A DNA stretch of 64,000 nucleotides from positions 15,963 through 79,962 of the forward strand of contig CAZFHS010000029.1 of the NCBI GenBank assembly GCA_964518955.1, given 5' to 3'. How positions within the stretch are numbered: the stretch's first letter is position 1; each line of letters opens with the position of its first letter. Origin of the DNA: an uncultured Gemmatimonadaceae bacterium (GTDB lineage: Bacteria > Gemmatimonadota > Gemmatimonadetes > Gemmatimonadales > GWC2-71-9). The notes under the pieces were generated by a model. It worked only from the letters and a program-made list of their open reading frames with translations, was not told the DNA's origin and made no database searches. Shown here piece after piece: positions 1 through 64,000 of the stretch. The position numbers were made by a program, and so were the translations under genes.

Positions 1-863
1 GGCACATGTCTCGTGACAGAATTGGTGCCTGTCCAAATCCGTCCACCCACTTCGGCCTCGGTCGAGAAGGGTCTACGCGCTGCCCACACCCCAACACCGG
101 TACTGTCTGCTGTTGTCATGGCCATGTTTTCGAGGTCGAGGAACTCGGTCTCAGGCTCAACGGTAACCACGGCACGTTGTCCCGGTGAATCGCCCGGCGC
201 GACCCGCAGCCGCACCGCACCGTCGTTGAGTAATAGAGCGCCGATCTCCGCAGAATACGCTGCACCCAGGTTGTCCCACGCCCAACCTGGTCCGACATGC
301 GTGTCATCAAAGAGATCGTCGTCACCAATTACGTTACCGGCAATCCGGCTTATTCCAAAAGCCTCGAGCGTGTCGGCCCAGGCGCGAAATGCCCCGGCGG
401 GATCGCCGTCGTAGAAGCGGCTCGATATGGCTGGGTCGCCTCCGCCGACGACAAGTAGATCTCCATTCAGCACACCCCGGACGGTGTCGATCGAGCCACA
501 AGCGGCAACCTGGGTCTTGAACCGGAAGTCCGCACCCAATCTCGAAAGCGCCACAGAGCTCGTCACGAGTTTCACATTGGATGCTGGCATGAACAGCTTG
601 CGCGCGTTCAAGCGATAAAGAATTTCGCCTGTCTCCACAGACTGTACCATCACGCCCCAATGAGCATTGGCAAATGCCGGATCGGCCAATATCTCGTCGA
701 ACTCGGCGCGGAGTCTATCCTGCGGCTCGAGCGCAACTGGAGACACAATCGGCTGCAGTGGCACCGGTTCAACCGGGGCACTGCGTGCCGGCAGGCACGC
801 AAGGGCGGCAATCGCTATAGTGCTGAGAGCGAACTGCCGGTGAAGCCAAATGCGCTCGATCAT
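1..863 (-). CDS. dacB: D-alanyl-D-alanine carboxypeptidase/endopeptidase, PBP4 / peptidase S13 family (N-terminal part; gene runs off the left edge)
   Basis: Absent from the ORF track because it has no stop in the window. Hand translation of the minus strand from ATG 863..861 gives MIERIWLHRQFALSTIAIAALACLPARSAP (signal peptide). It continues ...WGVMVQSVETGEILYRLNARKLFMPASNVKLVTSSVAL... (S-x-x-K active-site context typical of PBP4). The frame stays open for 287 codons to base 1. The ATG overlaps the TGA of the upstream gene (ATGA). Confidence 0.7.
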   Translation of the reverse strand, partial: MIERIWLHRQFALSTIAIAALACLPARSAPVEPVPLQPIVSPVALEPQDRLRAEFDEILADPAFANAHWGVMVQSVETGEILYRLNARKLFMPASNVKLVTSSVALSRLGADFRFKTQVAACGSIDTVRGVLNGDLLVVGGGDPAISSRFYDGDPAGAFRAWADTLEAFGISRIAGNVIGDDDLFDDTHVGPGWAWDNLGAAYSAEIGALLLNDGAVRLRVAPGDSPGQRAVVTVEPETEFLDLENMAMTTADSTGVGVWAARRPFSTEAEVGGRIWTGTNSVTRHV

Positions 864-2863
864 AACACCCCTACCATTTCCATCGCGCCGAGTTGCGCCG
901 CGCAACTCCCGCCCAGCGTACGTCCAAAGGTGAGACGCAACGCGGCCCTGATCCAAACAGGGGCTTCGGCGGTTCCAGTATCTCTGAACCATCCCTGTTC
1001 CATGAACCTAAACATCAATTCGTCGCTGGGCCTCCTTACGAGCGCCTGTTCTGCGTCCGCGGCCCATTGCTCGTAGCTCTGCCCTGGCCCGAACACCACC
1101 TTGTTCAGGTTCACGCACGGGGCGAGCGTAACAAAGGTCAGGAAGTTATCCCAGCGAATTCCACGCACGACCTGCTCATCCAACACAACGTTTGGCATCT
1201 TCCGCAGGGCTGCTTCGGCGTCGTAATCGGCCCTAGTCCCAGAGGCACGATCGGACATTGCTTGTATCCCAGCTCGCACGAAGTTGAGATCATCGGCGTC
1301 ATCTGTTCGACCGCTGGCGTAATAGAGTTTCGCCAATGCTTCGGTGCCATCATACACGAGCCTCGTGCCGATCATGGCGTCGAGCACCGTTGAACCCTCA
1401 TCGATCAGAACAAAACCCAAGGAGACGATTTCTCGAAGAGTCGTTTCGGCCCTACTAACGTTGTCCTGCGAAAACTGCAACGCGGCAGCCGCGACATGTG
1501 CATCCGTGCCATCCCTGATGCCCATATAGCGCGGTATCGGAAGCTGGAAAGGCGTAATGGTATCTGGAAACGGGAGAACATATCTCGTAGCTATGATGTC
1601 GACGGAATCCGCCAATGCGACAGTCCGAAACTCGACATGTGCTGGGTGAGCGGATACGCTGCCGAGGTACGCACGTTCACTCGCTCCAATCCCTTGCCGC
1701 ACTCTCTCAAAAAGACCGAGAACCCATTCCCCCCTCGGGCCGCCTACAACACTGTCTACATCCTCAGGGAACCACGCCTGTTCGTAGAAACGCGACGGCT
1801 CCCGCTGTAACTCCCAGTCACTCGATTCAAGGCCCGCAGAGAGAAGTGCGTGCAATGCCTCGCCGGCCTGCCGCGGTGTTACCGAGCCATCAGACTCGAG
1901 ATCGTAGCGACGCAACAGTTCTACTGCCGCCACCTTCGCCTGAGCGTGATCGAAACTCGGCACCGCGATTGCGGCAAGCACGGTTCCGACCGAACCGGTC
2001 ATGGTCACGGTGATTACGGGCACCGAGACCAACAAACCAAGGATTCCAATACAGATGGCACCGGCCCTGAACGACATTTCGTGCCCCGCGACTGCTCCGC
2101 CAAATCCCAGATCCTTCCGAATGAGTGAGGACTGTTCATTCCACTCCTCAACTAGGGAACTGACCTCTTGATCCACTTCCGCGCGCAGTGTCTTATCCCG
2201 GCGAATCTCCCAGACAAACATCCGGCCCATCAGACGACCAAGCACGCCCACCAACAGGAACAGGGCGGTGGGCGCAGCCGTGATAAACCAAACTCCCGAG
2301 GGGCCGAGCAAACCGCGCGCTCCGAGCATGATCGATGCAACAAATCCGAACGGCACCCATAACGCGGCAAACAGATACGCGCACGCGCCCACCATTCTGG
2401 TCACGAGCATCAGACCTCGCTTCGCCGGCGTCACTTGAGAGAAGAGCCTCGCGCCCTGAAGAAGGAAGCCGGTGTCTCTGGGAAAATCTGCCGCCACCTG
2501 AACGACCATCAACCACCCATGACCTTGCTTCGCGGCCTTTGCCCCCAGGCGCAAAAGCCCAACGAGGCGAGCGAAGCCATACAGCAGAACTACGAGTCCC
2601 ACCATCGTGGTGAGCAGCGGAGCCCACCAAACGCTGCCGAACGGCCCGAAGCTCCAAGATTCGTGTTCGCTCGCCGCCGACCAAAGCAGCGGTAGAAACA
2701 ACGTCGCGTCACCGATCGCAATCACTGCGATAGGAGGCCATAGCTTGCCCTGAGCAGCCTCGAGACCAGGAGGGGGCCAGGAAAGGAATTTTCGGCTCAC
2801 GGAATCCTGTTTGGGCTCCGAAGCTACGTCATCCGTCGGTGCTGAATCGTCGTTGCGGTCCAT
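860..2863 (-). CDS. hypothetical multi-pass membrane protein with a large C-terminal soluble domain
   Basis: 667-aa ORF. The N-terminal half has several long hydrophobic segments (LWPPIAVIAIGDATLFLPLLW, WAPLLTTMVGLVVLLYGF, GACAYLFAALWVPFGFVASIML, GAICIGILGLLVSVPVITV). No family motif recognised. Translationally coupled to dacB (ATGA). Confidence 0.5.
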   Translation of the reverse strand: MDRNDDSAPTDDVASEPKQDSVSRKFLSWPPPGLEAAQGKLWPPIAVIAIGDATLFLPLLWSAASEHESWSFGPFGSVWWAPLLTTMVGLVVLLYGFARLVGLLRLGAKAAKQGHGWLMVVQVAADFPRDTGFLLQGARLFSQVTPAKRGLMLVTRMVGACAYLFAALWVPFGFVASIMLGARGLLGPSGVWFITAAPTALFLLVGVLGRLMGRMFVWEIRRDKTLRAEVDQEVSSLVEEWNEQSSLIRKDLGFGGAVAGHEMSFRAGAICIGILGLLVSVPVITVTMTGSVGTVLAAIAVPSFDHAQAKVAAVELLRRYDLESDGSVTPRQAGEALHALLSAGLESSDWELQREPSRFYEQAWFPEDVDSVVGGPRGEWVLGLFERVRQGIGASERAYLGSVSAHPAHVEFRTVALADSVDIIATRYVLPFPDTITPFQLPIPRYMGIRDGTDAHVAAAALQFSQDNVSRAETTLREIVSLGFVLIDEGSTVLDAMIGTRLVYDGTEALAKLYYASGRTDDADDLNFVRAGIQAMSDRASGTRADYDAEAALRKMPNVVLDEQVVRGIRWDNFLTFVTLAPCVNLNKVVFGPGQSYEQWAADAEQALVRRPSDELMFRFMEQGWFRDTGTAEAPVWIRAALRLTFGRTLGGSCAAQLGAMEMVGVL

Positions 2864-2879
2864 CTGTCACCCCGCTAGG

Positions 2880-4913
2880 TCAAGGACGCTCAATGCCTTT
2901 CACGTACTTATCGTACCAAGCCAGGTAGCGCTCCAGCCGGTCCTTCTGATATGACGGCACGCGCAATCCATGTGATTGCCCCGGGTATACCACGAGTTGC
3001 GTTTCCCTACCCAGCCGTCTCAATGCCTGGTAGAGCTGCTCGGAATTCTGGATCGGCACGTTCCAGTCGTGCTCTCCACCCATGATCAATGTGGGCGTGA
3101 CGATGTTCTCCACCCTGTTGAACGGCGAGATGCGTTCCCATGCCTCTCGGTTCTCCCATGGGAGACCCAACTCTCCCTCCCACTGCAGCTGGTAATGATC
3201 GTGTCCATAGTTGGCCACGTAGAGAACTTCGCTCGCTCCTGTGATTGCAGCCTTGAACCTGTCTGTCTTGGTAATCACATGATCGGTCAGAATTCCGCCG
3301 TACGACCACCCCCCTACGCCGAGCTTCTCCGGATCTGCATATCCCTGCGCAATGGCATAGTCGACACCAGCCATCACGTCTTCGAAGTCCTTGTTGCCCC
3401 AGTCGGCCCATAGCGCGTGCGAGAACGCCTGCCCGTATCCCGAGGAGCCACGGGGATTCGTCATCACGACGACATATCCACGGGCAGCAAATAGCTGCGC
3501 ATCGAAGTTGAAGCTGTGGCTGTACTGAGAGACCGGTCCGCCATGGATCCGCAACAGTGTCGGATACCGCACGCCTGCATCGAAGCCCGGAGGTAAATAA
3601 ACGAACCCTTCGATCTCGGTGCCATCGCTGCTGGGGAATTGGACGTTTCTAACTTCGGCGAGTCGAATTCCAGAGATGAACTCTTCGTTCACTGTTGTGA
3701 TTTGCTCGAGTTCACTCCCGCGCAACAAGAAAACTTCCCCAGGCAGGTCGGTACGTGACACCAAGGTTGCAATCTTACCGCCGGGTCCGTAGTTGAAACT
3801 ACGCGCACTCAGTTGACCCGAAATTGGCCGGGTTATTCGGCCGCTCGAGGTTTCTATGTTCGCCAGGTGATTCTCGCCGCTGTCTTCGAGGCCGAAGTAG
3901 ATCGATCGACCGTTAGACGAATAGTGCGGAGAGCCTACGTTTCGATCCAACGACGCGGTGAGAACGCGCTCCTCCCCACCGTTTGCGGAAGCCACCGCGA
4001 GATGGTTTGTGGCGTACCATATCAACTCCGGCTGCGTCACCGTCACATATGCGATGGACTGACCGTCCGGGCTCCACGCAGGCGATCTGTCAGAACCGGT
4101 GTTGGTCGTAATTTGGAGAAGTGTCTCGCCCCGGTCGGTATTGTCGGCGGCTACGACCCAGATATCGCTATTGGAATTCCCGTCGGGGTTATCCGTTCGG
4201 TTGCTGACAAACGCTACCCGGCTTCCGTCAGGGCTCCACACAGCCTGAGACTCGTCGAAATCCCCGGAGGTGATCTGCGTGATCTCTTCGCTCGCGAGAT
4301 CGAAGACGTACAGGTGCGTGTGTCGATTACCTGTCAGGTATCCTGTACCGTCTCGTTTGAACTGCAGCCTATCTATTACCCACGGCTTCGGCGTGTCCGA
4401 CTCCTCGTCTTCGGCTTGTTCTTCGGGATCGCGTATGGTGAGCAGTAGCTTGGTGGCGTCGGGAGACCATGCGTAGCTCGAGATTCCCTGTTCCAGTTTG
4501 GTGAGTTGTACGGCTTCACCGCCATTCCGGTTCAATGTCCACACCTGGGTCCTGCTGCCATTCCTGGATGCGGTGAACGACAGAAACTGCCCGTCGGGAC
4601 TCCACCTCGGCTGGCTCGCGGATGATCCCTTCGCGGTCATCGGAATGGCTTCTCCACCATCGGCGGAAATCATCCAAATCCTGGTTTCGCTACTCTCATC
4701 CTCCAGGCTGGTGCTGCGCACAGTGAAGGCCACCCACTGACCGTCTGGGCTGACCTGGGGGTCGCCGACCCGTTGAATCTCGAACAGATCGTCGACGGTG
4801 AGAGCGCGCCTCGACTGACAAACGAGAGATTCTGGAGCGGAAAACACGAGCAGTAGGGACGCGAGCAACCAGGACGCAGGTAACAACGCCCTTCTGGGTG
4901 CATGGGTTTTCAT
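2880..4913 (-). CDS. S9 family serine peptidase (prolyl oligopeptidase / acylaminoacyl peptidase type) with N-terminal TolB-like beta-propeller
   Basis: Signal peptide present. Repeated WSPDG propeller signatures (PRWSPDGQ, YAWSPDAT, AVWSPDGS, PAWSPDGQ). C-terminal alpha/beta-hydrolase domain with nucleophile motif GGWSYGG and a downstream GGEHD / SHG catalytic context. Confidence 0.9.
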   Translation of the reverse strand: MKTHAPRRALLPASWLLASLLLVFSAPESLVCQSRRALTVDDLFEIQRVGDPQVSPDGQWVAFTVRSTSLEDESSETRIWMISADGGEAIPMTAKGSSASQPRWSPDGQFLSFTASRNGSRTQVWTLNRNGGEAVQLTKLEQGISSYAWSPDATKLLLTIRDPEEQAEDEESDTPKPWVIDRLQFKRDGTGYLTGNRHTHLYVFDLASEEITQITSGDFDESQAVWSPDGSRVAFVSNRTDNPDGNSNSDIWVVAADNTDRGETLLQITTNTGSDRSPAWSPDGQSIAYVTVTQPELIWYATNHLAVASANGGEERVLTASLDRNVGSPHYSSNGRSIYFGLEDSGENHLANIETSSGRITRPISGQLSARSFNYGPGGKIATLVSRTDLPGEVFLLRGSELEQITTVNEEFISGIRLAEVRNVQFPSSDGTEIEGFVYLPPGFDAGVRYPTLLRIHGGPVSQYSHSFNFDAQLFAARGYVVVMTNPRGSSGYGQAFSHALWADWGNKDFEDVMAGVDYAIAQGYADPEKLGVGGWSYGGILTDHVITKTDRFKAAITGASEVLYVANYGHDHYQLQWEGELGLPWENREAWERISPFNRVENIVTPTLIMGGEHDWNVPIQNSEQLYQALRRLGRETQLVVYPGQSHGLRVPSYQKDRLERYLAWYDKYVKGIERP

Positions 4914-4989
4914 TGGCGTACTCCGGTTCGGTCTGCGAGTTTATGCAGTCGTTCCAGCGGCCTGCCAACCAGCTTGCAACACCAGGCAG

Positions 4990-5739
4990 CTAGTTCACGA
5001 TTGGCCTGAGTTTGATGTTCCTGTAACGCAAAGTATGACCATGGTCCTGAAGTCCGATATGACCGGACGTGGCTCTTCCGTAACCCGGATAGTCGGCAAA
5101 CTTGCTGTCCTCGACCAACTGCTCCCACACGGGCGACCAAAATTCGTACTCCACCGTTAGCTGTCCGTTCAGCCAATGTTCGACGTGAGCCCCATTTACG
5201 ATGATCCTCGCGTGGTTCCATTCACCCAGAGGATTGGTTGCGGTGACCCTCGATGCGTGCAGATCGTAGTTGTCGCCGGTGAGGTGGGTGTGCATGTCCA
5301 TCGTGTTCATCTCGATGTACGCAGTATCATCCAACACCTGATACTCTGGTGCATTGTGCCAAATCGGTTCTCCCGGACTTTCGATTGCCCTGTAGAGTAT
5401 CCCACTGTTGGCCACGGGCGACAGCAAGAACTCGATGCTCAATTCGAAGTTTTCGAATTTTTCTTCAGTTATGATGTCTCCGCCGTAGCCCTCTTCTTCC
5501 CCGTCCGACGCCAGCACGATCAAACAGCCGTCGGCCACTTCCCAGCCGACTTCGGGGAAACTCTCCTGGTTGTAGCCTCTCCAACCGTTGGTGGAATGAC
5601 CGTCGAACAAGAGGATCCACCCCGCTTCTACTTCCGCTGCGGTCAACGTGTTGGGTGGTATGGGTGCTAGTTCCTCATCACTGCTCGCACACGCACTCAC
5701 CAGTATCGCTACCGTTGCCACTCCGATCCAATTCTCCAC
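4990..5739 (-). CDS. DUF1080 (3-keto-disaccharide hydrolase-like) domain lipoprotein
   Basis: Family-typical motifs: GWILLFDG.S..GWRG, NSGILYR, EYQVLDD, GHIGLQDHGH.LRYRNIKL. I moved the start to GTG 5739, which is preceded by GAGGGGGG and lies 12 nt after the stop of the upstream gene. The ATG in the track (5811) would overlap that gene by 61 nt. The resulting N-terminus VENWIGVATVAILVSAC looks like a lipobox. Confidence 0.8.
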   Translation of the reverse strand: MENWIGVATVAILVSACASSDEELAPIPPNTLTAAEVEAGWILLFDGHSTNGWRGYNQESFPEVGWEVADGCLIVLASDGEEEGYGGDIITEEKFENFELSIEFLLSPVANSGILYRAIESPGEPIWHNAPEYQVLDDTAYIEMNTMDMHTHLTGDNYDLHASRVTATNPLGEWNHARIIVNGAHVEHWLNGQLTVEYEFWSPVWEQLVEDSKFADYPGYGRATSGHIGLQDHGHTLRYRNIKLRPIVN

Positions 5740-5750
5740 CTTTCCCCCCC

Positions 5751-7115
5751 TCACGACGACACCCTCATGTTGTCGGGATCCCATCTCACGATTGTCTCTT
5801 CCGCCAGGCAATCGTTGCAGATCAAGGCTGGTGCGGCGGCCCTGAAGCCGAAAACCGCATCCTCAATCACAGGCCTGCCGTCGCGAACTCCCGCAAAGAA
5901 GTTGTTGAAATGGTCCACGTGCGCTCCCCAGTATCCCTCCTCCGCCTTGTATACGCTCTCGCTGGGCGGCAGCATCTGCTTTCGCTCCCCAAAACTTGCC
6001 GCACGCTCGTCTTCTTTGGCTTTTGCGAATGGATCCTCGTTCGGATCGTTCTTTTTGTTGAGCCGCACCGTCACTTCAGTCCAGGTGATATCCATCGACC
6101 CCTCGTTGCCGACAAGGCGCAGATAGGTGCTGCCGGACGTTCCATCGACGAAGTTGCACCGTAGGGAGAGGTTGAAGGGCGGATGGTTCTCGGTTTCGGG
6201 GTAATCGAACATCCCAAGCACGACGTCGGGCGCATCCCTTCCATCCTTCCAGAACCGCAGGCCTCCTGTGGCTTGGATCTTGTTCGGACCGTTGGAACCG
6301 ACGATTGAATGGAGGCTCGAGAACAGGTGCACAAAGAGATCGCCGGACACGCCCGTGCCATAGTCGTAGTAGTTGCGCCACCTGAAAAACCGTATCGGAT
6401 CAAACGGGTGACGGGGTGCCTCACCAAGGAATTCATCCCAATCAACAGTTTCGGGAGAAGCGTCCTCGGGAATCTCGTATTGCCATGCGCCGTTCGGCGA
6501 ATTTCTAGCCCAGAAACCCTCTGCGTAGTTCAGTTCGCCAATGACGCCCTGCTCGTACAGTTCCCTGGCCTTCTCGTTTCCAAGCGAACTCATGCCCTGG
6601 CTGCCGACCTCCAGTGTTTGCCCGGTTTCGTCCTGAGCGCGAATCATCTCGGGCCCTTCATCCAGACTGTGGACCATCGGCTTTTCTACGTACACCGCCT
6701 TCCCAGCCCGCATGGCGTCTATCGAGATTTTTTTGTGCCAGTGATCGGGGACGGCGACAATCACGGCATCCACATCGTCTCGCGCGATGATCTCGCGGTA
6801 ATCCCGCGTCGTGACGATCGGATCTTCTTCGCCCCACTCTTCCTGGGCCTTTGTGAGCCGCCCGTCATACAGGTCACATGCGGCAATGAGCTTCACCCCT
6901 TCGATACCAATCGCAGTATTCGTGTCGATGGTGCCCATACCTCCGGCACCGATCAAGGCGAGCTGGATCTGGTCGTTGGGCGAGTATCTGGATCGCTCAG
7001 GGCGCACGAGTGTTCGGGTAGCGCCCATTGAGTGTGGAGAGGGCACAGCGGCAGCCACGTACGTTCCAGCGGCAACTTTGGTGAGAAAGGACCTTCGCGA
7101 TTCGGACTTGGTCAT
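5751..7115 (-). CDS. Gfo/Idh/MocA family oxidoreductase with twin-arginine (Tat) signal
   Basis: N-terminal SRRSFLTKVAAG Tat motif. Rossmann motif LALIGAGGMG. Overall 454-aa architecture typical of periplasmic Gfo/Idh/MocA dehydrogenases, which are commonly paired with DUF1080 proteins. Confidence 0.9.
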   Translation of the reverse strand: MTKSESRRSFLTKVAAGTYVAAAVPSPHSMGATRTLVRPERSRYSPNDQIQLALIGAGGMGTIDTNTAIGIEGVKLIAACDLYDGRLTKAQEEWGEEDPIVTTRDYREIIARDDVDAVIVAVPDHWHKKISIDAMRAGKAVYVEKPMVHSLDEGPEMIRAQDETGQTLEVGSQGMSSLGNEKARELYEQGVIGELNYAEGFWARNSPNGAWQYEIPEDASPETVDWDEFLGEAPRHPFDPIRFFRWRNYYDYGTGVSGDLFVHLFSSLHSIVGSNGPNKIQATGGLRFWKDGRDAPDVVLGMFDYPETENHPPFNLSLRCNFVDGTSGSTYLRLVGNEGSMDITWTEVTVRLNKKNDPNEDPFAKAKEDERAASFGERKQMLPPSESVYKAEEGYWGAHVDHFNNFFAGVRDGRPVIEDAVFGFRAAAPALICNDCLAEETIVRWDPDNMRVSS

Positions 7116-7161
7116 CTCGCTGCTCCTAGGAGTATTAAATGATGGTGATGAGAGGGATCAC

Positions 7162-8439
7162 TTAATGCACAGAACAGGATATGCAGGGATCGTATGATCG
7201 AACGAGCATCGAGCAGAGCAATTCGAGATCCTCGTCGGTCATGGTATCGGAGACGAACTGCGGAACCAGATCGTTCAGGTCGTGCTGGATATTTGCATGG
7301 TTCTGAGTCGTCGGAATGACACAGTCAGCCTTGATCACGCGCCCATCGGCGCCGTATTCGTAGCAGTGGTAAAGAATCCCCCTGGGCGCTTCAACGACCC
7401 CCACTCCGATACCCGCTTGCGGAGTGAAATCGGAGCGTGCCGGTCCCTGGTCTCCAGGACCGGTCAGCACGTCGGTCAGGCGAATTGCCTCGAGCGTCGC
7501 ATGCACACATTCAACAACACGCGCTGCGTTGTTCAAAAACGGATTATGACAAACCGGTTCCAATCCCAGTTCCGCCGCAACCGCGCTCGCTTCAGAATGC
7601 AGGCACCGGTGATTGTTGTTGAAACGAGCGAGTGCACCAACGGCAAAGGACTCTCTCGACAGCTTGCACCACTTGGAGGTTCCTTTGCCAACGACATATT
7701 CGTTGGTCATCTCCAGGTACTTGTAGGCGGGGCGCACCACACCGTCCGTAGACACCATCTCCCGTCCGATGAAGGCGTAGTCGTCGTCACCTTTGATCGA
7801 TACGAACTCGGTCTCTCGTACGAAGTCAGGAATCTCAAACGACTTGAACACCTCGACCACAGTCTTGAGATCTTCCATCGAGCGCACGAGTTCATCACGC
7901 ATGCCAAGCAACTTTTCACGACTCGGCACCATCGAAACACCACCGACGCAAAACGCCACCGGGTGCGTGGTTCTTCCTGCTACCAGATCACATAGGCGAT
8001 TCGCCAGGCTCTTGAGGCGCTTCGCGAGATCGACCAACTCCGGATGTGTGGCAATCAGCGGAATCACACTAGGGAGACGGAGAAAATCCGGCGCGGCCAA
8101 GAAGAACAAATGCAACACGTGACTCTGTAGTGTTTCGCCGTGCTTCGCCAGCAACCTGAGATTTGCAGCCTGCTCAGGAATGGCAATCCCGAATGCATCC
8201 TCTGTGGCTTCAAGACTGGTCAGACAGTGAGCAATGGAACAGATGCCGCATATTCGCGAGCTCAACAGAGGCGACGCCGTATAGTGTTTGCCCTTCAGCA
8301 TCACTTCGAAGAACCGTGGCGTTTCCACGACTTCCCAGCTCGCTTTCTCGAGCTTGCCGTCACGAACCCGAACCTTGATGTTGCCGTGCCCCTCGACACG
8401 GGCGATATGATGTAGATCGACGTCCAGGTTGACTTTCAT
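7162..8439 (-). CDS. hydA: [NiFe]-hydrogenase large (alpha) subunit, cytosolic group 3 (3b-like sulfhydrogenase type)
   Basis: N-terminal Ni-binding motif RICGICSIAH and C-terminal DPCISCSVH. Last gene of a beta-gamma-delta-alpha set. Confidence 0.9.
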   Translation of the reverse strand: MKVNLDVDLHHIARVEGHGNIKVRVRDGKLEKASWEVVETPRFFEVMLKGKHYTASPLLSSRICGICSIAHCLTSLEATEDAFGIAIPEQAANLRLLAKHGETLQSHVLHLFFLAAPDFLRLPSVIPLIATHPELVDLAKRLKSLANRLCDLVAGRTTHPVAFCVGGVSMVPSREKLLGMRDELVRSMEDLKTVVEVFKSFEIPDFVRETEFVSIKGDDDYAFIGREMVSTDGVVRPAYKYLEMTNEYVVGKGTSKWCKLSRESFAVGALARFNNNHRCLHSEASAVAAELGLEPVCHNPFLNNAARVVECVHATLEAIRLTDVLTGPGDQGPARSDFTPQAGIGVGVVEAPRGILYHCYEYGADGRVIKADCVIPTTQNHANIQHDLNDLVPQFVSDTMTDEDLELLCSMLVRSYDPCISCSVH

Positions 8440-9218
8440 CTGACACCCTCGAATCCGCCGAAGAATTCGAAACGTTCCGCAATCTCACGTTCCCCGAACC
8501 CACGTTCTTTGGCGATTTCCAGAAAAGACTCTATGTTCGCGTCCTCTGCGGGGCCGCGGCAGCCCCAACAACCCAACCCTCCAGCCGGACATGGGGCATT
8601 GCATCCGCCTCGGGTGATCGGCCCCAGGCATAGCTGGCCTGTGTTGGCGCACCCGACCTCCGTGCAATCGAGATCGCACACACAAACCGTGTAGCGTTGC
8701 TTGCACTCGAGGCAGACCGGGTAGGCGGGAAAATGGTAGGGCACATCCCACACCATATGCTGGATGATGCGTTCGACTTCTTCTTTGCTGACCGGACATC
8801 CCGGGATCTTGAGATCGACCTTGACCACTTCGTGGACAGCACGAGCGGGAAGTGTTTCCTTAGCGCGTTCGCCGTACACCTCGCGATTGGCATCATTCAG
8901 GTCGAATGCATTCTTCAGCTTATTCACGCCTCCGAACGTCGCACACGCTCCCAGGGCAACGAGCGTCGTTGCCCTCTCACGAATCTTGAGTAGACGTTCG
9001 ATTTCATCACTGCGAGTGATTGAGCCCTCGATCATCGCGATATCATATTCTTCGCTGCGCGCTGAGGATATTTCGCGAAAATCTACGACCTCGATGGTCT
9101 CGAGGAAGTCCACGAGCGTCTCTTCTTTGTTCGCCAACTGCAGCTCACAACCCTCGCACGACGTGAAGTCAAACACCGCCACCCGTGGCTTCTTCGGTTC
9201 AATGCCTAGGTACTTCAT
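8436..9218 (-). CDS. hydD: [NiFe]-hydrogenase small (delta) subunit, group 3
   Basis: True start taken at ATG 9218 (MKYLGIEPKKPRVAVFDFTSCEGCELQ, the proximal-cluster CxxC). The track start at 9395 lies inside the upstream gene. Further Cys clusters: GCPVSKEE, CLECK, CNAPCPAGGLGCWGC. The stop overlaps the hydA start. Confidence 0.85.
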   Translation of the reverse strand: MKYLGIEPKKPRVAVFDFTSCEGCELQLANKEETLVDFLETIEVVDFREISSARSEEYDIAMIEGSITRSDEIERLLKIRERATTLVALGACATFGGVNKLKNAFDLNDANREVYGERAKETLPARAVHEVVKVDLKIPGCPVSKEEVERIIQHMVWDVPYHFPAYPVCLECKQRYTVCVCDLDCTEVGCANTGQLCLGPITRGGCNAPCPAGGLGCWGCRGPAEDANIESFLEIAKERGFGEREIAERFEFFGGFEGVR

Positions 9219-9223
9219 GGGCG

Positions 9224-10132
9224 CTAGATCGCTTCCTTGAGATTCATGACAGTCCAGTAGTCGAACACGGGCCCTGAGACACAGGTGTAGGTCGACCCAA
9301 CATTGCAGCGGCAACACTTGCCCATGCCGCAGTGCATGCGCCGTTCGAGCGAAACGAACATGCGCTGCATAGGCATGCCTTGCTCGCTGAGCCAATTACA
9401 GACGTATTTGAACATCACAGGTGGCCCACATACGATCGCGAACGTGTCGCGCGATACATCGCCGACACTGGGCAAGAGATCCGTAATCCTTCCGACCGGC
9501 CCACGCCACGACTCGTCACCACGATCTACTATGATCGACAGCTCCACTCCGTCGACCCGCCGCCACTGTTCGTACTGGTAGTCGAACAGGAGGTTGCTCG
9601 GATTTGCAGTGCCGTAGAGAATGTGCACGTTTTCGTAGTCAGCTCGGTTCTCTGTGACACTGAAGATCGCCGACCGTAGTGGAGCCAATCCAAGCCCACC
9701 CGCAATGAGCAGCACGTTGTTGCTTTTCATCCGTTCGAGCGGGAAGTGAGTGCCAAACGGACCGCGGATTCCGACCAACGAACCCGGCTGAGCGCGATGC
9801 AGAACCCCTGTCACCAACCCCGCCCTTCTGATGCAAAGCTCGAGCATGCCCCTCTGCGTGGTGGATCCCGAAATGGATATGGGGATTTCCCCGTAACCTG
9901 GGACCTCGACCATGACAAACTGGCCTGGTAAGAAGGTGAACCGTTCCCTTTCGCTCTGACGAACGAGCCGAATGTGGAACAGCTTCTCCATATCCGTGAG
10001 CTTGGTGATGTTGGTGATTTCTGCCTTGAAAGTCCGGTCCACGTGCTGGAGGCGGTCACGACGTCTGAAGTTCAAGGGCTCCTGTACCTCGGCCTCTTTG
10101 TTGACGTCGTATGGATGAAACAGGCCGGTCAT
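9224..10132 (-). CDS. hydG: hydrogenase gamma subunit, FAD/NAD(P)-binding ferredoxin-reductase-like with C-terminal 2Fe-2S site
   Basis: Start at ATG 10132, overlapping the hydB stop (ATGA). FNR-like fold motifs (GQFVMVEVPGYGEIPISI, LLIAGGLGLAP). C-terminal CGMGKCCRCNV...C cluster as in sulfhydrogenase gamma / AsrB-type proteins. Confidence 0.85.
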   Translation of the reverse strand: MTGLFHPYDVNKEAEVQEPLNFRRRDRLQHVDRTFKAEITNITKLTDMEKLFHIRLVRQSERERFTFLPGQFVMVEVPGYGEIPISISGSTTQRGMLELCIRRAGLVTGVLHRAQPGSLVGIRGPFGTHFPLERMKSNNVLLIAGGLGLAPLRSAIFSVTENRADYENVHILYGTANPSNLLFDYQYEQWRRVDGVELSIIVDRGDESWRGPVGRITDLLPSVGDVSRDTFAIVCGPPVMFKYVCNWLSEQGMPMQRMFVSLERRMHCGMGKCCRCNVGSTYTCVSGPVFDYWTVMNLKEAI

Positions 10133-11172
10133 CTCACTCCCTCCTCCTGCAGATCCTTGATGACGGCCGGCGGGTTGATGCCAGCAAGACAGACGTTGCC
10201 GCAGCGATTGCATCCGACACACTTCGGTTGCTCGAACGCTTCGGCGAACCCACGGTGCTGATGGTAGTAACGGTACTTCAACCGAGTATCACGGCCGGGG
10301 CGGAAATTGTGCCCGCCCGCGACTCTTGCGAAATCGATGAAGTTGCAAGAATGGAGCTGCTTCACGCGTGCTGCGGAGCTGCCGTCCAACGACTGGCACT
10401 CGGTCACCCCGTAGCAGTAGCAGGTCGGGCACACCATGGCGCAGCTACCGCAACTCAGGCACTTGTCACCCCAATGAGTCCAAACATCGGACTCGAATTC
10501 GATGTCCAGGAGATTCGAGAGGTTGTTGGCGTCGATCTTTGTCTTGAAACCGTCGGCGATTCGCTTACGCACATCCAGGTAATCCTGCGTGTCCGCATCG
10601 GTTATCTCGCGGGAGTCCACCTGTTGGAGGGCAGTAAAAGCAGTATCCGACCCCACGGCCACGAAGTAGCGATCTCCCAAATCTGTGAGGAAGAGGTCGA
10701 AGCCGTGAGTCACTGTGTCAGTGCCGAGTGAACGACAGAACCCGGTGTCACAGGGATCGTGATCGACACCCACGATGAAAGTGTTCTCTCGGCGAGACAC
10801 GTAGTAGGGGCTGGGGAAGTGACCACGAACGAACACTTTGTCCAACTTCAGAAGAGCATTTATATCGCACGCGTGCAAGCCGACAATGGCCCTCGGCTGC
10901 AGACGATACCTGATCTCCTGACTCCAATCGTCGTCGTCGAACTGGTACTCGGAAAGCGTCTCTTTGTAGGGCAGGAAGTACGTCTTTGCAGAATACTCCG
11001 TCGTCTCGTACTCCAAGTCGATCTCGGCAACTGTCTCCACCGGCAAGTACTGGTGGACGGCCCTACCTTCCTTGTCGGTGTTAATCCGCTTGGGACCTAT
11101 GACCTCGCCTGCCTGAAGCATATTCTCGGCGAGGCGCTTCCATTCATCTTTCGGCAAGATCCTGAACAGCAT
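10129..11172 (-). CDS. hydB: hydrogenase beta subunit, 4Fe-4S protein (sulfhydrogenase HydB / AsrA-like)
   Basis: Cys motifs CLSCGSCAMVCPTCYC and CVGCNRCGNVC. 347 aa. First gene of the four-gene set. Confidence 0.85.
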   Translation of the reverse strand: MLFRILPKDEWKRLAENMLQAGEVIGPKRINTDKEGRAVHQYLPVETVAEIDLEYETTEYSAKTYFLPYKETLSEYQFDDDDWSQEIRYRLQPRAIVGLHACDINALLKLDKVFVRGHFPSPYYVSRRENTFIVGVDHDPCDTGFCRSLGTDTVTHGFDLFLTDLGDRYFVAVGSDTAFTALQQVDSREITDADTQDYLDVRKRIADGFKTKIDANNLSNLLDIEFESDVWTHWGDKCLSCGSCAMVCPTCYCYGVTECQSLDGSSAARVKQLHSCNFIDFARVAGGHNFRPGRDTRLKYRYYHQHRGFAEAFEQPKCVGCNRCGNVCLAGINPPAVIKDLQEEGVR

Positions 11173-11270
11173 ATGCCCTCCAAGAACCAGCTCGACGCGC
11201 TGGTACTGTCACGATAACGAAAGCTACCAAGTTCAGTTCTACTCGGGGCTAAAAGCACATCTGCGTCAGC

Positions 11271-12422
11271 TTACCGATACAGCCACCCCGCCCCAGTATT
11301 GAACAAGACCACCCTGTCGCCTTTCGCGATCTGGCCGTTGTCTAGAAGCTTCTCGAGTGCGGCGAGCGTGGCTCCACCTTCCGGCGATGCGTCAATTGAG
11401 GCGGTTTGCGCTATCTTCTCCGCGCACGCTGTGGCCGCTTCGTCACTCACCGCTACAGCGCTCCCCTTTGTCTCCGCGAGAGCGCGCAGGCATAGGCTAC
11501 CGCCGAGAGGTGCAGGCACTCGCAGTCCCCACGCCACCGTGTCAGCATTCTCCCATGGTTCGGTCTTGGTGGCTCCTGCCTCGAACGCCTTCACGACCGG
11601 CGCGCACCCTTCTGACTGGACGCTGTAGAGGCGTGGAAGATCATCGCTCACCCATCCGGCGGCCCTCAATTCCTTGAAGACCTTCCACATGCCTATGAGC
11701 CCAGTTCCGCCACCAGTCGGGTAGATGAGAGCATCCGGGAATTTCCACCCCAACGCCTCTGCGACCTCGAGACCCATTGTCTTCTTGCCCTCGATGCGGT
11801 ACGGCTCACGAAGCGTGGACACATCAAATGCCTCATGCTCGGCGGCGTAGGCACGAGCGACCTTGCCACAGTCACCGATATGACCGTCGATCAACTCCAG
11901 ATCAGCACCGAAGGTCTCGATCTGTGTGAGGATCGTCTTCGGGGTCCATCGAGGCGCAAACACCTTGACGCTGATGCCTGCGCGTCCACCGTACGCGCTT
12001 AGCGCCACACCCGCGTTCCCGGCTGTTGGCGTTGAGAACGCTTTTGCGCCAGCCGCGGCCGCTCTGGTGACCGCGGCAGACATTCCCCGAGCCTTGAACG
12101 ATCCGGTGGCGTTCAGAGCCTCATCCTTGATCCAGAGGTCGTCCAGGCCGTACTCCGCAGCAAACCCGGACACCGGGATCATCGGGGTAGCACCTTCGCC
12201 GAGCGAAACAGGAGACTCGCCATCCGCGAGCGGCATCCAGTCGTGATATCGCCACATCGACCACACCCTGCTACCGTAGTCTTGCTTCGCGCTGGGGGCG
12301 GGATATTTCTCATAACGCACCAACCACGGGGCACCGCAATCTGGGCAAACTGTCGGCAGTCCCGAAGCATCTGCAACCGCCGGACATTCTGAGCACTCTA
12401 AAGACCAATCGAAACTTGTCAT
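11271..12422 (-). CDS. threonine-synthase-family PLP enzyme (ThrC-like) with N-terminal zinc-ribbon
   Basis: PLP-lysine motif TGSFKARG. Fold-type II motifs (TAGNAGVALSAY, YPTGGGTGLIG). N-terminal CSEC...CPDC. Confidence 0.8.
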   Translation of the reverse strand: MTSFDWSLECSECPAVADASGLPTVCPDCGAPWLVRYEKYPAPSAKQDYGSRVWSMWRYHDWMPLADGESPVSLGEGATPMIPVSGFAAEYGLDDLWIKDEALNATGSFKARGMSAAVTRAAAAGAKAFSTPTAGNAGVALSAYGGRAGISVKVFAPRWTPKTILTQIETFGADLELIDGHIGDCGKVARAYAAEHEAFDVSTLREPYRIEGKKTMGLEVAEALGWKFPDALIYPTGGGTGLIGMWKVFKELRAAGWVSDDLPRLYSVQSEGCAPVVKAFEAGATKTEPWENADTVAWGLRVPAPLGGSLCLRALAETKGSAVAVSDEAATACAEKIAQTASIDASPEGGATLAALEKLLDNGQIAKGDRVVLFNTGAGWLYR

Positions 12423-12651
12423 GTCGAATCGTTCTTCCTTCAGTTGTTGAGAATAACAATGTCCGGCATCACACCGGGCATGTTTGAATTGATAACAAGC
12501 TAGAAAGGTTGATTCCGTTTGTCACATACCGGGGTTAACTAACGTTCCCTGACAGTCTCCGCACGAGACAGATTGCCACATACTTGCCAACGGGATAACG
12601 TTCTACCGCGCGGTTGATTGGTCACACCTTTTAATTGGGGAGGTCGGAGTC

Positions 12652-13080
12652 ATGCCGTACAAGGGAAGGTTGGTCAGCCTGATCGAAGAACATGCCGAGG
12701 AATTGACCAAGAAGTGGCTGGAAGTGGTTCGTACGCACCCGGACATGCCAACCTACAGAGGCTACGACGAAACAAAGCTTCACGATCGCGCCTTCAGTGT
12801 CTACAGCCAACTCAGTAAGTGGCTGTCAGATGAAACTACAAAAGAAGAGATCAAAGACATCTATTTCAAATTGGGGAAACAGCGCAAAGAAGAGGGCTTC
12901 AAACTCTCCGAGCTGCTGTTGGCGCTGGTCATAACTCGACGCATTCTGTGGCTCAAGATCCCCAAAGGCGATCTACTCGAAACAGTGTCTGATCTTCACG
13001 CCGGAATGCGCCTGAGCAACAACACGATACTGTTCTTCGATCGTGCCATGTTCTACGCAGCACAGGGGTACGAAGACTGA
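12652..13080 (+). CDS. hypothetical protein, possibly RsbRD-N / sensor-globin-like helical domain
   Basis: 142-aa ORF preceded by GGGGAGGTCGGAGTC (SD). The N-terminus LIEEHAEELTKKWLEVV resembles the start of the DsrT-like protein at 29011..29562. Similarity judged by eye only. Confidence 0.45.
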   Translation: MPYKGRLVSLIEEHAEELTKKWLEVVRTHPDMPTYRGYDETKLHDRAFSVYSQLSKWLSDETTKEEIKDIYFKLGKQRKEEGFKLSELLLALVITRRILWLKIPKGDLLETVSDLHAGMRLSNNTILFFDRAMFYAAQGYED

Positions 13081-13096
13081 CCCGAAGGAGACATAG

Positions 13097-13297
13097 ATGC
13101 GGGACAACGAACCAGGCAGGAAGCTTGGCGAGATCATAAAGAAGGCCATTGAGGACTGCGAATTGACTCATTCCGAGCATCAGAAGATTGTGGCCATAGC
13201 ACACTCAGACCACGTGATCGATCCTCAAGAACAGCAGCTACTGGCGCAACTTCAGCAAATGATCGCGGAAGGTACCATCAAAAAAGTTCGAGACTAA
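13097..13297 (+). CDS. hypothetical small protein (66 aa)
   Basis: ORF 16 nt downstream of the previous gene, preceded by GAAGGAGA. No motif recognised. Confidence 0.35.
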   Translation: MRDNEPGRKLGEIIKKAIEDCELTHSEHQKIVAIAHSDHVIDPQEQQLLAQLQQMIAEGTIKKVRD

Positions 13298-13302
13298 CGA
13301 AA

Positions 13303-14103
13303 CTACCAGTCGGCGCGCGGCCCCTTGATATGCGGGATGGCCGTCTGCATCCATTCAACTGTTGCACTCGAATGGCATCCCGTTTCCGTGCCGTACTGAC
13401 CGCTGCACGATATGGGGCCGTTGTCCTCGACCTTGAAGTTGTGCAAACGTTCCACCAATCCGCTCTCGGTGACTTGATAGCCCGCCATGTGGCAATCGAC
13501 ACAGCGTAGCACAGCTGATGCCAGTAGCGAGTCTTTGGTGGGCACGGGGAAACCGTGGAACTCATTGTGGCAGTACTGGCACTGGGCGTTCATCTGGTTT
13601 GGATCTGACCTGTCGATGAAAGTGTAGCTCGCCGGGTCGCTACGGTCGGAGCCTGGCAGGAGATTGGTTACCAGCGATTCCTCGAGGCTGTCAGCCAGGC
13701 CAACCGGATGACATGCGCCACAAGTCACACCTTCCCAAGTACCCTTCGGAATCGGCGCGGCAGCCAAAGAATCTCTCGTAGCACCGGGGTTGGTAGGTGC
13801 GTGACACCAGGCGCATGCGGTGTTGACACGATCGTCATGACTCTGAGATCGCGAGTGCACGCTGGAGAGCCATCCTTTTCCTGTGGACTTCACCAAACCT
13901 GAAGACGTATCCACTCCCACTGCGCGCCGCTGAATGTCACCGCCATCTCCATGACAGGTTGCACACCGCTCCGCTTCAGCGTAGTCGTAGTGCTCGGGAG
14001 CGAGACTCGCGAGCGAAAAACCTGTCTGGTCTTGTTGACCTGATACAACGCAGCTCACAAAGCAGCCCAGCAGCAGCAAGTTCATCGCTACGATTTTACT
14101 CAT
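13303..14103 (-). CDS. pentahaem c-type cytochrome, secreted
   Basis: Start moved to ATG 14103 (MSKIVAMNLLLLGCFVSCVVSG signal peptide, SD GGAGGAG). Five CxxCH motifs: CATCH, CAWCH, CGACH, CQYCH, CVDCH. Confidence 0.75.
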   Translation of the reverse strand: MSKIVAMNLLLLGCFVSCVVSGQQDQTGFSLASLAPEHYDYAEAERCATCHGDGGDIQRRAVGVDTSSGLVKSTGKGWLSSVHSRSQSHDDRVNTACAWCHAPTNPGATRDSLAAAPIPKGTWEGVTCGACHPVGLADSLEESLVTNLLPGSDRSDPASYTFIDRSDPNQMNAQCQYCHNEFHGFPVPTKDSLLASAVLRCVDCHMAGYQVTESGLVERLHNFKVEDNGPISCSGQYGTETGCHSSATVEWMQTAIPHIKGPRADW

Positions 14104-16051
14104 TTTCTCCTCCGGGAAGACGAGCCTCAATCCAACTCTCAGCCTGCTCCACGGCCTGGGCAAACTGTTTGTCCGCACACATGACGTCGGCATACGACTC
14201 CACCGCCCTGTCCAGATCGTCCGACGTCCACACCGAGATGCCGTCGATCGTTTCCAATTCGTCAACAGAACCCGAATCGTTGAAATCGACCACGACCAGG
14301 GGTCTTCCCCCGAAGTCTCGCACACCGTCGAGCATTTCCGCCGATATCACCGGCTCCGAGTGATCGATGCCAAAGAACACAAAATCGGCATCGGCAATCG
14401 TCTCGATCACGTCACGCTCGGAATAGGAGTGCACCCTCAAGCGGGTCCCGTTGCCAATGGCATTGCGCAGCAATTTCATCTGCCCGTGATGATCTCGATA
14501 GACCAAAGTCATCTGCTGCCGCGACACCTTGAACCGATCTGCGAGCGTGAACAGCACCGAACGCGAAGTGGCAGATCCCCCGATGACGACATGCTTGCAC
14601 CGTTCGAGATCAGCTCCACTGAGATCGTGGACGCGAGAGAGTGCCGCAGCACAGAAACCGCGACTGAACTTGCCCCACGACGTCTTTTCGCGAACCTCCT
14701 CGGCCAAGGTGACGGCGCTATCTACCAACCCCGTTGCCTTCGCACCAGCCGTTCCTACCCGCTCGCCCATCCGACAGGAGGTTTGCAGCTGGGAGACAAC
14801 GTCCGTATCTCCAGGCAAGGCGCTGTTCAGACCGCAGGCGGTTCTCATCAGGTGATGCCAACCCTCGGCGCCAAAGAGGACGTTCACCTTCAGGCCCTCG
14901 GGTTCGGCACCGTATAGATGCTGCCGTATCTCTGCCACCGGCCATTCGTGGTCCGCTACGCCCTCGGCTTCCGAATGCCAACCGTAGAATTCTATCCTCT
15001 GACAAGTACTCCACACAAATGCCTCTTCGACGGGCGTTTCCTCCCTAACCCAATCCAAGAATGCTCGGAGTTCCTTTCTCGTCTTCTTGACCTCGCAGAA
15101 CACTCCAGACGGACTGTGAACCACATCGGGGCCATGTTGCGAACGGACCTTGCCCGCGACCGATGCACCGATCATAACCAGGGACCCAGGTGCCAGATCG
15201 ACTTCTTCCGAAGAACTTTTCGGCGCAAGAAGCGGGGCCGTCCCCTCCATCCCGAGTGCCACCGACCTTGGCCCCCGGACGGCAAGGTTCTTCACCGCCG
15301 TTATAAAGGGGCCGTAAGTGTCTAGCGCCGGGCCGACGAAGAGTTGAGCGCCAGGGCAGTGGCCGGCGAGTTGTTCGGGTGTCTCCCGCGACAAAGACGT
15401 CAGCGTCATGGGAATCAGAACAATGTTCTTCTCAGGCGAGCCAGCCAGTGCATTCAACCGACTCTCGAGAGCAGCACGAGAGTCATACACAACCGACGCA
15501 CGAGTGACAGGCCACCCGAGTCGTTCCAGCACAAGTGAAGCGGTGTGATCCACCTGCGCCTCGTACGCACCGTGTGCCCCCTCACCAACGTCTTCCACCT
15601 GCTGCGCACACAGCAAGAGCTGGGCATTTGACGGGTTGAGTTCGAGAGACGACGTGAATGACGCTATGAGGCGCGCCTGGGCGTTTACGTATCCGCCATC
15701 GTTGTACCAGGCGGTTCGCGTCGCCAAATCACGCGGCTCGCGCAATTCTCCCGCCACCCGATACACCTCGCGGAGAATCGTACCGCTGGTCGAAGGAGAG
15801 AACTGTGGGTACATCGGCAAGACTACCAGTTCCTCTACGCCGCGATCGATTTTGGCTATGGATTGCTGGATCGATGGCTCGCCATGCCGTAACGCGTGCA
15901 GCACCTGCCACCCGGCGGGCAGCTGGCATGCTGCCGCATATGCCTGAGCCTCCAAGATCTTGCCGATTTCACGCGCGACTGCCGGATCTTCGCTGCCGAG
16001 TGACGCCAACAGCAACGCGCTCTGGCGCCTGGCTCTTGCTCCGTTAGACAT
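14096..16051 (-). CDS. hemA: fusion protein: N-terminal ferrochelatase-like (class II chelatase, HemH-type) domain + C-terminal glutamyl-tRNA reductase (HemA)
   Basis: N-terminal part: ALLLASLGSEDP, VVLPMYPQFSPSTSGT and AWYNDGGYVNAQARLIA match HemH landmarks. C-terminal part: STCQRIEFYG (HemA catalytic Cys motif STCNR.E) followed by a Rossmann-like region and a dimerisation tail. Confidence 0.75.
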   Translation of the reverse strand: MSNGARARRQSALLLASLGSEDPAVAREIGKILEAQAYAAACQLPAGWQVLHALRHGEPSIQQSIAKIDRGVEELVVLPMYPQFSPSTSGTILREVYRVAGELREPRDLATRTAWYNDGGYVNAQARLIASFTSSLELNPSNAQLLLCAQQVEDVGEGAHGAYEAQVDHTASLVLERLGWPVTRASVVYDSRAALESRLNALAGSPEKNIVLIPMTLTSLSRETPEQLAGHCPGAQLFVGPALDTYGPFITAVKNLAVRGPRSVALGMEGTAPLLAPKSSSEEVDLAPGSLVMIGASVAGKVRSQHGPDVVHSPSGVFCEVKKTRKELRAFLDWVREETPVEEAFVWSTCQRIEFYGWHSEAEGVADHEWPVAEIRQHLYGAEPEGLKVNVLFGAEGWHHLMRTACGLNSALPGDTDVVSQLQTSCRMGERVGTAGAKATGLVDSAVTLAEEVREKTSWGKFSRGFCAAALSRVHDLSGADLERCKHVVIGGSATSRSVLFTLADRFKVSRQQMTLVYRDHHGQMKLLRNAIGNGTRLRVHSYSERDVIETIADADFVFFGIDHSEPVISAEMLDGVRDFGGRPLVVVDFNDSGSVDELETIDGISVWTSDDLDRAVESYADVMCADKQFAQAVEQAESWIEARLPGGENE

Positions 16052-16063
16052 GGCGGTCTGAGC

Positions 16064-16549
16064 TCAGGTCGACCCGGACTGGTCTTCCGACTCGCGATCA
16101 GGGTCCAAAAAGCCAGCGATGCGGTCGCGTGTGCGCCTGGCTTTTGCCGGATCACTGCCATCGGTGAACACCGCGACGGTGACGTCGGCCTCGCTCATGT
16201 GAAGCGCTCCGAATATCACCTGAGATCTTTCTGACGAAGACGCATCACACACCAGCACCCCGCGCTCGCTTGCACTCGATACAATTCTGGCATTGAGCGT
16301 TTTGTCGTCAGTTGCGGCAACAACCATAAAAACACCTTCGAGATGTTCGTCGCGGTACCGGTCTTGAATCCATCGAATGCCGTCGGAGTCAAGCTGATTG
16401 GACAGTGATTCAGAGACAATAGGAGAAACTACAGTCACCACTCCCCCGGCCGCGACGAGGTTCATGACCTTGCGCGACCCTATTGGCCCACCGCCAACAA
16501 CGAGGCAGCGTTTGCCCCGAACATCGAGGCCGACCGGGAGAAACCGCAG
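16064..16549 (-). CDS. sirC: precorrin-2 dehydrogenase / siroheme synthase N-terminal-domain protein (SirC-like)
   Basis: The track ORF starts at ATG 16465 (MNLVAAGGVVTVVSP). The same frame upstream reads LRFLPVGLDVRGKRCLVVGGGPIGSRKV, which is the NAD-binding GGGxxG loop. That frame is closed by TAG directly before CTG 16549, and GGAGG lies 5 nt upstream of the CTG. Motif VFMVVAATDD..LN also fits SirC/CysG-N. Confidence 0.7.
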   Translation of the reverse strand: MRFLPVGLDVRGKRCLVVGGGPIGSRKVMNLVAAGGVVTVVSPIVSESLSNQLDSDGIRWIQDRYRDEHLEGVFMVVAATDDKTLNARIVSSASERGVLVCDASSSERSQVIFGALHMSEADVTVAVFTDGSDPAKARRTRDRIAGFLDPDRESEDQSGST

Positions 16550-16574
16550 CTAAACCTCCGCTTTCGATCTACGC

Positions 16575-17021
16575 CTAGTGCCCTGCTGCTAGAATACCGC
16601 TGGCCGCCAGCACCAGAATCACGACCTCAGTAATCGCCATGATCACGTAGGCAGTTTGTTTCTTTCTAAGCAGCGTGGGAATGATCCCGGCGTAACAGAT
16701 AATCGTAACACCCGAAAGGACAGCAATTCCAATGAAGTTGGCAAAATCACCCTTCCCCAACACAGTCAACCATCCCCACCCCGTCACACCATGATCCCTA
16801 TGCAGGAAATTGTGATTGACTGCTTCAACATACTCGTGGACCGGCAACGCCCAGTATTTGGGTAATTCCTCAATAGGCACCGCAGGCGCCGTGATACCCA
16901 GCATATAGAGGGCAAAAGTCACGAAAAGGATAGCCAGCCCAATGTACATGCCGATTTCCAGGATCTTGGCGTAGAGGAGCTGCTCCTCGTTTGCCTCAGG
17001 GGTTCTTACGTCTTCTGTCAT
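16575..17021 (-). CDS. DUF1634 family membrane protein (usual partner of TauE/SafE permeases)
   Basis: 148 aa, 3-4 hydrophobic helices, immediately downstream of a DUF81/TauE gene. Family assignment from memory of this gene pairing. Confidence 0.6.
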   Translation of the reverse strand: MTEDVRTPEANEEQLLYAKILEIGMYIGLAILFVTFALYMLGITAPAVPIEELPKYWALPVHEYVEAVNHNFLHRDHGVTGWGWLTVLGKGDFANFIGIAVLSGVTIICYAGIIPTLLRKKQTAYVIMAITEVVILVLAASGILAAGH

Positions 17022-17040
17022 TGTTATGCTCCCCTATACC

Positions 17041-18030
17041 CTAGAAGAAGAACGGGAGGTTGAGGCCCTTTGTGATCGCCTTGGCACCCGCGAACAGAAG
17101 GAGACCGATCACTAGCCAGCGAACGAAGCTCGGCTTCGCAACCCTGAGAATTCGCACACCTATGAACGACCCAAGCATGATTCCGATTAGCGACGGAATT
17201 ACCATCATTGGAATCACGCACCCTTGATTGAGATACACCCAAGCCGCAGAAGTATCCGTTATCGAAAGGAGGAACTTGCTGGTCGCGACGCTGATCTTGA
17301 GCGGCGCTCCCATCACGAGATTCAGAACCGGCACGTTTGCCCAACCTGCACCCAAGCCAAACATGCCCGCCATGAGCCCGATGAAGATGAATAGGAACAG
17401 GCCTATCGGGGTACGATGAATCTTCCAGTCGACGTTCTTCCCAAGGCTGGCCTCAGTGTACACTCCGTATATGCCAAGCGCAGAGGAGAGCTTGTCCGCG
17501 ACGGGCACTTCTGGAAACTCAGATTTCTTGGCGGCGATCATCAGCGCCACTATACCGAGTATGGTTGCGCCGAGAGCGGTCTGAACCACGTTCGTGGGCA
17601 GAGCCAAACCAACCATTGCACCAATTATGGCGCACGTCGAAGCGATGAGCGCTACCGGCATCGCTAGTCGGAGACTTGCCAGGTTCATCTTCAGAAAGCC
17701 AGGCCCCGCAGCGAGCGCGCCACTCAAGGCAACCAACAAACCCGCGCCACGAACGAAATCGAGATGGAATGGGAAGAAACCGCTGACGATGGGGACAAAG
17801 AGGACTCCGCCGCCAACTCCACCCAACGCCGCCAATATCCCCATAACGAAAGTCAGTACCAACAAGATCAATGGCCATGCCCACCAAGCCATCTGATCTC
17901 CGCCCGTCATGACACCTGCTTCTTGCACCGCATGAAGGAGGGTCGGATGAGCTGCCAATGCCATGGTGACCACTGCGGCTACGCGAGTAAACATCAGAAA
18001 GCTGCGCATTCGCATCGTGTTGTCTTTCAT
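17041..18030 (-). CDS. TauE/SafE (DUF81) family sulfite/anion exporter-type permease
   Basis: 329 aa polytopic protein with the Gly-rich helices typical of the family (GGVGGGVLFVPI, GLGAGWANVPVLN). The ATG overlaps the dsrN stop (ATGA at 18027..18030). Confidence 0.8.
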   Translation of the reverse strand: MKDNTMRMRSFLMFTRVAAVVTMALAAHPTLLHAVQEAGVMTGGDQMAWWAWPLILLVLTFVMGILAALGGVGGGVLFVPIVSGFFPFHLDFVRGAGLLVALSGALAAGPGFLKMNLASLRLAMPVALIASTCAIIGAMVGLALPTNVVQTALGATILGIVALMIAAKKSEFPEVPVADKLSSALGIYGVYTEASLGKNVDWKIHRTPIGLFLFIFIGLMAGMFGLGAGWANVPVLNLVMGAPLKISVATSKFLLSITDTSAAWVYLNQGCVIPMMVIPSLIGIMLGSFIGVRILRVAKPSFVRWLVIGLLLFAGAKAITKGLNLPFFF

Positions 18031-19430
18031 GATTGAGGTTCTGTTTGTGCGCTGTTCTTGAAACGAACCGCAGCTTCAACGACGGCCGCTGCCCAGCTCT
18101 CAGTTCCCAAAGCGTGCACGTGAGTGTAGGAGGCTAGCACGTTGTAACGACATATGCCATCCCGTTCCCCGTCAAACCCAACACCGCGATGCACCTTGAA
18201 TGCAAACGTCACATCATCCAGGTCAACTGATTGCATATACGTGTAGTGAAACTCGTGCCCTCGCAGGGATTTTCCGACCGGAAAGAACGGATTTTTCGAT
18301 ATCGTTTCGACTTCAACATAGCCATGACCCTGCGGCCGTTTTTTGAATCCGTACGTTACGGGAAGCACGTTGGCCATGGGATACTCGTGCGACTCGAAAA
18401 TCAGTTTTTTCCCCAAGAACACTGCACCGCCACATTCGGCATAGACGGGCACACCTAGTTCGATCTTCTCTCGGACAGAACTCAGGAAGCTACCGTTCAC
18501 AGACAGTTCCGGAGCTAGAGTCTCGGGAAAGCCGCCACCAATATAGAGTCCATCGACATCGGGGAGTTCTTTGTCGGTGGTTGGCGAGATCTCCACGAGA
18601 TTCGCTCCCTCCCGTGCCAAACCCTCTAAGTTCTCCGGATAGTAGAACTGAAATGCCGCGTCACGGAACACGCCTATGTTCGCTCTCGCGGAATCACTCC
18701 GTTCAACCAGGACATTCGCGGTCGGCTCGGCTTCGAGCACGGGCGCTTCCTGCGCAACATGCCAAATCGCATCGAGATCCAGGTGCTTCTCTCCCACTTC
18801 TGCGACTTTCTGAATCGCAGCCTGCTTCTCGTCGTGCTCCTGAGGCGGAACTAGGCCGAGGTGTCTTTCTGGAAAGATCTCCTCTCGAATCCGCGGAATG
18901 ACCCCTAGGACAGGAATTTCGCAGACCTGCTCGACAGCGTCTCGTATGACGGTTTCATGACGCGAGCCAGCGATTTGATTGAGCACCGCACCTCTGATCT
19001 GCACTTTCGGATCCAGCTTCAAACAACCCAGTATCAAGGCCGCAATAGTCCGAGTCGATTTAGTGCAGTCTACCGCGAGCACGACTGGCGCCGACAACAG
19101 TTTTGCCAACTCGGCGCTGCTGTAGCTTCCCTCGGCATCCATGCCGTCGAACAAACCGCGGTTGCCCTCGATGACGGCTACGTCAGATTGTGCCGCCGCC
19201 GCACCGAACGAAGACAAAACGCCCTGCCGGGACATGAGGTACAGATCCATGTTCCGGCAGGGCTCACCTGCTGCGGCAGATAACCAGGCCGCGTCAATGT
19301 AATCGGGGCCCTTTTTGAAAGGAGCCACCTTCATACCGTTTTTTCGCCAAGCTGCAACCAAACCCAACGAGACCAGCGTTTTTCCGCTGCCTCCACGCAA
19401 CCCGGCTATGAGGACGCGGGGAAAACTCAG
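18027..19430 (-). CDS. dsrN: cobyrinic acid a,c-diamide synthase homologue (DsrN, putative siroheme amidase)
   Basis: CbiA/CobB landmarks: P-loop GGSGKT, and a C-terminal glutamine amidotransferase part (YAECGG). It sits directly after dsrL. The track start (TTG 19400) removes the beta-strand before the P-loop. The frame upstream reads SFPRVLIAGLRGGSGKT and is open only back to TAG 19446..19448. CTG 19430 has GGAG 7 nt upstream. Confidence 0.75.
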   Translation of the reverse strand: MSFPRVLIAGLRGGSGKTLVSLGLVAAWRKNGMKVAPFKKGPDYIDAAWLSAAAGEPCRNMDLYLMSRQGVLSSFGAAAAQSDVAVIEGNRGLFDGMDAEGSYSSAELAKLLSAPVVLAVDCTKSTRTIAALILGCLKLDPKVQIRGAVLNQIAGSRHETVIRDAVEQVCEIPVLGVIPRIREEIFPERHLGLVPPQEHDEKQAAIQKVAEVGEKHLDLDAIWHVAQEAPVLEAEPTANVLVERSDSARANIGVFRDAAFQFYYPENLEGLAREGANLVEISPTTDKELPDVDGLYIGGGFPETLAPELSVNGSFLSSVREKIELGVPVYAECGGAVFLGKKLIFESHEYPMANVLPVTYGFKKRPQGHGYVEVETISKNPFFPVGKSLRGHEFHYTYMQSVDLDDVTFAFKVHRGVGFDGERDGICRYNVLASYTHVHALGTESWAAAVVEAAVRFKNSAQTEPQS

Positions 19431-19434
19431 CGCG

Positions 19435-21117
19435 TCACTCCATATCTATGAAGCCGCAGGGGCATATTTCCGCACACTTCTTACAACCGGTGCAGTTGCC
19501 GAGCTTCCACCCGTAGAGAGTGCCTTTCTCCATCGGCTTCTCAATCGCCTGGTCCTGGCAGTACAACCAGCACTTTTCGCAGTCCATGCAATACCCGCAG
19601 CTCATGCACCGCTTGCTCTCTTCAATTGACTGCTCCTCGGTGAGCGCCAAATTCGCTTCTGCATCCATATTCGCGAAGCGCTCTTCGACCGAGAGCTTGC
19701 CTGCTTCGAGCCGATCAGCCTTTGGATAGTGATCGAGCTGCATACGATCGGTCTTGATTATCGGCTGACCGTTATCCTGCTTTTCCAGACTGCGGAACCT
19801 ACGGTCAATTGCCTCTGCAGCGTACCGGCCGTGCCCGATCGCGTCAGTCACCAGCGCGAGGTTTGTTGCATCGCCACCAGCCCAGACATTGTCGACTTTG
19901 GTCGACTCAAACTCGTCGTTCACCTTGATCCAGTCTCTGCCCTCGATGAGGGAATCGAGACCCATGAAGTCGGGTTCCTGACTGATCGCAGGGATGACCA
20001 TCGTAGCAGGGATCTCAAACTCAGACCCCTCCAAAGGCACCGGGCGCCTTCTGCCGGAGTCATCCGGCTCACCCAGTTCCATGCGGATGCACTGCATGCT
20101 CGTGATGTTGTTGCCGTCCTTGTTGAAACCGATGGGCGCGGCGAGATATTCCAGCTTTATGTCCTCTTCCTGCGCTTCCTCGATCTCTTCATCGATCGCG
20201 GGCATCTCTTTGATGGTACGGCGGTACAGGATCGTTGTTGTGGCGCCGAAACGTTTACAGATACGCGCGGCGTCGATGGCAGTGTCACCACCACCGACAA
20301 CGATGACGTTGTCTCCAACGTCTACAGTCTCACCGTGATGGACACGATTGAGGAACTCCACGCCCGACATGACGTTGTCCGCTTCCTCGCCCTCGACTCT
20401 GAGCTTCAAACCCTTCTCAGCACCGATTGCGACGAACACCGCCTGATACTCCGCACGCAGGTCGTCGAACGAAATGTCTTTGCCAACCCGAGTGTTCAGC
20501 TTCAGCTCAACACCGAGATCGACGATGTTCTGGATCTCTTTGTCGATGATGTCCGCAGGCAGCCTGTACCTCGGGATACCCCACAGCAGCATTCCGCCCG
20601 GCTTGTCAGCGGCCTCGAATACCGTAACCGAGTATCCGCGCCTCGCGAGTTGATACGCGCAAGAGAAACCTCCCGGGCCTCCACCTACAACGGCGACCTT
20701 CTCCGGGCGTTTCTCTTCGGTCATCATCTTCAACTTCAGGCCGTTGTTCAGCCCGAAGTCGCCAATAACACGCTCAACCTTGTTGATGCCTACAGCACCA
20801 TCGAGTTCGATTCTGTTGCAGCCAGTCTCACACGGGTGTGGACAAACGCGACCGCAGACGGAAGGAAACGGACTCGTGTCCGTGTAGCTCTCCCACGCTT
20901 CGGTGAAGGCCTGGTCTTTCGGCTTCTCGAGTCGCTCAGCCTGAGCGATAGTGGTCAGCCAGTCTCTGATGCGATTCCCACTGGGGCAGGCGTCTTGGCA
21001 CGGAGGTTTCTTGGTCACGTGCTTTGGTCTCAGTGGAGACTGTTCTCTGCCTCCACCGGAACTGGACGCGCTGTAATCTCGTTTCCGCTTCTTCTTCTTA
21101 GTTTTCTTTACAGCCAT
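19435..21117 (-). CDS. dsrL: NAD(P)H:acceptor oxidoreductase, GltD-like iron-sulfur flavoprotein with C-terminal ferredoxin domain (DsrL)
   Basis: N-terminal Fe-S motifs CQDACPSGN and CGRVCPHPCETGCNR. Two dinucleotide folds (VAVVGGGPGGFSCAY, VIVVGGGDTAIDAAR). C-terminal CMSCGYCMDCEKC...CTGCKKCAEICP. Position between dsrD and dsrN. Confidence 0.75.
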   Translation of the reverse strand: MAVKKTKKKKRKRDYSASSSGGGREQSPLRPKHVTKKPPCQDACPSGNRIRDWLTTIAQAERLEKPKDQAFTEAWESYTDTSPFPSVCGRVCPHPCETGCNRIELDGAVGINKVERVIGDFGLNNGLKLKMMTEEKRPEKVAVVGGGPGGFSCAYQLARRGYSVTVFEAADKPGGMLLWGIPRYRLPADIIDKEIQNIVDLGVELKLNTRVGKDISFDDLRAEYQAVFVAIGAEKGLKLRVEGEEADNVMSGVEFLNRVHHGETVDVGDNVIVVGGGDTAIDAARICKRFGATTTILYRRTIKEMPAIDEEIEEAQEEDIKLEYLAAPIGFNKDGNNITSMQCIRMELGEPDDSGRRRPVPLEGSEFEIPATMVIPAISQEPDFMGLDSLIEGRDWIKVNDEFESTKVDNVWAGGDATNLALVTDAIGHGRYAAEAIDRRFRSLEKQDNGQPIIKTDRMQLDHYPKADRLEAGKLSVEERFANMDAEANLALTEEQSIEESKRCMSCGYCMDCEKCWLYCQDQAIEKPMEKGTLYGWKLGNCTGCKKCAEICPCGFIDME

Positions 21118-21180
21118 TAGTCATACCTCGACCCGCGCCCACAGTGGCGAGGGCAATACGGGCATTACGCCCGTGATTAT

Positions 21181-21213
21181 TTTGAAAAGCCGACGGCTAT
21201 GTTAGCCGTCAGC
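21181..21213 (-). terminator. stem-loop plus U-tract at the end of dsrD (putative intrinsic terminator/attenuator before dsrL)
   Basis: The minus strand reads GCTGACGGCTA-ACA-TAGCCGTCGGC followed by TTTTCAAAATAAT. The stem is 11 bp with one G.U pair and includes the dsrD stop codon. Confidence 0.5.
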
Positions 21214-21459
21214 CCCTTCCGCTGCTCCCTCGGCATGAGGAAGCTCAATGAAGCTGCCACCAAAGTAGGTATACACACACCTACCGGAGTCCATGAGCGT
21301 GCGAATCGCAAGCTTACACTGCTTCTTGTCGACTCCATCGGCAGCATACTTCTGAATCATCGCCTTGGTCAAATCGCCGGCCTTGAACTTCTTCTTGCCT
21401 TGATACTCTTTGACCATCTCGAACATGGCGTCCGCAATTTCTTCTGGCGTGACGGCCAT
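21202..21459 (-). CDS. dsrD: DsrD (small winged-helix protein of reductive dsr operons)
   Basis: 85 aa, directly downstream of dsrB. Lys-rich KKKFKAGDL stretch and a C-terminal ...GRCVYTYFGGSFIEL pattern resembling the DsrD ...YWSSGSTTMY region. Confidence 0.7.
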   Translation of the reverse strand: MAVTPEEIADAMFEMVKEYQGKKKFKAGDLTKAMIQKYAADGVDKKQCKLAIRTLMDSGRCVYTYFGGSFIELPHAEGAAEGADG

Positions 21460-21470
21460 TCTGATACCTC

Positions 21471-22550
21471 CTAGTGTCTGAGCTGTGCGGACCGCTTATA
21501 GGTCAGACCCGCATGCTTGAAGTCATCGATGTGTTCCTTCTGGAACTCGATGCCGGTCATTTCAAAGAACTTCGGCCAACCGATACGCTCGATGAACTCG
21601 CCCATACGCTCGAACTTGCGCGCGTTGTTCGCCCAGACCTCGACGATGTTGCGTACGGCGTCTGTTACTTCGGGCCAACGCGGCGGGTTGTTCGGGATGA
21701 ATGGAATTGCAAGCTTCGAGAACGTAGGTTCGCTACGTGCATTCGATACCTTGCCGCCAACCCAGATCGACACACCGTCGTTCAGCGGATCGGCCATCGG
21801 CAGAGACGGGCAGACCGTGAAGCAGTTCGCGCAGAACATGCAGAGGTCTTCGTCGATCTCGATAGATGGATTGCCGTCGACAGTGGCGGGCCTGATCGCC
21901 GCCGTCGGGCAGGAGGCTATGACGTTCGGGATCTCGCAAAGCTTGTTCAACGTGGCGTGATCGGCCTTCGGGGGCCTGCGGTGAATCCCGAGAATCGCGA
22001 TGTCCGAGCAGTGCACGGCGCCGCACATGTTGAGACAACATGCCAGGGCGATGCGAAGTTTGCCCGGTACGTCGGTTCCTGTGAAGTGATCGTGCAGATC
22101 GTCCATCACGCACTTCACTACGCCGGAAGCGTCAGTTGCTGCCGAGTGGCAGTGCACCCAACCCTGCGTGTGCACGATGTTGGAGATCGCGTTGCCGATA
22201 CCACCAACTGAGTGTCCATGACCTTTGAGCTCTTCAATCAGCTCGTCGATCCTGGTGTCCTCGGTGAGCAAGAACTCGACATTGTTGCGGCTGGTGAACC
22301 GCAAGTGACCATCGCAGTACTTCTCTGCCATGTCAGCAAACTTGCGGATGGTGGTTGTGCTGAGCAGTCTCGGTGACGCCGCACGCACTGTGAAAATCTT
22401 ATCGCCAGACTCGGCCACGTGCACCATGACGCCTGGCTTTAACCTCTCGTGGTATTTCCACTTACCGTAGTTCTTTTTGATGACGGGATGTAGGAACTTC
22501 TCATAATTTGGAGGTCCAATATCCGTTATTCTGTCCTTTGATACTGCCAT
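21471..22550 (-). CDS. dsrB: dissimilatory sulfite reductase beta subunit
   Basis: N-terminal [20 protein letters not shown], siroheme/Fe-S Cys motifs, and an inserted ferredoxin domain CPTAAIRP...[12 protein letters not shown]. Adjacent to dsrA. Confidence 0.95.
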
Positions 22551-22617
22551 CGCTCTATCTCCCCATTGGTACGATTAGTCTCAAGGTTCGCATGTTGGAT
22601 AAGTCAGCCCAACTGCG

Positions 22618-23835
22618 CTATTCGTCATCCTCTTCCTCATCCTCGTCGCCTTCCTCGTAATAATCTTCGTAGAAGACGTACGGATTGTCCCTGGGGTGCG
22701 AGACCATCTGCGGAATCGGATCCACCTCGATCTCCTCCAAGAAGTTGCCGAGACCGATACGCTGCATGAGCTCACCACAACGCTCACGGTTCTTACCGTT
22801 CTCGCCCCAGAAGTCCCAGATCCGTTCGATGAGATCTTTGAGTTCATCGTAGGGAGGCTCGATTTTCATGAATGGAACGATGACCGATGACAGCAGAGCA
22901 CCCTCTACGATCGGTGCCTTCGAGCCGAGTAGAATCGTGGCTCCCGTGTCTACACCCGGGCGCAGCGCCTTCGGCATTGCGTTGATGCAGTGCATGCACT
23001 TCACGCAGTTGGAATCATCGATCTTTAGTTCTTTGCCGTCCCATTCGATGCACTTGGTGGGACAGTTGTAACAAACATCCTTGTGGATGTCGAGCCCGGC
23101 CTTTTCAGCAGCCTTCACCTCTGCCTGGTCGATCCTGATCTCGTCACGCCAAGTTCCGATCACTGACAAGTCGGCACGCGCAACCGATGCAACACAGTCG
23201 TTCGGACAGCCGGCGAACTTGAACTTGAACTTGTACGGGAACGCGGGCCGGTGAAGTTCATCCTGAAAATCCTGCGTCAGCGTGTAACAAGTGTTCAACG
23301 TGTCGTAGCACGCCCACTCGCACCTTGCCGGGCCAACGCACGCACTTGGGGTCCGCATGTCGGATCCGGATCCGCCGAGGTCGAAATCGTTGGCGGTCAA
23401 ATCCGCAAACGTGGGCTCCAGATCCTCTGTGCGACAGCCGAGCAGAATGATGTCACCGGTCGATCCGTGCATGTTGGTGAGTCCGGAACCGTGCTTGTCC
23501 CAGATGTCACAGATCGTCCGCAGTGCGTCGGACGTGTAGAACCAACCTGTGGGCATGTTGATACGCATGGTATGGAAATGCGCGATCTCCGGGAAGTCTT
23601 CGGGCAGGTCGTTGTAGCGTCCGATGACGCCACCACCGTAACCCATAACGCCCACGATGCCGCCGTGCTTCCAGTGGCCGATCTTCTCGCTGTAGGACCG
23701 TTCGAGCAGTCTCAATAGAGCCGCGCTCGACTCCTTCGTTTCGGCAGCCTCCTTGATCTGCGTGACGAAGCTGGGCCAGGGTCCTTTTTCCAGTTCGTCC
23801 AGCAACGGAGTGCCATTGTTACCTGAATCTGCCAT
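22618..23835 (-). CDS. dsrA: dissimilatory sulfite reductase alpha subunit
   Basis: Start at ATG 23835 (SD GGAGAGGAA). [46 protein letters not shown], and ferredoxin domain [11 protein letters not shown]...CVKCMHCIN. Unusual poly-acidic C-terminus. Confidence 0.95.
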
Positions 23836-23923
23836 TTTGTTTCCTCTCCGCTTGGAATGATGGCGTTTTGTTGATCTCTTCAAATGTGTCTCAACTACAG
23901 TACTTCAACCTCACATCTATTCG

Positions 23924-23950
23924 AAAAAACAGGACACCGGCATCGCCGGT
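23924..23950 (-). terminator. short stem-loop and T6 tract just after dsrP (possible terminator separating dsrMKJOP from dsrAB)
   Basis: The minus strand reads ACCGGC-GAT-GCCGGT, then GTCCTG, then TTTTTT. It starts 3 nt after the dsrP stop. Confidence 0.4.
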
Positions 23951-23952
23951 AC

Positions 23953-25113
23953 CTATGCTGGTCCCAACCGCTCTCGGACCGACGTTATGATCTTGTAAAA
24001 GATCGTCAACAGCATGAACCCGATCGCATAGACTCCGATCATTATCACAATCTCTGGCAGGGTCGGAATGTACTCCGTGACCTGCCCCAACGGCGCCGGT
24101 ATGAAACCGATCACAACCATACCCACACCCTTTTCTATCCAGAGCGAGAGTATGACCCCAACAGCCAGTACGGCAAGAAAAGTCTCGTTAGCACGCGCCT
24201 TGGGCACCCAAAGTGCCACGAGGCAGAACACCCCGATTAGCTGACCGATCCACATCAACGGCGCTAGGGTATTGGCACCCTCTAGTCCGAAGAACATGTA
24301 GCGGAAGGCATCGGTATGGTGAGGCATGCTGGAGTACATGACCGTGAACAACTCAACCAACAAGAAGAACAGGTTGATGGCCACGGCATACGCCACGATC
24401 ATGGCGAGCTTCTGGATTGCCGCTTTGCCCGCATCAAACGTCGTGAAGCGCCTCAGTATCAGAGCCAGTAAGATCAAAAGGCTGGGGCCCGTCGCGAACG
24501 CCGAGGCTAGGAAACGGGGCGCGAGGATCGCCGTCATCCAGAATGTGCGAGCCTCCAAGCCGGAATACAGAAACGCAGTCACTGTGTGAATGCTGACCGC
24601 CCACGGTATCGACAGGAAAATCAGTGGCTTGACCCACTTCGGAGGCGGGGCACCCTTTCGCTCAGCTTCAAAGGTCACGGCACCGATCACGAGATTCAGT
24701 CCGAGATAGCCCGACAGCACGAGCATATCCCAAAACATCACCGAGTTGGGAGTGGGGTGCAGGATGATGTTTGCGCCGCGCGCCGGCTGGCCAAGGTCGA
24801 CGAAGACGAATAGCATGCACATGAGGACCGAAGACACTGCCAGTCCTTCACCGATGATCACCATCTTCCCGAAAGCTTTGTAGTCGTGCAGATAGTACGG
24901 AAGCACGACCATAACCGCTGACGCCGCGATACCCACCATGAAGGTGAGCTGTGCGATGTAAATCCCCCAGGTGATGTCCTGGTTCATTCCGGTAATGTGC
25001 AGTCCTTCACTCAGCTGATAGCCCCAGGTGGCCAAACCAATGAGGATTAGCACTCCCCAGAAGCCAACCAGTGTCCAATAGCCCCGGCCCCCTCGGATTG
25101 CATCCTGCAGCAT
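23953..25113 (-). CDS. dsrP: DsrP, NrfD/PsrC-like integral membrane quinone-interacting subunit
   Basis: 386 aa, about 10 hydrophobic helices. Last gene of the dsrMKJOP set, after the ferredoxin-like DsrO. Confidence 0.85.
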   Translation of the reverse strand: MLQDAIRGGRGYWTLVGFWGVLILIGLATWGYQLSEGLHITGMNQDITWGIYIAQLTFMVGIAASAVMVVLPYYLHDYKAFGKMVIIGEGLAVSSVLMCMLFVFVDLGQPARGANIILHPTPNSVMFWDMLVLSGYLGLNLVIGAVTFEAERKGAPPPKWVKPLIFLSIPWAVSIHTVTAFLYSGLEARTFWMTAILAPRFLASAFATGPSLLILLALILRRFTTFDAGKAAIQKLAMIVAYAVAINLFFLLVELFTVMYSSMPHHTDAFRYMFFGLEGANTLAPLMWIGQLIGVFCLVALWVPKARANETFLAVLAVGVILSLWIEKGVGMVVIGFIPAPLGQVTEYIPTLPEIVIMIGVYAIGFMLLTIFYKIITSVRERLGPA

Positions 25114-25154
25114 ATATCTACCTCTCCGTTATCACTATCTAACCCGACGCGGCG

Positions 25155-25961
25155 TTAGATGATGTAATAGACATTGGGGCCGGTCCCGAGACCGACGCGT
25201 CTGCTAATCGTGTGGTTGTCGTGCAGGAGCTGACTGACATCCGAGTTTGGATCCGTCAGATCTCCAAACGTCAGCGCACCTTCACCACCTTCAACGGTAT
25301 TTGCCGCCTCAACACATGCCGGCAGCTCTCCTATACGGACACGCTCCGCGCAGAAATTGCACTTCTCCACCACACCCTTGGTGCGACTGGGATAGTCGGA
25401 CGGGAGATTCCCGTCAGCGTCCGTCTCTATGAACGGGCGTGGATCACGCCAGTTGAAGCTCCGAGAACCGTAAGGGCATGCGGCCATACAGTACCGGCAG
25501 CCTATGCAGCGGTGCATGTCCATCATCACGAGGCCGTCGGTTTCCCTCTTCCACGTTGCTTGCGTCGGGCACACTCGCACGCATGGTGGATTCGTGCAAT
25601 GGTTACACAGCACCATGATTGGTATATCACCCACAGATGCGGGTGTATGATCGTGCACCTGTTCCGGGAACACGTGTTTGTATTCCTCTTCCCAGATCCA
25701 GGCTATATCGTCGTCGGCCTCGGGGATGTTCGGCACGTTGTGCGCAACATTGCACGCATCTACGCACGCGTGACGGACCGCTTCACTCTGACACTTCTCG
25801 ACGTCGATCACCATTGCCCACTGGTTATCGGAACGCAGCGGGATATGATGCTCGTGCTCTCCAGCCTCAGAACACGCCGTGTTCAACAGCGGCAAACCCC
25901 AACCGAGCCCCAAAGCCGTCTTGCCAGCCTTCTCCAGGAAACTGCGTCTGCTCTCATCCAT
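25155..25961 (-). CDS. dsrO: DsrO, periplasmic 4Fe-4S ferredoxin-like subunit with Tat signal
   Basis: Tat signal SRRSFLEKAGK. Multiple 4Fe-4S motifs (CNHCTNPPCVRVCP, CIGCRYCMAACP, CNFCAERV). Confidence 0.85.
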   Translation of the reverse strand: MDESRRSFLEKAGKTALGLGWGLPLLNTACSEAGEHEHHIPLRSDNQWAMVIDVEKCQSEAVRHACVDACNVAHNVPNIPEADDDIAWIWEEEYKHVFPEQVHDHTPASVGDIPIMVLCNHCTNPPCVRVCPTQATWKRETDGLVMMDMHRCIGCRYCMAACPYGSRSFNWRDPRPFIETDADGNLPSDYPSRTKGVVEKCNFCAERVRIGELPACVEAANTVEGGEGALTFGDLTDPNSDVSQLLHDNHTISRRVGLGTGPNVYYII

Positions 25962-25964
25962 CGC

Positions 25965-26378
25965 TCAGTTTCCTCTCGGCTCGACGTGACAGTCCCAACA
26001 CAGCGGTGTCACATTCGAATAGTCATGGCACCTAGTGCAAAACGTGTCCCTATCGTCATGACAACTCATACACGTCCCCGTAAGACTCATTGTGTACTGC
26101 TGGCCTGAAGCTGACGTGTATTCCGTTTCCCCGTCACGCACCAATGCGTTACGCCAATCGTTCAGGATGTCCATGTGGTTCGCTCTCATGAACTCGGTGT
26201 CCTCAATGCACGCAGTCTCACCCGCAGGATACTCGAGTTCGGGCATCGCTACCTCACCACCAGCGACGACCGTACTCCAAAGCGGATACGTCACCAACAC
26301 CAGGAAAACGACCAATCCGCCAATGATCTTTCCTCTATCACTCATCGGTGTCGCCTCCGTTGTCTTCGGCTTCGCCAC
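25965..26378 (-). CDS. dsrJ: DsrJ, trihaem periplasmic cytochrome c
   Basis: One N-terminal transmembrane helix. Three CxxCH motifs (CMSCH, CTRCH, CWDCH). The start could alternatively be ATG 26345; either way it overlaps the dsrK 3' end. Confidence 0.85.
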   Translation of the reverse strand: MAKPKTTEATPMSDRGKIIGGLVVFLVLVTYPLWSTVVAGGEVAMPELEYPAGETACIEDTEFMRANHMDILNDWRNALVRDGETEYTSASGQQYTMSLTGTCMSCHDDRDTFCTRCHDYSNVTPLCWDCHVEPRGN

Positions 26379-27996
26379 CGTCAGCCCACGCTGGGATCTC
26401 CTCCAGTCGCAGGTTCTCGGTGCGTTTCTTCTCGCCCTTGAAGGTCATCGCATTCGCGACCATTTCGCTGATACCTGTCACCTGAACTCCGGGGGCCCAG
26501 TAGTCGCAGACTGTGATCAGCGTTGCCCTGTCGATAGCACACATAGCCGCAAGGAAATTGACTCCGTGTTTCTCCTGCACGTATCTGACAGCGTTGCCTC
26601 TCGGTAGTCCGCCACGCAGCCGCATCTCCATGTTCTCATCGGTTCCCAGCCCCGCACCACCTCCACAACAGAAGGTCTGCTCGCGGATCGTGTTCTCCGG
26701 CATCTCGAAGTAGTTGTTGCACACGTTCTTGATCACGAAGCGTGGTTCTTCGAAGATTCCCATGGCTCGGGCCGGGTTGCAGGAATCGTGAAGTGTCACG
26801 CGGATATGGTCGTTTCTCGCCGGATCAATGTTGAGCTTCTTGTGTCTGATCAAGTCAGCCACGAACTCCATGAGGTGAATCATTTTCGTGGAGCGCGCGT
26901 TCTCGAATACGGTGCCCGTGATCGGTGACTTCGGTACCTCGAGGAAATCGGCCGGGCCATTCATCGTGTCCATGTACTGATTGATCACCCGCCACATATG
27001 ACCGCACTCGCCACCCAGGATCCACTTGACGCCCAGGCGCTTGGCCTCAGCGTAGATCTTGTTGTTGAGGCGTTTCATCATCTCGTGCGATGTGAACAAC
27101 CCGAAGTTGCCGCCGTCCGAAGCGTATGTGCTCCACGTGTAATCGATCCCCAGCTCGTGGAACAACAGCATATATGCCATGCACGTGTAGATACCGGGTG
27201 CAGCCACGAAGTCACCCGAAGGGGTAACGAACAGAATCTCGGCGCCCTTCTTGTTGACCGGGATGTCAACCTTGATGCCGGTTGTTTCTTCTATGTCGTC
27301 CGCCATGAACTCCAGTGTGTCCATCAGACCGTGCGGCTGAATCGCGAGGTGATTGCCAAACTTGAAGCAGTTGGCTACCGGTTCCAGGACCCAGTTGACA
27401 TAGAGTCCCAACAGGCCGAGCAGTTCCCGTCCAATCATCGTTACTTCGGCTGTGTCGATGCCGTAGGGGCAGAACACGGAACAGCGCCGGCACTCAGTGC
27501 ACTGGAAGAAGTAGTAGAACCACTCCTTGATGACATCTACCGTCAGCTCACGACCGCCGGCTAGCTTGCCGAAGACTTTTCCAAGCGCGGTGAAATCTTT
27601 CCGGTATATGGACCGAATCAACTCCGCCCGGAGAACCGGCATGTTCTTCGGATCACCACTGCCGATGAAGAAATGGCACTTGTCTGCGCACGCACCGCAA
27701 CGAATACACGTATCCATGAAGATCTTGAAAGAGCGGTACTTGGTCAGGCGTTCGGCCATCCCTTCGAGGACGATCCTTTTCCAATCTTCCTGAAGGTGCC
27801 AATCGGCATCGGTGACCGCCCAATCCCTCGGATTCGGCAGGTCCACGACCTTTAGGTTCTTTGCCTTACCCGGATATATGAATGAGCCCCGCCTGAAGTC
27901 CACAGGCGTTTCCGTCCACGGTGTCGGTGGAGGCGCGGTATTGATGTTCAGCAGGTCTTCCTGCTTGTAATAATCAGGTTCGTCTGGCGTCGACAT
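26338..27996 (-). CDS. dsrK: DsrK, HdrD-like catalytic Fe-S subunit (CCG domains)
   Basis: CIRCGACADKC and CTECRRCSVFCP ferredoxin motifs. C-terminal CCG-type motif ...FCCGGGAG... Confidence 0.9.
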   Translation of the reverse strand: MSTPDEPDYYKQEDLLNINTAPPPTPWTETPVDFRRGSFIYPGKAKNLKVVDLPNPRDWAVTDADWHLQEDWKRIVLEGMAERLTKYRSFKIFMDTCIRCGACADKCHFFIGSGDPKNMPVLRAELIRSIYRKDFTALGKVFGKLAGGRELTVDVIKEWFYYFFQCTECRRCSVFCPYGIDTAEVTMIGRELLGLLGLYVNWVLEPVANCFKFGNHLAIQPHGLMDTLEFMADDIEETTGIKVDIPVNKKGAEILFVTPSGDFVAAPGIYTCMAYMLLFHELGIDYTWSTYASDGGNFGLFTSHEMMKRLNNKIYAEAKRLGVKWILGGECGHMWRVINQYMDTMNGPADFLEVPKSPITGTVFENARSTKMIHLMEFVADLIRHKKLNIDPARNDHIRVTLHDSCNPARAMGIFEEPRFVIKNVCNNYFEMPENTIREQTFCCGGGAGLGTDENMEMRLRGGLPRGNAVRYVQEKHGVNFLAAMCAIDRATLITVCDYWAPGVQVTGISEMVANAMTFKGEKKRTENLRLEEIPAWADGGEAEDNGGDTDE

Positions 27997-27998
27997 CG

Positions 27999-28988
27999 CT
28001 ATTCCCTCTCGACCGGTATCCCGGCCCCCTTCATCTTGTCCCTGAGTTCATCTTCATATTCGTCGTACGGATGCAACTTGACTGGGTAATCCCAGGGGTT
28101 GATATGCCTCACCGCTCGGTTGTTGTTCGCCATATTCCTGGTTGGGCTCAGGAATACGCCTGCCATGTGCATCAACTTACCAAACGGGATGTACGCGATC
28201 AGCACGCAAACTAAGAACAAATGTCCGTAGAAAATCGGGCTGATCGTATCGGGCACAGTCGGCGAGAAATGAGTCAGACCCAAGAACATTTCCTTGATCG
28301 CCGGAATATCGGTCTTGGTCAGATGTCTGAGTGAGAAACCGCTCAAGCCAATACCCAACAACAGGAATAGCGGTACGTAGTCTCCCACGAGCGATATGTA
28401 TCGCAGCTGTGGGTTGGCCAGTCTTCTGTAGAGAAGGTATGCCAGCCCCACAATGAAGATCACCGTCGTGGCAAAGAACACAGGCAGCCCTACCTGAAGA
28501 AAACCGTCGGCCACCTCGACGAAAGTCACAAAGCCCGGCACCGGACTGACCATCAGCCTCAGGTGTCGCACGAGAATGAAGAGAAGTGACCAGTGCATCG
28601 CCATGGCCGCCAACCACAAAGACAGGTCGGTGCCATATACGAGTCGGCCTTCATCGATCAATTTCGACTTCGTGTTCCTCAGTAGCGACCGGAACAGGAG
28701 GATCTCCATCGCCATCCTGCCGGACGTGGTTAGAAAGTTGTGTGGATTATCCAGCTTGTCGTGCTTGATCCAGGGCAAGGTCTTCTGCTGCCCGCAGGTT
28801 GTCGGGATACGGAATGGAACAGGAACTTTTGCCCAACCCAGCACTCGGTACACCAGACCACCGAGAAACAGCGCTATCGCTATGTAAGGCAGGATTACAC
28901 CGAATATCCATCCCAATCCCGGCACAGCGCCGAGCAAGCCCAGCAAGAACAGGCCACCCACGAATGCCAGGGAAACCACTACGTTCAT
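27999..28988 (-). CDS. dsrM: DsrM, NarI-like dihaem cytochrome b membrane subunit
   Basis: 329 aa, 5-6 transmembrane helices with conserved His residues. Immediately precedes dsrK (2-nt gap). Confidence 0.85.
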   Translation of the reverse strand: MNVVVSLAFVGGLFLLGLLGAVPGLGWIFGVILPYIAIALFLGGLVYRVLGWAKVPVPFRIPTTCGQQKTLPWIKHDKLDNPHNFLTTSGRMAMEILLFRSLLRNTKSKLIDEGRLVYGTDLSLWLAAMAMHWSLLFILVRHLRLMVSPVPGFVTFVEVADGFLQVGLPVFFATTVIFIVGLAYLLYRRLANPQLRYISLVGDYVPLFLLLGIGLSGFSLRHLTKTDIPAIKEMFLGLTHFSPTVPDTISPIFYGHLFLVCVLIAYIPFGKLMHMAGVFLSPTRNMANNNRAVRHINPWDYPVKLHPYDEYEDELRDKMKGAGIPVERE

Positions 28989-29010
28989 CGGAGATCCTCT
29001 CGTCGTACGT

Positions 29011-29562
29011 TCACGCTCTCGGACTCTCGTTATCCAAATCGGCCTCGACCAACTCCGGGCCGCCTTCGCGTTTGTTCAACTTTTCGACGATCCAAGACAC
29101 GCTTCGTTTCAACTCGTTCGAGCGTATCTCGAACACTTGCTCGCGGCATTCCACATAGACATCGAACGCGGCAAGAGCGACTTCGTCGATATTGCGTTCA
29201 AACATCCGAAACTCTGCCGAGATGTCTTCATGATCCAGAACTGCCGCTGCCTCTTCTCGAACTATGGTCTTCAGCTTGAAGATGAAATCCAACGCAGCAG
29301 ACGGTTCACACTGCTGTACTGCTCGAATCTTGACGATCTCAGCTAGGTGTCGGCGGATCTTCTCGGCACCCTGACATTCCAGGATGCCCTCGAAGATCGC
29401 CAACGTTCCTTCTCGCAGGCTGTGCCCCACTGGATTGGCAAATTGATTCTTCTGTTTGCCAAATGCAGCCGAGGCATCTCGGGCGTAAAGAGAAAGCGCT
29501 TCGTCGAGCCACCGCCCAACGATCTGCTCCTTCTTTTGTTCGAGTGTCTCTCTAAGGGCCAA
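29011..29562 (-). CDS. dsrT: DsrT-like protein (RsbRD N-terminal-domain family)
   Basis: 183 aa directly upstream of dsrM. Motif QFANPVGHSL and N-terminal KKEQIVGRWLDEAL, as I recall for DsrT/RsbRD_N proteins. Confidence 0.55.
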   Translation of the reverse strand: MALRETLEQKKEQIVGRWLDEALSLYARDASAAFGKQKNQFANPVGHSLREGTLAIFEGILECQGAEKIRRHLAEIVKIRAVQQCEPSAALDFIFKLKTIVREEAAAVLDHEDISAEFRMFERNIDEVALAAFDVYVECREQVFEIRSNELKRSVSWIVEKLNKREGGPELVEADLDNESPRA

Positions 29563-29609
29563 CGGTCAGCTCCACCGGAGACACAGTCTGCTCTTCTGCA
29601 ACTCTCGAA

Positions 29610-29927
29610 TTAGACGCAGCCAGTAGGCTTCGGAAGCCCGGCGACCTTGCAGGCGCCCTTCGCGGGGCCGCTTGGGAACAGGTCGTAGATCTCCTTGAGC
29701 TTGAAACCGGTCGCTTTGCACAACTTGCGGATCATAGGAGCCATGTTGAACTCGAGGTAATATTCTCTCAAGTAGTTCACGAGCTTCCAGTGATCATCGG
29801 TCAACTCATCGACGCCTTCGGTCTTGGCCAACGAAGCGGCAACGGCCTCATCCCACTGATCCGGATCCTGGATGAACCCGTCCTCGTCGATCTCCAGCAT
29901 TTTGCCACCAAGTTCAACCTCTGCCAT
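29610..29927 (-). CDS. dsrC: DsrC (TusE/DsrC/DsvC family sulfur carrier)
   Basis: 105 aa. The C-terminal arm ...GPAKGACKVAGLPKPTGCV carries both conserved cysteines, spaced 10 residues apart, one of them penultimate. Confidence 0.95.
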   Translation of the reverse strand: MAEVELGGKMLEIDEDGFIQDPDQWDEAVAASLAKTEGVDELTDDHWKLVNYLREYYLEFNMAPMIRKLCKATGFKLKEIYDLFPSGPAKGACKVAGLPKPTGCV

Positions 29928-29981
29928 CAGTCTCCTCCATTTTCATTTTCGGCTCTGCGCGCAGCAGCGCGCACCGCCTCT

Positions 29982-29999
29982 TTGTGTACAGTCACACAA
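29982..29999. promoter_or_regulatory. Rex-operator-like palindrome TTGTGT-ACAGTC-ACACAA upstream of dsrC
   Basis: Perfect 6+6 inverted repeat. It fits the TTGTG-N8-CACAA core of the canonical Rex box TTGTGAANNNNTTCACAA. It lies 55 nt upstream of the dsrC ATG and overlaps the osmC-like stop. Confidence 0.45.
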
Positions 30000-30387
30000 C
30001 AAACTCGATGTCAACGCATGGCGGGCTCCTCAGTGTCTCATGCACTGGACACAGCTCTGCCACACGCCGTATGACGTCCATCTTCTCTTCAGGAAACCCA
30101 TTCGGTAACTCGACATCGATTGCAAAACCACCGATGCGTTTGGGGTTGTCCGTCAACTCCAATGTCACCGAAACCGCTACGTCTCCATCGGTGTATCCAT
30201 GCGAGTCACAGTAGCCTTGCACCATCATCGCAACGCATGCACCAAGGGAGCCGGCAAGCATTTCAGCCGGAGCAATTCCTGCATCCCGGCCCCCGTCCTG
30301 CTCGGACATGTCGCTCAGCACTTCATGCCCGCGAACCTTCACATGGAACTGTCGATCTTCCTTCCGATCGACGGTGATCAGGTCCAA
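29992..30387 (-). CDS. OsmC/Ohr-family thiol protein
   Basis: GGRDAGIAPAEMLAGSLGACVAMMV and ELCPVHETL motifs (the two family cysteines). Starts 1 nt after the sat stop. Confidence 0.8.
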   Translation of the reverse strand: MDLITVDRKEDRQFHVKVRGHEVLSDMSEQDGGRDAGIAPAEMLAGSLGACVAMMVQGYCDSHGYTDGDVAVSVTLELTDNPKRIGGFAIDVELPNGFPEEKMDVIRRVAELCPVHETLRSPPCVDIEFVV

Positions 30388-30388
30388 A

Positions 30389-31588
30389 TCAGCCGTCCAA
30401 CGACTGGTAGTATCCCATCAAGATCTTCGCCACTTCAGGCCGTGCGAACTCGGGAGGAAGATCCTCACCCTTACCGAGCATCTCGCGAACCTTGGTGCCT
30501 GACAGGAACACGAAGTCTTCCTTCTTGTGGCCTTCCGGGGCCTCGCGCATCATGATCACGTCGCCTACGACGTGGGAATACGCCGTGTGGTCGGCCGCAA
30601 AGATCTGCAGTTCGAGCGAGCCTTCAGGCACTTCGTCGAAGATCGTCTGCGCATCGAACGGGCCGTAGTAATCTCCGACGCCGGCATGGTCACGACCAAC
30701 GATCAGGTGCGAAGCACCCATGTTCTGGCGGAAGACGGCGTGTAGCACGGCCTCACGCGGACCCGCGTAGAGCATGTCAAAGCCGTATCCCGTGATCTCG
30801 GCGGTATTCGGCTCAAAGTAGAGCTCGACCATCTTGCGGATCGCTGCATCACGAACGTCTGCGGGTATGTCACCCTTCTTGAGCTTACCGAGCAGCATGT
30901 GAATCACTGCACCGTCGGCGCCCACCCGCTCCATCGCGATCTTGACCAGCGCTTCGTGCGCACGGTGCATCGGATTACGAGTCTGGAACGCAACGACCTT
31001 CGACCAGCCATCCTCTTCCAGCTTGTTGCGGATTTCCACAGCCGTACGGAAGGTTTCCGGGAAATCAGCGGCAAAATAGGAGTAGCTCAGCACCTGGATT
31101 GGGCCGGCAATGAACGTTTTGCCTACGGACATCCAGTTTTTCACTCCCGGATGCTCGGTGTCTGTCGTCGCAAAGATCTTCTCAGACATCATCTTCATCT
31201 GATCGTCTGTCGCCTCATCGATGGACTCGACGTCCTGAATGGCGATTACCGGATTTCCGTCGACGTTCGGATCGAGCAATGCGATACGCTTGGCGTCGCC
31301 GATAGCGGAAGCGTCTTCAACGACGTTCACGATCGGTACAGGCCAAAACAGACCGTCTGTGGTCTTCATGCCCTCTGCAACGGACAGGGAGTCCGCGAGA
31401 TTCATATAACCTTTGAGCGGGTTGAAATAACCCGATCCCATCATCACCGCGTTCGCGGCCGCCTGCGAGCAGACGAGCAGCTTCGGCAGTCCCTCGGCTT
31501 CTTTCAGCAACTCAGCACGCTTCGCGTCGTCCGCCACGTACAGCGGGTTCAAAGTATCCGAACCATGCGGTTTGACTAGCTGGCCCAT
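30389..31588 (-). CDS. sat: sulfate adenylyltransferase (ATP sulfurylase)
   Basis: FQTRNPMHRAHE and VGRDHAGVG signature motifs. 399 aa. Confidence 0.95.
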   Translation of the reverse strand: MGQLVKPHGSDTLNPLYVADDAKRAELLKEAEGLPKLLVCSQAAANAVMMGSGYFNPLKGYMNLADSLSVAEGMKTTDGLFWPVPIVNVVEDASAIGDAKRIALLDPNVDGNPVIAIQDVESIDEATDDQMKMMSEKIFATTDTEHPGVKNWMSVGKTFIAGPIQVLSYSYFAADFPETFRTAVEIRNKLEEDGWSKVVAFQTRNPMHRAHEALVKIAMERVGADGAVIHMLLGKLKKGDIPADVRDAAIRKMVELYFEPNTAEITGYGFDMLYAGPREAVLHAVFRQNMGASHLIVGRDHAGVGDYYGPFDAQTIFDEVPEGSLELQIFAADHTAYSHVVGDVIMMREAPEGHKKEDFVFLSGTKVREMLGKGEDLPPEFARPEVAKILMGYYQSLDG

Positions 31589-31623
31589 GGACCCATCCTT
31601 CCTTTCGTTCGTTGTTATTCAGT

Positions 31624-31647
31624 GGAGGAAGAAGCTGCCGTTCCTCC
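31624..31647 (-). other. intercistronic stem-loop between qmoC and sat
   Basis: GGAGGAA-N10-TTCCTCC inverted repeat (7 bp) beginning right after the qmoC stop. No U-tract follows. Confidence 0.3.
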
Positions 31648-31649
31648 AG

Positions 31650-32876
31650 TTACTTCCCCATTTGCGCCGATGCACTCACCGGCACCAAACTCTTAGAGTC
31701 ACTCACATTTCGTCCGGTGTGCTCTGCATATAGCATTGCGACAGTTCTGTAGACGATATGTGCAAACTTCGAATAGGGCAGATACACCAATAGCGCCACG
31801 ACACCAACGAGGTGGATGAAGTAGACCGTATACGCTGTCGTGGTCAGAACAGCGACTTCCGCCGGTTCACCCACGAACCTGAGAATCTCTGTAAACACAC
31901 CCGAAACACCCACGAATAGCAGCAGCCACACGAATGTCCAATCGAACGTGGTGCTGAGGGGAGCGTCATCACCGCCGCGGGCACGGTCGCCGATTGCCTT
32001 TACGGAGCCGTAGATGAGCAGAACCGCACCGATATTCGCGAGAAGCTTCATCGGATGCAACAGGTCAAACGGGTACATCGAATCGATGCCCAGCAAGGGA
32101 TTTACGTAAAGGTCCAGCACCGCCCACACAGTTACGATGAAGAGGGCCGTAAACCCGTAGAACGCGGTGAGGTGAGCAACCCGCCGCGATGCCTGGCTGG
32201 TACATTTACCGAACTTGTCGTGAATCAGAATCGACTTCACCACGTTGAAAAAACTGGGCACAATGCCGAGCACGGGAGACTGCGCACCGGATGATTCGTC
32301 GTGCGCCTTCATCGCATTCCAAAATCGGAACGCACCGAGAAGAACGACCAGTGTCGCAAGCCCGGTAAGCGTAGAGAAATAGCCGATCAGCAACCAATGG
32401 GGGAAAAAGTCGGCGTAGAACTCATGGTGCGGTTCGCCAAACGGCAACGCTGTTTCTAGAGGTCCTCTGATGATGAGGGCAAACCCGACGAGGAACGCCG
32501 CGATGAACAACATCAACGGTAATGTCTTCATCTGGTTCATCCATACCGCGAGGAACTTGGGTGTTGCATAGTGTCTGACGGCCTGATGTCTGACCGCCGC
32601 CAACAGATCGCCCGGGCGTGCTCCACGGAGGCACTTCGTCGAACAATCGTTACACTGATGGCAGAGCCAAACGTCGGGATCGGCGACGAGCTTGTCCTTC
32701 AGCCCCCACTGAGCCCAGAGCATTTCCTTGCGTGGGAACGGGGTGCGCCCTGTCGACAGCTCGCATACAACCGAGCAAGTTGCGCACTGGACGCACTTCT
32801 TCACGTCCGCGCCACCCTCGGCAAGGACATTCCTCAGGAATTCCCGGTCCGGATTCAGGACTATTGCTTCTGCCAT
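31650..32876 (-). CDS. qmoC: QmoC (HdrC-like Fe-S domain fused to HdrE/NarI-like membrane cytochrome b domain)
   Basis: N-terminal CVQCATCSVVCE and CHQCNDCSTKC, followed by about 6 transmembrane helices. Follows qmoB. Confidence 0.85.
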   Translation of the reverse strand: MAEAIVLNPDREFLRNVLAEGGADVKKCVQCATCSVVCELSTGRTPFPRKEMLWAQWGLKDKLVADPDVWLCHQCNDCSTKCLRGARPGDLLAAVRHQAVRHYATPKFLAVWMNQMKTLPLMLFIAAFLVGFALIIRGPLETALPFGEPHHEFYADFFPHWLLIGYFSTLTGLATLVVLLGAFRFWNAMKAHDESSGAQSPVLGIVPSFFNVVKSILIHDKFGKCTSQASRRVAHLTAFYGFTALFIVTVWAVLDLYVNPLLGIDSMYPFDLLHPMKLLANIGAVLLIYGSVKAIGDRARGGDDAPLSTTFDWTFVWLLLFVGVSGVFTEILRFVGEPAEVAVLTTTAYTVYFIHLVGVVALLVYLPYSKFAHIVYRTVAMLYAEHTGRNVSDSKSLVPVSASAQMGK

Positions 32877-32910
32877 TTAGGGCATCCTCCCATAAACCCC
32901 GATAGCCTAA

Positions 32911-35163
32911 TTACATCTTGAACGGGTTGAGGCCGATTTCCTCTATCTCTTCAGCAAACTCGTTGACAATCCCAGCCAGCTTCTCGAATTCATCTATGCC
33001 AAGTTGCTCGAGTCGCACCCGTTCTTCTTCCAGTGCTAGCTGCTGCAGTTTCTCCTGAACATTCTTGCCTCGTGTGTCCATCAGCTCACTTCCACGAATG
33101 TAGTGGCACTGATAGTCATCGCCCGACTTACACCCGATCAACAGCACACCGTCGTAGCCCTGCGACATGGCGTCTGCGATCCAGACGATGTTCACCGAGC
33201 CCAGGCAGCGAACCGGTATGAACCGGATGAATGCACTGTGCTGGAGGCGATTGAGCCCTGCTACATCAAGCGCCGGGTAGGCATCATTCTCGCAAATCAA
33301 GCCCAACAATCGTGGCTTTTCTTCAAACTCATCGGGAATCTCAACCGATTTGATCATCGACGAGATGATATCCACAGAGTAGTTCTTGAAAGAGATGATC
33401 CGTTCAGGACATGCACCCATGCAGATGCCACATCTGCGGCATCTGGTCAGATTGACCTCCGGCGTACCCTTATCATCTTCGTTGAGCGTCCCGAAGGGGC
33501 ACTCCTCAGTGCACCGCTTGCAGCTCGTGCAACGCTGCAGCGCGAAGTCGGGATAAGACTGATCTTCCCAACGCGGATGCATTGCCATGCCGCGCGTGGC
33601 GAGCTCGACACATTGGATCGCCTTCAGTGCCGCACCAGCACCGTCTTCTTTGCTCCCCTCGGTATCGTTGGGCGCGCGCGTGCAACCAGCCGCGTAAATA
33701 CCGGTCCGACGCGTTTCATACGGGAAACATATGAAGTGCGAGTCGGGGAAGTCGTACTTGAGCATCGGCAGATCGGGACCTTGCCGATAGGTGAGGTTCA
33801 ATATCTCGCTACCCTCGTGCTCCTTCAGCTCTTCGTACGTCGTTTTCGCCATTTCCAGCTGAGCGCCGGCTTCGTCTTTGGCGATGAGCTTCTTGGCATC
33901 CTCGACCTGGCGTATCGCCTCACCGTCGGCGGCGTTTGGCACCATTCCCGTAGCGAGCACGACCAGGTCTGCCTCGAGCTGGACGTTCTCGCCCAGGAGG
34001 GAGTTTTCCATGTTGACTACGAGATCGTTGCCACTGCCTTCGGTGACCGAAACCACTTCACCCTTGGTGAAGAATATTTCCGAGTCTTCCTGGGCTCTGC
34101 GATAGAAATCTTCGTGTTGGCCCGGAGACCTGAGGTCTTTGTACAGAACAAATGCCTGTGTTTCTGAATCGAGTTCGCGCGCCAGCAGCGCCTGCTTCAA
34201 GGAAACGCGGCAACATACGCCCGAGCAGTATGCCAGGTGTTCCTTATCTCGCGATCCTGCGCATTGGACAAAGGCGATCTTGCGCGCCGGCTTTCCGTCG
34301 GATGGGCGAGTGATCTTCCCAGTGGCAGACAACTCTTCCATTTCGACGTTGGTGATAACGTTTTGGAATCCGTATCCCAGGTGCTCGAGCTTCGAGGCGT
34401 CGTAGGGCTTCCATCCCGTTGCCTGGACGATGGCGCCAGCACGGAATTCGACATTGGACCCGTTCTTCTGCACCGAGACGTCGAACTGACCGGGCTGGCC
34501 ATCGATCTTCGCGACCGTAGCTCCGGTGTGCACCGTTATTCGTTCGCTGCCTTCGATTTCTGCTATCGCGGGTTCGAGATCAACTGTTTCGAGTTCCCGG
34601 TACGGAGCGCGAGTGGGATACACCTTTGCCCAGTTGCGAACCTGACCGCCGAGCTGCTCTTCCTTCTCCACCAACACCACATCGTACCCTGCCTTGGCTG
34701 ATTCCGAAGCCGCGCTCATGCCGGCCGGACCACCACCTACCACCAGGATGGTCTTGTCGATTTCGGCCTCGAACGGCTCGGGGAGATGCGATTTCTGCGC
34801 CCGAACCACACCCATGCGCATATAATCTTCAGCAAGCATCTGGGTGTCTTCGTCATTGGGCTCGTGGCTCCACACGACCATCTCGCGCAAATTCACGCGC
34901 TCCGTCAGGCATCCTTCAAAGTTGAAGGTGTCGACGTTGAATCGAGGGGAACAACCGGCGATGACTAGAGTGTTGACGCCGTCCTGTATGTCTTGCTTGA
35001 TCTGTTCAACGCCGTCATCGCCACACAGGTACTCGTGTGTACGACAGAGATCCTCATTCATCTCATCGGTGACGACTTTTTCTAGGGCTTCGACATCAAC
35101 GCACTTGCCGATATCACAACCCTGGCAGATCCAGACTGATACCTTCTTCTCTGTATTTTCCAC
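32911..35163 (-). CDS. qmoB: QmoB (HdrA-like flavoprotein with Fe-S clusters and MvhD-like C-terminus)
   Basis: FAD fold VVGGGPAGMSAA, ferredoxin motifs CTSCKRCTEECP / CRRCGICMGACP, and a C-terminal MvhD-like region. 750 aa. Confidence 0.9.
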   Translation of the reverse strand: MENTEKKVSVWICQGCDIGKCVDVEALEKVVTDEMNEDLCRTHEYLCGDDGVEQIKQDIQDGVNTLVIAGCSPRFNVDTFNFEGCLTERVNLREMVVWSHEPNDEDTQMLAEDYMRMGVVRAQKSHLPEPFEAEIDKTILVVGGGPAGMSAASESAKAGYDVVLVEKEEQLGGQVRNWAKVYPTRAPYRELETVDLEPAIAEIEGSERITVHTGATVAKIDGQPGQFDVSVQKNGSNVEFRAGAIVQATGWKPYDASKLEHLGYGFQNVITNVEMEELSATGKITRPSDGKPARKIAFVQCAGSRDKEHLAYCSGVCCRVSLKQALLARELDSETQAFVLYKDLRSPGQHEDFYRRAQEDSEIFFTKGEVVSVTEGSGNDLVVNMENSLLGENVQLEADLVVLATGMVPNAADGEAIRQVEDAKKLIAKDEAGAQLEMAKTTYEELKEHEGSEILNLTYRQGPDLPMLKYDFPDSHFICFPYETRRTGIYAAGCTRAPNDTEGSKEDGAGAALKAIQCVELATRGMAMHPRWEDQSYPDFALQRCTSCKRCTEECPFGTLNEDDKGTPEVNLTRCRRCGICMGACPERIISFKNYSVDIISSMIKSVEIPDEFEEKPRLLGLICENDAYPALDVAGLNRLQHSAFIRFIPVRCLGSVNIVWIADAMSQGYDGVLLIGCKSGDDYQCHYIRGSELMDTRGKNVQEKLQQLALEEERVRLEQLGIDEFEKLAGIVNEFAEEIEEIGLNPFKM

Positions 35164-35167
35164 TTGT

Positions 35168-36436
35168 CTACTCCCCGCAACTCTGCAAGGCTTTCAAGGC
35201 AGCACCAGTAGCATCCCGCACACAAACCGCGACATCCACCGGCCGCTTGGCACATCCTGCGGCCAGCATCCCTGCCATGGGTTGTTCATTAACGAGAAAG
35301 CCGTGCTCGTCTCTTTCCAATCCGCCGCCGTTGTCGAAGTTGACCGGCGCTCCGGCTGGAACGAGACCCGTTGCCAACACAGCGAGATTGACTCTCTGCT
35401 CAATCCGCTCACCCGTCATCGTATCCTCGGCCTCGAGCACCACATCGCCGCTAGCCGAGTCTTCCGTGACCTTCGCGACCTTGCCTTTGACCAGATGCAG
35501 CTTCTCGTCTTCCTGGCACATCTGATAGAAGTCGTCCAGTCGGCCTGGCGCGCGAATGTCGATGTAAAAGACGAAGATATCTGCTTCCGGATATTGCTCA
35601 CGCACGTACCGCGTTTGTTTCAGCGATCCCATGCAGCAAACACCGGAGCAATGCTTCAAGTAGTTCTCGTCACGCGATCCCGCACATTGTACGAACGCTA
35701 CCGACTCGACTTCCTTGTCGTCCGAAGGTCGCGTAATCTTGCCACCCGTTGGCCCGTCAATAGAGGCGAGCCGTTCCATCATCAAGTTTGTGATCACGTT
35801 CTTGTGTTTGCCGAAGCCGAGGCCTTCGAACAAAGTCGCGTCGGGTTGATCCCAGCCCGTGGCCCAGATTACCGATTGAACTTCCAGTTCAATCGTTTCG
35901 GGGTTCATGTCGAGTTCGATCGCGTCGTACTTGCACGCGTCGACACACTTACCGCATTCGGCACCTGGGCAGACACTTTCGTCAATCGTGTACTGAACCG
36001 GGTAGGCCATTTTATAAGGCAGGTAAATTGCCTTCGTCGTTCCGATCCCACAGTCGAATTCGTTGGGTCGTTCTACCGGGCAAGCCTCCACACATTCGCC
36101 GCATGCCGTACATTTGCTGGTGACGCGTCCCGGTTGCTGCTTGACCGTCACCTGGTAGTGACCCGCTTCGCCAGCAATCTTCTCGACCTCAGAGAGCGTC
36201 AGGCATCGGATGCTCGAGCTGGTCCTGATGCGCCGAAGGTTGATCTCCAGACCGCAAGACGGTGGGCAAAGCTTTGGGAAATATTCGTTCATCTGGGCAA
36301 CGCGACCGCCCATGTATGGATTTTTCTCCACCAATACGACGTCGCAGCCAGCCTCGGAAGCTTCAATCGCGGCTGTAATACCGCTTATCCCGCCTCCGAC
36401 CACGAGCACCGTGCCCCGCTTTCCGTTTCCACTCAT
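35168..36436 (-). CDS. qmoA: QmoA (HdrA-like flavoprotein)
   Basis: VVGGGISGITAA FAD fold, and CTACGECVEACP / CGKCVDAC ferredoxin motifs. 422 aa. Confidence 0.9.
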   Translation of the reverse strand: MSGNGKRGTVLVVGGGISGITAAIEASEAGCDVVLVEKNPYMGGRVAQMNEYFPKLCPPSCGLEINLRRIRTSSSIRCLTLSEVEKIAGEAGHYQVTVKQQPGRVTSKCTACGECVEACPVERPNEFDCGIGTTKAIYLPYKMAYPVQYTIDESVCPGAECGKCVDACKYDAIELDMNPETIELEVQSVIWATGWDQPDATLFEGLGFGKHKNVITNLMMERLASIDGPTGGKITRPSDDKEVESVAFVQCAGSRDENYLKHCSGVCCMGSLKQTRYVREQYPEADIFVFYIDIRAPGRLDDFYQMCQEDEKLHLVKGKVAKVTEDSASGDVVLEAEDTMTGERIEQRVNLAVLATGLVPAGAPVNFDNGGGLERDEHGFLVNEQPMAGMLAAGCAKRPVDVAVCVRDATGAALKALQSCGE

Positions 36437-37335
36437 TATTGATCCTCTTCGGGAGTCGTTTCTGCAGACTCCTTGTCGAACACTTTCCGCTTGTCGAGGC
36501 TTCCTTTGAAAGCCTCGGCGACATCGGGCTTCACTCGCATCGTAGCTTCACCGAACACACTGAACCGGATCCAGTGGTACGCGAATCGCAGTAGTTCCTC
36601 ATCGTCCGTCCGCATTCCTTCGACGAACTCTTCATCGATCTCGAACCGATCTAGGAGCGTGCTCTCGAATACGAATTCACGGAACTTGTCCAGGTCATAA
36701 CATGCCGTGAACAGCATGTGCATTCTCTCTGGCGAAAGCGCCGCATCACCTTGCTCGAAAAACTGGTGGAGCGTCAGTTCTTTGTATCCGTCACCCCAAC
36801 GGTCGTACTCGTAGATGCCTTGGTCTTCGAGCCATTGACGAACGGTTATCTCGGTGTCCTCCGCAAACCCCTGGCACACATCTTCCCTCAGTAGGAAGTA
36901 GAACTTCTCTCCGCCCCATCCGTCCGGCGTGTCCTTTTGAGCCGCCATGCCCAGCGGGTACATGCGACACGGCCAAGGTCGGTCCGAGTAGACGCCGCAG
37001 CCTTCGTCCGTCAAGAATTGGCATGACTTCGTCTCATCGTCGTTCATTCTCAGCACGACGACGGGCGTCTTCATATCCTTTTGAACCGGGAGCAGAGCGT
37101 ATCTGTCGAGGAAATCGCTCGACTTCATACCGAGGCGTTTCTTCAAACGCAGAACATCGTATGGCGACAGAAAGATGTTCACATCATGGCAGCATCGATT
37201 GAAGCAGGGAACGCCGGGATGACATCCAAACTTGAAGGTGTCATCGAGACCTAGCCTGGGGGTGTTTTCTAGGATCTTCTCTTCGAGATCGAGCTTCTGC
37301 TCTTCTGAATCGGTATTGCGTTCGTTGTCACTCAC
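36436..37335 (-). CDS. YkgJ/UPF0153-type cysteine-cluster protein (COG0727-like), function unknown
   Basis: CHPGVPCFNRCCHD plus CQFLTDEGCGVYSDRPWPCRMYP, the family signature. GTG start overlapping the stop of the upstream small ORF (GTGA). Its own TAA overlaps the qmoA ATG (TAATG). Confidence 0.7.
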   Translation of the reverse strand: MSDNERNTDSEEQKLDLEEKILENTPRLGLDDTFKFGCHPGVPCFNRCCHDVNIFLSPYDVLRLKKRLGMKSSDFLDRYALLPVQKDMKTPVVVLRMNDDETKSCQFLTDEGCGVYSDRPWPCRMYPLGMAAQKDTPDGWGGEKFYFLLREDVCQGFAEDTEITVRQWLEDQGIYEYDRWGDGYKELTLHQFFEQGDAALSPERMHMLFTACYDLDKFREFVFESTLLDRFEIDEEFVEGMRTDDEELLRFAYHWIRFSVFGEATMRVKPDVAEAFKGSLDKRKVFDKESAETTPEEDQ

Positions 37336-37616
37336 GGGGCGTCTCCTTCGGACTCATCCACGATCATCTCGCGTGTCGCGGCATCCGACCATACCGGTAG
37401 AGGTGAAGAAGCGCCTGTAGAAGGGTTGACTGCGAATCGATACGAAGCGTTTTGTTTGAACTGCTCCTTCATCCAACTCCAGCCGTTCTTGTAATAAGAA
37501 CAGTCATCATTGAAGCAAACAAAAAAGAACTCCTCATCCCATGAAGCATCGACGGGCACACGCCATTTGCTCAGGCGTGTATCGCAGTGAGGGCAGGTTC
37601 GCGAAAACTCTTTCAT
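37332..37616 (-). CDS. small zinc-ribbon-like protein (94 aa), function unknown
   Basis: CPHC...(22 aa)...CFNDDC four-Cys arrangement. Trp-rich (WSWMKEQF). Translationally coupled to the YkgJ-like gene. Confidence 0.5.
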   Translation of the reverse strand: MKEFSRTCPHCDTRLSKWRVPVDASWDEEFFFVCFNDDCSYYKNGWSWMKEQFKQNASYRFAVNPSTGASSPLPVWSDAATREMIVDESEGDAP

Positions 37617-37739
37617 TCGGTTCCTCGGTCGATCATCGTTGATTCATGCCGGCCTGGAAACCGTCCCTCGCCCAGCTGCGAAAGTCCGAATGCCTTTCGA
37701 GACAAAAAAGTTTCAAGAGGAGTCCAGGATGGGACCTGA

Positions 37740-37760
37740 GGGCACCGCGGCGCGGTGCCC
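37740..37760 (-). other. strong GC stem-loop downstream of aprA (mRNA-stabilising or terminator-like element)
   Basis: GGGCACCGCG-G-CGCGGTGCCC, a nearly perfect 10-bp inverted repeat 30 nt after the aprA stop. A T6 run follows about 30 nt further downstream on the minus strand (37704..37709). Confidence 0.4.
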
Positions 37761-37790
37761 CAAGATCCCAAGTACCATGAAGCCGTTTGG

Positions 37791-39683
37791 TTAGACAGAG
37801 ATGTACTTAACCGGCTTCTTCATCATCTCCCACTCACCCGTGTTCTTGTCATACTTGCAGTTGCAGAAAGCCAACCAATTGTCATTGTCGATGGACGGCT
37901 TGTCAGCCCTGAAGTAATAACCGGGCCAGCGGGTTTCCTCGCGGAACAGGATCGAGTGCACGTGTGCGTATGCCTGATACATGCGGTGGACGTTCTCCCA
38001 ACAACGCATCAGTTCGTGCAAGCTATCCGCAGCTTGATTCTCTGCGTCTTCTTTCAAGAAGTCGAGCAGCTCCAAGCCCTTCTCCAGCATCTTGTCGCTG
38101 GTCATGAACTGAGCTGAAACGCCACCCGCATACTCGTCCATGATCTTCTGGAGACGATACATGAACTGCTTGGCACGGATGTAGTTCGGGTTGATCTCAG
38201 GATCCGTCGTGGCACCCTTGTGTTCTTCGAACATGTTCATCGGTTTCAAGATCTTCGCGGTCAGATCGTCGATCTGGGCCTGGTCCACAGTCGGTGCATC
38301 GTTGTTGTCAACGATGTACGCGCAAGCGGCCTTGGCTGCGATACGACCTTCGGTGAACGAGCCCGAGGAGAACTTGTGACTGGAAGCGCCGGAGGCGTCG
38401 CCAGCTGCAAACATGCCCGATACGGTGGTCATGTTCGGGTAACCCCAGAAGTACTCGTCCTTGGTCTCGCCGGTCTGCAAGTCTTCGGGACCGGAGACCC
38501 ATGCGCCTGAAGCACCGGAGTGCGAACCGATGAAGTACGGATCGCAAGCCATGATCTCAGACGGCTTCTTCTCAGGCTCGACGTTCGAGGCCGCCCACAA
38601 AATGGCCTGTGAAATCGTCATGTCCAGGAAGTCTTCCCATGCCTCAGCCTCGAGTTCCTTCAACTTCTTCTTCGCGGCCTTCTCGTCGGGCGCCTTCTCC
38701 GCGATCCTCTGGATGGCTTCGGCGGTCTGCATGTAAATCGGCGCCTTACCTTCCATGACGTCGAGCATCATGAGCCAGTTACGGATGTTAGCCGGACGCG
38801 GCTTGACCTTGCCATAGGGCTCCCACTTGTCGAGCTCGGGCTCACGCTCTTGCATGTAGTTGCCGCCCTGCGCGTTTGTCGCAACCGACTTGAAGAGCAA
38901 GAACCACGCACCGACCGGGCCGTATGCATCCTTGAACCGGACAGGAATGAAGCGAACTTCCTGACAGGTCATCTCAGCACCAGCATACAGGGTGAAGAAT
39001 GCGCTGGAAGCAGAGTTGAACGGCGGGTACCAGGAGCGGCCGAAGCCCTCACCAGTGGAACGCGGCTTGAAGACGTGCACCGCACCACCCAGGATCACCA
39101 TAGTCGCCTTCGCCTTGAACACATACACTTTGTTCTCACGGACGCTGAAGCCGATCGCGCCGGCGCAATTGTCACCATCCATCAGCGGGTGCGTCAGGAA
39201 GACGCGCTCGAAGTATTCGGCGCCGGCATCGGCAAGCGCGTTCTTCGCTGCCTCAGCCACGATGACTTTGTAGGATTCACCATTGATCATGAGCTGCCAA
39301 CGGCCCTCATGAACGTAGTTGCCATCCGCATCCGTCCAGATCGGAAGGCCCCACTTTTCAAACAGGTGGACCGTACCGTCAACATGACGGGCGATGTTGG
39401 CCACCAAGTCCTCACGAGTGATGCCCATGAGGTCGTTGCGGACGTAGTCGCAATAGTCCTTCAACGTGTTGTTACCGCTATTCAGATCCACATACTGGTT
39501 GATGGCCGAAAGACCCATCGCAACCGCACCAGAGCGATCCATCGCCGCTTTGTCGACTACGGTGACCTTCAAGCCGGCCTTTTTGGCCCAATAGGAGGCT
39601 TCAACCGCTGCTCCGCAGGCGCCCATTCCGCCGCCGCAGATCAGCAGATCAGTCTCGACCGTTACAGTTTCAAAATCCGCCAT
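37791..39683 (-). CDS. aprA: adenylylsulfate (APS) reductase alpha subunit
   Basis: FAD motif LLICGGGMGACGAA. 630 aa with the C-terminal ...WLAFCNCKYD... region typical of AprA. Follows aprB. Confidence 0.95.
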   Translation of the reverse strand: MADFETVTVETDLLICGGGMGACGAAVEASYWAKKAGLKVTVVDKAAMDRSGAVAMGLSAINQYVDLNSGNNTLKDYCDYVRNDLMGITREDLVANIARHVDGTVHLFEKWGLPIWTDADGNYVHEGRWQLMINGESYKVIVAEAAKNALADAGAEYFERVFLTHPLMDGDNCAGAIGFSVRENKVYVFKAKATMVILGGAVHVFKPRSTGEGFGRSWYPPFNSASSAFFTLYAGAEMTCQEVRFIPVRFKDAYGPVGAWFLLFKSVATNAQGGNYMQEREPELDKWEPYGKVKPRPANIRNWLMMLDVMEGKAPIYMQTAEAIQRIAEKAPDEKAAKKKLKELEAEAWEDFLDMTISQAILWAASNVEPEKKPSEIMACDPYFIGSHSGASGAWVSGPEDLQTGETKDEYFWGYPNMTTVSGMFAAGDASGASSHKFSSGSFTEGRIAAKAACAYIVDNNDAPTVDQAQIDDLTAKILKPMNMFEEHKGATTDPEINPNYIRAKQFMYRLQKIMDEYAGGVSAQFMTSDKMLEKGLELLDFLKEDAENQAADSLHELMRCWENVHRMYQAYAHVHSILFREETRWPGYYFRADKPSIDNDNWLAFCNCKYDKNTGEWEMMKKPVKYISV

Positions 39684-39749
39684 TTTCGTCTTTCTCCTTA
39701 GGAGTTCTTCTTGCTGAAGAAATCAGTCCGTTGAAAAAGTCCACTCACG

Positions 39750-40217
39750 CTAGAGCGTGGGGACCTTGTCCATCTTCACTGGGCCACGCTCGGTGTTGAG
39801 CACCTCAGGCTCGCACATGAGTGTGGGGCTCTTCAGGTCGTCGTCTGCAGTGGGGTAATGATCGAACGGCTGCGCTTTGCCTTCTTCGACGCCTTTGCGA
39901 ATGGGGAACTTGAACCGCTTCGGCTTGATTTCCTTGCTCCGGAACTGAACGGTCCACATGATGCTGTCCGTGCTGCGCATCGCGGTGACGCTTGCGCCCA
40001 TCGGCACGAAGTCCTGATAGCCGCGCACCTCGATCGCCTGCGTGGGGCAGATCTTGACGCAGCTGTAGCACTCCCAGCACATCTGCGGGTCCTGGTTGTA
40101 CGCCTTCATGATCTCTTTGTCCAAAACCATGAGGTCGTTGGGACAAATGTACTGGCAGGCAGTCTTGTCGAGTGCCTTACAGCCGTCACATTTGTCCGGA
40201 ATTACGTAACTTGGCAT
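39750..40217 (-). CDS. aprB: adenylylsulfate (APS) reductase beta subunit
   Basis: MPSYVIPDKCDGCK...CQYICPND...CWECYSCVKICP, plus the AprB-specific C-terminal tail. Confidence 0.95.
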   Translation of the reverse strand: MPSYVIPDKCDGCKALDKTACQYICPNDLMVLDKEIMKAYNQDPQMCWECYSCVKICPTQAIEVRGYQDFVPMGASVTAMRSTDSIMWTVQFRSKEIKPKRFKFPIRKGVEEGKAQPFDHYPTADDDLKSPTLMCEPEVLNTERGPVKMDKVPTL

Positions 40218-40543
40218 CTTCCTTCTTCCTTTCGTAGGACGTTCTCGAGAACTTGACCTAACCGGTTACTGAAAACCCTGCACCTATCTTAGAAAACACC
40301 TTCTCCGTACTCAGACGTTGAGACAAAACTCCCCGCATCGGCATGCATGCGCGGCTCGCTCTCGCGAGTAAGACTGCTGGAAACCGGGAGAAACTCAGCG
40401 ATATGTGAAGTCATGCTCTCACGGCAGCGATCCACAGCGCATCTTGCCCCGCTCGACGCGCGCACGTTGAAAACACCAAACGCGTTGCTGTTTCGCTTCC
40501 GTATCACTTCACATCCTACCCAGAGCAAACCCAAACTGCGGGC

Positions 40544-40566
40544 TTGCGAGATGTTTTTCACGATTT
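40544..40566. promoter_or_regulatory. copy 1 of a 23-nt box (TTGCGAGATGTTTTTCACGATTT), candidate Rex-type operator
   Basis: Core CGAGAT-N5-TCACG has the 5-6-5 geometry of TGTGA-N6-TCACA. Located in the aprB upstream region. Confidence 0.45.
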
Positions 40567-40621
40567 GGCGTCACCGCCCACTTCACCCACCTAAAACCCG
40601 TTGAACCCACCCGTGGCGACG

Positions 40622-40643
40622 TTACGAGATTTTTATCACGATT
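40622..40643. promoter_or_regulatory. copy 2 of the box (TTACGAGATTTTTATCACGATT)
   Basis: Identical core to copy 4. Shares the extended left flank CGACGTTA with copy 4. Confidence 0.5.
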
Positions 40644-40756
40644 AAATGTCGCGAGGGGTACCGATGAACGCAAGCCCTTGAAATCAGTGCACTTTGCCGA
40701 CTTCTGCGGCCCCCAAAAAACCCTCAAATCAATGCAAGCACACTCATACCAATAGG

Positions 40757-40779
40757 TTACGAGATTTTTGTCACGATTT
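40757..40779. promoter_or_regulatory. copy 3 of the box (TTACGAGATTTTTGTCACGATTT)
   Basis: One substitution relative to copy 2. Lies 44 nt downstream of the rex stop. Confidence 0.5.
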
Positions 40780-40822
40780 CGGCTGCGTTGGCACATACGG
40801 CCAGCACCACCATTGGACGCGG

Positions 40823-41455
40823 TCATTCTTCTTCCAGCTGCCTCAGGTAGTGCGCGATCTCGGCAAACCCGAGCGAAATGTGCTCTTCACGTACCAGAAC
40901 TCCAGGTGGCACGAACAGCCTGATCGGCGAGAAATTCCAGATCGCCTTGATGCCCATGTCGACCAGACGATCGGCAATGTGCTGCGAGACCGTCGCCGGC
41001 GTTGTAATAATGGCGAGCTGGATTGCGTGCTTCTCGATGAACGGCTTCAGGGCCTGCATCGGCTTGATTGTCGCACCTGCAACCTTGCGACCCTTCAGTT
41101 TCTTGTCGTTGTCGAACGCAGCAACGATTTCGAGTCCATACCGGGAAAAACCGTGGTAGGTCAGAAGAGCGCTGCCAAGACGGCCTGCACCGACCAGTAC
41201 GGCGTCGACCTCTCGATCGAAGCCAAGAGCGGCCCTAATCGACCGGCATACTTCACACCTCTCAAAGCCGACACGACCCATACCCACGATACCAATGGAA
41301 CCGAGGTCCTTGCGTACTTGCGTCGGGTCGATGTCCAGCGCCTCTGCAATCTCGGCGCTGGTAACTGTCGGTCCCTTCCCTTTTGGGTTCGAATCGGAAA
41401 GAAGCCGATAATACCGCATCAAGCGCTCTACGACCAATCGTCGTAACCGAGCCAA
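40823..41455 (-). CDS. rex: redox-sensing transcriptional repressor Rex
   Basis: N-terminal winged helix RLMRYYRLL...TSAEIAEALDIDPTQVRKDLGSIG. NADH Rossmann motif AVLVGAGRLGSALL. 210 aa. Confidence 0.9.
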   Translation of the reverse strand: MARLRRLVVERLMRYYRLLSDSNPKGKGPTVTSAEIAEALDIDPTQVRKDLGSIGIVGMGRVGFERCEVCRSIRAALGFDREVDAVLVGAGRLGSALLTYHGFSRYGLEIVAAFDNDKKLKGRKVAGATIKPMQALKPFIEKHAIQLAIITTPATVSQHIADRLVDMGIKAIWNFSPIRLFVPPGVLVREEHISLGFAEIAHYLRQLEEE

Positions 41456-41495
41456 ATTCTACCCCCTCAAACACCTGAAATCCTTACTCACGACG

Positions 41496-41519
41496 TTAAC
41501 GAGATTTTTATCACGTTTT
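41496..41519. promoter_or_regulatory. copy 4 of the box (TTAACGAGATTTTTATCACGTTTT) in the rex / cbiX divergent region
   Basis: Lies 41 nt upstream of the rex ATG and upstream of the oppositely oriented cbiX-cobA/hemD genes. Confidence 0.5.
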
Positions 41520-41661
41520 CGGCGTTCGTGGATTCTAATCGAGGGTCCCGGTTAGTCAAGCCGAATCGAGAAATCCATCACGTTTCGGACTTAAAGTGGA
41601 ACACCGGGGGCACTTTGCGTACCATGCATCCCATGAATTGGCAGCACGAACCAACCGGCCT

Positions 41662-42021
41662 ATGTTGATCGCAATCGCCCACGGGAGTAGGAACCCTGCC
41701 TGGCGCGACTCCGTCGAGCGGCAATTCGAGCTGCTCGAGGCTGAGCTCGGACCAGGCAAACTACAGTTGGCCTATATGGACCTGTCTCCACCGTCGCTCA
41801 TGGACATTGTTGAAGCAACCGTCCAGCATGGTGTGACCAAGCTCAGAGTTTTTCCGCTGTTCTTGGCTGTTGAAGGGCACGTGACGAAGGACGTACAGCC
41901 CCTGATAGACGATATTCGGAAGACCTTCCCTTCCGTGCATATCGAGTTGCTGCCTCCGTTAGGCCAACAACCTCTATTTCGCGAGATGCTGCGCAGTCTC
42001 GCGCAAGAGGAATCTCAGTAG
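41662..42021 (+). CDS. cbiX: small CbiX/SirB-type sirohydrochlorin chelatase
   Basis: MLIAIAHGSRNPAWR... (the chelatase His-Gly-Ser motif) and RVFPLFLAVEGHVTKD. The track start at 41596 is possible, but 41662 gives the family-typical N-terminus. Confidence 0.75.
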   Translation: MLIAIAHGSRNPAWRDSVERQFELLEAELGPGKLQLAYMDLSPPSLMDIVEATVQHGVTKLRVFPLFLAVEGHVTKDVQPLIDDIRKTFPSVHIELLPPLGQQPLFREMLRSLAQEESQ

Positions 42022-42033
42022 GCGGAATACAAA

Positions 42034-43554
42034 ATGACCGACCTCAACGATTCTCCTGGCACCGTATACCTGGTGGGCGCCGGCCCCGGCGACCCGGGCG
42101 CCATCACCCTGCGCGCCGTGGAATGTCTCCAGACGGCTGACCTCATACTGTGGGACTACCTGGTTAATCCTGTGGTCGTTGAGCATGCAGGTTCAAGTGC
42201 AGAATTGATCCATCTGGGAAAGCCAGGTTCCGGTAGATCGCTCACTCCCGGTGAAATCACAGATATGGTGATCGAAGCCGCCAAAGCCGGCCGGTCGGTG
42301 GTCAGGCTCAAGAGTGGAGATGCGTCGATATTTGGGCGGGGCGCCGACGAGATGGACGCACTTCGGGAAGCGGGAATCCCGTTCGAGGTTGTACCCGGTA
42401 TCACGGCAGGATTGGCTGTAGCGGCGTATAGCGAGATTCCGGTAACTCATTACGCAGAGGCTTCTGCCGTAGCGCTGGTGACTGGGCGGGAACGGGATGA
42501 GAAATCGGCCCTGCAGTTGGAACGCGGGCTGGCGGACTTCCCTGGCACACTCGTGTTTTACATGGGTGTTCGCAGAGCTCCGGAGTGGAGCCGCGCTCTG
42601 ATTGCGCAGGGCAAGGCACCGAACACTCCAGTCGCAATTGTCCAATGGTGTTCGCGCGCCGAGCAACAGACGGTACGCTGCACGTTGGAGACGGTCTCTG
42701 CGACCATCGACGATCACGAGATTCGTCCGCCCGCTTTGTTCGTCGTCGGACGAGTGGTTGATCATGCCCCGGACGCTTCATGGTTCGAGTCTCGTCCCCT
42801 CTTCGGCACCACTATACTCGTCCCCGGGACTCCACTCACCTCAGTGAAACTGCGGGATCATCTGAGTGCTCAGGGTGCCAACGTTGTCCTTTCACCCGCG
42901 ATCAGAATCGATGCGCCTGAAGAATGGTCGGCGTTGGATGATTCGCTCGACCGCATTCAGGACTTCGACTGGCTCGTCTTCTCAAGCGCAAACGGAGTTG
43001 ATTTCCTGCTGCAGAGGCTGCACGAAAGAGGTGGTGACGCACGGAGGCTAGGAGGCATCAAGCTCGCAGCCATCGGACCGGGGACCGCCGAAAGACTCTC
43101 CGGCTACCACCTAAACACCGATCTGGTGCCAGATACCTACACCGCCGAAGGTCTCGCAGAGGCACTCGCGCCATTTGCTGCCGGCGGACGTTTTCTGCTA
43201 GCGCGCGCTAGCCAGGGCCGCGACATCCTTGCTCAGCGCCTACATGGGGCCGGCGCAGAGGTAACTCAGGTAGTGGTGTATGCTAGCGCGGGTGTCACCG
43301 AAGCGGATTCTCGGATAACCGACGCACTCGGTCGAAGTGAGATCGACTGGGTTTCCGTGGCTAGTTCCGAGACGGCAAGGTCACTTCACAGACTCTACGG
43401 CCAAGCGCTCGGCAACGCTCGTCTCGCAAGCATCAGTCCCGTTACGACGGCGGCGCTCCGCGAGCTAGGATATGAACCGGTGGTCGAGGCTACTGCTCAC
43501 ACGATTAAAGGCATCGCGGACGCGATAGTGAGCCACCGCGAATCTGACGGCTAG
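42034..43554 (+). CDS. cobA: uroporphyrinogen-III C-methyltransferase / uroporphyrinogen-III synthase fusion (CobA-HemD)
   Basis: N-terminal VYLVGAGPGDPGAITLRAVECLQTADLILWD and SGDASIFGRG SUMT motifs. The C-terminal ~250 aa is HemD-like (two-lobed, LVFSSANGV...). Confidence 0.9.
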   Translation: MTDLNDSPGTVYLVGAGPGDPGAITLRAVECLQTADLILWDYLVNPVVVEHAGSSAELIHLGKPGSGRSLTPGEITDMVIEAAKAGRSVVRLKSGDASIFGRGADEMDALREAGIPFEVVPGITAGLAVAAYSEIPVTHYAEASAVALVTGRERDEKSALQLERGLADFPGTLVFYMGVRRAPEWSRALIAQGKAPNTPVAIVQWCSRAEQQTVRCTLETVSATIDDHEIRPPALFVVGRVVDHAPDASWFESRPLFGTTILVPGTPLTSVKLRDHLSAQGANVVLSPAIRIDAPEEWSALDDSLDRIQDFDWLVFSSANGVDFLLQRLHERGGDARRLGGIKLAAIGPGTAERLSGYHLNTDLVPDTYTAEGLAEALAPFAAGGRFLLARASQGRDILAQRLHGAGAEVTQVVVYASAGVTEADSRITDALGRSEIDWVSVASSETARSLHRLYGQALGNARLASISPVTTAALRELGYEPVVEATAHTIKGIADAIVSHRESDG

Positions 43555-43561
43555 CGATCGG

Positions 43562-44545
43562 TCAGCGGTGAGCCTCCACCAGGTCGCGCACCTGGATCAT
43601 GGAGAAGCTGTACGTCCGGCCGAGCCTACCGATACGCTCAGTGATCGGGATCCGAGTGGGGATACCTAGCTCACTGTACAGAAGTATTCGTGGTACGCCG
43701 AGCGCCACTATTTCCGCTAGTGTCATTGACCCTCGAATGTCGGCTAGACCAGCCTGGCTCTCGGCGTGATCTGTATGTGACTCCTCCTGCGCGGGTTCAG
43801 CGGCCGCAGTTGGTGCTGGGTTCTCAGGCTCTGTCAATGTCAAAGTTCTGACATCAGACCTGGTCTCAGAATCCACCACAGTTGGCATTCTATCCTCTGG
43901 CTCCACCTCGGTAGCCCGGTCCGAGTCGTGTCCCGCTATGCCCAACTCCACTATCGCTCGAATCTCTTCGACAGATAGACCGTTGTCCCTGGCAACACGG
44001 CCTAGCCGGTCATCTGTCGAGACATCACTCGGTAGTCCCATTTCTCGTACAAGGAACTGGAGATGTACACCAGTTGCCTCGATCACATCTCCCAGAGTCA
44101 TCGACCCCTGAATGAGCTCCGCATCCGTACTCAGGTCCCAACGGGGCTCTATTGTGCCCCTCGCACTACTGCCGCTATCGACGGGACTAATCAGCGGTGC
44201 AGCAGCAATCGCCAGCAGTGCCACGAGACCGAGAATGCCGAGCCCCACCCTCGCACCAGTCCCATCTCGCGGGCGCCCCCTCAGCACGGAGACGATCCAC
44301 TTCCAATGCAAGTACACATGAAGTGCCAGAGACGTAAGGAAACCAACGGAGATCCAAAAGTGGATGTTGCCCCATTGGTGGCGGTCCAGGCCCCAAAGCG
44401 TGGTGGAATGCCCACTGCCAGCAGGCAGCAGAAACTCCATAATGATCCCGGTCGCTACCAGGAAAACGAACAGAGCGAACGCAGCGGCGTCCACCAAGAA
44501 GTTCAAGTTCGACCGTTTCATCTCTCCTACCATCTCCTTTGCCAA
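43562..44545 (-). CDS. DUF4405-domain membrane protein with duplicated C-terminal soluble module
   Basis: N-terminal NFLVDAAAFALFVFLVATGIIM...HFWISVGF...HVYLHWKW (DUF4405-like). Two C-terminal segments both start GSMTL (GSMTLGDVIEATGV..., GSMTLAEIVALGV...). Confidence 0.5.
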   Translation of the reverse strand: MAKEMVGEMKRSNLNFLVDAAAFALFVFLVATGIIMEFLLPAGSGHSTTLWGLDRHQWGNIHFWISVGFLTSLALHVYLHWKWIVSVLRGRPRDGTGARVGLGILGLVALLAIAAAPLISPVDSGSSARGTIEPRWDLSTDAELIQGSMTLGDVIEATGVHLQFLVREMGLPSDVSTDDRLGRVARDNGLSVEEIRAIVELGIAGHDSDRATEVEPEDRMPTVVDSETRSDVRTLTLTEPENPAPTAAAEPAQEESHTDHAESQAGLADIRGSMTLAEIVALGVPRILLYSELGIPTRIPITERIGRLGRTYSFSMIQVRDLVEAHR

Positions 44546-44617
44546 CGCCTGCGAATGATCGGCCTTGGGCGGTTCAGCAACCTCTACAATCGAAGAGGTC
44601 GAAACGTTGAACGGAGA

Positions 44618-46066
44618 CTACGACACTCCTGAGCGGAGTTGGGTCCAAGCTTTCTGACCCGCACTCGACGAGAGCCACATTTGCGCAGTGATGAGGATCG
44701 AAGATGTGAGACACCAAGCACAAGTGGCGCCAATTACAAATGGTTCCAAGAAGGTGAGGTATATGGAGAACAGCGTGCCCAATGTCGCCATGGCCAACAA
44801 AGACACTATCGCCCAGCGCGCAACTGAGTCGTTCGCGTACCGCGAGGCAGCCCATCCCAGTGCAATCGCCACATAGCCCATGAGCCCCAACGCTCCCACG
44901 GGCAACACTCCGAACAGTCTCGCGTATTCACTCTGATTGACTGTATTGCAGTCACCTACCGGCCCGCACACCGCAGTCACCCCCGTCGCTTCTATGTACG
45001 TCAGGTAGCCAGCCACACCAACCCCAATCAGAGCAAACACAGGTACCAAAAGACCTCTACTCCATTCTGCTGGCATCAAATGCGGCCTGACCCAGACTAC
45101 GATAACGCTGACGATCATTAGAACGAGGACCACAACAGAGAAACCGTTGCCAACGGGGTCGAGCTGAAAGTTCTCGATCATAGACAGATCACGTGTCGGC
45201 ACGACGTCAAAAGCCGACGGATCGACCGCATCCGAATCCGGTGCCGCTTCCACCACCTCTTCCACTGCTGTGTCTGCAGGCACCTCGGCCAACCCTTCGT
45301 CCTCAAGGTCGCTCAATTCGGCAGCTGGCGGTGTAGCCGGCGCCTGCTCGGGCATAGGCGTCTCCTCCGGCGGAGGCACCGCACTATCCACTGCCGTTGG
45401 CGCAGGTTCGGACGTAGGCGTCTCCTCCGGCAGAGGCACCGCACTATCCACGGCCACTGGCGCAGGTTCGGACGTAGGCGTCTCCTCCGGCGGAGGCACC
45501 GCACTATCTACCGTAACTGGCGCCGGTTCTGGGGCGACATCCTGCGGTTGCACTACAGCTACTTGCGCGAGTGCGGGCACTGACGCCAGAGCCTCATCCA
45601 GTCCGTCCATCACAGGCCACCCAATCCCACCATGCTCCAAGCCCTGCCGAACCAGGTCGCCGGTGCGTAGGGGAATCTCCCTTGCGCCAACCATGTACTC
45701 GTCACCGATCACCAGCCGCGGCACACCTCCTCGCTCAGGCGGGATCAGTAGGCTGCGAGCGGAGGCCATATACAGTTCGGATCCGATTGCTTTTGAAGCA
45801 TCGACGAGGAGCAGCTGCAACCTGTCATTATAAAAGAGGATCAGACCGCGTTCTGGTGGAGGAACCGATTCATCGGCTATCACACTGGGTTGCCCGCCGA
45901 ACTCCCGAAAAAGGGCCGGCAGGTAGCCTGTGATCACCTGATGGCAGTGCTGGCAGGTAGGTGAGAAAAACAGCACGGCCTGGGCCGTTTGCGCCTCAGT
46001 AGCGCGGATACCTCCTGCGATAGCCAGGAGTACGGCCAACATCGCAACTCTCCGCACAAAGCGCAT
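44618..46066 (-). CDS. thioredoxin-like domain / Pro-rich repeat linker / vitamin K epoxide reductase (VKOR) fusion protein
   Basis: Start taken at ATG 46066 (MRFVRRVAMLAVLLAIAGG signal). Thioredoxin-like FFSPTCQHCH. C-terminal 4-5 transmembrane VKOR domain with VCGPVGDC and CAWC motifs. Confidence 0.75.
   Translation of the reverse strand: MRFVRRVAMLAVLLAIAGGIRATEAQTAQAVLFFSPTCQHCHQVITGYLPALFREFGGQPSVIADESVPPPERGLILFYNDRLQLLLVDASKAIGSELYMASARSLLIPPERGGVPRLVIGDEYMVGAREIPLRTGDLVRQGLEHGGIGWPVMDGLDEALASVPALAQVAVVQPQDVAPEPAPVTVDSAVPPPEETPTSEPAPVAVDSAVPLPEETPTSEPAPTAVDSAVPPPEETPMPEQAPATPPAAELSDLEDEGLAEVPADTAVEEVVEAAPDSDAVDPSAFDVVPTRDLSMIENFQLDPVGNGFSVVVLVLMIVSVIVVWVRPHLMPAEWSRGLLVPVFALIGVGVAGYLTYIEATGVTAVCGPVGDCNTVNQSEYARLFGVLPVGALGLMGYVAIALGWAASRYANDSVARWAIVSLLAMATLGTLFSIYLTFLEPFVIGATCAWCLTSSILITAQMWLSSSAGQKAWTQLRSGVS
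45351..45528. repeat. coding tandem repeat, about 3 x 60 nt
   Basis: Three near-identical 60-nt units encode PAPVTVDSAVPPPEETPTSE / PAPVAVDSAVPLPEETPTSE / PAPTAVDSAVPPPEETPMPE in the VKOR fusion linker. Boundaries approximate. Confidence 0.85.
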
Positions 46067-46116
46067 CTTCGATACCTCGCCGTACAGTTTGCCACTTTGC
46101 TGCCGGCAAGAGTGGT

Positions 46117-46593
46117 TCAGCCCAGATTCCCAGCTCGACCGTCGCTTCGGCTTGGGAACGAGAGGGTGAACTTCAGCTCGCCGACACCGTCGCTCTCCCA
46201 AAGCAACGATCCCCCCTGCCCTTCAATTATGTCTCTCACGATCGGAAGCGGAAGCCCCGTGCCTGCCTTTTTCAATTTCTCGGTAAACAACGAATCGTGA
46301 GGTCGACGATTACCGCCATCTTGGTCTTCAGCGCCAAAGGTAGCGACAGTGACTATCACTGCCCCTTCAGAATCGGCTTTGCTGACAATGTTCACGACTC
46401 CGACGCCATGCAAATGGGAAACCGCATTCACTATCATCGAGAAGAACACGTAGCGGAGCAGCGAACTATCGGCGTGTACGGATTCGACCATCGGGTCCAG
46501 TGCCTGAACCAACTGTATCTTCGAAAGCGGTATCCGCTCCGCGGCATACAGCTCCGCGGCTTCGATGACTTCGTTCACCAATACCGATTCCAT
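46117..46593 (-). CDS. stand-alone HATPase_c (histidine-kinase-like ATPase) domain protein without H-box
   Basis: N-box-like IVNAVSH and G2-box GTGLPLPIVRDIIEGQGGSL. Start moved to ATG 46593 (MESVLVNEV) to avoid an 82-nt overlap with the CGGC gene. No HisKA region is present. Confidence 0.5.
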   Translation of the reverse strand: MESVLVNEVIEAAELYAAERIPLSKIQLVQALDPMVESVHADSSLLRYVFFSMIVNAVSHLHGVGVVNIVSKADSEGAVIVTVATFGAEDQDGGNRRPHDSLFTEKLKKAGTGLPLPIVRDIIEGQGGSLLWESDGVGELKFTLSFPSRSDGRAGNLG

Positions 46594-46619
46594 CCTAGCC
46601 TCGTCCTCCACCGCATTCG

Positions 46620-47048
46620 TCAGTCGTACGCACAACGAGTCTCCTCGGTCGATAGCAGCTCGTGCCGAGCCCCGAGTTCCGGCCACGATGACAACTCGCA
46701 ATGGATTTTGCGGTACTTCTCAGGAATCGGATGTGTTCCTAAAACAACGGGAACGTTGAACTTCTTTTCCACGAAGGATTTGAAGTATTCGGTGTAGGGA
46801 CACGGAGGGTACCCCACCACGAGACCAGTGGCCAGGTGAATTGCCTCGGCGCCGTTGTTGATCATCTCTTCCGGGGCATATTCGATATTTCCGCCAGGGC
46901 AACCTCCACAACTCACGAAGCCAATCACCTCCAGGTCGGCCTCTGAGGAGTATTTCGCAAATGCCCCCTCTCGTTCCCGCACGGAACGGAAACACTTGCC
47001 GCCCGCACAATCGCTGTACCTGTCGCAAATGATGATGCCAACCTTCAT
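46620..47048 (-). CDS. CGGC-domain protein
   Basis: MKVGIIICDRYSDCAGGKCF... and FVSCGGCPG (the CGGC motif). Start ATG 47048 with SD GGAGGA. Confidence 0.75.
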   Translation of the reverse strand: MKVGIIICDRYSDCAGGKCFRSVREREGAFAKYSSEADLEVIGFVSCGGCPGGNIEYAPEEMINNGAEAIHLATGLVVGYPPCPYTEYFKSFVEKKFNVPVVLGTHPIPEKYRKIHCELSSWPELGARHELLSTEETRCAYD

Positions 47049-47078
47049 ATCAATCCTCCAAGGCATGCTTTTAACAAC

Positions 47079-47417
47079 TCAGTGATCACAGGTGTTTTCT
47101 CCCACTTCGAGAGTCCCGTTCAGGTGCGCCAGGACGAGTTCATCGGGCTTCTCGGGCGGAGCACCCACTATCACGTCGATGCCTTGCTCAGCGAACAGTC
47201 CTTTCGCCCTTCCGCCCATCCCACCCGCGATCACCACATTTGCGCCTCGATCGGCGAGCCACCTCGGCAGCAAACCCGGCTGGTGGGGAGGAGCGTCGAC
47301 CTCTCCTCGTTCCGTGATCTTCATCGAATCGGTGTCAGCATCTATCAGAGCGAAGCTCTGGCAGTGGCCAAAGTGAGAGCACAGCCTTCCATCGGCCAGC
47401 GGAATTGCAAACCTCAT
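47079..47417 (-). CDS. NifX/NifB-C-terminal-like (dinitrogenase FeMo-cofactor-binding fold, MTH1175-like) protein
   Basis: MRFAIPLADGRLCSHFGHCQSFALIDAD... and VIAGGMGGRA, typical of the PF02579-type small proteins. Confidence 0.8.
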   Translation of the reverse strand: MRFAIPLADGRLCSHFGHCQSFALIDADTDSMKITERGEVDAPPHQPGLLPRWLADRGANVVIAGGMGGRAKGLFAEQGIDVIVGAPPEKPDELVLAHLNGTLEVGENTCDH

Positions 47418-47469
47418 GATCTCAAACTCCTTCCTTGTTTTCCCAAGCTCTGTTCCGGAACCGGAGCAC

Positions 47470-48396
47470 TCAACAACCGATCCCTCTTTGCATGCAAATA
47501 TCCCGCACCTTCATCCACACATTCCGCATATCGTCAGAGGCAGCTCCTCCAGCCTCCGTTGCTGATCTAGCTTCGAGCTGTGACTGCGTTACCATCTCGT
47601 CGTACCTCACCCTCCCTGCAACATCAGCATTCAACTCGATCGCCCTCTGCTCGATCCGGTCTGCCATTGCCGGGTTCACGTCCCACTTGTTGATGCATAT
47701 TGCCGCCGGGATCCCAAAGTGCTTCGTCAGTTGAAGGACCCGTTCGAGATCGTGTTCACCCGAGACGGTCGGTTCAGTGACGATTAGCACCATCGACGCG
47801 CCCGTCACGGATGCGATCACGGGACAGCCGACACCGGGCGGCCCATCGACAATGACCAACGAATACCCTCGCACGGCTGCCACCTTCTGAGCTTCCGTGC
47901 GGACGGTCGCCACCAATTTCCCCGAGTTCCCCTCCGCAATTCCCAACCTCGCGTGCACCATCGGGCCGGCGCGCGTATCAGAGATGAACCACTCTCCGCA
48001 ATTCCGTTCGGGGAACTCGATTGCTTCCTGGGGGCAGAAGCGCACGCATACACCGCAGCCCTCACAGGCTATGGGATCGATCGAGTAGAGGCCGTTTCCA
48101 TCGCTGTTGCCATTGGTGGAAACCGCTCCAAACCGACAATGCGAGAGGCAGTCGCCGCATTCGATACAGAGTTCGTTGCGGATGTTGGCCACGCGTCCGC
48201 TGACAAACGGTTCCAGTCGGATCACGTCCGGTGATAGGAGTAAGTGGAGGTCGGCAGCATCAACATCGCAATCCGCCAACACCGCATTCTCCGCGAGAGT
48301 CGCAAACGAGGCGACGATGCTCGTCTTGCCGGTACCACCTTTGCCGCTAATGACCACCAGCTCCGGTGTGCGGGAGGGCACTCGAGTCTGCATCAT
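47470..48396 (-). CDS. MinD/ParA-superfamily P-loop ATPase with inserted 4Fe-4S ferredoxin domain (COG1149-like)
   Basis: Deviant Walker A VISGKGGTGKTS. Inserted CIECGDCLSHC ... CEGCGVCVRFCP. ATGA overlap with the upstream paralogue. Confidence 0.85.
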   Translation of the reverse strand: MMQTRVPSRTPELVVISGKGGTGKTSIVASFATLAENAVLADCDVDAADLHLLLSPDVIRLEPFVSGRVANIRNELCIECGDCLSHCRFGAVSTNGNSDGNGLYSIDPIACEGCGVCVRFCPQEAIEFPERNCGEWFISDTRAGPMVHARLGIAEGNSGKLVATVRTEAQKVAAVRGYSLVIVDGPPGVGCPVIASVTGASMVLIVTEPTVSGEHDLERVLQLTKHFGIPAAICINKWDVNPAMADRIEQRAIELNADVAGRVRYDEMVTQSQLEARSATEAGGAASDDMRNVWMKVRDICMQRGIGC

Positions 48397-49295
48397 TGCC
48401 CCCCTCCCGAACCGTCGACGACGCCCGCCGCCAGAGCGTGTTCGTCAATCATTCCGGCGCCTCGACAGTGGTCGACGATTGCCTGCCAAAGAGTCTCGAA
48501 CTCTAAACGGCATTCTGGTAATCCTTCGATCATCGTCTGACCACGGGAGTACGCCTCGGCAACACGCCTGTCGTTTGGAATCTCGAGAAACACTGGGATG
48601 TTCTCTGCACGGCAATACTCCGACACACGATTGTCTCCAACCCCGGCCCTATTGATGACCACTCCAAACGGTATGCGCATCTCCCGAACCGCCCCGACTG
48701 CAAGCGACAGATCCGCCAGTCCAAACGGAGTTGGTTCCGTGACCAACACGACTATGTCGCAGTCGCGTACAGCTTCAATCACTGGACAGGACGTACCGGG
48801 CGGAGAGTCGATGATCGTCGTACCACCTGCGTCGGCCCGCTGTTTGACGGCCGAGATGAGGGGCGGTGACATCGCTTCACCGACGTTGAGCTTGCCTTGT
48901 ATGAACTCGATCTCCCCAGCCCGGCCCTTCTCAACTACCCCGATCGGCCGTTCTACCTCGCTGATCGCGCCCGACGGGCAAACCTTCGCGCACCCTCCAC
49001 AACCATGACACAGTTCCGGAAATACCATGGCGGTGGTCCCGAGCGAAATGATGGCGTTGAACTCACAGAAGTTGCCGCATTCCCCGCACGCTGAGCACAG
49101 CGACTCGTCCACGCTGGGAATGGGTATGCCGATCGTTTCTGAATCCTCGAGCTCCGGCGAGAGAAAGAGTGCGCAATTGGGTTCCTCGACATCGCAGTCG
49201 AGCAATTGCACGCGCCCCGGCACGACCTGGGCGAGATTCACGGCAACCGTGGTTTTCCCAGTGCCACCCTTTCCTGACGCAATGGCGACTCTCAT
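48393..49295 (-). CDS. MinD/ParA-superfamily P-loop ATPase with inserted 4Fe-4S ferredoxin domain (paralogue)
   Basis: Start at ATG 49295 (MRVAIASGKGGTGKTTVA), directly abutting the DUF89 stop. CSACGECGNFC ... CHGCGGCAKVCP. Confidence 0.85.
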   Translation of the reverse strand: MRVAIASGKGGTGKTTVAVNLAQVVPGRVQLLDCDVEEPNCALFLSPELEDSETIGIPIPSVDESLCSACGECGNFCEFNAIISLGTTAMVFPELCHGCGGCAKVCPSGAISEVERPIGVVEKGRAGEIEFIQGKLNVGEAMSPPLISAVKQRADAGGTTIIDSPPGTSCPVIEAVRDCDIVVLVTEPTPFGLADLSLAVGAVREMRIPFGVVINRAGVGDNRVSEYCRAENIPVFLEIPNDRRVAEAYSRGQTMIEGLPECRLEFETLWQAIVDHCRGAGMIDEHALAAGVVDGSGGGQ

Positions 49296-50173
49296 CGCTG
49301 CACCGCACTCGCGGCTTCTGGTTCCCAGTGTCTGACCAACCAATCGCCCACATCTGCTTCCAGACTGCGAGCGATCACCGGGCATTTGACCTGTGTCAGA
49401 AAGAAGACTTCTCGGTCACAATCGTTCAACGTTTCGATGTTCGCCTGACCTTTGGCGATCACGAGGTCTGCTGTATCGAAAATCTCGCGGAAGCCGGGGC
49501 TGCAGAGTTCCAAGATCGTACCAGGTGCGTCGGAGCCAGTATCGACCACACGGGCGATACGATTGATGCCGACTGCTTCGGCATCTTCACGTATTGCGTC
49601 ATTGATCACTGGACCACCTTTAACGGCATAGGTCACCGACTTTGCCGGCATTTGCTCGATCAGAACTCGGTCGAATACCGTCTCTCCAGCATTGTCTCCT
49701 ATGATCAAGACATTGGTCGCGCTCACAGCGGAATCTCGAAGCTCACGCACAGCATCATCATCGAGCGGCGTTGACAGCGCGTCGTCAAAGCAACTGTTGA
49801 TCTTATCCAGATCCCACGCTGAGGTGAGCGCGTAATCCATCACGTTGCCGGCTATCGCAAACCGTACCGCAGCATTGAACGGATCGATTTGGCGTTCAAC
49901 TGTGTTCACTACTCGTTCGTACAGACTCAGTGCGGCCCTGGTCGATTTGCGTTTTATGCTCTCGTACGGATCGGCAGAACCCGTGACTTCCCGGATGATT
50001 TTGTGGATCTCCCGGCCCATGTATGGCGGTGGCATATCCAAACGCAGGTGGTTGGTTGCTTCGAGCACGCGGCGCATCACACGCTCAGCGACAGCGTCAT
50101 CATCAGACACCATGCGCGACGCCTCGAGTGCCTGACGAAGGAAGCACGGGATACAATCGAGATAGGTTTTCAA
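49292..50173 (-). CDS. DUF89 (ARMT1-like damage-control phosphatase) family protein
   Basis: The MKTYLDCIPCFLRQALEA N-terminus and overall size (293 aa) are typical of DUF89. Confidence 0.75.
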   Translation of the reverse strand: MKTYLDCIPCFLRQALEASRMVSDDDAVAERVMRRVLEATNHLRLDMPPPYMGREIHKIIREVTGSADPYESIKRKSTRAALSLYERVVNTVERQIDPFNAAVRFAIAGNVMDYALTSAWDLDKINSCFDDALSTPLDDDAVRELRDSAVSATNVLIIGDNAGETVFDRVLIEQMPAKSVTYAVKGGPVINDAIREDAEAVGINRIARVVDTGSDAPGTILELCSPGFREIFDTADLVIAKGQANIETLNDCDREVFFLTQVKCPVIARSLEADVGDWLVRHWEPEAASAVQR

Positions 50174-50176
50174 GAT

Positions 50177-50539
50177 CTACGTCCAGTGTCCTTCAACGTC
50201 CGCGGATTTGCTCGGTTTGACCTCGCCAGCCTTCAGCTTCTCCACCGCTTCGGCCACCGTCCCTTCAACGCCCGTGACGACCTTGATGCCGGCCGCTTCG
50301 AGTGCTCGGAACGCTTTCGGCCCGCAATGACCGGTTATCAGATACTCAGCGTTTCTGCTAGAAATCGTTTGTGCAGCTTGGATACCTGCACCCTGTGGCG
50401 CGCTGAAGTTCTGAGCGTTGTCGATCGTTTCATGTTCCCCGGTTTCTGTGTCGACGAGGACGAAGCTCGCAGCGCGCCCGAATCTCGGATCAATCGCTGA
50501 ATCGAGTGTCGTACCCACCGATGATACTGCGACTTTCAT
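50177..50539 (-). CDS. NifX/NifB-C-terminal-like (MTH1175-like) protein
   Basis: MKVAVSSVGTTLDSAIDPRFGRAASFVLVDTETGE... and ITGHCGPKAF motifs. Confidence 0.8.
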   Translation of the reverse strand: MKVAVSSVGTTLDSAIDPRFGRAASFVLVDTETGEHETIDNAQNFSAPQGAGIQAAQTISSRNAEYLITGHCGPKAFRALEAAGIKVVTGVEGTVAEAVEKLKAGEVKPSKSADVEGHWT

Positions 50540-50633
50540 CGTTGCCCTCTTTCATTACCTGGTTTCGTTGACCACCGCGGGCGAGGAAGGGCCGATGCCA
50601 GAGCCCTCCCCCGACGGAGCCCACGATGATCCT

Positions 50634-51107
50634 TCATACGGCATTGATCCCCCTACCAGCTACACATCTGCCACCGCCTCCACCACCAGTTCTACGATTC
50701 CCGTCCGTTCGCTTGAACGTGCGGCCCGCGCACCCTGGACATGCCTCCGGCCTGCCCGTTCCGAACGGCTCCTGCCACTCATGCCGGCATTCGAAGCAGC
50801 TGAACCTTCTCATCCCCGCCATTTCGACATCACCACCTTCGATTCGTATAGACATGCCTTCGACCAACGCCTGTGCGACTTTCTTCCTGGCAGACGAGAC
50901 GATCCTCCCGAATGTCTGGCGGGATACTTTCATCTGCTCGGCGGCATGTTCTTGATACAGACCCTCGAAATCAGCGAGCCGGATTGCTTCCAGTTCGTCG
51001 ATCTCAAGCACCAGTTCCTTCAGGCGCGACACAGGTACCCCGGCTGGCTTGAATAGCGCGCATCCCGGAAGTCCTCCAACTGTCCTGCATCGTCTTGGTC
51101 GCGGCAT
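50634..51107 (-). CDS. DUF134 (UPF0251) DNA-binding protein with C-terminal zinc-ribbon and Gly/Arg tail
   Basis: MPRPRRCR...FKPAGVP...[37 protein letters not shown] is the family signature. Then CFECRHEW...CPGC and a GGGGGGR tail. Start ATG 51107. Confidence 0.8.
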   Translation of the reverse strand: [157 protein letters not shown]

Positions 51108-51133
51108 AACACCTACCGACAAGGGTTCACTAC

Positions 51134-51168
51134 AATTATGGGCATATGCTCATAATTTCTCAAGATAC
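51134..51168 (-). promoter_or_regulatory. putative promoter with overlapping 24-bp palindrome upstream of the DUF134 gene
   Basis: The minus strand reads TTGAGA (51163..51158), a 17-nt spacer, then CATAAT (51140..51135). The near-perfect palindrome AATTATGGGCATATGCTCATAATT (51134..51157, 22/24) covers the spacer and the -10 element. Confidence 0.4.
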
Positions 51169-51289
51169 GTATTTACCGAAACGGCTGGTTGCACTGATCA
51201 GTACGCATAGGAATCTTTGGGTTGGCTGATTGCGGTTTACGTCATGTCTTGAACCTTCGCGTTAGTTGATCTCTTGTAGGAGGAAGTGA

Positions 51290-52894
51290 ATGAGCGCGGG
51301 CAATCAATTCTCTGCTCTTTGGAAGACTGAAGACTGGTGGGCTGTTTGGGTGGGCTTCGCGATCTTGGTCTTTGCGGTCTTAGTGGCTGGCATCGGCTAC
51401 GGCATCAAAGCACCCAAGGTGGAGCGGTGGACGAGCAGTCCGCTCGACGCGTTCTACAGCGACGTAACCGTCCGCGTGGTTGATTGGCCGGCAAACCTTC
51501 CGTCCGGCGTGTCATTCTCTTCTGAGCTTCCCAGTACAACTGTTACTCGCTTCAAATACACCCGCAAAGTTGGATATCAAGAGGGCCGCCGCACAGTATC
51601 AGAAACGATAGGATGGAAATCCCGCTATCAGATGAGCGACACAGACCGGGATGCACTTCTCGCGTTGGTCTCAGTGCCGGCCCACATAGACGCAATAGAC
51701 GACCTCTATGGAAGGGCGCAGTCACCGCGAGCAAACTTCCTGGCCATCGCGATCTTGCTAGTGGCAATGGGCGCAGCATTCGCTATCGCGGTACAGCACA
51801 TGGGTGAAAAGGGCAACACATTTTCCGCCGGATACGCAGTGGTGTTCGTCCTCTCTATTCTAGCCTACTTCCTATCAACCCAAACGTCGATCAGTGCGTA
51901 CGGGCTTCCATATGCCATGTGGGCACTGGTTTTCGGATTGCTGATCAGCAACACGATCGGGACGCCGGCGTGGCTGCTTGCGGGCTCAAAGACAGAGCTC
52001 TTCATCAAGACGGGACTGGTGCTCCTTGGCGCCGAGATCCTGTTCGCCAAAATAGTGGTGCTGGGAGCGCGAGGCCTGATGGTGGCATGGGTGGTGACAC
52101 CAACGGTTCTCATCTTCATGTACTTCTTTGGCACTCGATTCCTGAAGATGTCGAGCAAGGCCCTCGTTATTATCGTCGCAGCCGCAACGAGCGTGTGCGG
52201 AGTATCCGCCGCGATTGCCACCGCGGCTGCATGCAAAGCAAAGAAAGAAGAATTGACTCTCGCCGTTGGCATGACGCTCATCTTCACCGTTTTGATGATG
52301 GTCGGTATGCCTCCCATCATCAAAGCAGCCGGCATGAGCGAACAGGTAGGTGGTGCGTGGATGGGAGGCACCATCGACGCAACTGGAGCTGTTGTGGCCG
52401 CGGGAGCACTTCTCGGTGACAACGCAGAGGTGGTTGCCGCGGTTGTCAAGATGATTCAGAACATTCTGATCGGCGTGGTCGCCTTCTTCGTCGCAATCGC
52501 GTGGGTCACGAAGATCGATCGTGATCCCAATGCACCCCGACCAAGTGCGATGGAGATCTGGTATCGATTCCCGAAGTTCATCGTTGGATTCATTGCCGCA
52601 TCGTTGGTCTTCTCATTCATTCTCATTCCTGCCTTCGGCGGCGGCCAGGAGGGACTCAACGCCGTCGATCGAAACGTCATCGGTGCAATAACCAAGACGT
52701 GCCGTGGATGGCTCTTCTGTTTGGCGTTTGTGGCTATTGGCCTCGAGAGCAACTTCCGGCAACTGGCCTCACAAATGGCTGGGGGCAAACCGATAATTCT
52801 CTACTTAGTCGGGCAGAGTTTCAACCTAATTCTCACTCTACTCATAGCGTACATCGCATTCGGGGGATGGTTGCTGAATGCAGTAGTGCTATGA
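51290..52894 (+). CDS. YeiH/UPF0324-family membrane protein (putative sulfate-exporter-family transporter) with long N-terminal insertion
   Basis: Polytopic. C-terminal CLAFVAIGLESNFRQL...GGKPIILYLVG resembles the UPF0324 signature. About 110 aa of non-hydrophobic sequence sits between the first and second helix. Confidence 0.6.
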   Translation: MSAGNQFSALWKTEDWWAVWVGFAILVFAVLVAGIGYGIKAPKVERWTSSPLDAFYSDVTVRVVDWPANLPSGVSFSSELPSTTVTRFKYTRKVGYQEGRRTVSETIGWKSRYQMSDTDRDALLALVSVPAHIDAIDDLYGRAQSPRANFLAIAILLVAMGAAFAIAVQHMGEKGNTFSAGYAVVFVLSILAYFLSTQTSISAYGLPYAMWALVFGLLISNTIGTPAWLLAGSKTELFIKTGLVLLGAEILFAKIVVLGARGLMVAWVVTPTVLIFMYFFGTRFLKMSSKALVIIVAAATSVCGVSAAIATAAACKAKKEELTLAVGMTLIFTVLMMVGMPPIIKAAGMSEQVGGAWMGGTIDATGAVVAAGALLGDNAEVVAAVVKMIQNILIGVVAFFVAIAWVTKIDRDPNAPRPSAMEIWYRFPKFIVGFIAASLVFSFILIPAFGGGQEGLNAVDRNVIGAITKTCRGWLFCLAFVAIGLESNFRQLASQMAGGKPIILYLVGQSFNLILTLLIAYIAFGGWLLNAVVL

Positions 52895-53130
52895 GGAAAT
52901 GTAGAGAGATGAACGGAGAGTCACGCGTTTCGGTCGGTAGCATTAGTTGTGTGGCATGGGCAAAACTCGCAGTGGGCACTCTCGTGCTGACTGCGTTAGT
53001 GCTCCTGCTGATGCAGGGCTATGTGCCTCCAGGATCCACTGGGGAAGTGATCCGCAACAACCAGCGTAACGGTATCGATGCGACACCTCTCTTCTACACC
53101 GAATTGGAGACGGCCACGCCGCAGGACTAA
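52891..53130 (+). CDS. possible small membrane protein (79 aa)
   Basis: The ATG overlaps the stop of the transporter gene (ATGA). One hydrophobic helix (WAKLAVGTLVLTALVLLLM). No other support. Confidence 0.3.
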   Translation: MRKCREMNGESRVSVGSISCVAWAKLAVGTLVLTALVLLLMQGYVPPGSTGEVIRNNQRNGIDATPLFYTELETATPQD

Positions 53131-53228
53131 GCAACAAGTTGGCCACAACAGGACGGGCGCCTAGTCAATCCCACATGTGACTTGGCGCCCGTCTCGCTGC
53201 CGCTGCGAATCGCAGTTATGCCTCGTAC

Positions 53229-53480
53229 TTATTCCTCGGGTTCTCTGCGCCAGAACCTGAAGCCGCGACCGCGACCACGACCTCCTAAGCCAAGGCCTCT
53301 ACCGCCACCGCGCCCGCCCCAGCCAGCACCGCGGCCTCGTCCGAAGCCAAAGCCGAACCCGCCACCGCGACGAGGCCCCGACTCGGTGGACCCAGGTTCG
53401 TCGTTGCCGGCACAGTAACCCGCACCACGCCCGGTCCTCGGTCCCCTGCCCTCTGGGCCTGTCCTGTCACCACCAGGCAT
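53229..53480 (-). CDS. DUF5320 family protein with Gly/Arg-rich tail
   Basis: The MPGGDRTGPEGRGPRTGRGAGYCAG N-terminus is the family signature. Start ATG 53480 with SD GAAGGAGGTG. The tail reads GGGFGFGFGRGRGAGWGGRGGGRGLGLGGRGRGRGF. Confidence 0.7.
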   Translation of the reverse strand: MPGGDRTGPEGRGPRTGRGAGYCAGNDEPGSTESGPRRGGGFGFGFGRGRGAGWGGRGGGRGLGLGGRGRGRGFRFWRREPEE

Positions 53481-53495
53481 CTTACTCACCTCCTT

Positions 53496-53969
53496 CTAAG
53501 CTTGATCTTCCTTCTTGTGTGTCTTCCGCTCCTCACGCTTCATGGCAGAGAGGAGATTGTCTATTTCAGTTCGCGTTCTCACCAGGTCTTGCTTCCACGC
53601 GGTGACAACGTCTTCTCCATCTCCAGTCAGGGAGTAGACGCGGCGCCTTGGCCCGAGGCTCTCATCGCCCCACTGCGACTGAACCAAGCCCTCTTCCTCC
53701 ATGTCACGCAGGGCTCTGTAGACGACGCTAGGGTCCATACCTTCGGTGTTGATGCCGAGTTCCTCCAAACCCTGCAGGAGGTTATAGCCGTGGTCATTGT
53801 CACGGCGGAGCAACGTCAACAGCGCGGGTCGCAGGAAACCCATTCCCTGCCGACGGCGGCCACGACCTGCTCCTCTACCACCGCCTGCTCCTCTTCCCAT
53901 ACCTCTACCACCACCTGCACCTCCACCGCCGCCGGCACCTCTGCCCCTGCCTCTTCCGCCTGGACTCAT
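53496..53969 (-). CDS. PadR-family transcriptional regulator with Gly/Arg-rich N-terminal extension
   Basis: Winged-helix core LRPALLTLLRRDNDHGYNLLQGLEELG...PSVVYRALRDMEEEGLV. The N-terminal 40 aa are almost exclusively G/R. SD AAGGAGGGG. Confidence 0.75.
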   Translation of the reverse strand: MSPGGRGRGRGAGGGGGAGGGRGMGRGAGGGRGAGRGRRRQGMGFLRPALLTLLRRDNDHGYNLLQGLEELGINTEGMDPSVVYRALRDMEEEGLVQSQWGDESLGPRRRVYSLTGDGEDVVTAWKQDLVRTRTEIDNLLSAMKREERKTHKKEDQA

Positions 53970-54045
53970 GTCCCCTCCTTGCTAACAATGACTGCCGACT
54001 CGACTTCTATATTGCATTGCATTCTCAAGATACAACTACTATAGA

Positions 54046-54066
54046 TGTAATGTCAATAGCATTACA
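54046..54066. promoter_or_regulatory. inverted repeat TGTAATG-N7-CATTACA upstream of the PadR-like gene (candidate operator)
   Basis: Perfect 7-bp arms, about 80-95 nt upstream of the PadR ATG, in an AT-rich intergenic stretch. Confidence 0.35.
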
Positions 54067-54111
54067 AACGGATACGCTTTCGCTTGGCGACCGCCAGAAA
54101 CGTCTTGAGGG

Positions 54112-54915
54112 CTACACGAATGAACTCGGCCGAACGTGGACCCTCGCTTCCCTCACTCCCGAGACCGACCGGAGGAGCGAGCCGATCCTGCCCTGTATCT
54201 CGCCCTCCTGTTCAATTGGCCCTTCTGTATGAACGGTGACTGTCCCGTCCTCGGCAGCGACATCTCCGTCGGGGCACATATCGAATATCGTACTTCTAGC
54301 ACGCGCCGCTAATACGAGATTGTCTAGGGCTGTCTGAGATTTCGATGTCGTCCGGAAATGGGGCATCCTGGCCGTGTGGACAATGAGACTTACCGCATCA
54401 TCGACTGAAATCTTGCGGACGTGAATCACCAAGTCATAGAGGCTCGCGTCTGCAGTGTCGATACCGTAAAGCGCCAGCCCCCATTTACGGCGCTCGAAAT
54501 CGTCCTTCTTGAGAACGTGCCGAGCCTCATCTGCACTGATGCCTTCCCGTTCCATTTCCAGAGCGATGCGGTCATCTATGTCAGCAATGATCCGCACTTT
54601 GAGCGTGTGGCCAACACCCCTGAGGAAGAAGTGCCCGGCCAAACCGTGATAAACAGCGTTGTCATTGCGTACGTGCTCCAAAAACGCCTCCTCGATGTAG
54701 GTCACGAATTTCCTCTTGCCATTCGTGAATCGCTCCAGCGTTTTTGGCGCGTCGTGCAACGCTCGCGCCAGCTTGATCTCAGGCACATTGAAGTGTTCTG
54801 AAGCTTCGAGTAGGACCTCACGAGACACACATTCGTATTCGAGTTCCTTCGCAACCTTTTCAGCAATCTCCTTCCCTTTGCTGTAGGATCCCCGTGATAT
54901 CGTGATGACGGCCAT
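54112..54915 (-). CDS. cytidylate-kinase-like family protein (P-loop-less AAA_33/Cytidylate_kin2 type) with C-terminal extra domain
   Basis: MAVITISRGSYSKGKEIAEKVAKELEYECVSREVL and the central RIIADIDDRI...YGID...YDLVI pattern typical of this family. Confidence 0.6.
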   Translation of the reverse strand: MAVITISRGSYSKGKEIAEKVAKELEYECVSREVLLEASEHFNVPEIKLARALHDAPKTLERFTNGKRKFVTYIEEAFLEHVRNDNAVYHGLAGHFFLRGVGHTLKVRIIADIDDRIALEMEREGISADEARHVLKKDDFERRKWGLALYGIDTADASLYDLVIHVRKISVDDAVSLIVHTARMPHFRTTSKSQTALDNLVLAARARSTIFDMCPDGDVAAEDGTVTVHTEGPIEQEGEIQGRIGSLLRSVSGVREARVHVRPSSFV

Positions 54916-54966
54916 TGAAAACCCTCCTGCTATGCCTGTTGTGGCATTTCGTCCCCGGACCTCACA

Positions 54967-55266
54967 CTAGTACTGGCGCTCGATGTAAATGTGTTGACAC
55001 TCCGAGTCGCCAGCCGTTCCGAGTAGTTGATTTCCGGACCTCTCTGCCCATGCTTTCAATTCCTCAGCCATCTTGGGATCTGAGATTTTGACTTCGAGTA
55101 TTTGGCCAGGTTCTACTGCAAGCATACACAGCACTATCTCTCGCTCTGCCTGCTCGGCCGAGAGTAACCGAACGTCCACTTCACAATCGGCATATAATGG
55201 ACTGACTGTTGCTGCCACGTGCCCCCCCTTATTCGAGCCCCGGCGCAGCAGTTGCTGACGCCACAA
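54967..55266 (-). CDS. small protein with possible TusA/SirA-like fold lacking the CPxP cysteine (tentative)
   Basis: ...VDVRLLSAEQAEREIVLCMLAVEPGQILEVKISDPKMAEELKAWAERSGNQLL parallels the TusA layout, but the catalytic Cys-Pro is absent. Start uncertain. Confidence 0.3.
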   Translation of the reverse strand: MWRQQLLRRGSNKGGHVAATVSPLYADCEVDVRLLSAEQAEREIVLCMLAVEPGQILEVKISDPKMAEELKAWAERSGNQLLGTAGDSECQHIYIERQY

Positions 55267-55442
55267 CTACACTAAGCAGAGGCAGATCGGTCAGACATTC
55301 GCAATTGCCATTAGAATCACTGCGGAAAATACGGATCTTGCGAAATCGCTGGTTGTCTGTTCGATATCCGTGGGTCACTACGTGACCCTCGCGCCAGTAT
55401 GTGCACGGCGGCCCCTTTGGAATGCACCTAGGAGATGAGTGT

Positions 55443-56174
55443 ATGGCGATATTAGATGATTTGCTGGTCTCGTTGGAAATGAATGCACCGGTCAGGGACA
55501 TCAGCCTCGGTTTGTTTCATACTGGTGTCCTCACGCGCAATTGTGGGCTGGCCTCTACGCTTCCGCGCGATGCCTTGAAGGAGAGACCACTATTCCATCC
55601 CCTCGTTCAAGAGGCCGGCTTTCTGTTGGATAAGTCGGCAGAAGAACTCACCCAACTCGCGTACTCAGACAACCTGCCGGAAGCCACCATCGGGATGGCG
55701 ACCGTGAATTCCCTCATCGACGTCGACGAGGCACGGTGCACCGAACTGAACGCTGGGGACCTGATAGCCGAGAAAGGCAATGGAAAGAAGGTAGCAATCG
55801 TAGGCCATTTCCCATTCGTCCCCAAAATGCGGGAAATCGCTGGAGAGTTGTGGGTGATCGAGAAGAATCCGGAAGAGGGGGATCTCGAGGAAGCAGCGGG
55901 ACAGCAAGTCTTGCCTGATGCTGACGTCGTCGGCATAACCGGTGCGACCTTGACCAACCACACATTCGACGAGGTGATTGGTCTATGCCGTTCGGATGCG
56001 TACGTGGTGTTGCTCGGTGACTCGACCCCGCTTTCGCCGGTGCTATTCGACCACGGCGTCGATGCGGTAGCAGGTACCCTGGTAACCGATGCCGAGCTGG
56101 CATTGCGTTGTGTAAGCCAAGGGGCAACGTTCCGCCAGATCAAAGGGAGGCGGTTGTTGACGATGACGAGGTAA
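55443..56174 (+). CDS. DUF4213/DUF364 (putative heavy-metal-chelation Rossmann-like) protein
   Basis: MAILDDLLVSL...VRDISLGLFHTGVLTRNCGLAST and KKVAIVGHFPFV, typical of the family. Start at ATG 55443 preferred over the track start. Confidence 0.65.
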   Translation: MAILDDLLVSLEMNAPVRDISLGLFHTGVLTRNCGLASTLPRDALKERPLFHPLVQEAGFLLDKSAEELTQLAYSDNLPEATIGMATVNSLIDVDEARCTELNAGDLIAEKGNGKKVAIVGHFPFVPKMREIAGELWVIEKNPEEGDLEEAAGQQVLPDADVVGITGATLTNHTFDEVIGLCRSDAYVVLLGDSTPLSPVLFDHGVDAVAGTLVTDAELALRCVSQGATFRQIKGRRLLTMTR

Positions 56175-56200
56175 CATAACGACAGAAATGAGATAACACC

Positions 56201-57130
56201 TTGACGCTAGCCGCAATCATCCTGTTTGCAGTCATCGCCACAGTCGCGATGGACCTCACCATCAAGCGGGTGTACCGATACCACAAGAAGCCGCATGAGA
56301 CAACGCCGGCTGCGCATGATATCCCGTTCGAGGAGATCCGAATCCCCACCGCAAATAACCGCAAGCTCTACGGATGGTGGATCCCAGCGAACCACGGATC
56401 GTCCCGTTCCAACTCCACCATGATTCTGGCTCACGGTTGGGGTCGGAACCTGGAACGGATGATGCCATACGTAATGAGGCTCCATCCCCTGGGGTACAAC
56501 CTCGTAGCATTCGATCTCCGCAGCCACGGCAGCAGCGACCAGGATACGTACCCCAACATGCTCAAGTTCTCGGAGGACATACTGGCGACGGTCGATTTCC
56601 TATCGGCAACAGACCCTCAGCGCACGGTCAACATTGGGGTAGTGGGGCTCTCGGTCGGTGGTGGTGCCGCAATACACGCCGCTGCTAAGGACGAACGCAT
56701 TGGAGTTGCTGTCACGATCGGGGCGATTGCGCATCCGGCAGACGTAATGAGAACCGAATTCGGCAAGAGGCACCTGCCCTACTTCCCGGTGGGATGGCTG
56801 ATGCTGATGTACCTACAACTCAGGACAGGGGTGAACTTTGGCCGCATTGCTCCGGTGAACGTGATCCCCACGGCGACAGCTAAGATCTTCCTGATCCACG
56901 GCGATCGGGATATGGTCGTTCCGGTCGAGGAAGGGAAACGACTATTGCGCGCGGGAAACCCTGACTCAGTACAACTCTGGGCCGTTCCCGACAAGGGACA
57001 TAGCGACTGCAACGATCACCCCGAGTTCTGGGAACGAGTCGGTTCCTTCCTCAAAGATTCGTTCCCTGCAGAGAGCACTGCCCATTCGCCTACGTATTCC
57101 CCGCAGTGGCATCGTGGGAAGTGCGAATAG
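56201..57130 (+). CDS. alpha/beta hydrolase with N-terminal membrane anchor
   Basis: N-terminal hydrophobic helix. HGWG oxyanion context. Nucleophile elbow GLSVGGG. IHGDRD and GH near the C-terminus. Confidence 0.8.
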   Translation: MTLAAIILFAVIATVAMDLTIKRVYRYHKKPHETTPAAHDIPFEEIRIPTANNRKLYGWWIPANHGSSRSNSTMILAHGWGRNLERMMPYVMRLHPLGYNLVAFDLRSHGSSDQDTYPNMLKFSEDILATVDFLSATDPQRTVNIGVVGLSVGGGAAIHAAAKDERIGVAVTIGAIAHPADVMRTEFGKRHLPYFPVGWLMLMYLQLRTGVNFGRIAPVNVIPTATAKIFLIHGDRDMVVPVEEGKRLLRAGNPDSVQLWAVPDKGHSDCNDHPEFWERVGSFLKDSFPAESTAHSPTYSPQWHRGKCE

Positions 57131-57299
57131 AGGCCGTGTGGCGACTTAGCTAGTCTCACCTGTCAGCCATTGCTCAGCTTGTATCACGACATGGAACAAC
57201 GCTGAACTCCAACCTCGTCGCCATGAGTTGGCCATGTTTGCTGGGCTCCGGCTGACACTCTCTTACGTGTCCAAGCAAAGCAGATCACTGGAGCAAGGT

Positions 57300-58235
57300 A
57301 TGTCACCGGATTCCGAACGACCCTCCGCTGTGGTCGACCATCCACAGCAGCGAACAGACACAGCAGACTTATGTGGTACCTGCGACAGTAGCTCGTGCAC
57401 TGCGAAACAAAGGCGCACAGGTGAGTCGGACAAAGACTTTGAGGAGCGGCAGAAGCTGGAGAACCGGCTCTGTGCCATCAAACACAAAATCCTCGTGCTT
57501 TCAGGAAAGGGAGGTGTGGGCAAGAGCACTGTGGCAGTGAACCTCGCTGTCTCACTCGCACGATCAGGAAACAAGGTCGGTCTGCTAGACGTCGACGTAC
57601 ATGGACCGAGCATTCCCACCCTTCTCGGAATGACCGGTCACCGCCCGGAGGGTGACGGCCAGAATCTACTACCGATCCACATGACCAAGAACCTCTCGGT
57701 CATGTCCATCGGGCTCTTGGTGGAAGACCAGAATGCCGCGGTCATTTGGCGTGGCCCCATGAAGTACGGAATGATTCGCCAATTCCTGCGGGATGTGGCC
57801 TGGGGTGAGTTGGACTATCTCGTAATGGATGCACCGCCCGGAACCGGTGACGAGCCTCTTGCTGTTGCGGAATTGGTTGGCTCGGGAACGGGGGCAGTGA
57901 TCGTGACTACGCCACAGGACCTGGCGATCGCAGATGTGCGGCGCAGCGTGTCGTTCTGCAGAGATGTATCGCTCCCTGTATTTGGGATCATTGAGAACAT
58001 GAGCGGTTTTGCATGTCCCAAATGCGGGGACGTAGTAAACATCTTCAATGCCGGAGGCGGCGCAAAGCTCGCCCGGGAGATGCACGTTCCCTTCTTGGGA
58101 ACAATCCCAATCGATCCAACGATCGCAGCATCAGGTGATGCCGGTACTCCGTTCATCGAAGCAGACACCGAGCCTGCAGTTACATCTGCGTTCACCGAAG
58201 TTGCATCAGCCATAACTGATCAAATCAGTAGCTGA
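57300..58235 (+). CDS. Mrp/NBP35/ApbC-family Fe-S cluster carrier ATPase with Cys-containing N-terminal extension
   Basis: VLSGKGGVGKSTVAVNLA deviant Walker A and the CPKCG cluster-ligand motif. N-terminal CGTCDSSSC. Start ATG 57300 after GGAGCAAGG. Confidence 0.9.
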   Translation: MSPDSERPSAVVDHPQQRTDTADLCGTCDSSSCTAKQRRTGESDKDFEERQKLENRLCAIKHKILVLSGKGGVGKSTVAVNLAVSLARSGNKVGLLDVDVHGPSIPTLLGMTGHRPEGDGQNLLPIHMTKNLSVMSIGLLVEDQNAAVIWRGPMKYGMIRQFLRDVAWGELDYLVMDAPPGTGDEPLAVAELVGSGTGAVIVTTPQDLAIADVRRSVSFCRDVSLPVFGIIENMSGFACPKCGDVVNIFNAGGGAKLAREMHVPFLGTIPIDPTIAASGDAGTPFIEADTEPAVTSAFTEVASAITDQISS

Positions 58236-58296
58236 AAAGGCCAGCCTCGATCATGAAACGAGTTTCGTAGCCGGTGAATACACCTCGGATATCAAA

Positions 58297-58893
58297 ATGG
58301 CGAAAAAAGCGAAGAAGGCACGCTGCAGCCTCTGCAATAAGCACGAATGCAAACACGACCAGAAGGACTGCTTCGATTCGAGAGAGACACACCTCGCCGT
58401 GTACGACGAGCAGACCAAACATCTCCACAGGGCCGCAACCGCGATCGAGGGCAGGCATTACTGCCAGGCGCCGAGGCTTCAGGAAATCATGTTGTTCGCC
58501 AAAGAGGCAGGATTCCGGAAACTCGGCCTGGCGTTCTGTATCGGGCTGGCAGACGAGGCTCGCGTCATCGACCAGACCCTGGCGAAAGAATTCGAGATCG
58601 TTTCCGTTTGCTGCAAGCTTTCTGCGATTGACAAGCGCACACTCGACCTGGAGCAGATAGACTCAGATGCAGAAGAGGTAATGTGCAATCCTGCGGGCCA
58701 GGCCGAGATCCTCAACCGTGCCGGAACCGAATTGAATATCATTTGCGGTCTATGCGTCGGTCATGACGCGATCTTCTCAATGAAATCGGATGCACCAGTG
58801 ACCACGCTGATAGCCAAAGATCGGGTTCTAGCGCACAACCCGATCGGGGCAGTATACAATCAGTATGTGAGGAAGCGTTTCTTCGAGCAGTAG
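58297..58893 (+). CDS. DUF1847 family metal-binding protein
   Basis: N-terminal CSLCNKHECKHDQKDC and the ICGLCVGHDAIF...APVTTLIAKDRVLAHNP block that I associate with DUF1847. Confidence 0.65.
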   Translation: MAKKAKKARCSLCNKHECKHDQKDCFDSRETHLAVYDEQTKHLHRAATAIEGRHYCQAPRLQEIMLFAKEAGFRKLGLAFCIGLADEARVIDQTLAKEFEIVSVCCKLSAIDKRTLDLEQIDSDAEEVMCNPAGQAEILNRAGTELNIICGLCVGHDAIFSMKSDAPVTTLIAKDRVLAHNPIGAVYNQYVRKRFFEQ

Positions 58894-58905
58894 CCGATCA
58901 GGCGA

Positions 58906-59817
58906 TCAGAACTTGAGGCTCATGCCGGCTGGACACGTCCGACCGTGCTGTCCAAACGCCTTTGCGAAGGCCAGAAACCCTCGAGCTCCGGTACAATGCC
59001 CTACGTAGGCATATCTGATACCGAAGCGCTCCTTGGCCACCATGACATTCTCCTGCAACGTGATGTAGTCGGCTCGCGCGAGATGCGTGCCTCCAATTAT
59101 GGCGTGAATATCGCAGGAGAATGTAGCCTGGATGTGCTCCAGAGTGTTTACCAAGCCTGCATGGCAGCATCCGAGGAGGACGACAGCGCCATGGCGGCCC
59201 ATCAAGACGAGTGACTGATCGTCCAAGAGCGGGTCTGCGACTACCTCATTCCCCTGTTTGATCAAGAGTCTGGCATCACGTGGCTCCGACCCGTTGCCTC
59301 TCGGAATCTGGCCCGTAGTGTATATGGCGGGCGCAACCTCAACAGGATCTCTCGTCAAACGCAGTCGGCAGTTGGACTCGAGGTATTCCCGTCTGAGTGG
59401 CATTCCGATCTCTTTGTTCACTCCGGATTCTGTACGAGCCAAACGTTCATCGAATATGGCCGGGTGGGCGAAGAGTTCGACATCACCAGCAAGCGTTAGT
59501 ACTCGCTCCAGCCCTCCGGTGTGATCATAGTGACCATGGCTCAAGACTACGCCGGACAGATCTTTCAGGTTTTTTTCCAACACTGAGAGGTTATGTGCCA
59601 GTACATCTCCAGACTGACCGGTATCAAACAGAACTTTGGTTTCAGCCCGTTCTACCAGGAACGCCGAACCATGTTCGGCCCACAGTCCCGACCTGAGATC
59701 GGCGGTGTTGTCAACTAGACAGGTAACGCCGATTTCGGGCGCGTGTTCGAGATCACGTTGAATGTCGTTCAACTTTTCCTCATCCATGCAAAACTTGATG
59801 TTTATCCTCCCAGCCAC
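58906..59817 (-). CDS. MBL-fold metallo-hydrolase
   Basis: VVLSHGHYDHTGG metal-binding motif, plus downstream CCHAG and HC..A motifs. Confidence 0.8.
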   Translation of the reverse strand: MAGRINIKFCMDEEKLNDIQRDLEHAPEIGVTCLVDNTADLRSGLWAEHGSAFLVERAETKVLFDTGQSGDVLAHNLSVLEKNLKDLSGVVLSHGHYDHTGGLERVLTLAGDVELFAHPAIFDERLARTESGVNKEIGMPLRREYLESNCRLRLTRDPVEVAPAIYTTGQIPRGNGSEPRDARLLIKQGNEVVADPLLDDQSLVLMGRHGAVVLLGCCHAGLVNTLEHIQATFSCDIHAIIGGTHLARADYITLQENVMVAKERFGIRYAYVGHCTGARGFLAFAKAFGQHGRTCPAGMSLKF

Positions 59818-60174
59818 TCTCGCTTTTCTCGGCTGCTAAGAAGGTACTGTAGGGACGTAGCATGCCGAATCTCGACGATACCAAATGGTAATATCCAGAC
59901 CGGCCGGAACGACAGAATCGCCGTCCCGATACGAATCATGTGGAAATACTGGCATTTTTATGGGTTCGGCGAAATCAGGAGATCCACGTGCGGCCTAACG
60001 GGCAATACGTATATCTCGACTGTTGATCACAACCGCACAGGCAATCGCAAAACGGCGGTGGGTCGCCACTGCTTAGGTGTTATCCGCAAGCAGCTGCGGA
60101 AAGCCCTGATTACGTGAGCCTGAGCACCCTCGTATCCTGACAACAGCAACTCACGTCGTCAGGAGGACAAGACT

Positions 60175-60756
60175 ATGCAACCGCTCAAGAAGATAGCCAC
60201 GATGACGACTGCGATACTATGCGCAACGTCAATGCTCTCCGTTGCCGTCGCACAGGGACCGGTACCCATACGCGAAGCGTCGCCTGGACTACTGGTGCAA
60301 GCGCCGACGTCGCCGGCTCTCGCTAGGCTGACTGCGTTCGGGGAATTTCCAGGCGCTCACATGGTTTCCGCCGAGATTCGCAATGAGGCGAGTCGTCTCC
60401 TGTATTCGTTCGAGTTCAGGTACGACAATCACAAAGCGAACGAACAAGTGCAAATCGACGCGGCGACAGGTCAGGTCGTGTGTGTCGAGTACTCGGTTGA
60501 ACAGAATCACTCCGGTCAATTCGTGATCACAGGCCCTTCAGATCTGATGGCCCTAGTGGAATCCAGCTACAGATTCGCGCGGAACGTGGTCGATGAGAAT
60601 TCGGAGCATGGGCACGTCGTGAAATGCAGACTGAGAGTGCAGCAGTCAAAGGAGATCTTCGTGTTCGATGTCGAAGTCGGTGAAGAGCACGACCTCCAGC
60701 AGCTGCTGATCGACGCAAGTACTGGGATTCTGCTCTCCGGGCTTTCGCCCATGTGA
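60175..60756 (+). CDS. secreted hypothetical protein (possibly PepSY-like repeats)
   Basis: Signal peptide MQPLKKIATMTTAILCATSMLSVAVAQG. SD AGGAGG 8 nt upstream of the ATG. Two similar halves ending ...IDAATGQVV and ...IDASTGILL. Confidence 0.45.
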   Translation: MQPLKKIATMTTAILCATSMLSVAVAQGPVPIREASPGLLVQAPTSPALARLTAFGEFPGAHMVSAEIRNEASRLLYSFEFRYDNHKANEQVQIDAATGQVVCVEYSVEQNHSGQFVITGPSDLMALVESSYRFARNVVDENSEHGHVVKCRLRVQQSKEIFVFDVEVGEEHDLQQLLIDASTGILLSGLSPM

Positions 60757-60786
60757 GTGTACTCCAACACGCCTGTTCGCAAAGGG

Positions 60787-61776
60787 ATGGCAATGAAATA
60801 CGTATTTGGCCCGGTACCATCATGGCGACTGGGTCAGTCGTTGGGAGTTGATCCGGTTCCACTCAAGACCTGCAATTGGAACTGTGTGTACTGCCAGCTA
60901 GGTAGAACGAAGCCGGTCACGATGCGGCGGGCTAATTACGTTCCGGTACGTGATGTGATTGACGAAGTCCGAGTCGCCCTGGAAAGCAACGCAACGACGA
61001 AGATCGATTGGATAACATTCGTCGGTTCGGGCGAAACCCTGCTCCACGCGAAGATTGGCTGGATGCTACGAGCGGTGAAGGATCTCACCGACATTCCAGT
61101 GGCCGTTATCACAAACGGATCGCTGTTGTACCAGCCCTACGTGCGTTGGGAACTGGCCGTAGCCGATGCCGTTCTCCCGAGTTTGGACGCCGGAAACGAT
61201 TCACTGTACCACAGGTTGAATCGCGCCCACCGAGCAGCATCCTTTAGCCTACATCGCGACGGCCTAGTGGCGTTTCGAAACGGGTACCTTGGTCAGCTGT
61301 GGATCGAAGTGATGCTCGTTCACGGACTCAACGATGGTGAAACCGAGCTCAGTGAGATCGCATCGTTATTGAGGCAGATCAGGCCGGACCAGATTCACAT
61401 CAACGGTCCATCCCGGTCATCCGTCGAGTCGTGGGTGAAACGTCCGGATGCAGACACTGTGCTGAGAGCATCACGCGTTTTCGGCAATGTCGCACCAACT
61501 AGAGTGGTACGCTCTTCAGAGGGCGTTTGTGAGTTGCCGACTGACCAGTCAGTTGTTGATGCAGTGGTTCAAGTCGTTACTCGACACCCGTTGCGTCGTT
61601 CCGACTTGGAGAACGCTCTTGCCCGCCTAGAACCTCACGAGGTTGGTAGAAACATGGCGCTGCTCGAGAAAAGCAATCAGCTTCAGGTTGTCGTTCGGGA
61701 TGGTACGGAGTATTGGGTTTCCGCGGCGGCTTTCTTTCCTGAGAATGGAAACGGCGCCACCACCTTCGTGGCGTGA
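60787..61776 (+). CDS. radical SAM protein
   Basis: GPVPSWRLGQSLGVDPVPLKTCNWNCVYCQLG (CxxxCxxC). Glycine-rich SAM motif FVGSGETLL. Start is ATG 60787 or 60793. Confidence 0.8.
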   Translation: MAMKYVFGPVPSWRLGQSLGVDPVPLKTCNWNCVYCQLGRTKPVTMRRANYVPVRDVIDEVRVALESNATTKIDWITFVGSGETLLHAKIGWMLRAVKDLTDIPVAVITNGSLLYQPYVRWELAVADAVLPSLDAGNDSLYHRLNRAHRAASFSLHRDGLVAFRNGYLGQLWIEVMLVHGLNDGETELSEIASLLRQIRPDQIHINGPSRSSVESWVKRPDADTVLRASRVFGNVAPTRVVRSSEGVCELPTDQSVVDAVVQVVTRHPLRRSDLENALARLEPHEVGRNMALLEKSNQLQVVVRDGTEYWVSAAAFFPENGNGATTFVA

Positions 61777-62120
61777 GCAAATACGGCCGGGAAGTTGCAC
61801 GAATCGTCCTCTGATGGATTGCTGGACTCGAGCCCGGTCAAGAGATTCTCGCTACATGCCACCCAATAGCTGGACTGGACAAACCCGTAAAGAGTCCGCG
61901 GCGCCGCTCCGGTGACGCGGGCCATCCCCGAGCTCGGGGATAACCCTCGTATTGCGTCCTGCAAGAGCGCATTGTCCTCTGGCCGGATATGCCTGATTCG
62001 TACAGCGGTTCCATCGTGCAAGACGGCAGGTTCAGTAGATGGTTCAGCATTCGAATGGACTTGAGTATCCTTAGGCGGCCTTCAGAGAAATCCCAGTAAC
62101 ATTGGAAGACCTCTCTTCAC

Positions 62121-62732
62121 TTATCCTCTGGCTCGCATGACCATCTGCACGAGCTGCGACACGGAGTCTACCGCCATTTTGCTCATCACTCGAGCACGGT
62201 GTATCTCAACAGTCCGTTGGCTGAGCCCGAGGTCGATCGCTATGACCTTGTTCGCCTTTCCATCGACGACCATATCCATTACTTCGCGCTCGCGTGGCGT
62301 TAGCGAATCAATTCTCTCGTTGATTCTGCCAAGATCCTGGAGCTTCTTGCGAACCCTATCGTTCTCGGTGAATGCTTCTTGAATCTTATCGATCAGCTCT
62401 TGGTCCCTGAACGGCTTTTGCACGAAGTCCAGTGCTCCCGCTTTGACCGCCTCGACCGCCATCGGAACATCGCCGTGAGCAGTGACGAATATGATAGGCA
62501 AGGTGCACCCGACCGACACGAGCTTCTCTTGAAGCTCGAGACCACTCATTCCCGGCATGCGCACATCCAGAACGATGCAGCCTGGCCGGTCTGGAGCGTA
62601 CTTCTCCATGAAGTCATCGCCCGACTCGAATGTCTCAGCTTCAACACCGATCGAACGCAGCAGTATCTTCACCGACTCACGCACGCCCTGATCGTCGTCA
62701 ACGACAAACACTACTGGCTTTGCATCAGTCAT
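62121..62732 (-). CDS. FixJ/NarL-family response regulator
   Basis: Receiver domain VVFVVDDDQGVRES...DVRMPGMSGLEL. LuxR-type HTH LTPREREVMDMVVDGKANKVIAIDLGLSQRTVEIHR. Start ATG 62732 (SD GGAGGAAGAGA) overlaps the kinase stop by 8 nt. Confidence 0.9.
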   Translation of the reverse strand: MTDAKPVVFVVDDDQGVRESVKILLRSIGVEAETFESGDDFMEKYAPDRPGCIVLDVRMPGMSGLELQEKLVSVGCTLPIIFVTAHGDVPMAVEAVKAGALDFVQKPFRDQELIDKIQEAFTENDRVRKKLQDLGRINERIDSLTPREREVMDMVVDGKANKVIAIDLGLSQRTVEIHRARVMSKMAVDSVSQLVQMVMRARG

Positions 62733-63912
62733 TCTCTTCCTCCGGAACAATCGGCACCGTCATGAAGAAAGAGGTCCCGCCACCTTGGTTCCTGGTGAAC
62801 CACATTCGCCCACCGTGAGACGTTACGATCGATCGACTAACCGACAACCCCATTCCCATCCCATCCCTCCTTGTCGTGAAGAATGGTTGGAAGAGTTCTT
62901 CATCGCAATCCGCCGGCAAGCCCGAGCCGAAGTCGGTAACGCTGACCTCCACCATCGGCTCACGCAGCTGCGTCCGTATTGTGATGCGACGATTCGCCGC
63001 ATCAGTCTCAGTCATTGCATCTACTGCGTTGCGGATGAGATTGAGTACGACTTGCTGAATCTGGATCCCGTCGACGAGCACGGCGGGCAGAGATTCTGAC
63101 AGCAAGAGTTCCAGCGCAATGTCGTGCATGCGCGTGTCCACGGCCGCCAGATGTTCCAAGTCCCGGATCAACTCATTGATATCGCACTCGCTGAGTCTGC
63201 TCTCGTGCCTCCTCGCGAGGTTTTTCAAGCGGTGGATGATACCGCCCGCCCTCAGAGCTTCTTCAGTAACTCTCGAAAGAACCTGGATAATTTCCCCTGC
63301 GTCGGCCTCACTACTCTCCAATAAGCGCCTGCAGGCTTGTGAATAGGTAGCAATCGCCGTGAGCGGTTGGTTTACTTCGTGGGCGATGCTGCTCGCCATC
63401 TCACCCAGCGTGCTCACGCGCGCGAGGTGGGTCAGACGGCCTCGGAGTTCCTCTTCACGGTGTCTAAGCAGCTTATCAGCTCGTAAGCGTTCGACGATGT
63501 GCCCTGTCCGTTCTGCTACGGCGTTCAGCAACCTCCGCTCCGCAGCCAGGAACGGGCCCTCGAAACGCGCAGACATTTCTTCCAGATAACTCACCTCGAT
63601 CTTGCCAGCAGGTTCGCCGTGGACTCGCAGTTCGGCCACCTGCTTCCATTCCGTGTCCGCATGGTTTTCCGTCTTGAACTGAGTGCCTCCCAACACGATC
63701 CTCGCACAAGAGATCTCCGGGTGCGCCCAAGACATCGGAAGGAGTTCCACAATATCCTGCAGTATTACGTCGAGCGAGCCTCCGCTTCGCTCGACGATCT
63801 CAGAGATGCCATAGAGACAGTTGAGTTCCTTGAGGCGTTCTTCGAGCTCACTCTGTAGCTCGAGAAAACTCCGTTCACCGTTGTTGGTGTCGAGCATACT
63901 ACTCTCCGCCAC
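62725..63912 (-). CDS. sensor histidine kinase (FixL-like, cytoplasmic, N-terminal sensory domain)
   Basis: H-box SIAHEVNQPLTAI, N-box LIRNAVDAM, G-boxes DFGSGL and GMGMGLSVSRSIV. Confidence 0.9.
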   Translation of the reverse strand: MAESSMLDTNNGERSFLELQSELEERLKELNCLYGISEIVERSGGSLDVILQDIVELLPMSWAHPEISCARIVLGGTQFKTENHADTEWKQVAELRVHGEPAGKIEVSYLEEMSARFEGPFLAAERRLLNAVAERTGHIVERLRADKLLRHREEELRGRLTHLARVSTLGEMASSIAHEVNQPLTAIATYSQACRRLLESSEADAGEIIQVLSRVTEEALRAGGIIHRLKNLARRHESRLSECDINELIRDLEHLAAVDTRMHDIALELLLSESLPAVLVDGIQIQQVVLNLIRNAVDAMTETDAANRRITIRTQLREPMVEVSVTDFGSGLPADCDEELFQPFFTTRRDGMGMGLSVSRSIVTSHGGRMWFTRNQGGGTSFFMTVPIVPEEEND

Positions 63913-64000
63913 AGCCTGACTTCCGACTATCCGTTTCGTGCAGATAGAGCCTCAAACCATACGGGATTATGACACCACAGCCGCAGTTTTTGAACTGGTA

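Follow-up and report, generated by a model that had tools for sequence, protein, structure and literature searches.

The step catalysed by APS reductase (AprAB) is central to the global sulfur cycle, and the enzyme's electron exchange with the membrane has stood as a question for two decades. In the classical operon, aprA and qmoA directly abut. In the stretch of DNA analysed here (64,000 nt from an uncultured Gemmatimonadaceae bacterium, referred to as the window), two genes lie between them, and the question that this locus raises is what their products do at the junction of the Apr and Qmo systems. The question bears on a known gap: electrons have not been seen to pass directly from Qmo to AprAB in vitro, a third partner of AprAB and Qmo has been proposed without a candidate gene, and the classical cluster is written aprBA-qmoABC, with no co-localised partner genes (PMC3333476). 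Throughout this text, we use the term pair to refer to the two genes, ORF94 and ORF299, or to their products.

Layout of the apr-qmo locus

The genes of interest are all encoded on the minus strand, in the order aprB, aprA, ORF94, ORF299, qmoA, qmoB, qmoC and sat. The features, in the direction of transcription, are the following:

40823..41455, minus strand: Rex-type redox-sensing repressor, upstream of aprB (PF06971 and PF02629)
39750..40217, minus strand: aprB, APS reductase beta subunit, 155 aa (TIGR02060, 190 bits, and PF12139; end-to-end alignment with A. fulgidus AprB, PDB 1JNR_B)
37791..39683, minus strand: aprA, APS reductase alpha subunit, 630 aa (TIGR02061, 875 bits; best solved relative A. 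fulgidus AprA, 1JNR_A, E = 3.6e-227)
37731..37769, minus strand: GC-rich stem-loop in the 174-nt aprA-ORF94 spacer, starting ~20 nt past the aprA stop (computed folding)
37332..37616, minus strand: ORF94, acidic zinc-ribbon protein, 94 aa, ATG start (PF04606, 27.9 bits against a cut-off of 26.3)
36436..37335, minus strand: ORF299, YkgJ/PF03692-type cysteine-cluster protein, 299 aa, GTG start (PF03692, 36.5 bits against a cut-off of 23)
35168..36436, minus strand: qmoA, 422 aa (HdrA-like flavoprotein with a Fer4 domain)
32911..35163, minus strand: qmoB, 750 aa (HdrA-like flavoprotein with Pyr_redox_2, Fer4 and FlpD/MvhD-like domains)
31650..32876, minus strand: qmoC, membrane subunit, 408 aa (Fer4_8 Fe-S dicluster domain and hydrophobic segments)
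30389..31588, minus strand: sat, ATP sulfurylase, 399 aa (PF01747 and PF14306)

The two ORFs between aprA and qmoA lie at the positions given in the original prediction, and the flanks that it named as aprBA and qmoABC agree with the Pfam and NCBIfam domain matches. The core genes and their order are those of the classical sat-aprBA-qmoABC arrangement (Desulfovibrio, green sulfur bacteria), and they look canonical; unlike in the classical operon, aprA and qmoA are separated by two additional genes and a conserved hairpin.

The members of the pair are translationally coupled to each other and, where it is present, to qmoA. The ORF94 stop TGA (37334-37332) overlaps the ORF299 start GTG (37335-37333) as GTGA, and the ORF299 stop TAA (36438-36436) shares one base with the qmoA ATG (36436-34) as TAATG, both as originally read. 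Shine-Dalgarno-like GGAG/GAGG sequences are located 6-10 nt 5' of all three starts (ORF94, ORF299 and qmoA). The ORF94/ORF299 start/stop overlap is kept in 69 of 83 loci, and the tight coupling of ORF299 to qmoA, which had been described for this locus only, extends to others, with a start/stop overlap in 58 of 73.

The gap between aprA and ORF94 has a median length of 171 nt and is absent in only one of 79 loci (based on a heuristic start call). For the window, a 191-nt stretch across this spacer has a folding energy of -74.7 kcal/mol (z = -3.4), and most related loci have an equivalent hairpin built on another stem sequence (z < -2 in 65/78). The hairpin may serve as a partial terminator or 3' stabiliser; a scan for sigma-70 promoters and terminators gave no site within the spacer. 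At the other end of the locus, about half of the 80 related genome loci encode a Rex homologue upstream of aprB, and a search for Rex operators gave matches at chance level only.

Recurrence of the pair beside aprBA

Two sets of loci were surveyed, 80 from genomes (retrieved through ORF299) and 80 from metagenomes (retrieved through ORF94). The original prediction had proposed such a neighbourhood survey, with the possibility in mind that the homologues are never linked to apr/qmo elsewhere; this is contradicted by their recurrence beside apr and qmo genes. In the genome set, the order aprBA, ORF94, ORF299 is found in 80/80 loci wherever the contig reaches, with one exception that lies behind a 100-N scaffold gap. 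These loci belong to Gemmatimonadota, Planctomycetota, Latescibacterota, Chitinivibrionia, and MAGs labelled delta-proteobacterial or Spirochaetales. Among the metagenome loci, ORF299 follows ORF94 in all 75 that are testable, aprA precedes ORF94 in 52 of 53, and qmoA follows ORF299 in 40 of 47. Even distant members of the ORF299 family (~39-54% identity) mostly follow sat-aprBA (9/11), and those that do include Omnitrophota, Elusimicrobia and Kapabacteriales. Conservation and synteny over ~160 related loci rule out both chance ORFs and a local insertion.

The module located 3' of the pair is variable. QmoABC is the commonest, and other loci have a TauE-like permease with a QmoC-like protein, or an ORF299 paralogue with NarI-like and HdrD-like proteins; in one locus (L085) QmoC is followed by dsrAB. 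In four further loci (L081, L088, L089 and L092), the pair follows aprBA with neither Qmo nor another electron module adjoining. Because the module after it varies, the pair tracks aprBA more faithfully than qmoAB. The placement of the pair at the Apr/Qmo junction thus holds as far as linkage to both systems is concerned, with the refinement that the tie to aprBA is closer than that to qmoABC.

One of these arrangements has been published. Thermonerobacter thiotrophicus (Kapabacteria) has “two conserved hypothetical genes” directly after aprA, in the order sat-aprBA-x-x-qmoC-dsrAB with qmoAB elsewhere in the genome, and the study did not assign the two genes to a family or give them a distribution or function (Thiel et al. 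2019, PMC6338057). L085 is a Kapabacteriales contig with the published order, and its two genes are homologous to ORF94 (41% identity) and ORF299 (52% identity). The window likewise contains such a pair (the “hyp-hyp” of Thiel et al. 2019), with ORF94 and ORF299 directly 3' of aprA; the two loci differ in that the pair is followed in T. thiotrophicus by qmoC alone and dsrAB, and here by the full qmoABC. In supplementary files of that study, the apr/qmo terms searched gave no match, and no expression data were traced to the two genes. The literature searched likewise describes no function for the pair, in keeping with the original prediction.

Both genes are under strong purifying selection and evolve at the rate of QmoA and QmoB, with mean pairwise distances of 0.35 for ORF94, 0.32 for ORF299, 0.32 for QmoA, 0.29 for QmoB, 0.45 for QmoC and 0.15 for AprA/AprB. 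Mirror-tree partial correlations point to AprA, QmoA and ORF94, which are the nearest neighbours on the DNA, and are confounded by this physical linkage. We consider ORF94 and ORF299 to be strong candidates for unstudied components of the APS reductase system.

Properties of the two proteins

ORF94 and ORF299 are real, soluble, acidic cytoplasmic proteins. ORF94 has a pI of 4.7, a net charge of -5 and no hydrophobic segment (top 19-residue hydropathy 0.26). Its cysteines at positions 8, 11, 34 and 39 have the spacing CX2CX22CX4C, and the four-Cys zinc-ribbon assignment made earlier is consistent with a Pfam match to PF04606 (Ogr_Delta zinc finger), which is marginal at 1.6 bits above the cut-off. 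The database contains 245 homologues, mostly of 94 aa, in which C8, C11, C34, C39, W18, W26, W46, W48 and W76 are invariant. The C-terminal half, a Trp-rich extension of ~50 residues, is rich in Trp and Tyr and also conserved. ORF94 matches no family in PHROGs (phage Ogr families included) or NCBIfam, and a sequence-profile search of the PDB gave one chance match only (E = 0.89) and no solved relative.

The Pfam match brings up a regulatory reading, in which ORF94 would be an Ogr/Delta-type zinc-finger activator and ORF299 its redox-sensing Fe-S partner, together controlling qmo/sat/dsr. ORF94 shares its exact cysteine spacing with the Ogr/Delta activators of phages P2/P4, and the pair follows the hairpin, at the start of the qmo sub-operon. 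Unlike these activators, ORF94 is acidic, chromosomal and part of a respiratory operon, and it carries the Trp-rich extension. Its pI, its lack of a PHROGs match and its respiratory context in all loci place it, as far as sequence and context go, outside the Ogr/Delta functional family. The narrow Pfam margin also argues against a regulator, as do the start/stop overlap with a structural gene, which from general knowledge would be unusual for one, and the dedicated Rex repressor already encoded upstream. We therefore consider regulation by the pair very improbable.

ORF299 had been assigned to the YkgJ/UPF0153 proteins, and its Pfam match to PF03692 (CxxCxxCC/YkgJ) is indeed above the gathering threshold; all 100 members of the ORF299-family alignment (A2) match the same family at E <= 0.01. 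Database homologues number 2386, the best 120 of which are 67-92% identical to ORF299, and the GTG start is in line with the N-termini of homologues. Among the 100 family members, which extend down to ~30% identity, six cysteines (C38, C44, C48, C49, C113 and C123) are invariant and two more, C105 and C154, show a conservation of 90% or above. The first four form the N-terminal motif C38-X5-C44-X3-C48-C49, and the C-terminal domain is helical and conserved, with a DRPWPCRMYP motif of its own. The protein has a pI of 4.6, and its top 19-residue hydropathy of 0.55 (compared to 2.62 for QmoC) is that of a soluble protein.

An AlphaFold2 model of ORF299 based on the 100-sequence alignment has a pLDDT of 90.2 and a pTM of 0.85 (the model from a shallow 26-sequence alignment, with a pLDDT of 55, was unusable). 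Foldseek found nothing similar to this model in the PDB (best E = 0.94, TM <= 0.16), and the PDB sequence-profile search gave no match and thus no relative with a solved structure. An HdrB/CCG-like identity was rejected, since there is no PF02754 match and the hhalign probability is 0.1-0.5%, in a comparison of limited sensitivity between the A2 profile and two single sequences (the window's DsrK and the HdrD-like protein of L009). A 508-aa apparent fusion protein (P0267) was also set aside, being by eye a frameshifted read-through of ORF94, ORF299 and qmoA. ORF299 has no match in PHROGs and no NCBIfam family at E <= 0.01; NCBIfam presumably includes a FliB model, in which case ORF299 does not match it.

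The only characterised PF03692 protein is FliB, a flagellin lysine methyltransferase with eight conserved cysteines, whose CX4CX3CC motif binds an oxygen-sensitive [4Fe-4S] cluster and which is a [4Fe-4S]- and SAM-dependent protein-modifying enzyme (PMC8598068). ORF299 is like FliB in having an N-terminal CX4-5CX3CC motif and eight conserved cysteines, and differs in its NCBIfam result, in its apr/qmo rather than flagellar context, and in its own C-terminal domain. The likeness opens the way to the main rival of the adaptor reading given below, namely that the pair serves to mature or modify AprAB and stands outside the working complex. ORF299 would then be a FliB-like [4Fe-4S] enzyme or a cofactor-insertion chaperone, acting on AprA, on AprB, or on ORF94 as a small substrate or carrier. 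Consistent with this, a full ORF299-like domain is fused to a radical SAM/SPASM enzyme in P0378, which points to catalysis or modification, and a SAM methyltransferase is encoded beside two tandem ORF299-family members in a non-apr locus (L087). The four loci in which no electron module adjoins the pair are also in agreement.

The gene placement is suggestive as well: narJ, which encodes an assembly chaperone, is located between the catalytic- and membrane-subunit genes in narGHJI. This comparison is one of placement and comes from general knowledge; NarJ has no Pfam relationship to the pair, which is a two-protein unit with eight conserved cysteines in ORF299. Several observations run counter to maturation. 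The absence of an NCBIfam match separates ORF299 from the FliB model, the AprAB made by classical sulfate reducers is active although no pair is linked to it, and the pair is as conserved as QmoA and QmoB. In addition, tight coupling into qmoA is more typical of stoichiometric subunits, and ORF94, a folded zinc ribbon conserved from end to end, does not resemble a peptide that serves as a substrate for modification. On balance, we regard a maturation or modification role as possible rather than probable.

The cysteines of ORF299 and the genes next to the pair bear on another alternative, in which the pair handles the substrate or product of the pathway, for example as a cysteine carrier of sulfite or bound sulfur among AprAB, a TauE-type sulfite permease and thiol-disulfide enzymes of the DsrAB/DsrMK type. 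A TauE/SafE-type permease gene directly follows the pair in six loci (L005, L088, L099, L102, L108 and L139), CCG-domain HdrD/DsrK-like proteins, whose substrates are protein disulfides or trisulfides, are encoded after it in three (L009, L091 and L139), and ORF299 contains adjacent CC cysteines. Against this, all eight ORF299 cysteines fit the metal-binding pattern of PF03692, neither protein has Pfam similarity to the DsrC, TusA, DsrE or rhodanese families, and most loci have no TauE or CCG protein beside the pair, so that a sulfur carrier seems improbable.

The pair as a proposed accessory module of APS reductase

We favour, with a probability of about 0.4, the reading that the two conserved proteins together make up an accessory module of the dissimilatory APS reductase system, serving as an adaptor or electron relay between AprAB and the membrane module. 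Most likely, their role is that of soluble Zn/Fe-S accessory proteins connecting AprAB with its electron-transfer partner. The zinc ribbon and the YkgJ-type protein would form a heterodimer, in which the CX5CX3CC motif of ORF299 may carry at least one redox-active [4Fe-4S] cluster, by analogy to the CX4CX3CC motif of FliB, and the other four conserved cysteines may hold a second cluster or a metal site. The heterodimer would dock on AprAB and couple it to the organism's own membrane-linked electron module, be it QmoABC, a lone QmoC-like cytochrome b/Fe-S protein or a DsrMK/HdrDE-like pair. It might act as an electron relay, a structural adaptor or both, and would be produced at levels similar to those of Qmo and lower than those of AprAB. 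This reading is favoured by the synteny with aprBA, by the position of the pair between aprBA and a changing electron-transfer or membrane module, by the start/stop overlaps, by a constraint like that on QmoA and QmoB, and by the cluster of FliB as a precedent for the conserved cysteines.

The relay function in particular has evidence against it, as neither Foldseek against the PDB nor hhalign with two CCG-domain proteins (probability <1%) relates ORF299 to a known electron-transfer fold. FliB, its sole characterised relative, is an enzyme and not an electron carrier. With regard to the adaptor function, genes for assembly chaperones such as narJ are just as typically found between those for catalytic and membrane subunits.

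The pair is distinct from the AprAB partners already described. ORF94 and ORF299 are not QmoABC subunits, since they lack FAD, ferredoxin and membrane domains and the genuine qmoA, qmoB and qmoC are separate genes. AprM and QmoAB-HdrBC are alternative AprAB partners in sulfur oxidisers and Gram-positive sulfate reducers (PMC3333476, PMC10504309). Like the pair, these are lineage-specific partner genes beside aprBA, where they occur instead of QmoABC or together with it. However, ORF94 and ORF299 are soluble, and thus not an AprM-like membrane anchor, and they add to the membrane module rather than replacing it. An adaptor is also not universally required, because classical operons lack the pair and QmoABC of Desulfovibrio binds AprAB directly (PMC3333476).

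A bolder version of the accessory-module reading, which we consider unlikely, is that the pair is the missing third partner of APS reductase and Qmo. ORF94 and ORF299 would in that case constitute a new type of soluble redox module with Zn and Fe-S sites. This module would bind AprAB, be required for electrons to pass between the enzyme and the quinone module, possibly gate or confurcate them, and replace QmoAB where only a QmoC-like or DsrMK-like module adjoins aprBA. Kapabacteria have qmoAB at another place in the genome (PMC6338057), so that no takeover of their role by the pair is required there. If this version were true, it would reveal a widespread unrecognised architecture of dissimilatory APS reduction and of the oxidation of sulfite in Gemmatimonadota, Planctomycetota, Kapabacteria, Omnitrophota and other phyla.

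For the third partner that was proposed without a gene (PMC3333476), the pair is a concrete candidate, conserved across phyla and located precisely where the Apr and Qmo genes meet in the non-classical lineages that are dominant in many sediments, and with such a candidate the question of electron transfer becomes testable. The pair would also serve as a marker for annotating apr loci in metagenomes, and would give a first physiological context to a large subfamily of uncharacterised YkgJ/UPF0153 proteins. The two go together as a unit even outside the apr setting, with ORF94-like and ORF299-like genes ~1 kb apart in one locus without apr (L086).

The window operon and its flanking genes

Two ORFs separate aprA from qmoA in the window, as the original prediction held, and the features of the region are as follows.

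Within 40823-43554, directly upstream of aprB: Rex-type redox repressor (by domain match)
39750-40217, minus: aprB (TIGR02060 at 190 bits; aligns end to end with the crystallised A. fulgidus AprB)
37791-39683, minus: aprA (TIGR02061 at 875 bits)
37731-37769, minus: GC-rich hairpin at the start of the aprA-ORF94 spacer (strong fold, z = -3.4)
37332-37616, minus: ORF94, 94-aa Cys-rich protein (Pfam Ogr_Delta zinc finger)
36436-37335, minus: ORF299, 299-aa cysteine-cluster protein (PF03692; GTG start)
35168-36436, minus: qmoA (HdrA-like domains, as expected)
32911-35163, minus: qmoB (expected HdrA-like and FlpD domains)
31650-32876, minus: qmoC (expected Fe-S/membrane domains)
30389-31588, minus: sat
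18027-30387, minus: dsr island, in the order OsmC-like, DsrT-like (RsbRD_N domain), dsrM, dsrK, dsrO, dsrP, dsrA, dsrB, 85-aa ORF, dsrL-like, dsrN
21202-21459, minus: 85-aa ORF in the DsrD position (no Pfam match)
19435-21117, minus: dsrL-like gene

The operon is read on the minus strand as aprB, aprA, ORF94, ORF299, qmoA, qmoB, qmoC, sat, and the genes flanking the ORF94/ORF299 pair (aprA, aprB and qmoA/B/C) are, by sequence, canonical. Both predicted overlaps can be read directly: GTGA (37332-37335) holds the overlapping stop of ORF94 and GTG start of ORF299, and TAATG (36434-36438) the overlapping stop of ORF299 and start of qmoA. Shine-Dalgarno-like strings precede each of the three starts (ORF94, ORF299 and qmoA). 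The dsr island downstream of sat is complete; having dsrL alongside a gene in the dsrD position is unusual, and has been reported for Acidobacteria and Kapabacteria. The divergently transcribed genes within 40823-43554 code for CbiX and for a CobA/HemD fusion, domains usually met in siroheme biosynthesis. A Rex homologue also occurs in roughly half of 80 related loci, and matches to the Rex operator consensus were at chance level only.

The classical cluster is written aprBA-qmoABC, without co-localised partner genes (PMC3333476), whereas here the pair is added between aprA and qmoA; the operon is thus a variant architecture of a known system.

Distribution and gene order of the pair

Comparison of related loci shows that the pair is a conserved, co-inherited and, judging from its overlaps, co-translated two-gene module of the APS reductase gene set. 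When one genome per species was scanned for relatives of ORF299, 249 stretches came up, of which the best 80, all from MAGs, were examined. The order aprB-aprA-ORF94-ORF299 is kept in 80/80 as far as the contigs extend, a count that is not the fraction of all apr loci with the pair, as loci were picked and ranked by similarity to it; the one locus that seems to depart from this order has a 100-N scaffold gap immediately 5' of ORF94. These loci belong to Gemmatimonadota, Planctomycetota, Latescibacterota, Chitinivibrionia and MAGs labelled delta-proteobacterial, Desulfobacteraceae or Spirochaetales. The top relatives of the window are marine-sediment Gemmatimonadota MAGs, which fits the sat/aprAB/qmoABC/dsrAB clusters reported in one Gemmatimonadota clade (PMC11316326).

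A second, independent scan of metagenome contigs with ORF94 as query gave 80 further loci, so that homologues recur beside apr/qmo, a check proposed with the original prediction, in both sets. ORF299 follows ORF94 in 75/75 testable cases (six were flagged by script, of which five are frameshift-split alignments and one is a 231-nt gap barely above threshold), aprA is upstream of ORF94 in 52/53, and qmoA follows ORF299 in 40/47.

More distant relatives were sought with a profile built from distant ORF299 family members only, and 11 hits, chosen for long contigs or taxon label, were examined. Nine lie directly 3' of sat-aprB-aprA (among them Omnitrophota, Elusimicrobia and Kapabacteriales; 48-54% identical to ORF299, measured on their loci), and eight of these have an Ogr-like ORF between aprA and the YkgJ-like gene, uncalled as a gene in two cases. 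The two members unlinked to apr are 39-44% identical to ORF299; at one, an Ogr-like gene is still ~1 kb from the YkgJ-like gene, and at the other (L087) two family members lie in tandem. In an Elusimicrobia MAG (L088, 5054-5304), the only apr-linked locus lacking a detected ORF94 homologue there, the gap from aprA to the YkgJ-like gene is just 250 nt; ORF94 may be dispensable at this locus, or diverged beyond detection.

The Kapabacteriales contig has exactly the gene order of Thiel et al. (PMC6338057), the one earlier sighting of the two genes, where they appear as conserved hypothetical genes of Kapabacteria; the two genes of the contig are homologues of ORF94 and ORF299. The pair sits at the same place as in the window, but is followed by qmoC and then dsrAB. 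No paper giving its families, distribution or function was found in the literature searched (most subscription journals were outside coverage), in line with the original statement that no function was described.

Spacing is also regular. ORF94 and ORF299 overlap in 69/83 loci, mostly by 4 nt, and ORF299 and qmoA in 58/73, while the aprA-ORF94 spacer has a median of 171 nt and is absent in 1/79 loci (heuristic start call). A hairpin equivalent to that of the window is found in most loci (z < -2 in 65/78), beginning 15-40 nt past the aprA stop in most of L001-L085; stem sequences vary between loci but the structure is kept, and a U-tract follows in a few (L006, L015, L085). The hairpin is probably a partial terminator or 3' mRNA stabiliser setting the AprBA:Qmo expression ratio. 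We infer from this layout that aprBA would be an abundant upstream unit, and ORF94-ORF299-qmoABC a coupled downstream unit made at lower, Qmo-like amounts.

Median identities to the window proteins are 85% for AprA and AprB, 66% for ORF94, 67% for ORF299, 69% for QmoA, 70.5% for QmoB and 58% for QmoC, and mean pairwise distances rank the proteins identically; constraint on the pair thus matches that on the Qmo flavoproteins. Partial correlations of the ORF299 distance matrix are 0.40 with AprA, 0.33 with QmoA and 0.28 with ORF94, all three being also its physical neighbours, which confounds the signal.

The two proteins

The predicted four-Cys zinc-ribbon character of ORF94 is upheld by Pfam Ogr_Delta, passed by a small margin (27.9 bits, threshold 26.3), with a spacing of exactly CX2CX22CX4C. 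Most of the 245 homologues detected are 94 aa. Neither ORF94 nor ORF299 has hydrophobic segments. The Ogr_Delta label is the sole pointer to a regulatory role of the pair, which is very unlikely and is weakened by the acidity of ORF94 (pI 4.7) and the tight translational coupling. ORF94 is further set apart from the phage Ogr activator because it has no PHROGs match and carries ~50 additional residues with invariant Trp, Tyr and Arg positions.

ORF299 matches PF03692 (CxxCxxCC, YkgJ/UPF0153) at 36.5 bits, as predicted, and no NCBIfam model. A search of representative proteins gave 1923 clusters at E <= 1e-3, 186 of them reaching E <= 1e-30, mostly 240-290 aa proteins with common CX5CX3CC and DRPxxCRxYP motifs. 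Among 100 members, down to ~30% identity, C38, C44, C48, C49, C113 and C123 are invariant, and C105 and C154 are at least 90% conserved. FliB, the sole studied PF03692 protein, likewise has eight conserved cysteines and carries an oxygen-sensitive [4Fe-4S] cluster on a slightly different motif, CX4CX3CC (PMC8598068). The AlphaFold2 model of ORF299 is confident (pLDDT 90.2, pTM 0.85) with the deep 100-member alignment as input, a shallow one being insufficient, and predicts an N-terminal helix, a Cys-rich alpha/beta core and a helical C-terminal domain. Foldseek and profile searches returned no solved relatives, and hhalign showed no similarity to either of two CCG-domain proteins, the window DsrK and one HdrD-like protein.

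One 690-aa library protein (P0378) is a radical SAM enzyme, with a SPASM-like CxxCxxxxxCxxxC motif, joined in one chain to a complete ORF299-like domain (residues 451-685), which hints that the fold can function in an enzymatic or peptide-modifying setting. A 279-aa second ORF299 copy directly follows the first in L009 (6959-7798) and likewise in L013.

Modules after the pair and its possible role

The module 3' of the pair differs between lineages. The majority type is qmoABC; the alternatives are a TauE-like permease and small membrane protein with either a QmoC-like or a CCG-domain (HdrD-like) protein; an ORF299 paralogue or none, then a NarI/DsrM-like cytochrome b and HdrD/DsrK-like protein; qmoC, then dsrAB; a TauE-like permease alone; or no related gene at all, in some cases with a divergent QmoC-like gene upstream of sat. 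Because of this variation, the pair is a more constant companion of aprBA than is qmoAB.

The reading that we consider most likely, with a probability of roughly 0.4, is that ORF94 and ORF299 would pair up as a soluble Zn-ribbon/Fe-S heterodimer, dock on AprAB and, as electron relay or adaptor, couple it to whichever quinone-linked module is present. We favor it because the pair keeps an invariant place between aprBA and an electron module that itself varies, because translational coupling and sequence constraint are subunit-like, because FliB gives an Fe-S precedent, and because direct Qmo-to-AprAB electron transfer could not be reconstituted, a third partner being proposed with no co-localised partner gene known (PMC3333476). 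As it touches directly on the open question of how electrons are transferred to APS reductase, the pair clearly merits experimental follow-up. The main rival, possible but rather doubtful, is that the pair matures or modifies AprAB: FliB is itself an enzyme, the family includes the radical SAM/SPASM fusion, the gene position resembles that of narJ, and the pair is found after aprBA also at loci with no electron module next to it. The original observation is confirmed in full, and its interpretation as an adaptor or maturation factor is supported and extended.

A TauE/SafE-type permease immediately follows the pair in L005, L014, L039, L099, L102, L108, L139 and L088, usually with a ~150-aa membrane protein and a QmoC-like or CCG-domain protein, and these loci define a second type of apr locus, one with no adjoining qmoAB. 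The TauE/SafE family is named for sulfite export, and the TauE and CCG neighbours would suit a sulfur or sulfite carrier, a role that we regard as unlikely for the pair.

In L001-L080, Sat is either 43-50% (33 loci) or 78-96% (15 loci) identical to the window Sat (30389-31588), with none between. These are two distinct Sat lineages in an operon that is otherwise conserved, which suggests a replacement of sat inside the cluster.

Follow-up and report, generated by a model that had tools for sequence, protein, structure and literature searches.

The anaerobe-specific ORP (orange protein) system is known from Desulfovibrio. In vitro, the Mo-Cu cluster of ORP can be obtained from thiomolybdate and copper, and its physiological relevance is debated. 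A complex of Orp3, Orp4, Orp5, Orp8 and Orp9 has been purified, ORP carries a Mo-Cu-S cluster, MrpORP passes Fe-S to Orp3/Orp4, and the Desulfovibrio orp genes are regulated by sigma-54, OrpR and IHF; the sole phenotype described in this genus is an altered cell morphology, taken by the authors as a role in cell division (PMC6345978, PMC8359166, PMC3897727). In other systems, NifX, NafY and NifB bind FeMo-co precursors, and the linear [S2MoS2CuS2MoS2] cluster of ORP is paralleled by the linear thioferrate held by IssA (PMC6345978, PMC5524996).

In the window (the whole stretch of 64,000 nucleotides analysed here), the ORF list and a Pfam search placed seven minus-strand ORFs within 46620-51107, in agreement with the families and coordinates given by the first-pass annotation (Table 1). 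As read from the sequence, the DUF134 gene is followed after 94 nt by the ORP homologue and, 3 nt further on, by DUF89; DUF89 and ATPase A overlap by ATGA, as do ATPases A and B (the second ATGA-coupled pair of the block), while the second NifX-like gene begins 52 nt downstream and CGGC another 12 or 30 nt after it, depending on the CGGC start chosen. Within the seven-gene block, terminator prediction gave no intrinsic terminator on the minus strand. The block limits drawn earlier hold for the seven genes, but the co-directional run continues past CGGC into HATPase_c, VKOR and DUF4405, and genes tied by function are also located outside it, at 53.2-61.8 kb.

Table 1. Features of the ORP-type locus and of associated genes in the window.
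Feature	Position	Strand	Evidence or remark
CbiA/ParA ATPase A, Orp3/Orp4-like, 300 aa	48393..49295	-	CbiA/ParA + two Fer4 motifs (Pfam)
ATPase B, paralogue of A, 308 aa	47470..48396	-	CbiA/ParA + two Fer4 motifs (Pfam)
ORP/Orp8 homologue, 120 aa, NifX-like fold	50177..50539	-	Nitro_FeMo-Co Pfam E 4e-25
Second NifX-like protein, Cys/His-bearing, 112 aa	47079..47417	-	Nitro_FeMo-Co Pfam E 4e-20
DUF89/ARMT1-type metal-dependent phosphatase, 293 aa, TTG start	49292..50173	-	Pfam E 1e-63
CGGC-domain protein	46620..47066 as ORF, 46620..47048 favoured	-	Pfam E 4e-29
DUF134 (UPF0251), 157 aa	50634..51107	-	Pfam DUF134 E 5e-24
Sigma-70-like promoter, TTGAGA / 17-nt spacer / CATAAT	51135..51163	-	10/12 consensus positions
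22-bp palindrome ATTATGAGCATATGCCCATAAT (DUF134 box)	51135..51156	.	16-bp core 51138-51153
HATPase_c, stand-alone, 158 aa	46117..46593	-	co-directional, 26 nt after CGGC
DUF5320 protein	53229..53480	-	Pfam DUF5320 E 2e-11
Mrp/NBP35 P-loop Fe-S carrier	57228..58235	+	NCBIfam MrpORP
MBL-fold hydrolase	58906..59817	-	Pfam
Radical-SAM enzyme, uncharacterised	60757..61776	+	Pfam Radical_SAM

Among solved structures, the ORP homologue was best matched by D. gigas ORP (2WFB, E 7e-26), with 50% identity over 107 aa. The second NifX-like protein and the Mrp protein cover complementary parts of the NCBIfam MrpORP model: the former scored 125 bits at positions 265-365, and the latter 383 bits at positions 3-250 of 365 (the ApbC model gave 255 bits). 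The second NifX-like protein carries CSHFGHCQ and a C-terminal CDH, which correspond to the motifs CXHFGHCE and CDH of the MrpORP Di-Nase domain (PMC6345978). Judged by sequence, MrpORP (Orp9) is split in the window, with this protein as its C-terminal Di-Nase domain and the Mrp gene, 10 kb off the block, encoding its detached N-terminal P-loop half.

ATPase A belongs to the MinD/ParA-type P-loop ATPases and contains a 2x[4Fe-4S] ferredoxin domain as an insertion. Its GKGGTGKT motif, the eight ferredoxin cysteines and the extra cysteines C34 and C170 are invariant, and the nearest solved folds to its AF2 model (pLDDT 90) are MinD, FlhG, ApbC and ATPase-type HypB. ATPase B shares 29% identity (46% positives) with it, and both proteins contain two CxxCxxCxxxC motifs; at the level of family and motifs, the pair fits the description of Orp3/Orp4-type ATPases (PMC6345978). 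Of the top 150 cluster representatives, at least 31 are A-B fusions of approximately 600 aa, one of which was confirmed half by half.

We consider the block to be, with moderate confidence, a one-operon variant of the ORP system. With the orp cluster of D. vulgaris Hildenborough (Orp3, Orp4, Orp5, Orp7, Orp8, Orp9/MrpORP, OrpR) it shares (i) an Orp8 homologue, (ii) two paralogous MinD-type ATPases with two [4Fe-4S] motifs each, (iii) both MrpORP domains, with the published Cys/His motifs, and (iv) occurrence in anaerobes only. In contrast, the block forms one co-directional operon, whereas the D. vulgaris genes form two divergent ones; MrpORP, a single protein in D. vulgaris, is encoded in the window by two genes on opposite strands; a sigma-70-like promoter, a palindrome and a DUF134 gene are present instead of OrpR and a sigma-54 promoter, neither of which was found at the block; and the DUF89 and CGGC genes are additional. 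To the known system, comparison of the loci contributes partner genes that are conserved and a probable dedicated regulator. The gene set had been described as having no assigned function, which is correct in that no definitive cellular role has been established, but its core is a named system with published experiments (PMC6345978, PMC8359166, PMC3897727).

With nitrogenase cofactor maturation (NifB, NifX/NafY, NifH) the locus shares NifX-fold carriers and what would be a dimeric SIMIBI-class Fe-S ATPase, and NifB finds a parallel in the radical-SAM enzyme present in a third of the related clusters and elsewhere in the window. However, in line with the first-pass annotation, none of the window's annotated ORFs is a nitrogenase gene (nifHDK/EN included), the block ATPases, with their inserted ferredoxin domain, score far below the NifH model, and the radical-SAM enzyme is not NifB; its NCBIfam matches are weak and generic, and it has no solved relative. 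IssA of Pyrococcus furiosus has the same IPR003731/PF02579 fold and binds an inorganic linear metal-sulfide anion, but its Gly/Arg/aromatic cationic sequence is part of the protein itself, whereas in the window such a sequence resides on a separate DUF5320 protein nearby and, by composition, is absent from both NifX-like proteins. Moreover, the IssA paper reports no paired ferredoxin-ATPases like those of the block. Finally, Mrp/ApbC/NBP35, ATPase-type HypB and CooC resemble the block ATPases in fold and in the deviant Walker A motif (GKGGxGKT), and the latter have a conserved cysteine near switch II, where these relatives bind metal or a cluster at the dimer interface; unlike them, the block ATPases carry the inserted 2x[4Fe-4S] domain, have no solved structure and occur as an obligate A/B paralogue pair, at times as one fused protein.

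Approximately 90 related loci were compared overall; 80 of these are the top-scoring matches to a single anchor protein and not a random sample, and frequencies were taken from 33 fully flanked loci. In the latter, which represent many phyla, ORP was found in 33/33 and the second ATPase alongside ATPase A in 97%, followed by Mrp (64%), DUF134 at the cluster head (27%), CGGC (24%) and DUF89 (15%). Among the 80 ORP loci, Mrp homologues were detected at 65, DUF89 in 13-14 and CGGC in 12-14, and a DUF59 Fe-S assembly domain was a partner in one. The gene set does recur in anaerobes, as the first-pass annotation had stated: its core is syntenic in the 80 loci and across many phyla, and close relatives, with proteins 73-80% identical, keep the same gene order, an arrangement far from what chance would give. 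The seven genes had, however, been treated as one set, and this applies only to the near-universal ORP/ATPase core; DUF89, CGGC and DUF134 are accessory genes that the core reaction must be able to do without, as each of them is confined to 15-27% of loci.

The alignment of the DUF89 protein with PH1575 (2G8L) starts at residue 1, with the DN.GE and KGQ.N stretches lined up; its NCBIfam equivalog score (174) is under the cutoff of 440. For CGGC, the start at 47048 (142 aa) was favoured because of the homologues and a Shine-Dalgarno sequence. This protein has nine invariant residues (C8, C14, C19, C47, C50, C83, H71, H106, H116) and probably binds metal or a cluster; its model (pLDDT 74) gave no significant match to solved folds. 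HATPase_c follows CGGC in the close relatives L084-L086, but lacks this adjacency in the 80 distant loci. Radical-SAM homologues were found in 33/80 loci (in 29 on the same strand and within 6 kb), typically directly after ATPase A, and MBL homologues in 25/80 (18 on the same strand and within 6 kb). DUF5320, paired in the window with PadR (53496-53969), has a tail of 48 aa containing 21 Gly, 12 Arg and 7 aromatic residues (pI 12), and its homologues, found in 33/80 loci, mostly lie just upstream of ORP.

In our view, the locus probably encodes an ATP- and electron-driven machine handling metal-sulfide clusters. This is supported by the ORP/MrpORP homology, the Orp3/Orp4 family and motif match, the synteny, the A-B fusions and the conserved operator, all computed here, and by the Desulfovibrio literature, in which Orp proteins form a complex, ORP holds a Mo-Cu-S cluster and MrpORP hands on Fe-S. 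Against it count the debated relevance of this cluster and the facts that the one Desulfovibrio phenotype is a morphological one and that the ORP literature demonstrates no biochemical function for Orp3/Orp4-type ATPases. The earlier proposal of a metallocluster assembly or insertion machine fits, and the radical-SAM, Mrp and DUF59 partners support it indirectly. Beyond these data, we infer how the heterodimer works chemically, what its substrate is, what DUF89, CGGC and radical-SAM contribute, and that DUF134 binds the box. ATPases A and B (MinD/NifH-class), each with its inserted 2x[4Fe-4S] domain and two further invariant cysteines that would lie beside switch I and switch II, would pair as a heterodimer coupling electron transfer to ATP hydrolysis. 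Their substrate may be an inorganic metal-sulfide species, held non-covalently or via Cys/His on the two NifX-fold carriers (the ORP homologue and the Cys/His Di-Nase protein), and the Mrp P-loop protein would load the ATPases with [4Fe-4S] clusters. DUF89 (a phosphatase) and the Cys/His-rich CGGC protein, as well as the radical-SAM and MBL enzymes encoded nearby, could perform optional tailoring or accessory steps.

According to the original Desulfovibrio proposal, the ORP proteins would form a MinD-like spatial system placing the septum or divisome in anaerobes (PMC8359166, PMC6345978), with the Fe-S domains as redox inputs only. The ATPases do belong to the MinD/ParA class, with archaeal MinD as top match by sequence and fold, D. 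vulgaris without OrpR, and therefore without the Orp proteins, shows morphological defects, and MrpORP was found at a cell pole (PMC8359166, PMC6345978). Nevertheless, we regard this role as unlikely: the ATPases reach only 30-40 bits with the NCBIfam bacterial MinD model (cutoff 213), the invariable partners are NifX-fold and Mrp Fe-S carriers, often with radical-SAM, the recurrent neighbours of ORP loci included no division genes, and the morphology defect could stem indirectly from a metalloenzyme defect. It is conceivable, albeit doubtful, that the system serves storage or detoxification and not biosynthesis, spontaneous thiometallates (thiomolybdate/Cu, thioferrate) of a sulfidic cytoplasm being sequestered on NifX-fold and cationic Gly/Arg-rich proteins. 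ORP binds linear Mo-Cu-S and IssA stores linear thioferrate via a cationic Gly/Arg/aromatic tail (PMC6345978, PMC5524996), the DUF5320 protein has an IssA-like tail, and in D. alaskensis G20, Dde_3197-3199 vary together with feoA and flavodoxin and react to copper-surface exposure (PMC10533852). Such a function, however, leaves unexplained two ATPases with four [4Fe-4S] clusters, the radical-SAM enzyme and the Mrp carrier; furthermore, the two NifX-like proteins of the window lack a cationic tail, and many host lineages are not labelled sulfidogens.

The first-pass annotation had also implied a tie to the neighbouring dsr/apr/qmo pathway, and a maturation set dedicated to the Dsr/Apr/Qmo sulfate-reduction enzymes would agree with the presence of aprBA, cobA/hemD, qmoABC, sat and dsr within a few kb, both in the window and in a single related lineage (L086), as well as with the lower abundance of MrpORP in a DsrC-perturbed D. 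vulgaris strain (PMC6470260). This tie is not conserved: homologues of Sat, AprA/B and DsrA/B were present within 10 kb in 0/80 related loci, and many of the hosts in which it is widespread are labelled as lineages without known sulfate reduction (such as Smithella, Planctomycetes, Ignavibacteria and Kiritimatiellia). The adjacency is a lineage-specific trait, and a dedicated maturation role is highly improbable.

The operon of the putative cluster-handling machine would be driven by the sigma-70-type promoter, located 28 nt 5' of the DUF134 start codon and the sole promoter-like site revealed by a scan of 45900-51500. The palindrome, which covers its spacer and -10 element, is likely an operator: it has a single match in the window (chance expectation 0), is invariant across three lineages in a footprint alignment and, allowing up to 2 mismatches, gave 13 matches across 87 loci versus 0 in shuffled sequence. 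Of these matches, 10 lie directly 5' of DUF134 genes, in several phyla, which makes DUF134 a likely, putative dedicated regulator of the cluster; going by co-occurrence alone, its protein would most likely bind the palindrome, resulting in autoregulation by the first gene product. The DUF134 protein has a sigma-70 region-4-like helix-turn-helix (a weak Pfam match to Sigma70_ECF region 4), N-terminal cysteines and a C-terminal CxxC...CxxC tail, for which the zinc-ribbon matches were weak ones only. A matching -35/17/-10 geometry was observed at related loci.

The seven minus-strand genes at 46620-51107 represent the ORP (orange protein) system of Desulfovibrio in a variant form. All seven ORFs were found where the first-pass annotation had placed them, and Pfam searches bore out the families it had named: DUF134, Nitro_FeMo-Co (two NifX-like proteins), DUF89/ARMT1, CbiA/ParA with two Fer4 domains (two proteins, ATPases A and B) and CGGC. 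Its statement that nitrogenase is absent also held, since no nif genes were found among the window ORFs. The best solved relative of the first NifX-like protein was 2WFB, the ORP (Orp8) of D. gigas (93.7 bits, E 7e-26; 50% identity over 107 aa). ATPases A and B, which are adjacent and share 29% identity (46% positives), fit, by published description, the paralogues Orp3 and Orp4, each of which carries two [4Fe-4S] ferredoxin motifs. The claim that similar gene sets of unassigned function occur in anaerobes was therefore correct as to function, as published work calls the cellular role of ORP "still unclear" and treats a part in cell division as hypothetical (PMC6345978, PMC8359166, PMC3897727), but the core of the set is a published system.

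The intergenic junctions, read from the sequence in 5' to 3' order, are 94 nt, 3 nt, ATGA, ATGA (coupling A to B), 52 nt and 12 or 30 nt, and no terminator-like site was detected on the minus strand within the block. For CGGC, a start at 47048 (142 aa) is favoured by homologues and by a good Shine-Dalgarno sequence; matching against solved structures gave no fold assignment for this protein. The TTG start of DUF89 at 50173 is backed by an alignment in which PH1575 matches from residue 1 and the conserved metal-site stretches DN.GE and KGQ.N correspond. The ARMT1-like Pfam domain of DUF89 scored 215 bits; the NCBIfam equivalog scored 174 bits against a cutoff of 440, and the substrate class is therefore not transferable. 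The coordinates of the features are collected in the table.

Features of the window and occurrence of their families in the 33 related loci with at least 6 kb on each side
Feature	Coordinates	Strand	Share of the 33 loci
NiFe-hydrogenase set (four genes)	7162-11172	-	
Ferrochelatase/glutamyl-tRNA reductase ORF	14096-16051	-	
DsrL-like NAD(P)H oxidoreductase	19435-21117	-	
Repeat in VKOR-family gene	45348-45529		
HATPase_c	46117-46593	-	
CGGC		-	24%
Second NifX-like protein (stand-alone Di-Nase)	47079-47417	-	42%
ATPase B	47470-48396	-	97%
ATPase A	48393-49295	-	
DUF89		-	15%
ORP		-	100%
DUF134		-	27%
Sigma-70-like site	51163-51135	-	
Block GTTTCGGTAAATAC	51168-51181	-	
DUF5320 protein	53229-53480	-	
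PadR regulator	53496-53969	-	
DUF364/DUF4213 ("heavy-metal chelation")	55401-56174	+	
MrpORP-type P-loop protein (Mrp)	57228-58235	+	64%
DUF1847, Cys-rich	58297-58893	+	
MBL hydrolase	58906-59817	-	
Radical-SAM enzyme	60757-61776	+	

In Desulfovibrio, Orp3, 4, 5, 8 and 9 form one complex, a [S2MoS2CuS2MoS2] cluster is bound non-covalently by ORP homologues, and the orp operons are under the control of sigma-54, OrpR and IHF (PMC6345978, PMC8359166, PMC3897727). For a complex of this kind in the variant, the strict co-occurrence of the genes and the naturally occurring A-B fusions give indirect support. There the orp genes form two divergent operons governed by OrpR and sigma-54, whereas here we found a single co-directional operon with a DUF134/sigma-70 control region, a split MrpORP, and additional DUF89 and CGGC genes. 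In place of the fused MrpORP (Orp9), the window carries two separate genes, neither of which alone reaches the cutoff of 450: the P-loop protein matched positions 3-250 of the NCBIfam MrpORP model (383 bits, compared with 255 bits for ApbC), and the second NifX-like protein matched positions 265-365 (125 bits). Across the related loci the Mrp and Di-Nase parts were fused in 14 cases, split but adjacent in 22, and represented by Di-Nase without Mrp in 10; since split loci outnumber fused ones, the state seen in the window is a common one. The second NifX-like protein (112 aa) bears Cys/His motifs, with CSHFGHCQ toward the N-terminus and CDH at the C-terminus. It could be the counterpart either of Orp5, a small Fe-S protein, or of the C-terminal part of Orp9, because the Orp5 homologue Dde_3197 has been described as distantly NifX-like (PMC10533852).

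When one genome per species was scanned with an alignment of ATPase A, 80 loci with 52–65% identity were obtained, labelled among others as Deltaproteobacteria/Smithella, Acidobacteriota, Planctomycetes, Ignavibacteria, Kiritimatiellia, Chloroflexota and Bacillota. The window proteins were searched against six-frame ORFs of these loci. The core genes were co-localized, with ORP-A-B and ORP-A-B-Mrp-DiN as the most frequent gene orders, and this synteny excludes chance juxtaposition of the block genes. All seven families together with Mrp were present in two of the loci (L006 and L011), in the second of which over 8 kb separate ATPase A from the DUF134 gene upstream of it. A separate search via homologues of D. 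gigas ORP led to Desulfovibrio-like metagenomic loci (L081-L083); the nearest relatives of that ORP reside in clusters composed of DUF134, a Gly-Arg-Gln-rich protein, ORP, A, B, an HFGHC-type NifX-like protein and a zinc ribbon. The ORP core is of a known kind and the variant described here is widespread in databases. We did not find this variant discussed in the literature searched, although the founding 2011 paper may already note some of the accessory associations.

In the close relatives (73–80% identity) the gene order of the window is kept exactly, and so are HATPase_c, VKOR and DUF4405 on its downstream side and the divergently oriented YeiH-like gene. The HATPase_c protein (158 aa) is a stand-alone histidine-kinase catalytic domain lacking the H-box region; its gene begins 26 nt past CGGC, a position kept in the three close relatives (L084-L086) and not in the distant ORP loci. 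The VKOR-family gene contains three copies of a 60-bp unit (90% matches) encoding a Pro-rich linker (AVPPPEETPTSEPAP...), which joins an N-terminal CxxC thioredoxin-like part to the membrane VKOR domain.

ATPase A belongs to a large family: 897 representatives of 50%-identity clusters were matched at E<=1e-30 in a library of 1.84 billion representatives, and homologues with 52–65% identity were spread over more than a dozen phylum-level labels. Both ATPases keep the deviant Walker A motif GKGGTGKT, the eight ferredoxin cysteines and two further invariant cysteines, namely C34 (LLDCDVEE, after strand 2) and C170 (PPGTSCP, three residues past the switch II glycine). No solved structure was found for the ATPase A family; its AF2 model (pLDDT 90) matches archaeal MinD, FlhG, ApbC and ATPase-type HypB. 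Among the 150 top-ranked representatives, at least 31 (P0370-P0411 among the matched proteins) are natural A-B fusions of about 600 aa with two matched stretches and the gene order kept, as exemplified by P0370, whose N-terminal half is 52% identical to A and C-terminal half 51% identical to B. The occurrence of such fusions, together with the near-obligate pairing of the two genes, argues for A and B acting as a heterodimer.

Every window ORF was searched against the 80 loci for recurrent ORP neighbours. Mrp homologues were detected in 65 loci. The radical-SAM enzyme had homologues in 33 (e.g. L007 11028-12062, L010 7777-8817 and L011 11110-12066), of which 29 were on the same strand within 6 kb, often directly between A and B. 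This protein contains a CxxxCxxC motif and, toward its C-terminus, a region of winged-helix-like appearance; it gave weak NCBIfam matches to viperin, MoaA and a W-cofactor maturase, and no solved relative was found. In some ORP loci the radical-SAM gene is accompanied by phosphatidylserine-decarboxylase-like and methyltransferase-like genes. Homologues of DUF5320 were present in 33 loci, of the MBL hydrolase in 25, and of DUF364 and DUF1847 in four each. The DUF364, Mrp, DUF1847 and MBL genes form a second metal-related sub-cluster, 4–11 kb from the block, each member of which has homologues inside ORP clusters elsewhere. The DUF5320 protein has a tail of 48 aa (pI 12), of which 21 are Gly, 12 Arg and 7 aromatic. 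The adjoining PadR regulator has a Gly/Arg N-terminus of 45 aa.

The sole sigma-70-like site within 45900-51500 is TTGAGA-17-CATAAT, situated 28 nt before the ATG of DUF134. Its spacer and -10 element form a palindrome, ATTATGAGCATATGCCCATAAT, which, like a second block just upstream of the -35 element (GTTTCGGTAAATAC, kept in L084 and L086), is invariant over three lineages, the intergenic DNA being otherwise diverged. The second block could be another operator or part of the promoter of the divergent YeiH-like gene. The 16-bp core of the palindrome, ATGAGCATATGCTCAT, was found with up to two mismatches at 13 sites in 1.24 Mb of loci and at none in shuffled sequence. Ten of these sites lie 25–45 nt upstream of DUF134 start codons; the others precede ORP (L083 7960-7975), a DUF59 Fe-S assembly gene followed by ATPase A (L073 43-58) and a PAS-domain gene whose product is possibly OrpR-like (L022 1070-1085). 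Such placement before genes other than DUF134 hints at a small regulon. With a relaxed core, the box was detected at 12 of 18 DUF134 genes, under several phylum-level labels and at a constant position relative to the TTGnnn -35 and the -10 element, between which it lies. No further copies were found in the window, e.g. before the Mrp or radical-SAM genes.

DUF134 has a sigma-70 region-4-like HTH and seven cysteines; its C-terminus, tried as Zn_ribbon_8/Orp5-like, gave weak generic zinc-ribbon matches (E 0.01–0.3). From the co-occurrence of gene and palindrome we infer that DUF134 may bind this candidate operator and autoregulate the cluster in the place of OrpR. Nothing relevant on DUF134/UPF0251/COG1342 appeared in the literature searched, and the candidate operator provides a means of defining a regulon. 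Control by sigma-54 and OrpR was rejected for the window, as the promoter search did not rise above chance and the block is a single co-directional operon behind a sigma-70-like site. No -24/-12 match was present in the intergenic region upstream of DUF134, the two nearest matches with two mismatches fall within its coding sequence, window-wide counts were at chance level, and no enhancer-binding protein (Sigma54_activat) was found among the window ORFs.

Few anaerobe-specific gene sets that lack an agreed function are as widespread as the ORP system. The window does not solve this function, although comparison yields handles in the A/B fusions, the radical-SAM partner, the DUF134 operator and the MrpORP split. 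A tentative model, which we consider possible rather than probable, is that in anaerobes the ORP core and its recurrent partners (radical-SAM, Mrp, MBL, DUF89, CGGC) serve as an orphan pathway of maturation that builds, remodels or inserts a complex metal-sulfur cofactor or linear thiometallate, with DUF134 as a Cys-based metal or redox sensor acting on the promoter palindrome in many lineages. The NifX-fold proteins NifX, NafY and NifB bind FeMo-co precursors, and linear clusters are known on ORP (Mo-Cu-S) and on IssA (thioferrate) (PMC6345978, PMC5524996). Mrp-type proteins supply [4Fe-4S] clusters to Orp3/4, and transfer from MrpORP to Orp3/Orp4 has been obtained in vitro (PMC6345978). In the mechanism that we regard as the most likely, an A/B dimer of the SIMIBI class would assemble a metal-sulfide unit held on the ORP and Di-Nase proteins, or else reduce or transfer it, with the help of ATP and of the dimer's four [4Fe-4S] clusters; the C34/C170 site may hold a further cluster, and lineage-dependent tailoring steps would fall to the radical-SAM, DUF89, CGGC and MBL proteins. 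The scheme differs from nitrogenase maturation (NifH/NifX/NifB) in that nif genes are absent from the window and the ATPase similarity stays under NifH level (Fer4_NifH 20.8 bits, below cutoff). If a new metal-sulfide cofactor is indeed handled, this would matter for the Fe-S and metal biology of anaerobes.

The hypothesis of a MinD-like cell-division system draws on a morphology phenotype and on the location of MrpORP at the cell pole (PMC8359166, PMC6345978). However, the ATPases score far under the MinD cutoffs (30–40 bits against 213 for minD_bact, 43–56 against 202 for minD_arch) and no division genes recur near ORP loci; the frequency of radical-SAM enzymes, as internal cluster members, and of Fe-S-assembly partners favours cofactor chemistry over a purely spatial role. 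Storage or detoxification of thiometallates is partly compatible with the favoured mechanism. In strain G20, transcripts of Dde_3197-3199 co-vary with feoA and flavodoxin (PMC10533852), and this reading keeps some plausibility because the DUF5320 tail is similar to that of IssA, for which wrapping of thioferrate has been proposed (PMC5524996). IssA, however, joins PF02579 to its cationic Gly/aromatic-rich tail, whereas the NifX-like proteins of the window are acidic (pI 5.0–5.3) and tailless, such a tail being confined to the separate DUF5320 protein.

A dedicated role in Dsr/Apr/Qmo maturation, suggested by the neighbouring genes and implied in the first-pass annotation, is contradicted by the related loci, in which the linkage is not conserved. 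One close relative has a block that likewise adjoins aprBA, but homologues of Sat, AprA, AprB and DsrAB occurred in none of the 80 loci, and a link to sulfate reduction was thus rejected as a general ORP feature; the position beside these genes is lineage-specific. The window also encodes dsrAB, dsrMK(J)OP, dsrN, sat, qmoABC, aprAB and cobA/hemD, as well as a DsrL-like protein adjoining dsrAB. Named matches of single window proteins diverged in taxonomy, leading variously to Gemmatimonadota, Zixibacteria and Desulfobacterales. Elsewhere in the window, a single 651-aa ORF carries both a ferrochelatase domain and the N-domain of a glutamyl-tRNA reductase, and the NiFe-hydrogenase set is of the soluble sulfhydrogenase type in appearance.
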